Assembly (NCBI GenBank): GCA_002256025.1
Contig: NKIB01013551.1
Span: 1 to 55,650 of the forward strand
Length of the DNA stretch: 55,650 nucleotides
Source of the DNA: Asterionella formosa
Taxonomy: Eukaryota
Reading direction: 5' to 3'
A program made the position numbers and the translations under genes. Positions 1 through 55,650 of this stretch are shown here, one piece after another; position 1 is the stretch's first letter; each line of letters starts with the position of its first letter. The notes beneath the pieces are model-generated. The model saw nothing but the letters and a program-made list of their open reading frames with translations, searched no databases and had not been told where the DNA came from.

Positions 1-279
1 TGTGAACTGAATTACAGAATTATGTGAAGTATTTCAAATAATTATGTCAAGTATTTCAAATAATTATGTGAAGGTGATCACGTAATATAGTGATGATCAG
101 GAATGCATGCATGATACTCTGATCAAATAATGAACGTGATGTATTCAGATTATATATAGATATATTCAAGTAAGCATTTTGATGTATTCAACTAATTCAT
201 GTGATCCATTCAAAATCAACTAGGCTTATTTACGTGATGGTCACTTCACGTAATTTGCGGCTTAGATGTAGTTGAACTT

Positions 280-666
280 TCAAATGAATTATTTGAAACA
301 TCAACTAATTCAGTCTTGCGTTCAAAATTCATTGTGAAAACTTCACATGAAACAGTTAAAACTTCAGCCACATGAAACCGTTAAAAGTAACCTTTTTACG
401 TGAAGAGTGGCATTAATGCATGTGAAGTACCACATAATTAACACTCGTACATAGACGAAATTTCGAAAAGTCAAATGAATTATTTGAAACATCAACTAAT
501 TCAGTCTCGCGTTCAAAATTCATTGTGAAAACTTCACATGAAGCAGTTAAAACTTCAGCCACATGAAACCGTTAAAAGCAATCTTTTTTACGTGGAGAGT
601 GGCATTAATGCATGTGAAGTAGTACCACATAATTAACACTCATATGTAGACGAAATTTCGAAAAGT
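280..666. repeat. Tandem duplication of a ~191-196 bp unit (280-470, 471-666), preceded by a 22-bp tandem repeat at ~18-72
   Basis: TCAAATGAATTATTTGAAACATCAACTAATTCAGTC...GAAATTTCGAAAAG occurs twice head-to-tail with few differences; AATTATGT(G/C)AAGTATTTCAAAT repeats about 2.5 times at the window start. Confidence 0.85.
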
Positions 667-1053
667 GGCGTATTTCGCGGCTTAGATGCATGTGCCTGTG
701 AATTAAGATGTTCAAGAAGGTGCATTGGTTGAATATTGATGGAGTAGAGGAATCAGTATTGGAAAACCAACATTCCCAAATGGTGTGGTATAGCTAAATG
801 GCGTTTTACTTTGCATGACTGGATTGGTTTTTGCAAATTAACAGCACACTACGTCTGCAGACGTATTACCCAAAGGAATTCCTCAAACCTTCATATCCTG
901 ACTTTTTAACTTTAAAAAATTGTAGTAAGCAAGCTAGCTAGCTAGCTTTATACCTTGTGCACAGTGCCATTACAATGTCTTTCCATAACATGGCAATATG
1001 AATGACTGATATGGCTGGTCTGATGATTACTAGTAAGTTTACAATGATAGTTT

Positions 1054-2450
1054 CTATGTCAATTTCAATTGACTTGTCGATTCTTGCATGTTCAAATATC
1101 TTGCATTCTCATTGAGGGAAGCAAGATGTTTTTCAAAACTGTCCAAGTTGGCTGACCAAGGATCCTGCCCACATGTTGCAAATGCAGCTGCAATCCATCT
1201 CCTGGGCTTATTTCCTAGGTTTATTTCATCAAAGGCAGTCTCAATCATTCCAACCAGATTTTCCCTTGGTACTGTGAGAGCACAACCACCAGCTCCCTGG
1301 CAGTTTTATAAGCTATGGCTTTTTGGCTGAAATCATAAAACAGCTTCTTGATTGCAGCCTTGAGAGGTTTATTCAAAGCAATATCACACACCTGATGAAT
1401 TAATGTCACACCTTGTTCTAGCTAAGATGTAAACAAGGAAGACTTTACCTGTTACAGGTGATGAATGATTTGTCGCCAGCCAATCTGTAATTATTTTTCC
1501 AAAATGAGTTTTGGATTGATCTACAATAAGCAAAGACCTTTGACTTGGAAACATTTTCAATAGCCAGTCAAGATGATATATAATAAAAGCATATTGAGTC
1601 ATCCAATGTGATTTGTTGAAAATAACTGTTGACTTGTGTAGTTGCTCCAAGAGGTCATCAGATCTGCTCCAAATGATCCAGTATCAATGATGAATGGTGG
1701 GAGAAGTTGTGAAGAATGAAGACTACTAGCTGTGACTGCCAGTGTGACTCTCTTTTTGTCATTTTCAACTGGAACCAAGGACCCTACTCGTTTTGTTCCT
1801 TTTGGCACAAGGACCTTGTCCTTACCAGGGTAGAAAAGAATGAAAGTCTCATCCATGTTGAAGACATTATCCCCTTGGAGCTCAATGGCAGTTCTGCAAA
1901 GAAGTAGTGACTGTCTCCAGGCAATATCAGCCCATTTAACAGGAACCTTTTGTGAAATTGTATTTACACACTTAGAAAACTGAGACCTTGAAATTACTCT
2001 TCTAGTCCATGTACGAAGACTGCCAGGATCTTTTAATAACTTCTGAAAATCTTCAGAGTAGTTCTGTTGACCAAACCGATGTCACAGTGAAACAATTACT
2101 TCTTCAAATGAAGCAGCATCGCCATGCTCAAATCTGGACAAGATCATGTTGGTGACATGAATCTGCTGGACAAGATATTTTATTGGAGGTCCAAGGGTGG
2201 ATCCCTTTGTAGCATGTGGAATGCGGCAATAAGCGGATCCAATATATAATTTGTTGTTGTTTTTCTTTGCTCGTGATGCTGCCAATTGGGGAGAAATATT
2301 TGCATTTCGGAATACAACTTGCTTCTGGCCTCCACTTCTTTCCAGTTGTTGCACTATTAACAAATACTTTTTTCAAATGTGTTGATTTGATCAAATCTTG
2401 TCTCCTGGTTTTACTATGCATGACAAACAAATATTGCTTTCTCAATGGAA
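1054..2450 (-). pseudogene. Decayed pogo/Tc1-mariner (DDE_1, CENP-B-like) transposase with frameshifts and stops
   Basis: Consecutive minus-strand fragments carry the DDE_1 motifs in order: MDETF, KKRVTLAVTA, LLPPFII, WMT, LLIVDQSKTH, then CDI..NKPLKAAIKK; they are split over different frames. Confidence 0.8.
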
Positions 2451-2642
2451 CCCTAACCCTGGAAAGGATACAATACTTTCCAAAAAAGGCGGAATGATGA
2501 TACAGACGGTCCTAAAACATACTTAGGTATCATACTGAACATCATACCAGCAGGAGCAAAAACCAGGCCTCTCATGATTACGACAGGATCAGAGATCTCA
2601 GAACAGTACCAGGTACCAGGTACTACTAGTACTACCGGTGTC

Positions 2643-3740
2643 ATGAAGTCAATGATCCATTCCTCGCCACTACGACGAAAAGCTCGTCGTCGGTTGTCGC
2701 CAGTAATAGTGGCTCAGACTCTGCTGGTGCTCCTTGCTGTCTCTCCAGACGGCAGAGTCCTGAGCGCCTCACCGTCGTTGTACGCCACCGGACCTCACCT
2801 GCCATTGGCGTCTCCCAATTGTGACCCAAGAGAACAGTTCTGTGCCAAACTGTTGGACCGATTATGGCTCAACTACAAGCAGCAAGTACCTTACGTCGGG
2901 ATTTATGAATCCATTGCCACGAGTGGGCCATTTGTCAATGACCACATTGCCTTTCGGTCCTTGGCTAGTGGAAAAACGGGTATCATGGCACTGTCTCGTG
3001 TCTTTGAAGCGCTTGGCTACCAAATAGCGGGAGTGTATCAATTCCCCTCAAAAAGCCTCACAGCGTTGCATTTGGAATATCCCAACAATCCGAATTTTCC
3101 AAAGTTGTTTCTGTCTGAATTGAGAGTCTGGGAAATGCCACACTATATTCAGACCATACTGCAGGATCATCTCGAGAGCGGAGTTGGGAGCTCGGTATCG
3201 AATGATGTGTTGGCAAGAATTGCACATTTGAACAGAGGATCCAGTCTCAATGATGAGGATGAGCTACTAAATCAATGTCATTTGTTGGATCAGCTGGTTG
3301 CATTCTTTGAAACTCTCCCTTGGAAGATTCCCACTAGAAAGTCTCTCCAAACCGTGAACCAGTACAGTCCCTATGCGGCATGGGTCTTGGTGCATGGCTA
3401 CAAGGTCAATCACTTTACGGGGCTCGTCATGGATCTGGAAACTTTGGTGGATGTTTTGAAAAAATCTGGAGTCCCCATGAAGGCAACGATAGAAGGAGCG
3501 GCCCATTCGAAGCTTCGACAAACTGCAACACTCGCCGTTCTTGCGAATGTAACAGTCTTGGACGACAACGGAACTCCAACGAAGACACCATGGACGTATG
3601 CCTATCTAGAGTTTTGCGAGCGGCCAGCTATCGTTGATAGGAATGGTGTGAAATCACGGTTTGAAGGTTTTTTAGGGGAACAAGCGACTGAGTTATTTGA
3701 AATGACAAACACAAGGAGTGATGATGATGAAACCCTGTAG
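2643..3740 (+). CDS. hglS: DUF1338 family 2-oxoadipate dioxygenase/decarboxylase (HglS/FLO7-like), with N-terminal hydrophobic extension; single exon
   Basis: Motifs NDHIAFRS, PKLFLSEL, YAAWVLVHGYKVNHFT, LRQTAT, YLEFCER, FEGF...LFEMT; His/His/Glu metal-ligand pattern present; start taken at the MKSM ATG (2643). Confidence 0.85.
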   Translation: MKSMIHSSPLRRKARRRLSPVIVAQTLLVLLAVSPDGRVLSASPSLYATGPHLPLASPNCDPREQFCAKLLDRLWLNYKQQVPYVGIYESIATSGPFVNDHIAFRSLASGKTGIMALSRVFEALGYQIAGVYQFPSKSLTALHLEYPNNPNFPKLFLSELRVWEMPHYIQTILQDHLESGVGSSVSNDVLARIAHLNRGSSLNDEDELLNQCHLLDQLVAFFETLPWKIPTRKSLQTVNQYSPYAAWVLVHGYKVNHFTGLVMDLETLVDVLKKSGVPMKATIEGAAHSKLRQTATLAVLANVTVLDDNGTPTKTPWTYAYLEFCERPAIVDRNGVKSRFEGFLGEQATELFEMTNTRSDDDETL

Positions 3741-3884
3741 TAACAAATCAATAATACTAACATGTTCTCATCAGTTATATATGTATTTGAATTATTCTCG
3801 CCCAAATCTGTCGTTCCTTAAAGCAGCTCTTATTTAAGATGTACTTGTGCCACCAACTGTGTATAGTCACAAATAAAATATGGC

Positions 3885-4241
3885 CTAGCTTCGTTGTCGT
3901 TCCATACGATGGGGAGTCGAAGGAAGGCTAGACGATTGTTGCGCCCGATGTTGCAACGAAACATCATCAGCAGCGTCTTCAAAGGAGGGCATGGGAGAAT
4001 TCTGCTCAAAGAGAAATTGCCTGTACAACTCCACTTCCAAGCTATGATCCATCTTACTCCAAACACGCTCGACCGCAGATTGGCCCTTTTCCTCTTGCTT
4101 GTGTTCATCTTCGAGCTGCTTGCTCACGTACTGGCAATTCAGAAATTTGTCACAGGACGACGAGAGTTTCACGAAACTATCGATTATGGGGCCTAACGAT
4201 AGGCCGAAGTCCTGCTTCTGATTGACATCCTTAGAGGCCAT
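3885..4241 (-). CDS. Hypothetical protein (~118 aa)
   Basis: Open frame from ATG (MASKDVNQ...) with protein-like composition, convergent with hglS; no recognisable motif. Confidence 0.35.
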   Translation of the reverse strand: MASKDVNQKQDFGLSLGPIIDSFVKLSSSCDKFLNCQYVSKQLEDEHKQEEKGQSAVERVWSKMDHSLEVELYRQFLFEQNSPMPSFEDAADDVSLQHRAQQSSSLPSTPHRMERQRS

Positions 4242-5288
4242 TGCGATTTGTTCTTCTGTCGGGCGATCAGTGACAAAAGAGAGCAACCGCTTGTCCTATT
4301 ACTTTCACAATTTCCTTCTAACGTTGCGGCGCAGGCAGTATTATGTGTTTTTTTGAAGTCGATAAACTTTCACAAGTTCCTAGTCACTTTGCAGTCGTCC
4401 TGGTATTTTAATGTGTTCTGTTTGGAGTCGTTAAACTTTGGAGGCAGCGGAGTCAAACAGCGAGTCTTGGCAAGGCTTAGTCTGTGTCTTGTAAATACAA
4501 AAATGTGGGCCCTGCTGGCGGCTACAAGCAACGAACTACATATTAGCCACTACTGGTATGCTTCATGTATACCGGTATACCAGTAGCGATGATGATACTT
4601 GTTTGCATTAATATACCGGTATATTTTTTTGATCTGTCTGGCCGTGATATTTTTGGTTTCAAGATTCGACACAGTCGAATGCTTGCTTGTTCAGATCATG
4701 CCGCGCGCATCATCGAATTGTTCAAGTCCACAAAGCAAAGCAACGACAGCCAAGTGGATTTGCCTTGCTCTAAATTTGCTGACTGGCACAGTACTATATG
4801 TAGCAGTACATAGTGTCACCTCCATGAAACGTGTCGTAGTACCTGGTAACGATAATTCAAAATGATACTTGATAAAAAATAACCGAAAATATTATTTTAG
4901 CTTCCTCTTCATCGTTTCGCATACCGGTATACCATAATATTATACCCCTGTTGGTACAAGACCTGACTGCCTTGCTTATTTTCCGTACAATGTTTCTGAA
5001 TAAAAAATATCAAAATTGGTGTATGAAACAATGCTGCAATATGCAAAGGCAACTTAGAGTAGATCAATACAACATCAACTAGCTAATGCAGGGTATGGTT
5101 TTTAATGATGTTCAGCACATTATACATATACTGCATGGAATCTTTCACTATTTAGTGATGGTAATGGCAGCAGCACCACATCATATGTATCTTGGTAAGA
5201 GAACCATACAACTTCCATTCTGAAATGAATTCAAGCAAAACTAGGATCGCACTTCTGGTGTGCACTGCTATTCAGGATATACAGGCAT

Positions 5289-7144
5289 CTATCCTGAAAA
5301 AATTGTTTTTTCTGGGTCAGTGTCAGCAAAAATCTCCTGACCATGACGTAAATGCGCCCCCGCAACTTCCGCAATATAGATGGAGTCCCTAGGTTCATCA
5401 AATCCAAGAGCTTCCCTTGCTTCGGCCATTAAGAACACACTTCCACACACCACCAAGATCTCATCCTTGTCCTTTGCAAGCTGAATGGCGGACTCAAGCT
5501 GTTTGGTAATGGAGCGATTTTCCAAATCATACGCAGCTGTGTGTTGCAATTGAGGCGCAGCTTCCAATATTTGTTCCAATTTCGCAGCTCTTGGGTGAAG
5601 GGCTTGGACCAAATGGATTGAATCTGTCGTAACGTCCTTCAACATAATATCTGCACATAGACCCAAATCCTTGTCTGACGACATGCCCACAACAATTCGA
5701 TACCTGCAATTGGGATACGTATCCTTGAGTTTACGAAACAAATACTCCATAGCAGGTGGATTGTGTGCCACATCAAGGACGACTGTTACACCATCAGTTC
5801 GTTCAATGACTTCAAATCGACATGGTGGTCGAATGGATGTTCCCCGTTTCACCACATCGGGAGAAAGGTTCATCATCAAGTTTGGACAAAATCTTTCCAA
5901 TAGGACAAGTGCCGCTTGCGCTGTACGTGCGTTTTCTTGATCGTAATCTGATATTTCCTTGTCTGATGGCCCCAATACATCATCACAAGTATAATACCCT
6001 TCGGCCGACTGTTCCTGTGCTTGTGCTCTCAGTACGTCATGGGGAACATGAGGTCCCACCAGGACTGGTCGGTCCTTTTTAATGATTCCCCCTTTTTCTC
6101 TTGCAATTTTCTGAATAGTGTCACCAAGAATACGTGTATGTTCCAGGCCAATGGATGTAATGATGGATACTGCCGGTGCCTGAATGACGTTGGTTGCATC
6201 CAATCTTCCCCCAAGTCCCGTTTCTAAAACCACAACATTTGCGTTTCTAAAGAATAAGAATGCCAGTGCGGTGGTAATTTCAAAGAATGTTGCAGGTATT
6301 TTGTTTGTTTCGCACATGTCATAGAGCCGCGGCAAAAATTCCACAACCTCTTCTTCTGTAATGAGCCTTCCATTAATTTGCATGCGCTCTCTAAAGCTGG
6401 ATACATGCGGAGAGCAAAACAGTCCAACTTTGAGGGCTGGGTTGGAGAGCTCCAATGTCTTGGCAATTTTGAGTGCCACACTTCCCTTTCCATTTGTGCC
6501 TGCAATGTGAATTACTGGAATGTTTGGCTGGATAATATAGAATAACATGTATGAATGTATATATATATAAATATATATATATGAATATAGCAGATGGTGT
6601 GTGAGCCATGACATGTAATGGTAAGGTAGCAAGCATACTGACAGGGAGGTATAGTAAGCAGTAAAAATAAGTGAACAATCCCCACCCTAGCCTACCATTA
6701 TGCCATCTTGGTACTTACATTGTCCATCGGACCTCCTATGGCATTATGTATCTGTTGAATGTTGGTTAAGCCTAGCTTGACTGGATGGAATATGTTGGTT
6801 TGATAGAGACGCCGTACATATTGTTCATAGGGAGTGTATTTGGATGGATCTGGGCCCATGTCTAGTTTTGGTATCGTGGCGTCCAGCGCAGTTGCACGCT
6901 TGGGCGATGAATGGTGGTAGCCAGCTCCTCGAATGGACCCGCAAACGTGTTGAAGACGTGTCAGCAGACGGTAGGAAGTGGCTGATGAGAGCATGCGACT
7001 CGGAGGCTGGAAAGCAGCGTGACAGGACGAGTACGTTGACGACGACAACAGCAGCAGCAACGGACCGAAGGAGCTGAAAAGACTGAATGGAATCAGAAGC
7101 GGGAGAATCAGAATCTGAATCAATCTTATTCCTCCGTTGGGCAT
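5289..7144 (-). CDS. folC: Folylpolyglutamate/dihydrofolate synthase (FolC/FPGS), 2 exons (7144-6719, 6527-5289)
   Basis: IHIAGTNGKGS P-loop, SPH, TFFEITT, VLETGLGGRLDATN, EKGGIIK, LDVAHNP, CGS motifs; phase-0 intron GTAAGT (6718)...CAG (6528) joins PMDN to PNIPV. Confidence 0.93.
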
Positions 7145-8106
7145 TTATGTACTCGGGGATTATTGTCTGCCGAGCCCTTCCTTTCCTATTCGACACTCCT
7201 GCGTCCTTGAATGATGGATATAGATATGGATATGGACCGTCGCCCCAAGATGATGACTTGACTTCTGCAATGTGAACTGTAATTAGACATTCTGGTCTCT
7301 GACGATGGTTCACCATACCGGTACTGGTACCAAGTACCAGTATCATGCCTACTGTACTGGGTACATGGTACGGTATCCATGCTCTGTCGCTATCGAATAG
7401 AGCAGCGATCACGACCGCATTACCGGTAGTTATGTCACATTTGATGACATCCAAACAATTAGAAGATTTTACTACCGCAGGGTGTGTACCGGTACCTGGT
7501 GGAGTACTGGTACCCTGGTACTGTACCTGATTGTACCCAATATCTCCACGTACCAGGTACCTGGTACCTGGTACCACGCAGAGGGTCGGAATCATGACAA
7601 GAGTACATTTAAGAATTTCAAGGGTGTAACTACCCTGTATATATACGTACGTTGAATGTACAGAGTTGAGTACCGGTACCGGTATGCTTGAATGCGTACA
7701 GTACCGGTATTGTTATATATTTTTATCAACTAAATTTACAATCCCCGTTCATGAAACAAGTGACATCATTTCACCCAATGATTTGGTCGTGTGAAACTTC
7801 CTCTACTTTCTATTAATTATTATCGGTAAGCAATATTAGTCTACAGGTAGTTAGTATTGTAACTGGTACTGGTACTGGTACTCTCCTCGTCTTCACATTC
7901 ATCTGTTTATACCTGATGGTACCAGCACCTGGTACCTGGTACGACCGGTAGATTTATTATGAGATTTATTGCAAATCTCCTTACACAACAAGTATCAACT
8001 GTTCCTTGGATGGCCTGTTGTTGTTGTTTGTTCTGTTTTATTCTTATTAGGCACTACGGAGTGTGTGTGTGACAGAGAGATAGATAGAGAGAGACTAGCG
8101 CATCCA

Positions 8107-10222
8107 ATGAACCCTCATGGCTCTATTGTCGACGGATTGGAAGAAGGGAATTTCCAGTGAGTTAGTTTGGACTCTTTTGTTGATTGAATCATTGCCAGAC
8201 ATGAATTGTAAAACACTTGCTATATATATGTATATATATATATATATTCATGGTCGACTGGCCATTCACACTCTCAACTAATATACATGTCAAACACTCG
8301 CAGGAAAATCAATTTCGCTTCGCTGTATTTGACCACCATTCCAGAGGACGCCAACTCGTCCTCTGGAGCTGCTGTTGGGTCAAGTATCTGCGCGACGACG
8401 ACAAAGCCACGATCACAACTGTTGCAAGAAACAATACCAATAACAAAAAAGCAAAATGGATCGACCACCTCCAGTGTTCTCGGTCACATGGGGGGCCTCG
8501 TGGATGACACAGCCGACCCTGATGAAAACAATGACGAAGAGGTGATGGGTAGCTTTCGACGAACGATACCTTGGAAAATTTTCATGGTACTAGGAGTTTT
8601 AGTTATTGTGGTTGGAGTCGGTGTGTTCTTCATTGTCAAGTGTGTGGGAAACAACAACAACAGCTGCAGAAATACTAATAGTCCCACGCCTAGTGATTAT
8701 AAACAATTGCCGTCCTCCGCACCCTCAATATTCCCAACATTTGCGCCAGCCTTTAACGATACCGCATCTTGGCAAGAATCATTAGAACAGCTATTTTTCT
8801 CCATATCAGGAAACGACATTTACTCTCCGGAGACTCCTCAAGGAAAAGCAACACTATGGTTTAAATACAATGATACCACTATTACGGATTATAACACCAA
8901 CGACGAACTCGTTCAACGATATGCTCTGTGCGTGCTATTCTTTGCATTGAACTCGGAACCAGATGGGGATATTGATGAATGCAAATGGGAAGGAATACAA
9001 TGTAGAAATCATGGCACTGTTTTTGGCATACACAGGACTGGAAACGCATTGAACGGATCGATACCAAGCGAACTCAGGTACCTGAGGAACCTTACCTCGT
9101 TGTACCTTTACAATAACTCCTTTACGGGACAGCTACCTGAATCATTATGGTCACTCACCGCTCTCACTCAGTTGAACTTTTTCAATAACTCCTTTACGGG
9201 ACAGTTACCAGAATCATTATGGTTACTCACTGCTCTCACTCAGTTGGACCTTGCGGACAATGCATTCAATGGAACCATCTCAAAAAGCATCATGAAGCTT
9301 TCCAATTTACAAAGTTTGTTTTTGAATGGCAACAATCTAATTGGGTCCTTGCCAACAGAGATTGGGGATTATTTGAACAGTCTAATCAACTTTTCAGTTG
9401 AAAGCAACAATTTGACTGGGCAGATACCAGAAAATATTTGGTTGCTGAAGTCACTCGTTGAGATGCACTTTTCACAAAATACATTCAGAGGGACGTTGTC
9501 GCCGTTCATTTGGTCCAGGCCCAACCTCACTTATTTGGCTGCTAGTGAAAATGCATTGACTGGGTCGATACCAGCCATTCCTGATGACAATACTACAGTT
9601 TCTCCCCTGATAAAATTTCATATTTATTCCAATCATTTGACTGGCAAGCTCCCTGACGCTCTGAGTCTACTAAGTGACAGCTTACGTGAGTATTGTTTGG
9701 ATAATTTTTTCGCTGTCATGTATTGGCATTGCACGCGCACTCACCTGGATTGTTTTGGGGTTTTACACCCATCTTGTAGAAGAAATCGTTTTTTTTCGAA
9801 ATAATTTTACAGGCACCATTCCATCCACTTTCTCCCAATTGACACAATTAACATATCTGGACCTTAGTTCCAACCGCTTAATGGGGACAATTCCTGTGCT
9901 TGCAGATTCTGTTATGAAAATGTATTTGACACAGAATAATCTAACTGGTCCGTTGCCTGCGTCCTTACCTGCATCATCCGAGGAAGTTTGGCTATCATCT
10001 AACGCACTGACTGGAACCATTCCAAGTAATTTTGGAGTGGGGTTGGCGAATCTGATGGAGGTCGCAATCAATGGCACCAGATTGAATGGACAGATACCAA
10101 GGGCACTTTGCTACCAAGTGGATCTTACTGCTAACTTGAGCCACCCATTATTTATTGCGGCTGACTGTTTTGGCAACAATTCAAACCATGTGTTTTGCGA
10201 CTGCTGCAAGGAGTGTTACTAA
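8107..10222 (+). CDS. Type II membrane leucine-rich-repeat protein (receptor-like, no kinase), 3 exons (8107-8156, 8304-9685, 9780-10222)
   Basis: One TM (IFMVLGVLVIVVGVGVFFIV), P/S/T stalk, QRYAL..F and ECKWEGIQC cap, plant-type LxxLxLxxNxLTGxIP repeats, terminal ADC...CDCCKEC; introns GTGAGT..CAG (8157-8303) and GTGAGT..TAG (9686-9779) both restore frame. Confidence 0.88.
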
Positions 10223-10494
10223 TGAATCATATGTTCCAAGAAGTCAAACCAAGGAAGTCGTGTGCTGAACAATGCCCTTGGACTGTTTAGGGCTATTGAA
10301 TAAATCGGATTTTGTGTGTTGGAAAGCAGACGAAGGATCGTTGCGAATATGCACACCGGTAGACTTCTCCAGTCCAATTGATAAAAACAATACACTTAAG
10401 CAACATTATTAAAAGGCTGATAGTACTTTAATCCAACCATGAGCTACACCAAATACCTAAATGTCAACACACCATATTCACCCACAGGATCTAT

Positions 10495-13400
10495 CTAGCG
10501 AGGATCCATGCCGCTTTGGATGTACTGAAAGATAGCTCCAAACCGATCGGCAGCAAATACAGTATCGAATCTGTATTTATGAAGAAATTCTCTTGCGACA
10601 TATTCCCAAGTCTCGCGATCCTGAACTTGCTTGGCATCTATGTCATTGATCGGAAGAGACAAGATTTTGAACATAACTTCTATTTCGTCCCGGAAGCTCT
10701 CGCAAATATAGGGCCCTAAATTGGGATCCAAATTGTATCGGACGACATACTCAATTATAAAGAAAAACGTTGTTGCCCCAATAGCACCACTTACGGCACC
10801 GAGAGCAGTCCAATAAGGAATGTTTTCGTTCACACTAAGCGAATCCCCAAATTGCTGTTCAGCGACAGCCCAAGGGAGGGCAATTGCTGCTGCCAAGGCA
10901 GCAAGGATGCGTAGAACGGTGAGAAAAATTTGTGTCCACGTGATTCCCCGGACACGACGAATGTTTTCAGCACTATCACTCGAAGTAGAACTCCTGGCCT
11001 TCTGACCAAGTGTTGCTTGCAAGCTTACTAAGATCTTCGTCTTCTTAATCAAATGAAACACAGCCAATGATGCGCCGTATGCCGAGGCAACGGTAGCCCA
11101 GAAGGCAACAGTAGTTAGCACACTAATAGAAAAGATACGAGCAATAGTAAAGATAACGGAGGCAAAAAAGACCAAAAAGCCCGCCATGAATGTAAGACTA
11201 GCAGTGTCGCTTTCCCGGGTGGCCCAGTACAAACCCTCAAGGTCTCGAATTTCCCGTGAAAGTACAGTAGATCCGTGCAAACCAGAAAGGTGACGTGTTT
11301 GTTTGACGATTCCCAAAGTTTCGATAGAAATTGGGGCCGTTCGTCTTGTTACAGTGCGACTGGATATGCACAAGAGACTATAAAAGTAAATCAAGCTGGC
11401 GGAAATATCCCATTGCCATAGTTTGCGCTGTTTGATAAACCCCCATCGAGTAGGGCCACGCTGCAGGGTGCTTTCCAAATAAACTCGGAAACGACGGAGG
11501 CGGCGAAAAAGGGCCAAAGACTCAGCAGAGCCAACGTTACGATCAACAGCGGTGGTAAGAAGATAGTGCATCTCGTCAGCACTTTTGTAGATTTTCACCA
11601 GGTAATCCCGTGTATGCGAGCTTTCTTGGTAGATGTCGGCAATGAATTTCTGGGTCAACTTTTTCTGGAAAGCGCGGATAGCCTTAGGATTATTGATGTC
11701 GTTCTTCAATTCTGCAAAGGCCTCGTTAAACTCCTTTGCTTCTGGATAACTGTAGTAGTCGGCATTTTTCAAGAAAATATCTACCTGTTTAGTGAAGTCT
11801 TCCACAAAAGGATTCTCTTCCACAGGAATTGAAACCCTGGACTCATGGCTCATGACACTGAATACTCCTTTCAATATCTTCTGCATCTCTTCATCTTGGA
11901 AAATGATTCGCGCTTCTTCATTGCGGATTTTGTATCGAGAAACGTTGGTCATTGTACCGAATGAGATTAATATGTTCAACGCTGCAATTAAAGCACCGAA
12001 TATATTTCCAGTGGAGGATCCGACCAGCGTAAACGCAAGGGAACCAGACGAGAAGGCAGCTGACGAAGTCAAAACGCTTGAGAAGTTTTGTGCCTCAACA
12101 GCAAATTCGTCGATGATGGAATCGACAGGCTTGGGCTGATTGTATAACTCACATGAAACACGATCATTCACAAGATAGGCCTTTGCGGCAAACTCGATGA
12201 TTTGGTTGCACACCAAGTCCATGTGTCTCGCAATAAAGATGTATTTTTCGTCCACCGCTGATCGAGTCTTTTCGTCGATTGCTAAACCGTCAACAAATTC
12301 ATCCCAAAATGAGTTAAAATCAGATGACATTCGCTGCTTTTGCATACCCTCGTAACGGGATTTTAAAACGGCAACCAAATCATTAGTTCCTATTTCCTTG
12401 TCACCATTGACTTCCTTGATCAGTTTCTGGAAGACAGCTTCATGAAGCTTAGCATATAGAGCTTCGATGAAGTCCTCGTTGAGCTCCATTCCACGAGGCA
12501 CAAGCGAGGAAGCCATCTTGACTGTCCAGTCACGAGACAAGATGTTATTCATGTCCTGCTGGCTTTCACGATGCTCTATGATTTTTGCATGTATGTAATC
12601 CAATCCGTGGCTGTACAGAAATCCAGGACGAAGGAAACCTTCTTCGCCGAAGTTTGAACCACAACCACGTAGGACAACCTCGCCATTATTCCAGTTGGTC
12701 TCAAAACAGTATAACCTGAAGCGATCAATGAATGGAACTCCAATAATTGCTTGCCTGATAAAGTTGTTGAACAACATGGAATTGATGCAAGCTCCAGTGA
12801 GACCAGAATACCGCATGAAATGAGGAGTAGCTTGCTCATCGCCGATGAAGGCGAAAACGTAGCCTTTAACGGCATCATTGAGGCGCATAGTGCGGAAGTT
12901 AATATAGTGTGCGACTGGGAAAGTAGCCATTGAAACTTTCGATTCTGCATTGCCGTCAGGACCTCGAGTTAAATTACCCTCTCGTTTGACCTTAGTTGCC
13001 TTACTCATCTTAGTGATGTAACCCTCCACATTGCGGGCTACCACCTGAGACCCCTTGACTAAAATTTCATACTTTTCCTTGGGACGGTCACTTAAACGAA
13101 AACTCTCGCCTACAGGCAGACTTCCAAGTTTGACATCAGTATAGGAGTTGATCAAAAATAGTTGAGGTACGCGTTTTCGCGCACCAGGGCTATAAACGTC
13201 ACCGAAACGGATCGTTTCTAAACAGGCCTCGTACCACAATCGATCAATATGATGATTCAGTACTCCCTTGAATCTGGATACATTATTCTTGATGGTTTCA
13301 TCTTTATCCTTCAAAGCGAGCGGAGCAACAAGTTCATCGCAGAGGGCAAGTTTCCAACGATCATACTCTCGAGTAAATTCCATTCCAAGGTAATAGTTGT

Positions 13401-16400
13401 CACCAGTCTCAAAGAAACGAGTCTGAAGGGACTGACGGCGGAAAGTGTCAGCACGATCAGCAAGGTCTTTGACAGCTGCCTGGATCTTGGGTACAATCGG
13501 GTCAATTTTATTCAAATCAGGAAACATAGATTCAGAAACCAGTGTATTGAAATGAGTTTGCCAGTTGGTATCTTTATTGTTTGTCATCAAATCATACATA
13601 CGAGCTGCGATTGGAGCTGATTTGACCATTTTCGTGAAATCTCCTACGATGCGAGTGTTCTGGTCATTCGTAGAACGGAAATCGTCCAACAAGCCACGCC
13701 CCCAACGCGTTTCTCCAAAGTTGTGCATTCCCATGGACACTTTGAGTCCTTGAATGCAGCAGACACCATAAGGTTCATAGGTAGTCACTCGGAAATGGAC
13801 ATCGGAATGGGCAGGCTTTCCGGTTGCTTGGACTACATGCGTATGCCCAACATCAATGGTAAACCTTTCGGACTTGATAACATTCATGAGCAGTTCATCT
13901 CGGACGTAACCCCCATCGCGACCCTTCACAACACTCTCTACGATAACTTTCGTTATACCAGCATGACGAGTGACCCCCTTAGGATACACGGAAGGTAAAT
14001 TGGCTGCAGTCGCCTTCAAGTTCTCTCGTCCTTCTTCAAGGGCCTTGAAGGTGTAGAGTTTACTGTCAAGATCAACTCCAGTAAGCATGAATGGCAAAAC
14101 TGCTTGTTCAAGGCGAATGTAGATTCCATACTCCACTCCAATCCGAAGTTCATCAATGCTGAGAGCCTGCGTGTACACAAGGTCCACTACCTTCCATGAA
14201 TGGTACTTATTGACACGAATACCGTTCTCGTCGACACGGCGAAGGATACTATCGTCGATTTTCAAATGCTCTCCAAACTTGGTTAACGAGTTCGAAACGG
14301 GGTCGTACTTGGACTGGGAATCAGTGTGAACCTGGATCAATCCTTTTGCCCACATTTTGGACATCTCCACATGAAGCATGTTTTCAAGGTCTTTGATGGT
14401 AATCTCGACGAATCCTTGGCTTGGCAAGATATTTCCAAGCTGGGAAGCGGTCTCTCCTGAAGCTGGAATATACACATCTTCGTATCCGGTACCCAAGTGG
14501 TAACGGAGTGTTCCAATCCAACGAGAATCCAATCGAACAATCTGCGCGCGCTCGAAGGTGGAAGCTCCACGAGAAAAAGCATCACGTGCCTCGTAAAGCT
14601 TCATCACACCACCAGTTATCAAGACGTTCTCGCAACAAAGAATGACAGTAATCAAACCAGTGGGACCTCCACCAATAACAATCATTGATTGAGGGGGGAA
14701 CTTGACAATCTTGGTTCGAGCCAAAGTCGACCATTCTGGGTCAGCTGCCGAATATTCCTTCTCACACACAAAAGGATCATAGCTCTTCAATTTGGAGTCG
14801 TATGTGTAGTATGTCTTCCCAACTTCCAAGTCATTGATCGACACCTGTGCCTGATTTGAACGTTGTATCTCAGCAAGAACATTCAAACGCGCATTATCTA
14901 ATTCTTCACAATGGACCTGTGATAATACCACGAGTCGGCGAAGCGGTACACGCAAATACGTAAACTCCATGAATCCTGCGTAGGCGAACTTCTTGAGATG
15001 ATCCAATTCAATGGTCATGAACGCTTTTTGAGCTCGAGTAATAGCCTCCGCAACAGGAACGTAGGCACGAAGCTTGACAGAGCCATCCGTAAGCGAGATG
15101 AATTTTTCGTATTTTGTATCGACATGGATAAACCGATGCTGGTCTTGGCCTGTCACCTTCGCATCATAAATATATGCATCCATCTTGTCCCCTTGTTCGA
15201 CCCAATACCATTCGTCGTGTTCAACATCGGTGACGATATCGCCTTGCGACAATTCACGAAGGGCTTCATTAAGAATTTCACGACGGAGCTCCCTCTGAAG
15301 GAGCGTCTTCGCGCGTCCCAACAAGAGTTGGGCTGGCTTGCAGCTTCCCAATCCATTCTTGACCAACTCCATGAGAGTTCGCTTGTCGCGAGGAGTAATC
15401 AATGTAAGGGCAGAGCGAATGCGACGTTCATTTACTTCTCCTGTACTCAAACCACGAATGTGATTCAAAATACTGTTTTTGAGGGCTTTGTCGTTCGGGA
15501 TCTTCCAACTCACTTGAGTAATTAAATCATGTCCAAGGCGGATACCTATTTCGACAGATGTGATAATCTCGTAGATTTGTTTTCCTTCCTCTTCCATCAT
15601 TTCACAAGAGATGTGAATGGCATCCAGCCAACTCATAAATGGGTCAATGAGCGATGCTACACCACCACAGACTGGAATGACAATATTATCCTTCAATTCT
15701 CTCACAAGGTACTTTGCCGTGTCGGCTGTCCAGGATGGCTTCAATTCTTGGAGCTTGTAAATCATCGGAGCCAGAACCTTTGAATCCCATCTGTTCCGGC
15801 CACGGAAGTTCATGAGAGTCAAGAGAACGATGGGCATATGAAAGCGTAGAGTCTCGAAGGGGTTGAGGAGTTCCTCGCGCTGATGAGCAAAGTTGCCAGA
15901 AAATTGAAAAATCATATTATGCCAATGTTTCGACAAACGCCGGAGTTGGTGCACAATACCGTTATTCAGCATGGTTGCCTGCGGCTGTCCAATAAACGTA
16001 CGAACAATACTCTCGTCTTGAGGGAGACGATGAGCAATACGGAACTCATTGGTCTTGCGACGTCCAATGTAATTTCCGTATTGGTTTCTGTTTGCAAGTT
16101 CAAAGCCACTCGCTTCGGCTGCCAAGTTTTGAGCAATGTTCTTGGGGTTGTCAGTGAGCAATCCCTGGCGGCCTTGGGTAAAGACCCTGGTCAACCAATT
16201 TCCTTGCCCCAAAATGATTCGAAACATGGACGCCAGGGCGTGGTTTCGCGTTGACAAAAAATTTTCAGATGGTGGAAAGGCAGTGATGCCGACAATTGGC
16301 AGGCGTCCCCATGCATCAAAAAGTCTATTCCACTTGATTTGAGTGGATAGATGCCATAGAAAATCGTAACGTGGTTGAATGAGTCTGACCATGATGCGAC

Positions 16401-17352
16401 TCACGTTTCGGTTCTCAAAGGCGATAGTCAGGACATACTTGATGTCTTTCGTTCTGCCAGTGTCCATGACTTCAATCAATTGATCGAGGATGTAAGCTTC
16501 GTAGCCAGTTGCGAATGGTAAGAACGTCTGTAGAGGTCGTGAAAAGCGGAGGGAGTTAACCTCATCATAAGACCACAGCATGAATCTCTTGAGGATACCT
16601 CGCCAGGCTCCGCCAAAGATCCCGATTTCACTATTGACAGTAAAATCTCGAACGTCGCCAGAATTAATTTTGTCTAGCAAGGACTGCCCGCGCTCTTCGA
16701 AAAAAGCGGCATCTTCCTTCGCGCTCGGGGCATTCGCTCTTGCAGAGACAACCAAAGCTCCATCTTGTCCAAGTTCTTGAAAGCGCTTATTTGGCAGAAA
16801 CCTCTGGTCGCTGACCAGAATGGACTTTCCATTTTCAATGTCCAAAAGTCGCTTGGGGGAAAAGGATACGCCGCGACTGTCTTGATTGAATGAGGTGCGA
16901 TTCCCATGGTTGTGCTGGGCTACAGGCACCACCGATAGACGAACCGTCTTCTTGCCTTGAATGATCGATGCTCCCCGGGAGTGCAACAACGCCGAGGGAG
17001 CTCTGTGTCCGGGGGCTGGACGTGTAGATGGAATGCGTGATGAGAAATTGCGGGGAGGTGGTCCATGACCACCCGGTAGAGGTGCATCGGCCGAAATGGA
17101 TGGGACGGATGGGATGTTGGGCGGAGCCTGGGGCACTTGCGTGGAGAGGACTCTGACAGGGGGCGAGAGGGAAATTCCAGACCCAGTTTCCTGCTGAGGG
17201 CGGGAGGCTCCGGAACCTCTGACTTGTTCGGCGTAGCTTCCCTTTCTGTTTGCGGAGCTAAACGAGGTTGGCACGGGAAAAGCGTCTTCGCCTTCTTCGT
17301 CTATGGCAGCCCTGTCTTCTTCGTCGAGACCTGACGGGTGACGTCGCAACAT
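10495..17352 (-). CDS. Large (~2285 aa) uncharacterised protein with FAD-dependent monooxygenase-like motifs and multiple C-terminal transmembrane helices
   Basis: Uninterrupted 6.9-kb ORF; Rossmann MIVIGGGPTGL...KLYEAR, FERAQIVRLD, second FAD motif FIGDEQATPHFMRYSGLTGA; about 6 hydrophobic segments in the last ~550 aa; first ATG at 17352 (an upstream exon is not excluded). Confidence 0.8.
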   Translation of the reverse strand: MLRRHPSGLDEEDRAAIDEEGEDAFPVPTSFSSANRKGSYAEQVRGSGASRPQQETGSGISLSPPVRVLSTQVPQAPPNIPSVPSISADAPLPGGHGPPPRNFSSRIPSTRPAPGHRAPSALLHSRGASIIQGKKTVRLSVVPVAQHNHGNRTSFNQDSRGVSFSPKRLLDIENGKSILVSDQRFLPNKRFQELGQDGALVVSARANAPSAKEDAAFFEERGQSLLDKINSGDVRDFTVNSEIGIFGGAWRGILKRFMLWSYDEVNSLRFSRPLQTFLPFATGYEAYILDQLIEVMDTGRTKDIKYVLTIAFENRNVSRIMVRLIQPRYDFLWHLSTQIKWNRLFDAWGRLPIVGITAFPPSENFLSTRNHALASMFRIILGQGNWLTRVFTQGRQGLLTDNPKNIAQNLAAEASGFELANRNQYGNYIGRRKTNEFRIAHRLPQDESIVRTFIGQPQATMLNNGIVHQLRRLSKHWHNMIFQFSGNFAHQREELLNPFETLRFHMPIVLLTLMNFRGRNRWDSKVLAPMIYKLQELKPSWTADTAKYLVRELKDNIVIPVCGGVASLIDPFMSWLDAIHISCEMMEEEGKQIYEIITSVEIGIRLGHDLITQVSWKIPNDKALKNSILNHIRGLSTGEVNERRIRSALTLITPRDKRTLMELVKNGLGSCKPAQLLLGRAKTLLQRELRREILNEALRELSQGDIVTDVEHDEWYWVEQGDKMDAYIYDAKVTGQDQHRFIHVDTKYEKFISLTDGSVKLRAYVPVAEAITRAQKAFMTIELDHLKKFAYAGFMEFTYLRVPLRRLVVLSQVHCEELDNARLNVLAEIQRSNQAQVSINDLEVGKTYYTYDSKLKSYDPFVCEKEYSAADPEWSTLARTKIVKFPPQSMIVIGGGPTGLITVILCCENVLITGGVMKLYEARDAFSRGASTFERAQIVRLDSRWIGTLRYHLGTGYEDVYIPASGETASQLGNILPSQGFVEITIKDLENMLHVEMSKMWAKGLIQVHTDSQSKYDPVSNSLTKFGEHLKIDDSILRRVDENGIRVNKYHSWKVVDLVYTQALSIDELRIGVEYGIYIRLEQAVLPFMLTGVDLDSKLYTFKALEEGRENLKATAANLPSVYPKGVTRHAGITKVIVESVVKGRDGGYVRDELLMNVIKSERFTIDVGHTHVVQATGKPAHSDVHFRVTTYEPYGVCCIQGLKVSMGMHNFGETRWGRGLLDDFRSTNDQNTRIVGDFTKMVKSAPIAARMYDLMTNNKDTNWQTHFNTLVSESMFPDLNKIDPIVPKIQAAVKDLADRADTFRRQSLQTRFFETGDNYYLGMEFTREYDRWKLALCDELVAPLALKDKDETIKNNVSRFKGVLNHHIDRLWYEACLETIRFGDVYSPGARKRVPQLFLINSYTDVKLGSLPVGESFRLSDRPKEKYEILVKGSQVVARNVEGYITKMSKATKVKREGNLTRGPDGNAESKVSMATFPVAHYINFRTMRLNDAVKGYVFAFIGDEQATPHFMRYSGLTGACINSMLFNNFIRQAIIGVPFIDRFRLYCFETNWNNGEVVLRGCGSNFGEEGFLRPGFLYSHGLDYIHAKIIEHRESQQDMNNILSRDWTVKMASSLVPRGMELNEDFIEALYAKLHEAVFQKLIKEVNGDKEIGTNDLVAVLKSRYEGMQKQRMSSDFNSFWDEFVDGLAIDEKTRSAVDEKYIFIARHMDLVCNQIIEFAAKAYLVNDRVSCELYNQPKPVDSIIDEFAVEAQNFSSVLTSSAAFSSGSLAFTLVGSSTGNIFGALIAALNILISFGTMTNVSRYKIRNEEARIIFQDEEMQKILKGVFSVMSHESRVSIPVEENPFVEDFTKQVDIFLKNADYYSYPEAKEFNEAFAELKNDINNPKAIRAFQKKLTQKFIADIYQESSHTRDYLVKIYKSADEMHYLLTTAVDRNVGSAESLALFRRLRRFRVYLESTLQRGPTRWGFIKQRKLWQWDISASLIYFYSLLCISSRTVTRRTAPISIETLGIVKQTRHLSGLHGSTVLSREIRDLEGLYWATRESDTASLTFMAGFLVFFASVIFTIARIFSISVLTTVAFWATVASAYGASLAVFHLIKKTKILVSLQATLGQKARSSTSSDSAENIRRVRGITWTQIFLTVLRILAALAAAIALPWAVAEQQFGDSLSVNENIPYWTALGAVSGAIGATTFFFIIEYVVRYNLDPNLGPYICESFRDEIEVMFKILSLPINDIDAKQVQDRETWEYVAREFLHKYRFDTVFAADRFGAIFQYIQSGMDPR

Positions 17353-18658
17353 GGCTACGGTCGGCTGCACTTGCTTGTTTGTTGTCTGGAAAGCTAGTGA
17401 AATGGGTTAGAATTCTGCAGTGACTTCACAATAGAAGCCGTAGAATTGCGACGAGTTTGAATCAGTCAGTGTGGCGTGTTTTGGAATCGAGCGTGCCTAT
17501 CCGTGCATTCCTAGCAGGGCCATCAGTGAGAGCCCTTCCATTCAGAGCCCTTCCAATCAGAGCGCTTCCATTCATGCGTCGCCGAGTCCTGGTAGAAGCG
17601 AAGCGGAAGCGCCACAATTCAATCGAGAGAAATACCACTTTCGTCATCGTACCTTACTCTCAGTTCGCTCTCAAGAAGGTCGAGACAGCGGACTGAACTG
17701 AAAAAGAAAATATGAGTCAGTTGGCCTTGTTGCCTTGCTAGTCATACATGCAATTGTTCGGGGAGCAAATCATGCGTTCTTTCATTCCCCAGCAGGAAAC
17801 ATCAAGACTCGAAATCTTTCATCAAATTAATTAGCTCCTATCTTTGAAGTACATGTGTGCAATCATGGCCATATTCTATGATTCACCATAGTTAGGATCG
17901 AGAAGGACAAGCGTCACTATTACAAATAATTATATTCAGCTATGTATAAATATATTTTGAAGCGAAAGTAGCACAGGCACCCTCCCTCCAAGATTGAGAG
18001 CCATTCACCAACGCGAACTTTGACATGACACACAGTAGCAAAATAAAAGATACCTCAAGCACTTTTCTATCTCATAGCTAATTAAAATTTTGGATGAAAT
18101 ATATGATATACGGTACCAGCTACTGACTAAATCAATTGTTGACATGTCTATACTGTTTATTCAAAATAATCCAAGACATGATTTCATACATACTGGTATA
18201 CCGGTACCAGGTACAGACGTTGCTGCAATGCTCACTACGACCGGTATTAGAAGCATCAATAATGTGTAACTGGTCCAAACCCCACATTCAGAGCTGGTAC
18301 TGTAAGACGAGGGTTTTTTGGCTCGAACATTTTACTTACGAGGTACCGGCATTCCAAGTACTGGTACTACAGCTCGGCTTTCGTCCTCGACGTACCATAC
18401 ATACCACAGGTACAGAAATTGGTGTTGACTCCGTCTCTTAACATACAGATAAACTTCTCCATCAGGCGCGATGCTTTGAGATCTACCTGCTATACTGAAC
18501 ACAAAATTCTCAACATCGTGTCATCTCCCAGAATAGCCGATCTTTGCTTCCCCGTCGACTCCTAGCTCCGACTTGCACGTTAGAATGTCCCTCCGTTCCT
18601 CTTCCATTATTCCAATACACGCCAAGTGCAAGAAGAGCAGCACTTTTGCACTTTCATC

Positions 18659-21008
18659 ATGTCAGTAGTAGCAACAACGACGACACTGCACGATCTTCCC
18701 GATCATGTCGAGACTTTCAACGCAAAAGATGACGTTTCGTGCATCACGACCAATACCCTGCAGACGTTGGATACGACGGTTGTCAAGCGCTTGGGTTTGA
18801 GTGAGATTTTTCGTCCAAAAGTTAAGGCTGACGAAGCACTTCATGACAGCGGCGATCATGTTGGAGGTAGCGAGGACCACGAGGACGATCGCGACGACGA
18901 CGAAGAAGAAGATGAGTCACTCATACAAGGCTTGACAAGAAATTCAGGAGCCGAAGTTTTTGATGATGACCTTGCCGTTGTCGAGAAGAATGGACCAAGT
19001 TTGTTTCGAACTAAGGGGTTACCCATGGTCAAGCAAGTGGATTCCTATTTAAACTCGCAAGACTCGACCAGTTTACCGATTTCAGCGTGTGATGACAAGG
19101 CAACACCTTCCCCGGAAAAATTCAGTAGACAAAAGAGATTGTTTTCAAACAAGCTGCCGACCATGTTTTCTTTTGAAACGCAGGAGGACGCAAGGCAGAA
19201 GCATGACGAAGATAGCAATATGTTTTCTGTGTCCCTTGATAGATTTGCTACTGATGACTCCAGTGGCAATCTCAAGTCAACGGATCACGAAGAAGGAAAT
19301 GAATCTCGTAAAATTATCCGTCTTCCAAACGGATTTTTCATCTTGATTTCAGGTGTATTGGTTTTCTTAGTTATCTTTCTCGCTGTATTCTTTGCGAGGA
19401 GAAACACTTCCGGGAGTGTTGCTACCGACGAGAGAGTTGAGCCGATGTGGGTAACGCCATCAAGGAGTCCTTTCACTCAGCCAGTCCGTACTTCGCCTTC
19501 TAAAAGGCCCACAGTTATTCCTACTGTTCCTATTGTTGTTAAAACGACTCTGCCGTCAATGGGATCTCCCATATCATTGACACGATTTCCAACAACGACG
19601 TTTCCATCCAAGCGGCCAAATAGCAAGAATCCTACAATTTTTTCTCAAACGTCGACACCCAGCCGAGTGACGGCTACACCATCTACTTCGCCATTCACCT
19701 CGCAGCCGACCATTCCAATGGACTTTTACGATTTGATTGTAATGCAGTCTCCAGAGTCAGTTACTCCATTGTCTGACCCGAACTCTCCACAATCAGTGGC
19801 CTTTGCGTTGCTCGAGATAAAACGTGACGTTGAAGCTTTTGGTCTATTGACTCTTTTTTTAATGACAAATAAGACAGGATGGACTAATACATGGGATTTA
19901 ACACTGTTGGATAAATGTGCATGGTATGGTGTTGATTGTTCGCCAGATGGACATGTTAGTGGATTGTTTCTTAGCTTTAATGGCCTCAACGGTAGATTGC
20001 CTGACGAGATTTCTCTCCTGACACATCTCAGAGGTTTGTCGCTAGCAGGCTCTGCTGAAATCAGAAAGGTGCAGGGGAATCTTGAGGGTACAATTCCTGC
20101 TAGTTGGGGTCGAACATTGACTAACTTGCGTAAGTCATGCTCATCGTGATTGTAAAGAATGTACGCTTTTTGCTTCCTGCCTAAATTATCATGATCATTT
20201 ATAGGCGCCCTCGAACTTTATGACAACAAATTGACTGGAAGTATCCCAACATCTTTTTCCAAGATGACTCTACTTGAGACGCTGAACTTATCTGGCAATA
20301 AATTGTCAGGATCACTTCGGGGTCAAATTGATAATCTGGGTTCCTTGAGCAATTTGGATCTATCATCAAACAATTTTGTTGGTGATTTGCCAGCAGAACT
20401 TGGAAATCTGAGCAATCTAAAATATTTGTCGTTGGCTGATAATGCTCTTTTTGGATCAATACCAACATATTTCAACCATCTAATTGATCTTGAAGAACTA
20501 TATTTGTCAAACAATAATTTGGATGGCGATATTGGGGCTGTTTCAAGTATGAGAAAGCTCGAATGGATTGCCCTCCATGATAATCAGTTTACAGGAGGTT
20601 TGGCTTCTTTTTTATTACTTACAAAATTGATTGGAATTCAACTTCACAACAATCGAATGGAAGAAGTGTTGCCTCCAAATTGGGGTAACCTGAAAATGTT
20701 ACGATTTCTTGATCTTGCTAGTAATGATTTCTTTGGAACAATCGCCGAATCAGTTGTTTCATTGCATCAACTCGGTAAGGTCCAGACATCATTTTGTTAC
20801 TACTGAAATTGTCATCTCTTTTCTTCATGAATCTGATACATGCTATATTTCTTCGCCACTCACTTCCACAGTCCACCTTTCCCTCGACCACAACCACCTT
20901 TCTGGTCAAGTCCCAAGTGGAATTTGCGACTTGCCTGGTTTGCTTCGCCTTTCCGCCGACTGTGGTTCGGATGTGCAATGCAACTGCTGTACCGAGTGTC
21001 ATGTTTAG
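18659..21008 (+). CDS. Type II membrane LRR protein, 3 exons (18659-20129, 20205-20774, 20872-21008)
   Basis: Acidic disordered N-terminus, TM FFILISGVLVFLVIFLAVFF, P/T/S stalk, CAWYGVDC cap, LRRs, terminal ADC..VQCNCCTEC; introns GTAAGT..TAG (20130-20204) and GTAAGG..CAG (20775-20871) restore frame. Confidence 0.88.
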
Positions 21009-21324
21009 AAAGCTGTTACACAGAAGAAACACATTTTGCATGTATGACTGATGATTGGAGAAAGCTAAAATGCTACCGTGGATGATACTAATTGTATCGT
21101 TGATATCTAGAGACAGAGGGTGGGTATAATATAACAATGATTTTGTTATAGTTTTTAAACTTCAAAAAATCATACCAGTACTCTGCTCTAGATCTTAGTT
21201 GAGTTTCAGCATTAATTATCATTCCAAATATTTTGAATTGTCGAAGGACGGGGACGAGGAGGTCATAGTGTATAGCTGAAACCTAGATGTAGAATCATAC
21301 TATACTCTTTTCGTGCCCATGAAA

Positions 21325-22660
21325 TCATTCATAAAAACTAGGCAACTTCTTAACATCCTTCGACGACGTATTGTAACTATATGGAATCCCTGCATCCCTT
21401 GAGAGTACTGGTGGATACCATAAATGGTACGCAATGGTGGAACATGTTGTTCCCAACAAGAATCCTGCAAGTACGTCACTTGGATGGTGCCAATAATCCA
21501 CAATTCTCGAAATTCCCACAAAACAAGCATATATCCAAGGGAAAAAGCACAGTAGGTATAAGCCCTTGTTGTGCGATGATGTCCGATAGTGCACCTGTCC
21601 CAACAGGAACCATACCAAAATGGTCATACCCGAAAAGGACAAGGAGGTATGACCAGAAGGAAAACTTAGTTGGGCTTCAAGGACTCGATGAAATGTGGCA
21701 GTGCACAGTTTGGTGGTCGTGTTGAATTCACACAAATGATAAAAATTCGGCCTACGACGGAGTACAATAATTTTGAGTATTTGTGTAAGTCCTTCACTTG
21801 AACCGATGGCGACAAACAATGCGCAAAGACCAGCATGAATATTGTGAAGTTTCCTTGAGCAATTGTTATTTCTGGCATTTTTGTTATTGGCAGCATTACA
21901 ATGTTGTGCCAAACATGCAAACATCACTATCGTCATTGCTGGTACCCAAACACTCGACTTTATCAAAAGTGACGCTGTTTTGGTAGCAGGAAACGCCAAC
22001 GAGAGGAGCACAAAGAGGTTTAGCAAGTGTGTTCGACAGTGAAGAACCAATGAACTTGGTTCACCCATCATGCAGTACAAAACTAATACGTTTGTCTGTC
22101 TAGTATAGAAAGCGTTGTTAACATAACCGGTACCGGTACTTACAAGGAATGGTGGGTGGGTCCACCAATGGCAGGTTATAGTCAAAGGCCAGTATGACAT
22201 CGCCGTCCCTAGTCGTTTGATAGGGTATCTCCCTCGCGTGGATAACTTCTTCAGAAGGCAGCATCTGGGATTGGAGAGCGCGGTCGCAGTCAAGATGATT
22301 GATGTGAGCATAAATAATCATGGGTAGGCACTGCTTCGAGTGATCATCATTACCCCTAGCGTACCATACTGGTAAAGAGACCTAGTACAAAACCGGTACC
22401 AGGGTAGTATAGGTATACCGGACAGCAGTATGGGTTAGCAATAGACTAAATTCACGTACATATTTCGGGAGATACCATCCTGTCATTCCCGCCAGTAGTG
22501 AAACGAAGAAAAGTGGCAAGGAGGGCAACGGTTTACTCAACGCGGTCACGTTAACTGCAACTGACGATGGAGGTGATGGCGACGATGACGATGCAATAAG
22601 TTGGTCCATTTCGCTTCGAGAGCCTACTATTGAAAAGGCGGACGAGGCGAAAGTCGTCAT
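21325..22660 (-). CDS. PAP2 family lipid phosphate phosphatase, 3 exons (22660-22460, 22264-22144, 21974-21325)
   Basis: Catalytic motifs KxxxxxxRP (KIIVLRRRP), SFPSGH, SRIVDYWHHPSDVLAG; introns GTACGT..CAG and GTAAGT..CAG give a continuous frame. Confidence 0.88.
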
Positions 22661-23579
22661 TGCATTCCTAAATTGTATGTACCGGTATGTAGTATTGCTT
22701 TTTTCTCCTCCTCCTCATCGTCGTTCGTTGACATTGACATATGCACAATAAATGTACCAACTTGGCTGGTACCAGTACTAGCGTAGACACGATGGATTCT
22801 ACAGAATCCAGAATCCGTTTGTATGCTCACTTATTCATTGTTTGAATTGATTATAATTATGTTGTCCCTCCCAATTTTTTGTATCTCACACATCCAGGTG
22901 GTATGTTGCTTCAAGCAACACATTATTTCTTGCTCCAAAATGTGTATCTGTGTGCTGTATTCTTGCTGCAGATAAAGTGTTAAGCAATACTAATTTTATA
23001 AATTTAATAGATGTCATGATGTCATTAAATAAATCAACAACGACACCATTTTTATCTCTATCAGAAACAACGAAAACGAATTTCGGGAGGAGGGATCTCA
23101 ACAGCAATTATAATCATGACTTGTGTATGTAATTACGTTTTTTTATCAATATTGCTACATTTACAAGTTGTGCTTGCTGTTGTTGCTACTGTTGCTGATG
23201 CTACTTCTCATGGTATAACAAGCTGAACAACAAACTGAACGAGTGAGTGAAACAAGGGAGGGAATGGGGAAAGACAATGAAACAGCAGCAACAACAAAGC
23301 AAAATAAACAGCAACTGAAACAGAAAAGGATGCAGCCAGCAGAAGAAAGTCTGGTCAACATTGAGGTTGGCAAATGACAACCTTACAATTGACGAGGTGG
23401 TAGAGCAAACGTCATCACTCAAGGACCCAACAGTTGACAAATCCTTTCTGCCAGACAACAAGGAATGGGATCGTGGCATCCAAATCAAATGACGTCGATT
23501 GCAAATCAAAGGGCAAGACACACAAAACCATATTTGTAACAAATCTTTGGAAATTACATACTCATATTGGGACGGATCT

Positions 23580-23645
23580 GGACATCGATACTACACATCA
23601 TACCGATACATCAAATGACATCAGATATCCTGATGGTAACAGGTA
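23580..23645. mobile_element. Orphan terminus of the same family as the 48429-54880 foldback element
   Basis: CCTGATGGTAACAGG+TA at 23629-23645 is the exact reverse complement of TA+CCTGTTACCATCAGG at 48427-48443. Confidence 0.6.
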
Positions 23646-25081
23646 CCAAGTACAAGGGTAACTACAGGAAGAGCGTTCGAATGATTAGATACGGAGTACC
23701 TGGAACTCCCTCCAACCGGAAATAGTTGCATCGATTCACTGGCATCACCCGTATCTTTCTTACTGTTTGCATATGAAGGATTACGTAGCTAACCATCCTT
23801 CTAAGAGAGGATTGGCTTACTCGAAAAATGCTTTTTTTGAGGTACATAGATGTGAACATTAAATCTATTCCACGGGCTGGTTTTCAGTGAGTGAAAGTCT
23901 CACACTACCTCGCCCAGGTGAAGGGGTGGGGTGCCTCACCGGACACCAGGTCAGTAATGGATGACAGGGTGCTTCAAAACCATTCCTGAGTACGTGAACT
24001 GGTGTATGAAGTTCGAATCCTCCCATGATGCACCCCAAGCACCCCACAACGATGGGGCAGGCGGGCAAAGCGGCTGGATAGGTTTTCTCCTGCCACCTTG
24101 GAACAGCCAAAAAACATTAACTCTTTTTTGTAGTTAAATAAGTTGCATGTAAATGAATTAATCAAAACCAATTTAACATATGTGTATGTACATATTGCCA
24201 AATGCTGACTGTTTCACATTGGCCGGCCACTCAAATATTTGCGGGAAACCGAATACAACAAGCAACTATCATAGTTATAACATAAATAGAATAATTGTTG
24301 TTTGGTATTATATTCCACAGTTGTTGCACTACATGGACCATACTTCGGTTTTATAACAATGCTGAAATAGTTGATTTTACTGGGCCAACTCATTTATTTG
24401 TCCTTGAAACATAAACGAAGTTCTTTTCTGTACTTTCTCGACACAATTTATCTTCTGGGGCTTTATAAAAATTACCTACAGGTGTGCACTTTTTTCTTCT
24501 TCAAACCCTGCCAACGTTTAGCTATCTTCATCAAAAACTCGACAATATCGGCCTTTTCAATGGTTTTAGAAAAGTCCGAAATCAGAATCACTAATCGCCA
24601 AAACATCATCATCGGAATATGTTTCTTATGATTCAATTTTTTGTCCTACAATGCCCTTAAAAATCCATTTTACGTACCCGCTTTGCTCACTATAAATATA
24701 TTGATTGGTCAAGTTCAATTACTTACTGACATTGGATTGGCCCAGTTTGCGCAGTCTTGCAAACCCATGCTGGCCACACTGGATGCACGTGTAACATTTT
24801 CTTGCGTGTTGGCCATCACAATATCCACAATAGGAGGCAGCTGATCATCTGTGATTGTACGCATGGATACCAGTACTAGAATGCACCGGGCTAAGTTGTA
24901 TACTAACACATGTATGTTGATCATAGTGTAAGGCATATGCAAATGGAGCGATGTAGACTGTTTATGTATTAATTTAGCGAAATTGAAAAGGAATCAATGT
25001 GAATACGCGCAAATTTCCAGTAATTTAAATATTTCAATTGGAATCAAGTCATTCAAAATTATTCCAGAGAAATTCACAGTT

Positions 25082-25104
25082 CCAGGAAATTTCGGCAACC
25101 CTAG
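25082..25104 (-). mobile_element. Possible lone hAT-like terminus (TAGGGTTGCCGAAATTTCCTGG on the minus strand)
   Basis: TAGGGTTGC start resembles hAT TIRs; no partner end or 8-bp TSD found. Confidence 0.25.
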
Positions 25105-28034
25105 TAAGCAATATTTTTAATTTTTACCAAGGGGGTTCAAATGCAGAAAAAAATGAACTACGGCGACCTCCGGGTCCCAAGAGTTAATCTCCAACCAAGC
25201 AAACCCAGCGGTTCACCATGACGAAAGGCACAACGAGCGCAGTCAACAAAGCGTTACAAGAAGAAAAAGCAACGTGATGCAGGTCAATACAATGGTGTTG
25301 AAGTCTGACAGAAAGAGGAGGAGTTGAAAGAGCAGACAAAGCTACATTCTACTGGAGTGAGGACACATGGCAACTCAATCACAACAAACTCGATTTAGCA
25401 TTCAACATGTCTACAACAATGAGCGACTTCATGGACAATGTTGCCAAGCAACTGGAAAAGAAACAGATCGATAAGAAAGCAACACACCATGAAAAGGAGA
25501 GAACAAAGAAAAGATAACAACATTTTTCCACAGAATGAGTGTTTTTACAGCAGGGGAACAACAGGACGATGAACAACAATACAAGAACGATGGTGAGCCA
25601 TCAGACCATCAGATGAAGAACAGAACAAGGCCAAGGATGTAGAGATTCCAACAAAGGATGAAACTACAGCAGACCAGAAGGGGACGAAAGGCAAAGCAAT
25701 CAAGCATTCCGAGCAAACTCCTTAAGTAATAGCATCATAGAAAGTAACCAGCAAAGGGTTTAACCAATTCAAATTTGGATTTCGATCATATCATAACCTT
25801 AATATAAAACTTCAACAATAGATACCAATTTGGTAGCAAAATTAGAATTAATACGACCAATTTGGATCAACATTGGTAGGAACATTTCAAACCCTAACCC
25901 TAAGGGCGACAATGGTTACCAATTTGTTAGCAAACACATGGAGCACTTGACATGTACAAAAAGAATTCGGATGCTGCGACTAGCAACATGTCTTGACGTC
26001 CAGACTGAAAATTTGTATACTAATCCTCTATCTCTCCTCCCGACTTGGCTGCTCCGAGAAATTTGGGGTATCGTTTTTTGGTGCAGCGGACTGCGATCTC
26101 GCTCAAACCAACGACTTGCTGGTAAGCACTTTCAGGGTGCCTTAGTCCAATATCAAAAATCACACACAGGAAACTTAGCAAGTCGTTAGATTGAGGAAGT
26201 TCGTAAATCGGCTGCTCTGAGAAATCAATTGCATACGTCACGGTTGAAAAAATAGGCAATAGTAAAATCCTATATAATTTGACAAATCCGTGATAAATAG
26301 AAACGATGAACATGATTGGCAAGCCGTCAACTACGGAGTAAGTTGCTTCTTAGTGTTATGTCTGGTTAACTGATCACGCTTGTTGGCTCAATGTTGTTTG
26401 TTGTTTCGTCATGATTCTTGTGACCATTCCTCTGCCGCTGTAGTTCGACAGTCGTCCTTGACATACACTCAAGAACAACACCATTGTTCGGCTACACCAA
26501 GGTAAATGTTACATTTGTGAATTGAAAATACGCTGGAAAATGTTGAGACCTTGACAGAGGCAAGGCGAAGCAACTCTCATCAATAGTCCGATCAACTCCT
26601 TGGATTAGGTTGATTGTTTGGTTTGCTGTGTTGCCATTCAAAAATTCAACTTACTCACCCTCTTTCTAAATCTCAGTTAGTCATAGAGAGCGACTGCATG
26701 GGAGAGGGCTTCTGATGAATGGAACAGGAGAGGATGAAACAGCTATAATTTTATTGCATCGACAAAACCAAGAAACCAGCATGAGTTGGGCAATTTCCAG
26801 ATGGCCAGATCTGGGAGGTACTGCCGGAGGGTAGCTAGTTAACATCTGAAGAAATTTCTTGTTAGTACCTTCTGTGGGATCAAAAATGGATTTTACAAAC
26901 AACAATCCACCAATATGCCTATTCATCGGCCTTACGAACTGACTAGAATGAGGGATGAAACATAGATGCTCCATAAATACAGTGGCATTCCCGTTCATCA
27001 TTCCAATACCCTCTAATTAACTAGCAATTGTTGATCGAATATTGGCCTCATCCATGTTACTTTAGTAGTTATGTTATTTTCCGGTGCAACCATCATTGAT
27101 GATGGTGATCAGCGCTGCATGATGCATGATTGCCCTATCTGTCACCTACAAGAGGGGATTTTCAATGTCACCAAAAACTGAATTGATTTCACCTCGTCCG
27201 TCCCCATGGGAATTGATACAATAATGTCTTTGAAAGTCGGGAATAAGTTGGCGGGCTTGCTGCCAATCGCTCTTGCCTATGCTGAAATTGATTTTTAATT
27301 TCATCGAAAACTTGATTGATTTCATCTCCATTGCTATGGGGATTGATAAGAACTTGTCATTGAAAAGAACTTGTCATTGAAAAGGGGGAACAGGTTGGGC
27401 TCAGTCCATAGCATGGGCAAACAAACGATGCCAGTCCCTCTGACTCTCTTCATTTTGGATTGAAAAGTTGCTCTTGGAGAGCAATACCTCATTGTGAAAG
27501 TTCTGTTGGCCTGATTTGACGATCAAAGGCTTGTTTCTTGAGAAAAGCTGAAATTTCTTTGTCAGGAGATGAGAGGTAAGCCGACATGCTGGTCAGTGAC
27601 TGACATTGGTGAGATCATGGAACTCATGCTGCTGTGGACAATGAACAAAAGGCCACATAACACGCAAGAGGATGTATCGCTATGAAACCATAACTGTTAT
27701 AAAATAAAGTTAAATTTGTATAAAATGTCAGATGACTAATCTAAAAAATCTTGATTATCAGAGCGCGATGATGTTATTATGTATCAAATCGCCAAAATAA
27801 TTTGTGTTTTAAGACACAAGTGATACAATATTTTTTTAATATCAGAGCACGCCCAATATCTCCATTACGGTTTTCCATCTCTTTTTAATTTTTCGCCAAA
27901 TTGGTATAAAAACCGATTTGGCAAAAATCCCAACTTGAATTTCGGACTTCGAGAAAAAACCGATAAAAAATCGAAATCCCAAAATAAAGCCTTAATTGGG
28001 TTAGGGTTGGAGGTCTCTCTATTATTTTAGAGCC

Positions 28035-28505
28035 CAAGCAAATACCGGCAGTACCGATACTCTTGGTCATAGGAGATCCGAAAGAGAACCCAGTGAGTCA
28101 TTTGCAATGTTGTTAGTGGTTGATTGTGACGGTATTTGAGCATCGCCGCCGCATCGACCAAGACCGAGACCAATTGCAGTGGGGAGTCTTGATACTTCAC
28201 GATGCGTCTAGATTGCTGTCGATATACCGGGTACCAGGGTACCACGTAAATAAAAGGACTTTACTTGCTTTGGTTGCTATATTATTCTATTACTCAAGCA
28301 AATACCGGCAGCAGTACCAAACTCTTGGTCATAGTAACAGGTAGTCCGAAAGAGATCCCAATGAGTCATTTGAAAGTGGAGAGAATACCAGTAACGGTAT
28401 GTTTGTTGGAAGTGGTTGATTGTGACAGTTGACGATGACATCATATGGCCCGATTACTGGTAGAGCATCACTACCGCATCGACCAAGACCGAGACCAATT
28501 GCAGT
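28035..28505. repeat. Diverged direct repeat pair (~28035-28180 and ~28295-28505)
   Basis: Shared blocks CAAGCAAATACCGGCAG, ACTCTTGGTCATAG, AGTGGTTGATTGTGAC and CCGCATCGACCAAGACCGAGACCAATTGCAGT occur in the same order. Confidence 0.7.
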
Positions 28506-29133
28506 TAGTTTTAAGGCTTTATTTTTAAAGGATTACCCTAACCCTAACTGTCAGCATTCATCAAAAGGGCTTAAGAAAATTTGGAGACGAGAATCACCGG
28601 CTTAAATATCCATGAAAAATTATCAAGTGGGCTACCCGGTATTACATATTGGTATTTATGGCATACCGCTAGCTATGTAACATATAATCCTAATTCAAGG
28701 CTGGCGCCGCTCGCTCCCAATTTACGGGACTTCTTTCTGCAGAATTCTTCTTGCCGATAGCTTCAAAGTACGCGAGGATGCAAACCCTGCGGTCACTCTA
28801 ACAAAAATTCATTTAAATAATAATGTGCCAAAAATGTTTATTTATGTCATTTGCCTGGTATGTTTAATTTGATAGTATTAATTACCATGAACATTACGAG
28901 GATACGTAAATATCCATGTAGTACATGGAGTGAATTGGACCATTATTGTCAGAAACGTTTTTACATCATATGCGACCATGTAACTAAGATACATGCAAGA
29001 TCTCTGCAAGTCACCAAAAATGCACAATACACCATTGAACCATTGCAATACAATCAGTAAATTATAATCTTGACTGCAGGCACCAACAAGAGTACAGAAC
29101 ACATACACACCCTAATCCTTCGGCACATTCAAG

Positions 29134-32100
29134 ATGAAGATTCATTCTCGTCAGTGTGAAGGTAAGGAGGAAAAGCTGAAAGGAGAAGTGGGAAGAGTTC
29201 TTGCGAGGTTCCAAGCTCACGATATGTTCCCATCCACAGACGAGGCGCATGCCGTCACGGATGAATGTAACCTTGAAACGCCGTGCTTGCTCCTTGATAT
29301 CCATTCTCCGTTATCGAGGCGTAGCAAATTGGTTAAAGTTCGCCGTTCCTTGTCGATTGCATTCTTTGTCGTTACTCAGCTACTGTTACTGTTGAAAGTG
29401 GAATCCGCCAAGAATCCAGAAATTTCGCACCCCGAGGAAACCTTCAAAACCCGAACACAGCCTATTGCGTCCCCCGCCGTGATCCGAAAACAAAAATGGG
29501 CATTTATTGAGAGCGACAGAATCGGTGAGCAGAAGGATGGAGTCGAAGATGTTGTTGAAAGAAGTATGGCCAAGGACACTGTGTGTGAAGATCTCCCTCC
29601 AAGCCCGTTTCAATACGAAGTCTCTGCAACGCTCACTGGGCACCCAGATCTTGTATCAACAGATCAGCTGAGCGAACTTGAGCTTCTGTTTATGGAAAGC
29701 TACAACTCTTTTAGTTCAGAAGATTGTGGAAATGGAACCTTCCGCGTCCTTACCTCTGTTGTTTCTGTATGGAATGAAACAGATTTAAGAGATGGTTTCC
29801 TGAACAGGAACGGAAGTGCGGTATCATTTGGACTCCGTTTTCTTATCCAAGGTCTTTGCTCAGGATGCGGAGGCGACATGAGGCTTTTCGCAGATGACAA
29901 TGCCGAGAGAGGGCTGAAGATTCATAGAGTCAAAGGTAGCAAGAGTGTTGATAACAACATGGACGATGAGAGTAAAACTAAAAAAAAGAAGGGCAAGAAC
30001 AAAAGGGGAAATGGAAAGACCCAGAAAAGAAGCAAGAAGAGTAGTAAGAAGGGAAAAAACAAAGGAAATGGGAAATCTACTGGCACGAGTGTGAAGACAT
30101 ATTCTCCTTCACCCTCAATCACTCCTTCCGAAATTGACATGCATCCATGCTATACGTGCTTGCCTCCGTCAGGCTTTACATCAAGATTCAACTCATTTGT
30201 TCGATCCTCGTTTGTCATTTCATTTGTTGACAGGGTCGATTATGTGGTGGTTCTGAAATCAGAATCAGTAGCATGCAACAGAAAAGATGAATTTGAATCA
30301 TTCCTGGTCATCAACTTTGTTGGCAATCCCAGCAAGGCCACACCATCACAAATCACTGTTGTAGAGCAGGGAATTGTTGATACCTTCAACAATCTAAACT
30401 CACTCAATAATGCAACTTGTGATTTATTGTTTCGCAGGCTCACGGATGCTTTGGCTATCGAAGTTGACATCAGCAGCGGTTATAAGGGTCGATCATTGAA
30501 GAGAGTACATAGTATCGTCACTCGTGCTCTTACACGAAAGCCTACACAGAGTAGTGGCTCATTCAGTTATCGGTTCAGGGTAACTGGCAGTTGTCAAGGG
30601 TGCAATAGGAATTCCACTTTGTTTCATGATACTGTTCGTCGGAGCCTCTCACTCTCCTCTTTCGGTATTTACAACTCACATGGTCGACGTGTTCAATTGG
30701 GTGCAGCAAATGATTGCTATTGTCCAGTCTTGTCGGAAAATCGTGCTCCAACAATTGATGAATTTGAGACATCTTTCAAGATGAATATCCAGAGCCTAGT
30801 GGAAGGTGGATTGTTGAATTCTAACTTTATTGCTGATGTTGTAACTAACAAAACATTCGAAGTAGAACCGGAGATGTGTCCTGCTCCTGTAGATTTTGAA
30901 TCATTCCTGGATGTTGGCTTTGTTGGAGATCCCAGCCAAGCTACACCGTCACAAATTTCGGTGTTGGAGCAAGAAATTGTTAACTCCTTTAACACACTGA
31001 ACTCTCGTAACAATGAAACTTGCGATTTGTTGTTTCGCAGGCTCACGGATGCTTTGGCCATCAAGGGTAACATCAGCAACGGTTCTAATCGTCGATCATT
31101 GCAGACAGTACAGATTGTTGTCACTCGCGCCCCTACTCGAAAGCCTACACAGCGCGGTAGCTCATTCAGCTATCGTTTTAGGATCAGTGGCACATGTCGA
31201 GGCTGCAGCAGTAATTCCAGGTTGTTTGATGATGCTGTACGTCGCCAGCTCTTGCTACTACCCACCTCTGATAGCACTAGCAACACACATGATCGGGGTT
31301 TGCAAGTGACTGGCGGCAATGATTGCTATTGTCCAGTCCTGTCGGAAAATCGTGCTCCAACAATTGATGAGTTTGAGACATCTTTTATGATGAATATCCA
31401 GAGCCTAGTGGACGGTGGATTGTTGAATTCTAATTTTATTTCTGGTGTTGTAACTAGCAACACATTCGAAGTAGAACCGGAGATGTGTCCTGCTCCTGTA
31501 GATTTTGAATCATTCCTGGATATTGGCTTTGTTGGAGATCCCAGCCAAGCTACACCGTCACAAATTTCGGTGTTGGAGCAGGAAGTGGTTGACACCTTTA
31601 ATACGCTGAACTCTCGTAACAATGAAACTTGTGATTTATTGTTTCGCAGGCTCACGGATGCTTTGGCCATCAAGGGTAACATCAGCAACGGTTCTAATCG
31701 TCGATCATTGCAGACAGTACAGATTGTTGTCACTCGCGCCCCTACTCGAAAGCCTACACAGCGCGGTAGCTCATTCAGCTATCGTTTTAGGATCAGTGGC
31801 ACATGTCGAGGCTGCAGCAGTAATTCCAGGTTGTTTGATGATGCTGTACGTCGCCAGCTCTTGCTGCTACACACCTATGATAGCACTAGCAACACACATG
31901 ATCGGGGTTTGCAAGTGACTGGCGGCAATGATTGCTATTGTCCAGTCCTGTCGGAAAATCGTGCTCCAACAATTGATGAATTTTCAGATTTGTTTCAGAT
32001 TATGATTCAAAGGTTGGCAGAAGATGGTGTACTGGATCCACTATTTATTTCGGGATTTACAGGAGAAATAAGTGAAGTTTTAACATCATTTGCTCCCTTA

Positions 32101-35100
32101 GCAACTCCTTCGTTGTCCAATACATCTCCCCCTACTGCAACCGAGATTCCCTCGATCTCTGGATCTGGGATTACCCCAACTACATTACCATTTGTACCAT
32201 CCCCAGTTTTCAGGTCTTCAGCTCCAACTCAGACTGAGGCACCCAATTCGGCAACCACCATGCCGTCAAGTTCAGGGGGAAGTGTTGTTCCTACAATATC
32301 ATCCACTTCTGCAAACACAGACTCTCCAACCACAACAACAACTTCTGAGCTCACTCTGGGACCTGTAGGTGTGCCAACAGGGGCCTTAATCAACAATACA
32401 TTGGTGCCCATCCAGGAAACTTCAACTCCATCACCATCACCTTCATCTTCACCATTATCGGTAGCAACACTGTTACCAACAGTTGTTGCAAGAAGAGATG
32501 TTTCAAGTAACTTCTTTGATTTATCACTATCGCTAATTGGCATTTCCTCATTGAGTCCAATTGAAGTGCATCTATTCACAAACTATACCAGGGGATATTT
32601 GAATGCAGCTTTTGAATCAGAATATCAAAATCCACCAATGTTATTAGCTGTAAATGTCACATCTCTGTCCTCTCAGAATACAAATCAGTCGGTTCGTTTT
32701 CTAGCTGAAGCCTCTATAAACAAAATCACTTTGACAATTCGAATTCTCACAGAACAAATTGGACCAAATCCTTTGAGTGCTGCAGAACAGTTGAATCGCT
32801 CCAAAATGTATTTATTGGATCCAGCATATTTACTTGGTCTTTCCATGATTCCTGGCTTTAGCTCAATTCTTGAAATCTCAATTGGTCAAACTTCTATTCC
32901 AACTAGTAATCCAGTCATCAATGTGACTACAGGACCTACTGCAACCCCATTAGAAAGCCCAATTACATCTCCAATGATCATTATCCCGCAAACATCTGTT
33001 CCTTCAAATTCATTTGTTGCTCCATCATCTATCCCCACATTGGCGGCTACAACTCCATCACCAACAATAGCCTCACCAGAAACTGCTGTGCCAACTGATA
33101 CTCCAAGCATCTTCATAACAGCAGGACCTACTGCTACCCCATCAGGAAGCCCTATCATCATCCCGCAAACATCTGCTCCTTCAAATTCATTTGTTGCTCC
33201 ATCATCTATCCCCACATTGGTGGCTACAACTCCATCACCAACAATAGCCTCACCAGAAGCTGCTGTGCCAACTGATACTCCAAGCATCTTAATAACAGCA
33301 GGACCTACTGCTACCCCATCAGGAAGCCCTATCATCATCCCGCAAACATCTGCTCCTTCAAATTCATTTGTTGCTCCATCATCTATCCCCACATTGGTGG
33401 CTACAACTCCATCACCAACAATAGCCTCACCAGAAGCTGCTGTGCCAACTGATACTCCAAGCATCTTAATAACAGCAGGACCTACTGCTACCCCATCAGG
33501 AAGCCCTATCATCATCCCGCAAACATCTGCTCCTTCAAATTCATTTGTTGCTCCATCATCTATCCCCACGTTGGTGGCTACAACTCCATCACCAACAATA
33601 GCCTCACCAGAAACTGCTGTGCCAATAGATACTCCAAGCATCTTTATTACAGCAGGACCTACTGCTACCCCATCAAGAAGCCCAATCCAGTTCCCTGTTC
33701 CAAGTGAAGGACCAAGCAATTCAGACCCTCCCACCTATGGTCCAAGCATCTCAGCCATTCCCAGCAACAATCCAAGTGCATCTATCATTCCCAGTGAGGT
33801 TCCAAGCACTTCACTTGTTCCCAGCATAAAACCAAGCATGTCCCCTCTTCCAAGTGAAGAACCAAGCAATTCATACTCTCCCAGTGATGGTTCAAGCATA
33901 TCCCATGTGCCCAGCAACATTCCAAGTGTATCCATGATTCCCAGTTACAATCCAAGAAATTCATTCCAATTTGATCCAGAAATGATCCCAACTAATACAT
34001 CTGTTTCAATCGCAATTTCAGTAGATGTAAGTTCACTTCCAAGGGTCAAATTTGGTAACCTTAATGGTTTTGCCATCTACCGCTGTGATCCTACTACCGG
34101 AATTCCTTTCAGCTCAGCAGTAGTGAGATTAGCTGATTCTGGTTCAGGAACTGGAGCTGACCAATTTCCTGGGGATTTTATATTTTCTGCAGCTCTTGCT
34201 CTTGTGTCAAGTGTGCCTGATGAGGTGTTTGCATTCCAAGCTGTACCTGTATTCAATGATACGGAGGATAGATTTGGGTTAGGGCGTCATTTGGTCATGA
34301 CCAAGTTGAATGCAGTGACATCTTACCAAGGTAATGGAACAATTGTCATGGATGGTGGCGGTAATTTTACTCTTGAGACATTGTCTGGAGTATCTCTTAT
34401 AATCACCTATTCCTGGCCAGCAGACATCCCTGACTTAGATACTGGAACTGAATTTCTGGGATCAACTGTGGGATATGACTGTGGCTATGTGTCAAGGTAC
34501 TTCAATTTTTCTGGTGACAACACAGACTTAGGAGGATCTGAAACAGTGATAGTATTACTTGGAAAGTTTTATGATGAAACCAATTATACAAGAGGCACTG
34601 AGAATATTATAAACCTGAATGCAGGATGGTACACAGGAAAAAATGGCACTGGACCTGCACTAGTATCAATATATGTTGAACAGAATGATGCCAGCAATGA
34701 CAAAATTTGGAGGAGCACTACATTAACTACAGCTATCAATCCAGGTTACCAAAATTCCTGTGCCAGTACAAAAGTTGCAACAGTGACAGTTGTTGATGAT
34801 GGCCAAAATGTTACATTCATCCTTACCCCATATAATTCTCCTAATATTCCAAGCATCACACCAAGCACATCTCCTATTCCAAATGAAGGACCAAGCAACT
34901 CTGACTCTCCCAGCAATGTTCCAAGTATTTCACATGTTCCCAGCAACAATCCAAGTGCATCTTACATTCCCAGTGACATTACAAGCATTTCACATGTTCC
35001 CAGCAACAATCCAAGCATGTCCTCTGTTCCAAGTGAAGGACCTAGCAATTCATACTCTCCCAGTGAGTTTCCAAGCACTTCACTTGTTCCCAGTATAAAA

Positions 35101-36363
35101 CCAAGCATGTCCACTGTTCCAAGTGAAGGACCAAGCAATTCATACTCTCCCAGTGATGTTACAAGCATCTCAGCAATTCCCAGCAACAATCCAAGTGAAT
35201 CAATCATTCCCAGTGAGGTTCCAAGCACTTCACTTGTTCCCAGCATAAAACCAAGCATGTCCCCTCTTCCAAGTGAAGAACCAAGCAATTCATACTCTCC
35301 CAGTGATGGTTCAAGCATATCCCATGTGCCCAGCAACATTCCAAGTGTATCCATGATTCCCAGTTACAATCCAAGAAATTCATTCCAATTTGATCCAGAA
35401 ATGATCCCAACTAATACATCTGTTTCAATCGCAATTTCAGTAGATGTAAGTTCACTTCCAAGGGTCAAATTTGGTAACCTTAATGGTTTTGCCATCTACC
35501 GCTGTGATCCTACTACCGGAATTCCTTTCAGCTCAGCAGTAGTGAGATTAGCTGATTCTGGTTCAGGAACTGGAGCTGACCAATTTCCTGGGGATTTTAT
35601 ATTTTCTGCAGCTCTTGCTCTTGTGTCAAGTGTGCCTGATGAGGTGTTTGCATTCCAAGCTGTACCTGTATTCAATGATACGGAGGATAGATTTGGGTTA
35701 GGGCGTCATTTGGTCATGACCAAGTTGAATGCAGTGACATCTTACCGAGGTAATGGAACAATTGTCATGGATGGTGGCGGTAATTTTACTCTTGAGACAT
35801 TGTCTGGAGTATCTCTTATAATCACCTATTCCTGGCCAGCAGACATCCCTGACTTAGATACTGGAACTGAATTTCTGGGATCAACTGTGGGATATGACTG
35901 TGGCTATGTGTCAAGGTACTTCAATTTTTCTGGTGACAACACAGACTTAGGAGGATCTGAAACAGTGATAGTATTACTTGGAAAGTTTTATGATGAAACC
36001 AATTATACAAGAGGCACTGAGAATATTATAAACCTGAATGCAGGATGGTACACAGGAAAAAATGGCACTGGACCTGCACTAGTATCAATATATGTTGAAC
36101 AGAATGATGCCAGCAATGACAAAATTTGGAGGAGCACTACATTAACTACAGCTATCAATCCAGGTTACCAAAATTCCTGTGCCAGTACAAAAGTTGCAAC
36201 AGTGACAGTTGTTGATGATGGCCAAAATGTTACATTCATCCTTACCCCATATAATTCTCCTAATATTCCAAGCATCACACCAAGCACATCTCCTATTCCA
36301 AATGAAGGACCAAGCAACTCTGACTCTCCCAGCAATGTTCCAAGTGTTTCTAAATTTAATTAA
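29134..36363 (+). CDS. Giant repetitive secreted/cell-surface protein (mucin/adhesin-like), probably 3'-truncated
   Basis: 2409-aa ORF; hydrophobic signal-like segment ending VESA; K-rich tract; 203-aa Cys-containing repeats; 59-aa PST repeats; PSxxPS repeats; duplicated globular module; many RXL motifs. Confidence 0.85.
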   Translation: MKIHSRQCEGKEEKLKGEVGRVLARFQAHDMFPSTDEAHAVTDECNLETPCLLLDIHSPLSRRSKLVKVRRSLSIAFFVVTQLLLLLKVESAKNPEISHPEETFKTRTQPIASPAVIRKQKWAFIESDRIGEQKDGVEDVVERSMAKDTVCEDLPPSPFQYEVSATLTGHPDLVSTDQLSELELLFMESYNSFSSEDCGNGTFRVLTSVVSVWNETDLRDGFLNRNGSAVSFGLRFLIQGLCSGCGGDMRLFADDNAERGLKIHRVKGSKSVDNNMDDESKTKKKKGKNKRGNGKTQKRSKKSSKKGKNKGNGKSTGTSVKTYSPSPSITPSEIDMHPCYTCLPPSGFTSRFNSFVRSSFVISFVDRVDYVVVLKSESVACNRKDEFESFLVINFVGNPSKATPSQITVVEQGIVDTFNNLNSLNNATCDLLFRRLTDALAIEVDISSGYKGRSLKRVHSIVTRALTRKPTQSSGSFSYRFRVTGSCQGCNRNSTLFHDTVRRSLSLSSFGIYNSHGRRVQLGAANDCYCPVLSENRAPTIDEFETSFKMNIQSLVEGGLLNSNFIADVVTNKTFEVEPEMCPAPVDFESFLDVGFVGDPSQATPSQISVLEQEIVNSFNTLNSRNNETCDLLFRRLTDALAIKGNISNGSNRRSLQTVQIVVTRAPTRKPTQRGSSFSYRFRISGTCRGCSSNSRLFDDAVRRQLLLLPTSDSTSNTHDRGLQVTGGNDCYCPVLSENRAPTIDEFETSFMMNIQSLVDGGLLNSNFISGVVTSNTFEVEPEMCPAPVDFESFLDIGFVGDPSQATPSQISVLEQEVVDTFNTLNSRNNETCDLLFRRLTDALAIKGNISNGSNRRSLQTVQIVVTRAPTRKPTQRGSSFSYRFRISGTCRGCSSNSRLFDDAVRRQLLLLHTYDSTSNTHDRGLQVTGGNDCYCPVLSENRAPTIDEFSDLFQIMIQRLAEDGVLDPLFISGFTGEISEVLTSFAPLATPSLSNTSPPTATEIPSISGSGITPTTLPFVPSPVFRSSAPTQTEAPNSATTMPSSSGGSVVPTISSTSANTDSPTTTTTSELTLGPVGVPTGALINNTLVPIQETSTPSPSPSSSPLSVATLLPTVVARRDVSSNFFDLSLSLIGISSLSPIEVHLFTNYTRGYLNAAFESEYQNPPMLLAVNVTSLSSQNTNQSVRFLAEASINKITLTIRILTEQIGPNPLSAAEQLNRSKMYLLDPAYLLGLSMIPGFSSILEISIGQTSIPTSNPVINVTTGPTATPLESPITSPMIIIPQTSVPSNSFVAPSSIPTLAATTPSPTIASPETAVPTDTPSIFITAGPTATPSGSPIIIPQTSAPSNSFVAPSSIPTLVATTPSPTIASPEAAVPTDTPSILITAGPTATPSGSPIIIPQTSAPSNSFVAPSSIPTLVATTPSPTIASPEAAVPTDTPSILITAGPTATPSGSPIIIPQTSAPSNSFVAPSSIPTLVATTPSPTIASPETAVPIDTPSIFITAGPTATPSRSPIQFPVPSEGPSNSDPPTYGPSISAIPSNNPSASIIPSEVPSTSLVPSIKPSMSPLPSEEPSNSYSPSDGSSISHVPSNIPSVSMIPSYNPRNSFQFDPEMIPTNTSVSIAISVDVSSLPRVKFGNLNGFAIYRCDPTTGIPFSSAVVRLADSGSGTGADQFPGDFIFSAALALVSSVPDEVFAFQAVPVFNDTEDRFGLGRHLVMTKLNAVTSYQGNGTIVMDGGGNFTLETLSGVSLIITYSWPADIPDLDTGTEFLGSTVGYDCGYVSRYFNFSGDNTDLGGSETVIVLLGKFYDETNYTRGTENIINLNAGWYTGKNGTGPALVSIYVEQNDASNDKIWRSTTLTTAINPGYQNSCASTKVATVTVVDDGQNVTFILTPYNSPNIPSITPSTSPIPNEGPSNSDSPSNVPSISHVPSNNPSASYIPSDITSISHVPSNNPSMSSVPSEGPSNSYSPSEFPSTSLVPSIKPSMSTVPSEGPSNSYSPSDVTSISAIPSNNPSESIIPSEVPSTSLVPSIKPSMSPLPSEEPSNSYSPSDGSSISHVPSNIPSVSMIPSYNPRNSFQFDPEMIPTNTSVSIAISVDVSSLPRVKFGNLNGFAIYRCDPTTGIPFSSAVVRLADSGSGTGADQFPGDFIFSAALALVSSVPDEVFAFQAVPVFNDTEDRFGLGRHLVMTKLNAVTSYRGNGTIVMDGGGNFTLETLSGVSLIITYSWPADIPDLDTGTEFLGSTVGYDCGYVSRYFNFSGDNTDLGGSETVIVLLGKFYDETNYTRGTENIINLNAGWYTGKNGTGPALVSIYVEQNDASNDKIWRSTTLTTAINPGYQNSCASTKVATVTVVDDGQNVTFILTPYNSPNIPSITPSTSPIPNEGPSNSDSPSNVPSVSKFN
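30290..31983 (+). repeat. Coding tandem repeat with 609-bp (203-aa) period, ~2.8 copies
   Basis: GATTGCTATTGTCCAGTC recurs at ~30712, 31321 and 31930; the last two units are near-identical. Confidence 0.9.
32980..33685 (+). repeat. Coding tandem repeat with 177-bp (59-aa) period, 4 copies
   Basis: GCAGGACCTACTGCTACC at 33121, 33298, 33475 and 33652. Confidence 0.9.
33745..36350 (+). repeat. Near-identical ~1.2-kb coding duplication with 1419-bp period
   Basis: Identical antisense ORFs at 33785 and 35204 (offset 1419); the only difference noticed in the core is TACCAAG vs TACCGAG (Q/R). Confidence 0.9.
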
Positions 36364-36434
36364 ATTTTTTTCTTCTTAGTAATTTAGTCCCCTTATATAT
36401 TTTTTCTTGTAGGGGACTATTGTTATTATCTACT

Positions 36435-36690
36435 ATGAAAGAGGGGTCAAGGGAGACTGACAGGGGATGAGGAAAACTGACGAGGGAACAGAGAGAGTGA
36501 CAGGGAAGAGGGAGAGTGACAGGGGACAAGTGAGACTGACAGGAGATGAGGGAGACAGACAGGAGATGAGGAAAACTGACAGGGGAAAAGGGAGACAGAT
36601 AGGGGAAGAGGGAGACTGACAGGGGACAAGGGAGACTGACAATGTCAATGAATAAGGAGAGAAGGGAAAGGGTGAGTCTGAAAACTGACA
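36435..36690. repeat. Purine-rich minisatellite (GGGAGACTGACAGGGGA-like units)
   Basis: Repeated GAGACTGACAGG / GGAAAACTGAC units. Confidence 0.8.
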
Positions 36691-38599
36691 TCTACAACGC
36701 CAATTACTGGTACAGCAACAAAAAAAACACTAGTCAAATATGATCAATGAAAATTATTATTTGGGTGGCCCAATATGACGAATTTATCTACGTACATAAT
36801 TTAAGGGTATGACATCACATAAAAATATGATGCATCATACAATTTATATGAATGGAGTAGATTGAAATAGTTTTGACAACTTCCATAATTACTTTAGAAA
36901 CCCACATAATTTCTGGGGCCAAATGACAATATATTCTTGTAACACAAAGAAACATTTGTTCAGTAATAATCTCTATAAAATGCTACTTTTCTCAACAATT
37001 CGCAACATTTCCGTTCACAAATATTCTTCACTCTGACTACCAATAATTCTGTTAGTTTGCTCCCATTTTATCTTTACTTTGATCACATTAATACCTCATG
37101 GGTAAACAAATAGATATGCTATTTAAACAAATAATTATGTGTAACCAATCAATGTTTAGATTTCATTTTACAATCGCAAAATCAATCAAATTAATTGCTT
37201 TGCTATATAGTTTATATTGATACTTTCAATAGAATGCGATTCTCAATCCAATACAACAAGCAATGGATGTTCATTCTTGCAGCTGGATGCTGTAACTAAT
37301 CGCAAGATTGCTTGGCTACTCATACTTGCAGGAGTCCCTGTTACTACTAATGGCAGATCAATTCATAGCAAGTGAGCCGGTTGCTCAGCATTCCCATTGC
37401 TCAGATTGATTGTCTGTGCGTTGTAGAAAGAGGGCAACATTTGCAGAGTGAGTTGATGAGAAAACAAAAGTTGCGAAGCCATGATTTCGGTTCTGTTGTG
37501 CTCCTTACCATGTTCCCCAATGGCTAACCCAGCCCTCATCAAATTGATTATCTGCAATCAGTGAACAACAATTGCAGAGTGAATCGTTTTCATTGTGCTT
37601 ACCATGATGCCTGATTCCCAACAAATCTCTTGCTAAACAGATTGATTGTCTGTAGACAAAGAACAGCATTTACAGAGTAAGTTCATGATCAACAAGAAAC
37701 AAGCACACAATCAAGCCCTTCTTCTAATTCATGAAAAAAGCAATGCATGCGCTAACAATTCCAAACAAAGACGAAGGAGAACAGGAGAGGAGAGGAGAGT
37801 AGATCAACTTCAACAAGTAACAGCCACCACAGTAACCACAGAACTACAATAGTTTCAACAACTTCCATATTTTTTTAGAAACCAACATAATTTTTGTGGC
37901 CACAATATTTTTTATGTCTGATCAGATAATTTCTTGAGTGCCAACGTCTGCAAATATAAAGTATCATGCATATAGGATCAAGGGTATTGTACGCTAAGTG
38001 GTACAGGATTATCGTATAGATGATAATTTTTGGATCAAAAATATGATCAAGGTATCTTGAAACTATGATGATTTATTAATATTTTACCGACCTTGAAGTA
38101 TAATGATAATAAGAACATTATCATCACACAATGTATATAAACTGATCAACAACATTTCCCATCAATATCATAAACCTTCTCATATTATTTTCACTTCTTG
38201 TGATCGCCCGATGTAAATTATAACTACAACGTATCCTAAAACAAGCTCAACTCTATGCTATCATGTGAATTGTTTCATCGTAAATCTATCGTAAACATGA
38301 TCATAAATCTAATCACAAGCATTGTTCAAAATAGATTGAAATGGATCGTAATTTAACTATCAAATTAAGCAATGCTATCTATTAATCTACATGCCAGCGA
38401 CCCAACGTTTCTCTTTCTACTTGGCTCAATGTAAATTGTTCCTGTCTCACCCTTTTCTTCCTCTTTTCTGAATCTTGTCCCAAGCAATGCCTTACTAATG
38501 TTGTGTCTCTCTCCCTGCTGTAAGTGTCATTGTGAACTCGCCGGCTATACCGTTTGATCGGTTTTATTTTCCTAGAAGGAAGAAAAAAAGTTGATGGAT

Positions 38600-41000
38600 G
38601 GCAAATAGTATCTCTTTTGCCAGACATTTAAATCAGTGATCTGGAGAAACAGATAAATAATAAGTTGTTATCTGGTGACGACTTGTCCTTAGTATGTAGA
38701 CTCAAATTATACCATTCTGTTACAGGATTTCTATTGTCGCCTGCCTTTCGAAGAGCGATCCAAACAAGTCATACGATATTTGGGTTCATGGTCTTGTTAT
38801 GACAAAACTTTATTTCCAGATTGGAATGATCATTGGTGATACAGAAGAACACAATAAAATTTGTGGCTTCAGGTGTGGTAATGGATTATTTCGACGATAT
38901 GTTTGTCGTGATTGCCTGGTTTCAACGGAAGATGCTGATAATCCTGATATTGGATATGAACGTCGTAAAGTGTCAGATGTTAAAAAGTTTTTAAACAAAT
39001 TTCTTGACAAAAATGCATATCCCGATGGAAAATTACCATGTCTCCCACCTGAGTATTGTGTCTCCCAATCTAATGGCAGATACGCAACAGCAAACGAGTG
39101 GTGCCGTGATATATCGCATAATCCTATTATGCCTGCACTAATAAATCGTTTTTTTGGTAGTGACTTAGAAGGACTATTTGGTGCAACTCCATTTGAGGTT
39201 CTTCATCAAATACTACTTGGAATATTTAAGTACATTTTGGAATCTTTGTACAATTATCGGACTATCCCTGAAGAATGGACATGTTTTTTAAAGAAAAAAA
39301 TCTCCAGATATTCCAGAAAACATCTCCAATCATAAACGTATCACTGAAACAACAGACTCTGCTTTTCTTGATCAAGAGCAACCGAAGAAACGGGCAAAGA
39401 CCAAAAAGGACACACGCACCAATTATCAAAAATATCTACACTGGCAAAAATCAAGACCCAACACTTGTACCAGCGCGCACCAGAAATGTATTTTCGAAAC
39501 TATACATCGAACAAAGTGCTAGATATATCAATAGTCATTTGGAAAGCAAGGCAAAGCGATCGTGATATTCCAAAATTGTCATACAGATCTGGGATGACTG
39601 CTTTGTCGAAATGTCAGGGCAAGAAATTCCCGGATTATGTCTGTTAACTATTTTTTCAATGGGTGGAATGATGGGTTCAGAGAACATGCACCTAGAAAAG
39701 GATTTCACATTGCTGTTATGGTTATGTATATCTATCAATGAAACTTTATTCACACCACAATATACATCAACATGTATTGATATTTTAGAGGAAAGGGTGA
39801 AGAGATTTATGTGAGTTACTAAGATTATGATTGGTCCCCAACGAGAAATGATATCTCAAATTGGCTTACGAATGGGAAAATTTCATGGAATGAAACATTA
39901 CCCTCATCTGATTAGGAAGTTCGGATCTCCTCTTAATTTCTATGGTGGATATTTGGAGTCTTTTTTGAAAGACAGATTGAAACGACCCAGTATGCGTGTC
40001 AACGGACAATTACATCGATTAAAGCATGACATTTTAACAAAGTCATATGAAGCAAGGCAGTTTGCCTTGGAACGAAAAATTGTTTTTGTAAGTGATTCAT
40101 TATATACAGAAAACAAACAAAAGAAGATGAGTAAAGTATACATCAATGTAACTGAGGGTATTTCAACAGAAATTGATTTCGAAGGAATGATTCCGGATAC
40201 AATGATGTTGCCTAGTAGGTCGCCTGAAAATTTTGGAATATCGCCTACCAAGATCCATTCACCATCCCTTCCTGTTAAAGTTCAATTCTCTGCTTCATCA
40301 TCAAATGGTCTATGGACTATAGCAGGTGTCCCTAGCTAATAATATTGGGCATGTATCAAGGAGAATGGATGCACCCTTGTCTCAATTGGTTCACCCTGAT
40401 TTACCAAAGTGGGCCAACTAAATAAAGTGCATTGCGAATTCAGCAATAGAAATAGCAAGAATAAAAAGTCTTTAAGATGGGGTTGGTCTGAGCTGTTTCC
40501 ATTGCAAGGATTGACTTTTATTATCATGTTAAAATTGAAAATAACGTTCATAGCCAAACTGCTATTCTCAGATGCCATCCGAAATGGAATAATGATTCAA
40601 ATGTAGGAATCTCTGGTCGTGAATGGTTTGACTGGGTCGAAGTGCAAGTGAACTGGGAGAAGGGAGATGGATCAAGTTCCTACTCAGTTCCTGCAAAACT
40701 ACTTCTTTGGGTAAATGTTATTTTCTCCAACACAACAGCCATTCTCTTAGCGTGTATTCGTTCCTTGAAAAGTTCAACTGAAATGAAAATTCATAAATGT
40801 ATGTTTTTTGCAAGAGGAGACACCTTATGCAATGATACAACTGAATTGAGTGTTGTTGAATTTCATTACATACTTTCGGCAGCATTTGTTGTTCCTGCTT
40901 TGAAACCACAGGAATTAAGGCAAGGAAATCTCTGAAACACACCGCAAGAAGTTTTGGAACAGATACGGAAAGATAATTTTTATGTTGCCATGCCTCCACG
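38600..41000 (+). pseudogene. Fragmented Plavaka/CACTA-like transposase (middle and C-terminal parts)
   Basis: IIGDTEEHNKICG..CRDC, ATPFEVLHQILLGIFKY, KFHGMKHYPHLIRKFGSPLNFYGGYLESFLK..LKRP and ILRCHPKW..REWFDWVEV occur in order across frameshifts and stops. Confidence 0.72.
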
Positions 41001-42597
41001 TAATTTATGGAAATCAATCGGGGGGGGGACCAAAAACTAACAATCGAACGTTGATAAATATATAAGAATAATATAAATGATAATGGTAACAATATGGTTT
41101 CGCATACTAAATTGGTTATTATGAGGTTTTCACAAACTACAATTTCCTAAGAAATGATTATCCAATGGACCATTATTTGTTCTTTTTCACTCCCAAAGAA
41201 CCTAAGATGGTCCTTCTCGTTTCGTCCGAAACTTTGCTTATCCACTTTTCAACTGCAGTTCGATATGAGTCTGCAAACTTCTTCAATTTGATTCCAGAAG
41301 GGCCATCATCAGATACAATTTTTTTTCAACTTTTTGTCAATTTTGATGCATCCAGAAATTTTGCCAAGAGGTGCTTGATTATACCATTTGAAGGGAGCAA
41401 GTTTGTCATTACTTTGTTGTATCATGAATTTTACGTAGACAACTTCATCCTTCTTGCCGAAAGTATGTAATGAAATTCAACAACACTCAATTCAGTTGTA
41501 TCATTGCATAAGGTGTCTCCTCTTGCAAAAAACATACATTTATCAATTTTCATTTCAGTTGAACTTTTCAAGGAACGAATACACGCTAAGAGAATGGCTG
41601 TTGTGTTGGAGAAAATAACATTTACCCAAAGAAGTAGTTTTGCAGGAACTGAGTAGGAACTTGATCCATCTCCCTTCTCCCAGTTCACTTGCACTTCGAC
41701 CCAGTCAAACCATTCACGACCAGAGATTCCTACATTTGAATCATTATTCCATTTCGGAATTGGTTCACCCTGATTTACCAAAGTGGGCCAACTAAATAAA
41801 GTGCATTGCGAATTCAGCAATAGAAATAGCAAGAATAAAAAGTCTTTAAGATGGGGTTGGTCTGAGCTGTTTCCATTGCAAGGATTGACTTTTATTATCA
41901 TGTTAAAATTGAAAATAACGTTCATGGCCAAACTGCTATTCTCAGATGCCATCCGAAATGGAATAATGATTCAAATGTAGGAATCTCTGGTCGTGAATGG
42001 TTTGACTGGGTCGAAGTGCAAGTTTCGGCAGCATTTGTTGTTCCTGCTTTGAAACCACAGGAATCAAAGAAATCTCTGAAACCGCAAGAAGTTTTGGAAC
42101 AGATACGGAAAGATAATTTTTATGTTGCCATGCCTCCACGTAATTTATGGAAATCAATCGGGGGGGGGACCAAAAACTAACAATCGAACGTTGATAAATA
42201 TATAAGAATAATATAAATGATAATGGTAACAATATGGTTTCGCATACTAAATTGGTTATTATGAGGTTTTCACAAACTACAATTTCCTAAGAAATGATTA
42301 TCCAATGGTCCATTATTTGTTCTTTTTCACTCCCAAAGAACCTAAGATGGTCCTTCTCGTTTCGTCCGAAACTTTGCTTATCCACTTTTCAACTGCAGTT
42401 CGATATGAGTCTGCAAACTTCTTCAATTTGATTCCAGAAGGGCTATCATCAGATACAATTTTTTTTTCAACTTTTTGTCAATTTTGATGCATCCAGAAAT
42501 TTTGCCAAGAGGTGCTTGATTATACCATTTGAAGGGAGCAAGTTTGTCATTACTTTGTTGTATCATGAATTTTACGTAGACAACTTCATCCTTCTTG
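40384..42597. repeat. Complex duplication: A-B-C, inverted B, A-B(deleted)-C
   Basis: A 40384-40577 matches 41758-41951; B 40578-40881 is inverted at 41455-41758 and partial at 41952-42023; C ~40876-41456 matches 42024-42597. Confidence 0.88.
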
Positions 42598-44772
42598 AAA
42601 GAAGAGTTGCAAGGAACTCGTCCAAATACTTCGTTCAACATTTTTAAATCTAAATAGGATGTCAAGATTTTGTCGATACAATATTGAAGAACAGTTATTT
42701 CCAACTGAAACATTTCCTTTCTCACGAATGTTTGTCGTTGTCACTTGAGGCAAAACTGTTCCAAGATGAAAGTATGTTGACTTGGTTGGTGGGTCAGATG
42801 GAATGGATAAGAAATCGTCTGTTCGATCTGTTGCTGCCACCTGACGTTTTAAAGCTTTCCAGGACTCAGTCTCCAAACGGGAATGTGCCCGTTTGCCAAG
42901 AAATTTGGTTTTGCCATTCCTTTCTAATTGCAATAGAGTTTCCAACACTTTCACAATTGTAAAAGGTCCACATGACCATCCACTGTCATCTTCTGGTTGA
43001 AATAACATGGAATCATGCATATTCAGTGGCCATACTGATCTGCAATGGTGCTTTGGTGCCAGCAGTATAGAAAGATTCCGAGAACCCAATTTCTTCAGGT
43101 ATATGGAATTCTTGTGGAAGATAGCTATCCTGTATCGGTGCATAACAATTCCAATTCTTTTCTGCATCCGGGGATGATGCAGTACTTACGGGCAAGGTGA
43201 AATACTTGATCATAGTAATGTTCATCCAAACTTGCATCTTTTCCTGGATCAAGGACTTGACACATAATCCATCATTTATAGCAAAAAGATAATGCACAAA
43301 ATGATTGCTTTGCTTCTCATCTGATCTTTTGAAATACACAATTAGCACATAGTTACTTTCGTGATGAAGTGGATGACAATCACCTTGGTATATATATGGA
43401 TTGTTATTACCCTTTTCTGGGTTCTCATCCAAATCAAATATAGTATAACCTTTACATCACTTGGATGAAGTTCATGAATTATATAATGGATCATAGAGGT
43501 AATTGTTTCAAGGTCCCAATATGCAAAATCTTTAAAATCTGAAGATGATTTCTTGATACCTTTGACGCCATAAAATACAGAGGCGTAATTGCATATATCT
43601 TGCGGGGTACGAGTGTAAAACTCTTTCCACAATTTTAGTTGTCCATGCGATTTCGGCAAACTCAAGGAAAATGCCGTTCGCTTGGCACAATAACTCTACA
43701 CATTTCACTTGCCGACTTTTCACAAAAGTAGCTAGCTGCCTTCTGGATTGTTTTCCATGATTTTACAAAGAAATTCTTTTTCTTCCATGTATGATTTGGA
43801 AAAAGATTCTGACTTTGTTCCTGACTCAGAGGAAAAAGATTCAATTTTGTGTTTCTGAATTTGTTACCTATTCAGAGCATCAACTGCCTTATCCAGTATC
43901 ACATCTCTGTCTGCATTGATCTTCTTGAATTCGAGGTCTTGATCTAGCGCAGACTTTTTCTTGAATATCTTTTCTTTTAGAAATGCAATCGTTTCTCTGC
44001 TTTTAGGATGTTCATCTTGATAATTCTACAAAGAAATTCTTTTTCTTCCATGTATGATTTGGAAAAAGATTCGATTTTGTGTTTCTGACTTTGTTCCCTA
44101 TTCAGAGCATCAACTGCCTTAGCCAGCATCACATTTCTGTCTCCATTGATCTTCTTGAATTCGAGGTCTTGATCTAGCTCAGACTTTTTCTTGAATATCT
44201 TTTCTTTTAGAAATGCAATAGTTTCTCTGCTTTTATGATGTTCATCTTGATGTTCTGGACGGATAGTGAGGTATGTTTCTTGGTTTTGCAACTTTTCAAC
44301 CATTTCTACTTCTGAAGTGTTGTCTGCCACATTTCCGCCGATATTTTCATTCATCGCATGAATTTTCTCATCAAATGAATGAGAATCACTGAGTTCCTCT
44401 TCATTATCAGCGATTTCGGGAGAATTAGGAGCAAAATACGACACTGGATGGTGGTACTGTGACTCTGTACGAATAGAGTCTTTATCCACAAAGACCAACT
44501 GTTTGGGTTTCCTCTTCGAAAGCAATCTTTCCTTCTTTTCAATCTTAGCCACTATTGTATCTGTTGGCATACATCATTATTATTTTTTCTGGAGTGTTAT
44601 GAATCTGTTCAAATTCATTTGATCTTTGAGTGTATTCAAAGGTATCTTTGATTGATTTCATATCTTTCTTCATCTTCTTTTCCGAAAACATAAAGTCGTG
44701 TAGTGTAAACAATGGAAGTAAGTCTCGTTTCTTGTTTGACTGATCCTTTCCATGAAATCCCTGAAATGCCAT
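42300..44772 (-). pseudogene. Fragmented accessory gene of the same element, convergent with the transposase; contains a Ulp1/C48 peptidase-like domain
   Basis: SNHFVHYLFAIND followed by FQPEDDSGWSCGPF (Q..D..CG.F) resembles C48 catalytic motifs; charged coiled N-terminal part; several frameshifts. Confidence 0.55.
43765..44250. repeat. Tandem duplication of ~220-260 bp inside the accessory gene
   Basis: ACAAAGAAATTCTTTT..CTTCCATGTATGATTTGGAAAAAGATTC...GATGTTCATCTTGAT occurs at 43765 and 44028. Confidence 0.8.
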
Positions 44773-46090
44773 TTAGAAAGTTGTCAAATGGCCAAAAGAC
44801 TATGATGTAAAACAGTGGAAGGGAAATGCGGAGCTTTTTGCGGCGCTTGTGGAGCGAGGTGGAACTGGTGTGATGGTAACCGAGTGTAGTAATTGTTGAA
44901 CAGAGCACAGTGTAATATGCATGCTCCGCCAGCATAGTGTTTATACAATACACATGCTGGCATATATATAGCTAAAACAAGGAAAGACGACACGACAATG
45001 AACGTGATTGCTGGTTGTTGAGGATACCGGTATGTGATATGCATCAATCCATATCACAAATCATATTATAGTGATGTACATATCAACGCATCCGTATACT
45101 TAGATCCTAGTATCCACTGTATAATACTATCATATTAAGTGTTGACTTTAACTGTATACATTAAACGACAAACATATATATTAATTAACATACTTTATGA
45201 TTGCTTGATTTATATTCTATGATGTCTTGGTAACATTTGCGTCCATATTTTATCGTATTTTATTGTCATTGTATTATTTGAACATAATCATATTTTGATC
45301 AAAATTATATCATAAATCTGTTGGCATACATCATTATTATTTTTTCTGGAGTATTATGAATCTGTTCAAATTCATTTGATCTTTGAGTGTATTCAAAGGA
45401 ATCTTCGATTGATTTCATAACTTTCTTCATCTTCTTTTCCGAAAACATAAAGTCGTGTAGTGTAAACAATGGAAGTAAGTCTCGTTCCTTGTTTGACTGA
45501 TCCTTTCCATGAAATCCTTGAAATGCCATTTGGAAAGTTGTCAAAGGGCCAGAAGACAATGATGTAAAACAGTGGAAGGGAAACGCGAAGCTTTTTGCGG
45601 AGCTTATTGCGGAGCTTATTGCGGCGCTTGTGGAGGTGGAACTGGTGTGATGGTAAACGAGTGTAGTAATTGTTGAACAGAGCACAGTGTAATATGCATG
45701 TTCCGCCAGCGTAGTGTTTACACAATACACATGCTGGCATATACCGGTATATAGCTAAAACAAGGAAAGACGACATGACAATGAACGTGATGGCTGGTTG
45801 TTGAGGATACCGGTATGTGATATGCATCAATCCATATCACAAATCATATTATAGTGATGTACATATCAACGCATCCGTTTACTTAGATCCTATCCACTGT
45901 ATAATACTATCATATTAAGTGTTGACTTTGAATGTATATATTAAAAAGCGAATTTCTATATTAAGTAACATAATTATGATCTATTTATTTATTTCTGTGA
46001 TGTATCGATAACACTTGCGTACATATTTTATCGTACTTTATTGTCATTGTACTATTTTTCAATAATCATATTTTGATCAAAATTATATCA
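44560..46090. repeat. Diverged tandem duplication of ~760-780 bp covering the 5' end and upstream region of the accessory gene
   Basis: ATCTGTTGGCATACATCATTATT at 44560 and ~45316; both copies end ..TTTTGATCAAAATTATATCAT; paired homologous ORFs appear in the track. Confidence 0.88.
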
Positions 46091-46344
46091 TGTACATTTA
46101 AAAAAATCATCACAGTTCTATGATCGCTGCATCACAGCTAGGTGATGTACTTTATTCATTATTACGTATCATACTTTGGTGATGTATGCATCTGCATCGA
46201 TGTAACCCTATCATGATATCAAATTATCATCTTATCAATCATGATGAGATGATAGGGAAGCAACTGTATTATGCAACGTGCTACGGGGTATGTTATTATA
46301 TTACGCAATTTAGTAGCTAACAAGTCACTCCGCCTGTAATGTAC

Positions 46345-46850
46345 TAAAGTCGACAGTGCACATACCGGTACTCACACGCTAATCAGGTTTGAGGAAACGG
46401 ACAATGGTTCCAACGAGCGAATAATGATACCACGAGTACCAATTTTTCCAGCGAAAGAATTTGTCTCTCTATTGATGAGGATGACACGGACACGGACACC
46501 GACTTTTCCAGGAGCAAATAACAATAAAGAAACCCACTTGTCGCTCTATTGATGTTAACAAAGATGCGGACAAGTTCAACAGTGAATACAAGAACAACAT
46601 ACCATTGAAAACAAGTCGACAGTGTGTGTACGCACACGCCAAGCAGGTTTGAGGCAATCGACAATTCCAACAAGCAAATGACGATACAGATATCAAATTC
46701 ATCCTACGAGCAAATAACAATGAAAAGAGCCACTTGCTTTCGCTCTCTTAATGGTATCAAAGATGCGGACAAGTTCAAAAGTTAATTTAAGTACAGTATG
46801 CCAAATGCAGAAACGAGCGAGCGATATGAAAATGAAATGCGTTCTAATCA
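46345..46850. repeat. Old tandem repeat, ~266-bp period, ~2 copies
   Basis: AAGTCGACAGTG..CAGGTTTGAGG and CAAAGATGCGGACAAGTTCAA each occur twice. Confidence 0.65.
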
Positions 46851-47094
46851 GAATCATTCTATAACTATAGCTATGTGGACAGTAGTCTGTTACGCACATT
46901 TTCGTATCTCCTTCTATGCTGAATCTCAATAGTAGATGTAGTATCATGTGAGAATTGAAAAATTTATATGTAGTCAAAAGGGTTTCTATTTAAATTACAA
47001 GGGCATTTATCAAAATTATTAGATGATTTTATAACGAAGAACGTCAGCATGAGAATTTGCAATATCTCTGAGGGAAAAGCTTCATCTTGAGCAT

Positions 47095-48340
47095 CCACTC
47101 CATTTGGTTTCTATAAATATTTACGCCTCCCTATGGGGGTGAAACAATCATCGGACATTGCACAAGAAACTATGGAACAGATTCTTAGTGATTTAGATGA
47201 TGTGGAAATTTATATTGATGATGTTGGTTGTTTTTCAATGAATTTTTCGGATCACCTTCATTTATTGGACACTATTTTACATCGATTACAGGCAAATGGT
47301 TACCTGGTACTGGTTTTGGTGAACTTCCACCCAGGAATGCATTATTTTTACCATGGTCAGAAGTTGCAGTAGATCTTATTGGTCCATGGAAGATAATTGT
47401 GGCTGCTCAAACGATTGAATTTCGTGCTCTAACTTGTATTGACACAGTCACCAATTTAGCAGAAATTTCACGTATTACCAATAAAACATCAGAATTTATT
47501 GCAATGAAATTTGAAAATGATTGGTTAGCCAAATATCCCAATCCAGAACGTTGTATACATGACAATGGAGGTGAATTTACTGGTGTTCCTTTCTTACACA
47601 TGTTAGTATTGAATGGAATCAAAGATGTGACTACTATTGTAAAGAATCCACAAGCAAATGCTATCTGTGAACGTTTACATCAATCCATCAGTGATAGTCT
47701 ACAAGTTATGTTAAAAGCTCATCCTCCAATCAATGAATTTCAAGCCCAAAATATTGTGGATACATGTTTTGCAGCTGCGTCATATGCAGCTCGAGCTACT
47801 ATTCATAGTATATTACGTATATCACCAGGAGCATGGGTTTTTCAACGTGATATGATAATAAATATTCCTTTTATTACAGATTTACAATTAAGATATCAAC
47901 GTCGACAAGTGATAATTGACAAACGTTTACGTCGTGCTAATTTCCGTCCTCGATCTTATGATTACAAAGTGGGTGACGAGATTTTAATATTATTGGATAA
48001 TCCTACTACTTTGGATGATCGTGGACGAGGTCCTTATACTATTATTCAAGTACATGCCAATGGTACAGTTACTTTTCAACGCACTATGCACATTACAGAA
48101 CGAATTAATATTCGTCGTATCAAACCTTTTCATAGGTCAAAGGTTTTCCGTCAAGTGTGGGAGAGTGAGCAATCCTGCATATCGATACAGATGTATATAG
48201 GGTTAGGGTTATATCAAATATATCAGAATTCAATAATGAGAGAACTCGAATAACACCCATTCTATACTTTGATGTCAGTTCAGGAAATGAGTTGTACATA
48301 AGGATTAATTAATAAGCTCATATATTCAACAAATACTACT
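47095..48340 (+). mobile_element. Ty3/Gypsy LTR retrotransposon remnant: RT fragment fused to the integrase core, then PPT and probable 3' LTR from 48166
   Basis: RT YKYLRLPMGVKQSSDIAQ..YIDD; integrase VAVDLIGP, IHDNGGEF, NPQANAICER, GPY, INIRRIKPF; GGGAGAG immediately before TG at 48166; LTR right end uncertain. Confidence 0.88.
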
Positions 48341-49036
48341 ACTTCTAGTTAGATACTTCACGGAGTATTCCGTTTCTAATCATTCAACCCTCTACCTGTA
48401 GTTACCCTGGTACCAGGTACCAGTTGTACCTGTTACCATCAGGGTACATATCGGCACCTTGATGTAACTTCAGGTGCCGGTATGGGGATGATAATATACC
48501 GGTAGTTTCAGAACCGAACGTATCCCCTACTACCTGGTATGTACTAAGTCCTGAGTATGCTCGATTTTGTGTAGATAGAAAACCATAGATCCTATATAGC
48601 ACAGAATTATGTTCAAGGAATAAAATATACCGGTAAGGCCGTTGCAAACGGTGGACCAAAACGCAAACCAAACAGTGTTTTGGTTTCGGTAACCCTAAAA
48701 AACGATGCTATTGGGAGTGAAAAACCCAACGCAAACGCATTACGTTTAGGGGATACCGTGCCCATATCCCAATAAGTAACCCAAACGCATTACGTTTAGG
48801 TTTTTCTCTTTCAAAGTTACCTAAACGTAGGATTCCATATTGACTACGTTGAATGTAGTCACTAGAAACCCAATTATTATCATCGTAGAATCAGTACATA
48901 TAGGACGCATCATTTACCAGTATATCATACATAGATACAACAATAGCTATACGGTACTCTGGTACCAGGTACCAGGGGACCACACTGTCGAGAACAACAA
49001 CAACAACAAATCATCTCGGATTTCACCACAATCAAA

Positions 49037-50709
49037 ATGTCATCAAACCCATATTTCACCAACATGGCACACATGGATTCATGTGACCATCGCCCACATA
49101 ACATTGTACAATGTCTAGATGCTAATGGTGAGGTAGAACCAGAGAAATACTTCCAGTATCTTCAGTTTTTGTCTGATTTCGGAAGAACTCTACTCATGCC
49201 CACTCCAGAAATACAAGGTCTTAACAATGTGCCTCTACCCCCAAGAGTTAGAGTGAGAGGAAAGAACAAGTCTGTGAATACATCAATGACGAAGGGATAA
49301 TTCAAATGATAACTCCTGTGATGTCAAACTGGTATATACAATACATTTCCAGACCAGCAGTTGAATCATTGTCATTTCAAAAGAAATTCCGCCGCAGATT
49401 TCGACTACCACACAACCAGTTCCTCCAATTTGTTGTTGATGCTAGAGATTCAAATTGGTTTCCTCGCTGGACTCGACCTGATGCAACAGGAAGGGCATCA
49501 TCACCCCTTGAACTTATCGTTTTAGGAGCATTCAGGTACCTTGGGAAAGGATGGACTTTTGATGACATTGAGGAGAATACTGGTATCAGTCAAGAGACCC
49601 ACAGGCAATTCTTCCACGCCTTTATTGAAGTTGGAAGTACCATCCTTTACAAAAAATATGTTAGAACTCCAACAAACCCATTGGAAGCAGAGCATCACAT
49701 GTTTGAAATGACACAGGCAGGTTTCCCTGGATGTCTTGGGTCCACAGATGCTACACATGTGACAATAGAGCAATGCTTCAATCGGCTTCGGAACCAGCAT
49801 ATATAATCAAAACTTCCTTGTACAGCCAGGACTTATAATGCTACTATGAGTCATAGCCAGAGGATCCTGTCTAGTACCACGGAACATCCTTGTCGATGGA
49901 ATGATAAAACAGTAATCAACTTTGATAATTTTGCTCGAGGCATCCAGAATGGTGCAGATGCCTTAAAAGATGTGGAGTTTGAGCTTAAAGAAAAAGATCG
50001 GAATGGAGCAGTTGTCTCCATAAAGTATAGTGGATGCTTTTTGATAGTTGACAATGGATATCTAAAATGGTCTACGACAGTGCCTCCAACCAAAAACCCA
50101 GAAACTGAACAAGAACTTAGATGGTCTGAATGGCTGGAGTCACTTAGAAAAGATGTGGAATGTACCTTTGGAATAATCAAGGGACACTGGCAGATTTTAA
50201 AATCAGGCATCCGAATACATGGAGTAACAGAACCTGACAAGGTCTGGCAAACATGTTGTGCATTTCATAACAAGTTACTTTATATTGATGGCTTAGACCT
50301 GCAATGGCAAAATGGTGTTTTAAGTGACTGGGAAGGACCATTAGGCCAATTAAATGGATCTGAAGCACCTTTTGCTATTCAAAGGCTAAATGCAGTTGGA
50401 AGACTGGCAGTACTTGGATCAGCCAGTTTGCGAACAATTGATACCTCTGGAATGGGTCCTGGTAATGATGGTGATGGACAAATTCCTGATGCAATTCGCA
50501 ATTTAGTGCCGGATCCAAATGACAACTTCAATATTGAAGTGCTAACAAAGAATGTTGATACAGTTCTAGCAGTCCGGCATTTAAGTTTACAGATTTTCAA
50601 GAGTAAACTCATTGAACATTTTGATATTTTATGCAAACAAAACAAGATTGTTTGGCCATCACGTTGTAATGTAAATGATCATCCCAAAACCTTAAAATTA
50701 TCTGTTTAG
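49037..50709 (+). pseudogene. Harbinger (DDE_Tnp_4/Plant_tran-like) transposase with a frameshift near 49270 and an in-frame TAA at 49804
   Basis: FRRRFRLP, GFPGCLGSTDATH, WNDK, LIVDNGY, LESLRKDVECTFGIIK.WQIL, C..FHN. Confidence 0.9.
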
Positions 50710-50765
50710 AAACTAAAAGAAAATTAGTATGAGCATGAACTAAATTAGTTTACTGGGCACCAAAA

Positions 50766-51307
50766 TCCCCTTGTTTCAATACCCGGTCGGAACATGATGT
50801 GGCTACTGTGAAACTATACCTATTACTACGTTAGTACTGTAAGACTGTAGGTTTGCCCTACCAGCATTCCCTTCTTCCCCTTCTCTCAACATGACGTGGC
50901 TACAGTGAAACTGTACCTATTACTACACTGGTACTATGAAACTGTAGGTTTGCCCTACCAGCATTCCCTTTTTCCCCTTCTCTCAATACCCGGTCGGAAC
51001 ATGACGTGGCTACAGTGAAACTGTACCTATTACTACACTGGTACTATGAAACTGTAGGTTTGCCCTACCAGCATTCCCTTCTTCCCCTTCTCTCAATACC
51101 CGGTCGGAACATGACGTGGCTACTGTGAAACTGTACCTATTGTGAAACTGCACCTATTGCTACGTTAGTACTGTGAGACTGTAGGTTTGCCCTACCAGAA
51201 TTCCCTTCTTCCCCTTGTTTCAACACCCGGTCAGAACATGACGCTGGTACTAAGAAACTATACCTATTACTACGCTGGTACTATGAAGCTGTAGCTTTGC
51301 GCTACCA
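50766..51307. repeat. ~110-bp tandem repeat, ~5 copies, inside the Harbinger element
   Basis: AATACCCGGTCGGAACATGA..CTGTAGGTTTGCCCTACCAG units; period 110 between 50985 and 51095. Confidence 0.9.
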
Positions 51308-51775
51308 ATCTAATGAATATTACTGAGAATGTCGGTGCTGGAACGGAAGAAAAAGACGATCCATTTTTACATGTGGCAAAATCTTTTTGTATTTCCGAGA
51401 AAATCTATAACCCTCCTATTCGTTTGTTGAACAAACATTCAAAACAACTGCAAAATACAAAGAACTTGCAAATACTATGGAAGGAAAAGCCATGCAAGTG
51501 TTTCCTTTCAAGAATTATACTGACAGCTTAAAATATTCAAAGCTGGATCTGCCAAATGTAAAACCATTTTGGCATATGATGAAGTCCTTGTTACTACCAG
51601 ATTCCAATGATGTCTCCAGCAATAATGACAGAGTTATACCGCATACTGCCACTATGTTGTTCACCAATTCTGGAAAGAATGGCTACCCAAAACCTCAGAA
51701 ACCACATCAACATAATGCGAAAGGGAAACACCTATGCCTTGGGGAATGATAATGTCGTTGTCTTTAGGAGGGAAC

Positions 51776-52024
51776 TGCTTAAATGTATGGAATAACTGAG
51801 CAGATGAGAAACATGCAATACTTTTTTCCATACCATTCAAATTCATCTTTCTCATGTGTGCTTAAATGCATGGAATAACTGAGCAGATGAGAAACATGCA
51901 ATACTTTTGTCCATACCATTCAAATTCATCTTTCTCATGTGTGCTTAAATGCATGGAATAACTGAGCAGATGAGAAACATGCAATACTTTTGTCCATACC
52001 ATTCAAATTCATCTTTCTCATGCG
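51776..52024. repeat. 83-bp tandem repeat, 3 near-identical copies
   Basis: TGCTTAAATG(C/T)ATGGAATAACTGAGCAG at 51776, 51859 and 51942. Confidence 0.92.
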
Positions 52025-52363
52025 TGGAGATATAGTCCATGGAGGAGCTTTGGATTATAGTAAAAAAATGGTGCTCTACGGATTCATTTCTATTTATTGC
52101 CAGCTATAAAACAAAGAAATGGACACACTGTCGCCGAACTGAAACGACAAGATAACAAGATACACACTGATGGATCAATATGCGGTCGTAACCAGAAATT
52201 TTCGTCATTCTTGTTGCAACATGACGGAACAGGGTGGTCTAATTTATAATCTAATTTCACACTTTATGTAATTGAAATTTTTTATAATGTTGTATTCCAT
52301 ATGTATTTATTTAGTGGGGTAGTCAACAATTAAGCAAAAGTGTTAGAAGGCCTAACGCATTTT

Positions 52364-53040
52364 TCATATCCCAACATCATCATTCAATGCCACAGCAGCA
52401 CCCAAGATTTCCTCCTCATCATCATTAGCTGGGTCGCTGTAGCTGGTTCGACCCTTCAGATATCGAAACATGTGGTTTAATACATGGTTGTCATAGTCTT
52501 CAACATTGTTCCCGGTAGGCAAAGTCCCATCAGGGAGTAAAAAGTGCGACCCAAATGCTAAGGCCTTTTTCCAATTCAGCAGGGCATGCAGAGCCATCTT
52601 CAAAAGAGTTCAACCAGTAATTAAAAAGGACATATTTTTCATTCCAGTGCCTGCAAGAGATCTTGTAGTGAATTGAGAGCCAACAACATATCTGTTTTGA
52701 TAATCATGGGAATAGCAATCTTTTAAGACCAAATCAAAGGCAGAAAAACGATCTGCATTTCTTTCTGGGAGGTTGGTATTCAGCTCCTTTCTACTCCAAA
52801 GGTCTTCGAACTGACCCCTTCCCCTCAGCAGAAACTCCAAATATCCAATGCTTCCTTTCACAGATGGATCGCCTTGATAAAGTAAATATATTTTATTCTG
52901 AAGATTTTTGATCGTCATTGTTGGCCCTCCTGATACCTTGTCCAGAACAGCAACAGCAACAGTTCGTTGCAACTCCTTTTGCCATGCAGAGGGAGAAAGA
53001 GCTCTCTTGGCTGGAAGGGGTGCTGGCACCATGATCAAGG
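52364..53040 (-). pseudogene. Second Harbinger gene (putative DNA-binding partner), frameshifted or truncated
   Basis: Two adjacent minus ORFs convergent with the transposase; LPTGNNVED loosely resembles the SGxxxED motif of Myb-like/NAM-associated Harbinger proteins; no clear Myb Trp repeat seen. Confidence 0.5.
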
Positions 53041-55650
53041 ATGCTGATTGTTGGCAATCGACAGATGTTGTTATGTTCTTGTTGTTGTTGTGTACCTGGT
53101 AATATGTACTTGGAGTATATGTTTACGACTCTATATCATATATATACATATTGGTGTGTAGTTGGATGACAACAAGACAGCAGCATCGCTCAAATTGCGG
53201 GAAAAACTAACTAATTCCCAAATAGGAAAAGTAGTGTCTAATAGAAATATTTTACTTTCCTACGTCACAGTAGATGGGTGGTTGACAGCATTTAGGATTT
53301 CCCAAAAACCGATAGCATCGTTTTTTCGTCAGTTGACCAAAACCAAAACCAATCCAAAAACGTTTTTGGGTTTTGGTTTGGGTCAATGGTTAGCAATGGC
53401 CTAATACACATTACTGGTACATGTTATTTTTGATACTCGTTGTCATATCATGCTCAATGCATCGTTCTTGGTTTCAAAAAAGCAGCCATAATCCATTTGA
53501 CCAGTGGATATTCATGACAAATATTTAACACACTGATGGAGATCGAACCAAAAGACCGCAAAAGAACGCGAAGTTCGCAAAAGTTCGCAAAAGGTTGCAA
53601 AAGGTCGCCAAAGATCGCAAAAGTTCGCAAAAGACAGCAAAAGAACGGAAAAACCCGGATATACGACGTTTTTCTGTGGTCTTTTGCAAACTCCACGTTC
53701 TTTTGCGGTCTTCTGCGAATTTTTGCGAACTTCGCGTTCTTTTGCGGTCTTTTGGGAAAATGTGAAGGTCGATTTTAGATAAAACTTCGTTTTGTATGTG
53801 ACTTTTTGTACTTCGGAGTTTCTGTCAACTCCCTGTCCTCCATCATTATGAACCAATATTATGTACTACCTGGTGCTCCGAGTACTGAAATACCATTCCT
53901 CTGGGACTCCGGTACTTATTTGCATACCGGTATATACCTTTGTGCGTGGAGTGATATTGAAACTACATACAACAACATAGATTCATTATAAATGTATAAA
54001 CAAGAGCCATGAGCATACATGTTGGCATACTCCTAATTTATATATGTGTTTTGCCTTTGAGCAAAATTATGTTTACATTCAGCAACGTAGAAAAAGTATA
54101 AACTTTTAAATATCATAATTTTTTTAATGGAACTCTATCAATCTGGCCCCGATTCCTATTTAATTCAAATATTCAAATGGACACTCGAATCATGAGAATT
54201 CATAGTAGGAAACTCCCTGTTCCACGCCGTTTTTGCAACCCTAGCGATATTTTCTCCAAACTAGGGTTAAGCCGGGGCCGCAACCTTAATCTTCGGGGAG
54301 TTGACGGAAACCCCGAAGTACAAAAAGTCACATACAAAAACGGTGTTTTATCTAAAATCGACCTCGCATCACGTTTTCCCAAAGGACGGCAAAAGAACGT
54401 GATGTTCGCAAAAGTTCTTAAAAGACCGCAGAAAAACGTCGTATATCCGGATTTTCCCGTTCTTTTGCGGTCGTTTGAGGTCTTTTGCGAATTTTTGCGA
54501 ACTTCGCGTTCTTTTGCGGTCTTTTTGTTCGATCTCCGTCAGTGTGTTAAATATTCGTCATTAATATCCACTGGTCAAATGGATTATGACTGCTTTTTTG
54601 AAGCCAAGAACGATGCATTGAGCATGGTGTGACAACGAGTATCAAAAATAACATGTACCAGTAATGTGTATTACCGGTATATTTTATTCCTTGAACATAA
54701 TTCCGTGCTATATAGGATCTATGGTATTCTATCTACACAAAATCGAGGATACTCAGGACTAAATACACATACCAGGTAATAGGGGATATGTTCGGTTCTG
54801 AAACTACCGGTATTTTATCATCTCCATACCGGTACGTGAAGTTACACTAAGGGGATGATATGTACTCTGATGGTATCAGGTACCTGGTACCACTGGCACT
54901 CCACCTGGTAACGGTACCAGTGCCGGTACCGGTTCCGGACACCGGTATACCGTGTGATGAGCAATGTTATTGCCCGTGGATGTTTAATAATTGCCTGATC
55001 AGAGCTCAAACTCGATTCGACGAAATGGAAGTCGCGCGTACTTTTTAAGAAGGACGCGAACTTCGCAGAAATACGCGCGACTAGAATTTTGCAAGATATT
55101 TGAAAAAAAGCGGGTCTATGCACGATACAGATGAGGAATTTTCCATGTAGCGAGGAAGAACGGAGTTTCCCGTACCAGGTACCAGTAAAGAACTACTGTG
55201 ACCCACTGAGTTCTCCTATTCGTTTGATTAGTTCGACTACACCTTTTCCATGCCTTGCGAGAATCAAACTTCCAGGTCTTGTTAACCAAAGGAGTCAGCA
55301 AATTGTGGATCTGTCGGTATTCTCATTGAAGGTCGAGGTACTGAGATACGAAGCCTTTAATGTGGACAAAATTTGCCGGTAATGGGTCACAGCAGTACTT
55401 AAATTTTTATCTATAATTGCATATAATTTTATATACCATTATGATCACGGATTACCCCGTTTGGTTTTCGCAAAATTATTTTTAAGAATTTTCGCATCCA
55501 GTATTTATATCACTATCACACGCAAATGCATTCAGCCACATGAAATGCTTGCGCCTATCAACACCACTGCAATATCGCCCTCATCCCTACTAAGCTCCTG
55601 TCCTCCCACAAGCACAACATCAAGAGGCCGAATTGGATATGGAGAATCCT

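What the first reader, a model, noticed from the sequence alone, without database searches (positions are those of the whole stretch)
10495..17352. Unusual 2.3k-aa architecture: flavin-monooxygenase-like enzyme fused to a multi-pass membrane domain
Seen: a Pro-rich disordered N-terminus and a ~550-aa unrecognised domain come first. FAD fingerprints follow (IVIGGGPTG..LYEAR, FERAQIVRLD, IKDLE, IGDEQATPHFMRYSGLTGA), with the first and last ~600 aa apart, wider than in typical PHBH/MICAL-type enzymes. About 6 TM helices and a compact C-terminal tail end the protein. Established: GxGxxG and GD..P..G.G motifs mark group A flavoprotein monooxygenases. Inference: a membrane-anchored redox enzyme or sensor that I cannot match to a named family; this is the best candidate for undescribed biology in the window.
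Basis: partly seen in the sequence, partly recalled or inferred. Interest (0 to 1): 0.8.

Follow-up and report, generated by a model that had tools for sequence, protein, structure and literature searches.

The report
Giant membrane-anchored flavin monooxygenase-like algal protein
A diatom gene encodes a 2,285-residue, actively transcribed protein whose centre folds like an FAD-dependent monooxygenase stretched by large insertions, preceded by a domain of unknown fold and tied to a membrane by its tail; it belongs to a conserved algal family that nobody has studied.

Summary
Window 10495-17352 (-) is one uninterrupted coding exon of 2,285 codons. It is eukaryotic (diatom), not bacterial. RNA contigs of 4 runs cover it, and a spliced 259-nt 5'-UTR intron ends in an in-frame stop that fixes the ATG.

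AlphaFold models are confident.
- Residues 860-1660 (pLDDT 82.7) match group A flavoprotein monooxygenases: VIA Z 16-17 over 300-344 residues. MICAL chains take 9 of Foldseek's top 10.
- GxGxxG, the beta2 acidic residue and GD are all intact in 55 of 60 family rows.
- G900 and G1510 lie 610 residues apart, against about 340-400 in compact bacterial relatives.
- Residues 251-707 form an all-alpha domain with no fold match, followed by a small Tudor/SH3-like barrel.
- Family-averaged hydropathy gives six helices in three hairpins.

Pfam, NCBIfam and PDB sequence searches find nothing significant.

Relatives of similar length occur in diatoms, a brown alga and Bigelowiella; all are unnamed or "uncharacterised". 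Compact relatives of the flavin module occur in Endozoicomonas. This scan noted the same architecture earlier in Ostreococcus (e1-564975).

The function is untested. My best guess is a cytosol-facing, membrane-tethered NAD(P)H/O2 flavoenzyme.

The parts
10495..17352 (-). Complete coding sequence, single exon, 2,285 codons plus stop (ATG at 17352, stop at 10495-10497)
   Evidence: ORF. RNA contigs of 4 runs cover 10439-17393 with no credible joint inside it. An in-frame TAA in exon 1 fixes the ATG.
17394..17652 (-). 5'-UTR intron, 259 nt, GT..AG on the minus strand
   Evidence: Joint 17393->17653 in RNA contigs of 3 of the 4 runs laid (X1, X2, X8). X4 has no cover there. Sequence read.
17653..17685 (-). 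3' end of non-coding exon 1; its last full codon in frame is TAA
   Evidence: A loose end at 17685 in X1 suggests further upstream transcript sequence that was not resolved.
16651..17352 (-). Residues 7-240: Pro/Ser-rich, non-conserved N-terminal region, probably disordered; no signal-peptide-like hydrophobic stretch
   Evidence: Composition. Low conservation and occupancy. N-terminal sequence printed.
15250..16620 (-). Residues 251-707: conserved all-alpha domain with no detectable known fold
   Evidence: AF2 pLDDT 85.9 and pTM 0.80. Foldseek PDB gives 0 hits with E<=0.001. VIA wide gives 0 of 48,161 chains with Z>=8. BFVD gives 0 hits with E<=0.001. Atlas gives no usable hit.
15055..15240 (-). 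Residues 711-772: small five-stranded beta barrel of Tudor/SH3-like type
   Evidence: VIA wide: RDM15 Tudor 7de9_A at Z 7.3, rmsd 1.9, 54 aligned. BirA C-terminal domain, PWWP, SMN Tudor and KOW at Z 6-7. Foldseek SETDB1 Tudor at prob 0.96-0.98 but E 0.7-0.9.
14716..15054 (-). Residues 773-885: conserved helices and a beta hairpin linking the barrel to the flavin domain
   Evidence: Secondary structure. Conservation.
12421..14703 (-). Residues 890-1650: group A flavoprotein monooxygenase (PHBH/MICAL-type) fold carrying several hundred residues of insertions
   Evidence: AF2 pLDDT 82.7 and pTM 0.79. Foldseek. VIA Z 16-17.2 with 300-344 of 801 residues aligned. Window-only blocks versus compact relatives. 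The block at about 1047-1177 is absent from P0072.
14656..14673 (-). GxGxxG dinucleotide-binding motif, G900-G905 (GGGPTG), in a modelled beta-alpha-beta unit that ends at E927
   Evidence: Kept in 57 of 60 complete family rows.
12790..12843 (-). GD motif and family signature, G1510-A1527 (GDEQATPHFMRYSGLTGA)
   Evidence: GD kept in 58 of 60 rows. P1516-A1527 is identical in the window protein and all 6 compact relatives.
11938..12084 (-). Residues 1763-1811: first hydrophobic hairpin (two predicted membrane helices)
   Evidence: Own and family-averaged hydropathy. The turn has no charged residue, and the following flank has 6 K+R.
11212..11937 (-). Residues 1812-2053: soluble, probably helical region between the hairpins
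   Evidence: No hydrophobic segment. Only insignificant PDB profile matches to helical proteins. Not modelled.
11044..11211 (-). Residues 2054-2109: second hydrophobic hairpin (two predicted membrane helices)
   Evidence: The following loop 2110-2145 has 7 K+R and 2 D+E.
10735..10935 (-). Residues 2146-2212: fifth and sixth predicted membrane helices, joined by an acidic loop with no Lys or Arg
10498..10734 (-). Residues 2213-2291: highly conserved C-terminal tail
   Evidence: In a Bigelowiella paralogue it is followed by two WW domains.

Best explanation
This is a nuclear, single-coding-exon, expressed gene of a freshwater diatom. It encodes a member of a conserved, unstudied family of proteins of about 2,100-2,700 residues.

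Shown here:
- The centre (890-1650) has the fold and the cofactor fingerprints of a group A (PHBH/MICAL-type) FAD-dependent monooxygenase, enlarged by insertions.
- An all-alpha domain of no recognisable fold and a Tudor/SH3-like barrel lie upstream.
- Six hydrophobic helices in three hairpins and a conserved tail lie downstream.

Inferred:
- Hairpins return the chain to the same side of the membrane, and the flanks are Lys/Arg-rich while the turns are not. All soluble parts should therefore face the cytosol, with the flavin domain held at an endomembrane or plasma-membrane surface.
- The enzyme would bind FAD, be reduced by NAD(P)H and activate O2.

My committed guess for the target is a MICAL-like mode: oxidation of a protein partner and/or local H2O2 release. 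In that model the N-terminal helical domain, the barrel and the Pro-rich N-terminus recruit or gate the target.

Odds:
- About 0.75 that it is an FAD-binding, membrane-tethered, cytosol-facing oxidoreductase (this is the confidence given for this explanation).
- About 0.35 that the substrate is macromolecular or the product is signalling H2O2.
- About 0.3 that the substrate is a small or lipid molecule.
For: Gene is real and expressed.
- 20 of 22 listed runs hold the stretch; 19 are RNA, from 14 studies, and one is a polyA library.
- Contigs of 4 of 4 laid runs cover the CDS.
- The 5'-UTR intron is spliced out in 3 of them.

Fold.
- Foldseek gives 191 PDB matches with E<=0.001.
- 9 of the top 10 are MICAL chains (E 2.9e-8 to 1e-6).
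- Flavin halogenases, KMO and PhqK follow.
- VIA gives Z 16-17.2, rmsd 3.4-4.8 and 300-344 aligned residues.

Cofactor motifs.
- The model has beta1 at 895-900, a helix at 902-918 and beta2 at 923-926, with E927 just after it.
- Of 60 complete rows, 57 keep GxGxxG, 58 keep the acidic residue, 58 keep GD and 55 keep all three. The window protein keeps all three.
- Several members give sub-threshold Pfam hits to DAO and NAD_binding_8/9 at this site.

Distinct flavin module.
- 63 residues are identical between the window protein and 6 compact relatives (5 bacterial loci plus the unnamed P0345).
- These include RxQxVRL, GF.EI, GK, YGV, Q.R.FE, Y.GME and PHFMRYSGLTGA.
- Those relatives score 17.6-21.6 bits on PF01494, against a cut-off of 22.

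Membrane and topology.
- WW domains follow the tail in Bigelowiella P0061/P0218 (E 1e-12).
- The N-terminus has no hydrophobic stretch.

Hints of protein-directed action.
- MICAL ranks first in Foldseek.
- The N-terminus is Pro-rich, as is P0345.
- A paralogue carries WW domains, and there is a Tudor/SH3-like barrel.
Against: - No biochemical datum exists.
- At sequence level nothing significant links the protein to any solved flavoenzyme. The family profile versus PDB gives a best hit of afoD at E 0.04. phmmer of the flavin region gives nothing relevant. The compact-relative profile gives a best hit of 8aq8 at E 5e-4, with MICAL3 only at E 0.078.
- By Z-score MICAL (16.0-16.4) is tied with PHBH, VioD, HspB and halogenases. 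The MICAL preference therefore rests on Foldseek's ranking alone.
- The Asp of the classical 'DG' motif appears replaced: (T/I)GKP here and GGK in the compact relatives. This equivalence was read from sequence, not from a superposition.
- A Pseudo-nitzschia-type clade has lost GxGxxG and/or GD, or the beta2 acidic residue (P0052, P0053, P0055, P0058), yet keeps the rest of the protein. Part of the function may therefore not need flavin.
- Membrane insertion, orientation and the compartment are unverified. The hairpins could equally sit in a monolayer or in one leaflet.
- Residues 1660-2291 were never modelled.
Confidence: 0.75

Rival explanations
1. It is a classical small-molecule or lipid hydroxylase/epoxidase. 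The flavin domain oxygenates a hydrophobic metabolite (quinone, sterol, carotenoid, aromatic compound) delivered from the membrane. The membrane anchor would serve substrate access, as in kynurenine 3-monooxygenase, Coq6/UbiH or squalene monooxygenase (functions recalled from general knowledge).
For: Nearly all structural neighbours act on small molecules: HspB, VioD, OxyS, PHBH, UbiH, KMO and PhqK at Z 15.7-17.2, with KMO at E about 1e-5 in Foldseek. A membrane anchor suits a lipophilic substrate.
Against: About 1,500 further conserved residues are unusual for a metabolic enzyme. They include a protein-interaction-type barrel, a Pro-rich N-terminus, and WW domains in a paralogue. A clade keeps the protein after losing the flavin motifs. 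No plastid- or mitochondrion-type presequence is apparent at the N-terminus (judged by eye only).
Confidence: 0.3
2. It is mainly a scaffold or sensor. The flavin domain binds FAD or NAD(P)H as a redox or metabolic signal, or is catalytically silent, and the protein works through its N-terminal domain, tail and membrane part.
For: Four members on long branches inside the Bacillariaceae clade have degenerate GxGxxG, GD or beta2 acidic positions, yet keep the other domains. The N-terminal domain and the C-tail are as conserved as the flavin core.
Against: The window protein and 55 of 60 complete rows keep all three FAD fingerprints. Many further residues of the core are invariant from bacteria to diatoms. 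That pattern is typical of an active site under selection.
Confidence: 0.15
3. It is a flavin-dependent halogenase that makes halogenated metabolites.
For: Halogenases rank high in Foldseek: Mpy16 (8e-7), CndH, CmlS, PltA and Bmp2. In VIA, CmlS scores Z 17.0 and RebH 16.3-16.4.
Against: The WxWxIP motif that marks flavin halogenases (recalled) is absent from the whole protein. The fold match is no better than for hydroxylases.
Confidence: 0.04
4. It is an artefact: a chance ORF, a gene-model fusion of neighbouring genes, or bacterial contamination.
For: None beyond the absence of any Pfam hit.
Against: Continuous RNA contigs and a spliced 5'-UTR intron. Homologues of 2,100-2,700 aa, collinear over all domains, in several algal lineages. 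A neighbouring gene has a GT..AG intron.
Confidence: 0.01

Closest known systems
MICAL family [F-actin]-monooxygenases (MICAL1/2/3), monooxygenase domain
   Same: - Best Foldseek matches: 6ici at E 2.9e-8, and 9 of the top 10 rows.
- Among the largest numbers of aligned residues in VIA (334-344, Z 16.0-16.4).
- The compact-relative profile aligns to MICAL3 over 65 residues, past the Rossmann unit, although only at E 0.078.
- Both are large multidomain cytosolic proteins with Pro-rich regions (MICAL side recalled).
   Different: - No CH, LIM or bMERB domain: Pfam finds nothing.
- Sequence identity in the structural alignment is only 9-11%.
- This protein has about 450 more residues in the flavin region.
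- It has a different N-terminal domain and membrane hairpins.
- Z-scores do not separate MICAL from other group A enzymes.
p-Hydroxybenzoate hydroxylase and other group A flavoprotein monooxygenases (Pfam FAD_binding_3, PF01494)
   Same: - Same two-domain fold: Z 16-17.2 with HspB, VioD, OxyS, PHBH and UbiH.
- GxGxxG with an acidic residue after beta2, and the GD motif.
- No separate NAD(P)H domain.
   Different: - PF01494 does not score on the window protein.
- Only 300-344 of 801 residues superpose.
- G900 to G1510 spans 610 residues.
- The DG-motif Asp is apparently replaced.
- The domain is embedded in a 2,285-aa membrane protein.
Kynurenine 3-monooxygenase (a membrane-anchored group A enzyme)
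   Same: Fold match at Foldseek E about 1e-5. The concept of a flavin monooxygenase held on a membrane by C-terminal helices with the catalytic domain in the cytosol is shared (the KMO anchor is recalled, not tested).
   Different: No sequence similarity was detected. This protein has six helices in three hairpins, about 1,500 extra residues, and a different set of conserved residues.
Uncharacterised proteins of about 900-934 aa in Endozoicomonas (loci L002-L006) and the unnamed 1,345-aa protein P0345
   Same: They are the closest sequence relatives outside the family. Their compact flavin module shares 63 identical residues, including PHFMRYSGLTGA, RxQxVRL and Q.R.FE..Y.GME.
   Different: - The module is compact, about 430-490 aa.
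- GxGxxG to the HFMRYSGLTGA signature spans about 350-430 residues.
- The N-terminal halves are unrelated.
- The ORFs end within about 140 residues of the signature motif, with none of the C-terminal region of the algal proteins. Their hydropathy was not scanned.
- They are bacterial.
- Their function is also unknown.
Giant flavin-monooxygenase-like protein noted by this scan in Ostreococcus lucimarinus (e1-564975)
   Same: It shares 3 of 180 short words with the window's flavin region.
   Different: I did not see its sequence.

Membership tests
Group A flavoprotein monooxygenases (PHBH-like fold) | N-terminal beta-alpha-beta dinucleotide-binding unit with GxGxxG and an acidic residue after beta2 | tested here: met
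   GGGPTG at 900-905 and E927. The model has strand 895-900, helix 902-918 and strand 923-926. In the family, 57 of 60 rows keep the motif and 58 of 60 keep the acidic residue.
Group A flavoprotein monooxygenases (PHBH-like fold) | GD motif (strand, Gly-Asp, helix) that contacts the flavin ribityl chain | tested here: met
   G1510-D1511 follow a modelled strand (1504-1508) and precede helix 1523-1542. Kept in 58 of 60 rows.
Group A flavoprotein monooxygenases (PHBH-like fold) | DG motif (dual FAD/NAD(P)H fingerprint) | tested here: inconclusive
   The likely equivalent is A-T-G1184-K-P (family: I/T-G-K-P; compact relatives: G-G-K). Gly is conserved and Asp is absent. The equivalence was read from sequence order only; no superposed coordinates were available.
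Group A flavoprotein monooxygenases (PHBH-like fold) | Overall two-domain PHBH fold | tested here: met
   VIA Z 16-17.2, rmsd 3.4-4.8 and 300-344 aligned residues with many family members. 485 of 997 chains score Z>=8. Foldseek gives 191 matches with E<=0.001.
Group A flavoprotein monooxygenases (PHBH-like fold) | Score above the curated cut-off of Pfam FAD_binding_3 (PF01494) | tested here: not met
   No PF01494 hit on the window protein at E<=1. Compact relatives reach 17.6-21.6 bits against a cut-off of 22. I therefore place it in the structural superfamily, not in the Pfam family.
Group A flavoprotein monooxygenases (PHBH-like fold) | Bound FAD; NAD(P)H-dependent O2 activation | not testable with these tools
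   Needs purified protein.
MICAL family | Calponin-homology, LIM and C-terminal bMERB domains after the monooxygenase domain | tested here: not met
   Pfam finds no such domain in the window protein or in 20 relatives.
MICAL family | Monooxygenase domain closest to MICAL among flavoenzymes | tested here: inconclusive
   MICAL is first by Foldseek E-value but tied by Z with unrelated group A enzymes. The sequence match has E 0.078.
MICAL family | F-actin-stimulated NADPH oxidation and actin Met oxidation | not testable with these tools
   Biochemical assay needed.
Flavin-dependent halogenases | WxWxIP motif (recalled as the family signature) | tested here: not met
   A regular-expression search of the whole protein found none.
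Tudor/SH3-like beta-barrel domains (for residues 711-772) | Five-stranded barrel superposable on Tudor, PWWP or KOW domains | tested here: inconclusive
   Z 6.0-7.3 with 50-60 residues at rmsd 1.5-2.8. This is below the Z of 8 that the tool advises as clear. The domain was not folded alone, and an aromatic cage was not examined.

The most novel reading that the evidence does not exclude
It would be a flavoenzyme that oxidises cytoskeletal or trafficking proteins, or emits H2O2, at a specific membrane, steered by a domain of entirely new fold. Endozoicomonas symbionts would carry compact versions of the same catalytic module, perhaps acting on host proteins. That would be redox control of the cytoskeleton or membranes outside opisthokonts, built on a separate lineage of the monooxygenase fold.
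Probability: 0.2. Interest if true: 0.8.

Novelty: new variant of a known kind. Interest (0 to 1): 0.58.

Why it matters
Diatoms and their relatives carry out a large share of aquatic primary production, yet much of their conserved proteome has no assigned function. This is a very large, strongly conserved and widely transcribed protein: it was found in RNA runs of 14 studies.

Its one recognisable part is a redox-enzyme fold whose best-matching solved relatives by Foldseek (MICALs) remodel actin in animals. It is joined to a 450-residue domain with no structural match in the PDB and to a membrane anchor.

If the enzyme is active, it defines a new, membrane-bound branch of the group A flavin monooxygenases. 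It would also be a candidate for local redox signalling or an unknown oxygenation step in algae. The clade that has lost the flavin motifs, and the compact bacterial relatives, offer natural controls for experiments.

Tried and rejected
- Bacterial origin. This was my first guess, from the LRR and 'Mur ligase' neighbours. I rejected it: no genome is held, all homologues of similar length that carry an organism name are eukaryotic, and introns are seen in RNA.
- Stand-alone N-terminal domain proteins. The 'shorter' search gave 163 hits. The one I examined (P0079, 1,040 aa) is a truncated full-length homologue ending at our residue 1184. The other 162 were not examined one by one.
- Distant relatives of the N-terminal domain. 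The profile search over 1.84 billion representatives gave 312 hits. The 150 listed (all E<=1.9e-28) are family members or fragments; the 162 weaker ones were not shown.
- ESM Atlas. No usable hit for residues 240-870 or 1660-2291.
- Fold of the N-terminal domain. Foldseek PDB gave 0 hits with E<=0.001. VIA wide gave a best Z of 7.5. BFVD gave 0 hits with E<=0.001. The helical part was not folded alone, so 'new fold' is not proven.
- PDB sequence searches with the protein, the flavin region and two profiles gave only marginal Rossmann-motif matches. An apolipophorin-III match to the region between the hairpins (E 0.03) is treated as chance.
- A search seeded with the most divergent member (P0072) found only the family plus P0345 and P0346. 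P0346 matches over 8% of the query and was not pursued.
- A joint at 10812->10864 in one run (X8, AT..GC, 'between: not known') is not a credible intron. The other three runs read through.
- Complex prediction was not used. I claim no specific binding partner.
- Literature searches:
  - 'MICAL + diatom + monooxygenase': 8 papers, none relevant by title or abstract.
  - 'flavin-dependent monooxygenase + diatom + transmembrane + uncharacterized': 0 papers.
  - Locus tag IV203_003707: 0 papers.
  - 'MICAL + stramenopiles': 14 papers, 10 listed. Passages of PMC12050087 were read and are irrelevant.
  - Sro2155_g316860: 0 papers.
  - Supplementary tables were not searched.

Full report
Numbering follows P0001, the 2,291-aa translation from the GTG at 17370. 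The real start is M7.

**1. The observation**

The minus strand carries an ORF at 10495..17370 of 2,291 codons.
- GGGPTG at 900-905
- LYEAR at 925
- FERAQIVRLD at 939
- IKDLE at 992
- IGDEQATPHF at 1509

G900 and G1510 are 610 residues apart. The first 200 residues hold 24 prolines and are 45-48% P/S/G/Q/N/T. Hydropathy gives hydrophobic stretches at about 1786-1811, 2055-2097, 2142-2171 and 2188-2210.

**2. What kind of DNA this is**

My first impression was of a bacterium, from the LRR proteins, a Mur-ligase-type protein and PAP2 among the neighbours. That was wrong.
- No genome is held for the window.
- The homologues of similar length that carry an organism name are eukaryotic.
- RNA contigs show a 94-nt GT..AG intron in the neighbouring LRR gene (9686-9779, +) and a 259-nt GT..AG intron (17394-17652, minus strand) just upstream of the ORF.
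- The sequence shows that exon 1 ends ...TAA-G, and that this G completes a codon with the first two bases of exon 2. An in-frame stop therefore sits right before the junction, and the first ATG (17352) is the start.

A 2,285-aa member of the same 90% cluster exists (P0203).

**3. Expression**

- Of 22 runs listed, 20 hold the stretch.
- 19 of these are on record as RNA, from 14 studies.
- They are freshwater and lake metatranscriptomes plus one polyA library.
- I laid 4 runs from 4 studies. All cover 10439-17393 without a credible internal joint.
- 3 of the 4 show the 5'-UTR intron removed, and the polyA run has no cover there.
- Contigs cannot give expression level. The spliced joint shows that this is RNA rather than carried-over DNA.

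**4. The family**

A word-seeded search with residues 860-1660 gave 72 clusters of 1,279-2,702 aa, with 31-100% identity (79% for the nearest relative other than the window's own protein).

Named members:
- Nitzschia inconspicua (two copies)
- Seminavis robusta
- a Bacillariaceae MAG
- Ditylum brightwellii (two)
- Pseudo-nitzschia multiseries
- Cylindrotheca (two distant copies)
- Chaetoceros debilis and C. dichaeta
- Ectocarpus fasciculatus
- Bigelowiella natans (two)

Every name is 'hypothetical', 'uncharacterized', 'unnamed' or 'expressed unknown'.

An alignment of 35 full-length members is collinear and conserved from about residue 250 to the end. The first ~240 residues are not conserved.

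The 'shorter' hits (163) looked like stand-alone N-terminal proteins. The one I checked is a homologue cut at our residue 1184.

A profile of the N-terminal domain against 1.84 billion representatives found 312 proteins. All 150 listed are family members or fragments.

A FastTree of the flavin region used 65 of 72 rows; 7 with under 70% occupancy were dropped. It is midpoint-rooted and supports were not inspected. It puts the window with raphid pennate diatoms.

**5. The flavin domain**

- Pfam gives one hit at E 0.12, and NCBIfam gives none.
- PDB sequence searches give nothing significant.
- AlphaFold2 on residues 860-1660, with 36 aligned sequences, gave mean pLDDT 82.7 and pTM 0.79.
- Foldseek against the PDB returned 191 matches with E<=0.001. 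Ranks 1-7 and 9-10 are MICAL1/3 monooxygenase domains (2.9e-8 to 1e-6). Flavin halogenases, PhqK, KMO and other group A enzymes follow.
- VIA-align on Foldseek's top 997 chains gave Z 16-17.2, rmsd 3.4-4.8 A and 300-344 aligned residues for HspB, CmlS, VioD, OxyS, StyA, PHBH, RebH, MICAL and UbiH. All lie within one Z unit.

The fold is therefore that of group A flavoprotein monooxygenases. MICAL is favoured by Foldseek only.

The model places strand 895-900, helix 902-918 and strand 923-926, with E927 just after it. This is the classical dinucleotide-binding unit. G1510-D1511 lie between a strand and a helix.

Of 60 rows complete at these sites (out of 72), counts are:
- 57 keep GxGxxG
- 58 keep the acidic residue
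- 58 keep GD
- 55 keep all three

The five exceptions are P0052, P0053 (Pseudo-nitzschia), P0055, P0058 and P0063. The first four form a long-branched group inside the Bacillariaceae clade.

The position expected for the 'DG' motif reads (T/I)GKP. No WxWxIP halogenase motif exists.

**6. Why the motifs are so far apart**

- The most divergent member, P0072, lacks the beta-rich block at about 1047-1177.
- A scan of one genome per prokaryotic species found 7 loci: 6 in Endozoicomonas and 1 in an uncultured bacterium.
- At three of them (L002, L004, L005) the ORF is 904-934 aa long, and its C-terminal half is a compact copy of this module.
- In these loci GxGxxG lies about 350-430 residues before the HFMRYSGLTGA signature.
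- The three ORFs scanned reach 20.0-21.6 bits on PF01494, against a cut-off of 22.
- An unnamed 1,345-aa protein, P0345, has the same compact module and a Pro-rich N-terminal part.
- The window protein shares 63 identical residues with all six compact copies. Window-only blocks of at least 10 residues total 197 residues in that alignment.
- A profile of the compact copies hits a PDB monooxygenase (8aq8) at E 5e-4. It hits MICAL3 at E 0.078, with the longest aligned stretch (65 residues) among the alignments shown.

The wide spacing is therefore a set of lineage-specific insertions in a distinct, previously unnamed branch of the fold.

**7. The N-terminal region**

AlphaFold2 on residues 230-885, with 44 sequences, gave pLDDT 85.9 and pTM 0.80.
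- Residues 251-707 are all-alpha.
- Residues 709-772 form a small beta barrel.
- Helices and a hairpin follow.

Searches on this model:
- Foldseek against the PDB gave no match with E<=0.001.
- VIA against 48,161 representative chains gave no Z>=8. The best was 7.5, over 109 residues of an acyl-CoA dehydrogenase.
- BFVD gave no match with E<=0.001.
- The Atlas gave nothing.

The barrel matches Tudor, PWWP, KOW and BirA C-terminal domains at Z 6-7.3 with rmsd 1.5-2.8. This is suggestive, not proven.

**8. Membrane part and topology**

Family-averaged hydropathy shows three hydrophobic units: 1763-1811, 2054-2109, and 2146-2174 plus 2182-2212.
- The turns within the units carry 0-1 Lys/Arg.
- The flanks carry 6 (1812-1835), 7 (2110-2145) and 3 (2211-2235).
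- By the positive-inside rule (established knowledge), and because hairpins return the chain to the same side, all soluble parts should face the cytosol.
- Two WW domains after the tail in Bigelowiella P0061/P0218 (E 1e-12) fit a cytosolic C-terminus.
- The N-terminus has no hydrophobic signal-like stretch.

The topology is inference.

**9. Mechanism**

I commit to a cytosol-facing, membrane-tethered flavoenzyme that is reduced by NAD(P)H and activates O2 (about 0.75).

For the target I lean, weakly (about 0.35), to a MICAL-like action on a protein or to local H2O2 release. The reasons are MICAL's first place in Foldseek, the protein-interaction flavour of the accessory parts (Pro-rich N-terminus, barrel, WW in a paralogue), and the sheer size of the conserved non-catalytic portion.

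A small-molecule or lipid oxygenase is nearly as likely (0.3). A largely non-catalytic scaffold or sensor is possible (0.15), given the clade with degenerate motifs. A halogenase is unlikely.

**10. Novelty**

- Five literature searches found nothing on this family. For one paper, PMC12050087, I read the matching passages, which are irrelevant. Supplements were not searched.
- This scan noted the same architecture earlier in Ostreococcus lucimarinus (e1-564975). I reached my reading before seeing that note and could not check its sequence. A 2,267-aa, 477-member unnamed cluster (P0025) is among my hits.
- The catalytic fold is known. The branch, the insertions, the N-terminal domain and the membrane-anchored architecture are not described. 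I therefore rate it a new variant of a known kind, with interest 0.58.

Noticed in passing
window 29134-36363 (+): A second giant ORF of 2,409 aa has no Pfam hit. It contains a 177-bp unit repeated 4.0 times at 97% identity (32977-33687) and degenerate 30-150-bp repeats at 34876-35364. GC skew is -0.34 over 32-34 kb. It looks like a repetitive, possibly mucin- or cell-surface-like protein.
   Followed up: partly
window 8287-10222 (+): Two overlapping LRR ORFs (8287-9804 and 9674-10222) form one gene, joined by a 94-nt GT..AG intron (9686-9779) seen in RNA contigs of 3 runs. The gene converges on the giant gene, and one RNA contig (9968-11150) spans both 3' ends.
   Followed up: partly
window 18626-20806 (+): A 507-aa ORF without a Pfam hit is followed by a 191-aa LRR ORF. 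This may be another intron-split LRR gene, giving LRR genes on both sides of the giant gene.
   Followed up: no
window 49846-50709 (+): An ORF has DDE_Tnp_4 / Plant_tran (Harbinger-type transposase) domains. It lies in the lower-GC, ORF-poor right half of the window (GC 0.35-0.40).
   Followed up: no
window 36450-36641: A 20-bp tandem repeat of 9.6 copies lies just downstream of the second giant ORF.
   Followed up: no
family members P0052, P0053, P0055, P0058: A Pseudo-nitzschia-type clade has lost GxGxxG and/or GD, or the beta2 acidic residue, and sits on long branches. It keeps the other domains, so these may be pseudoenzyme paralogues or orthologues.
   Followed up: partly
L002, L005 (Endozoicomonas): In two of the seven loci (L002, L005) the compact flavin-module gene sits between an NAD-glutamate dehydrogenase gene and a 1,367-1,401-aa ORF on the opposite strand. 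The L005 copy of that ORF has no Pfam hit. A dihydroorotate dehydrogenase gene follows in L005. In L007 the open frame ends before the signature motif, so that copy may be broken.
   Followed up: partly
window 17685 (-), upstream of exon 1: One RNA contig (X1) continues beyond 17685 with 26 letters that do not match the window. This may be a further upstream exon, an allele or a chimeric contig; it is unresolved.
   Followed up: no
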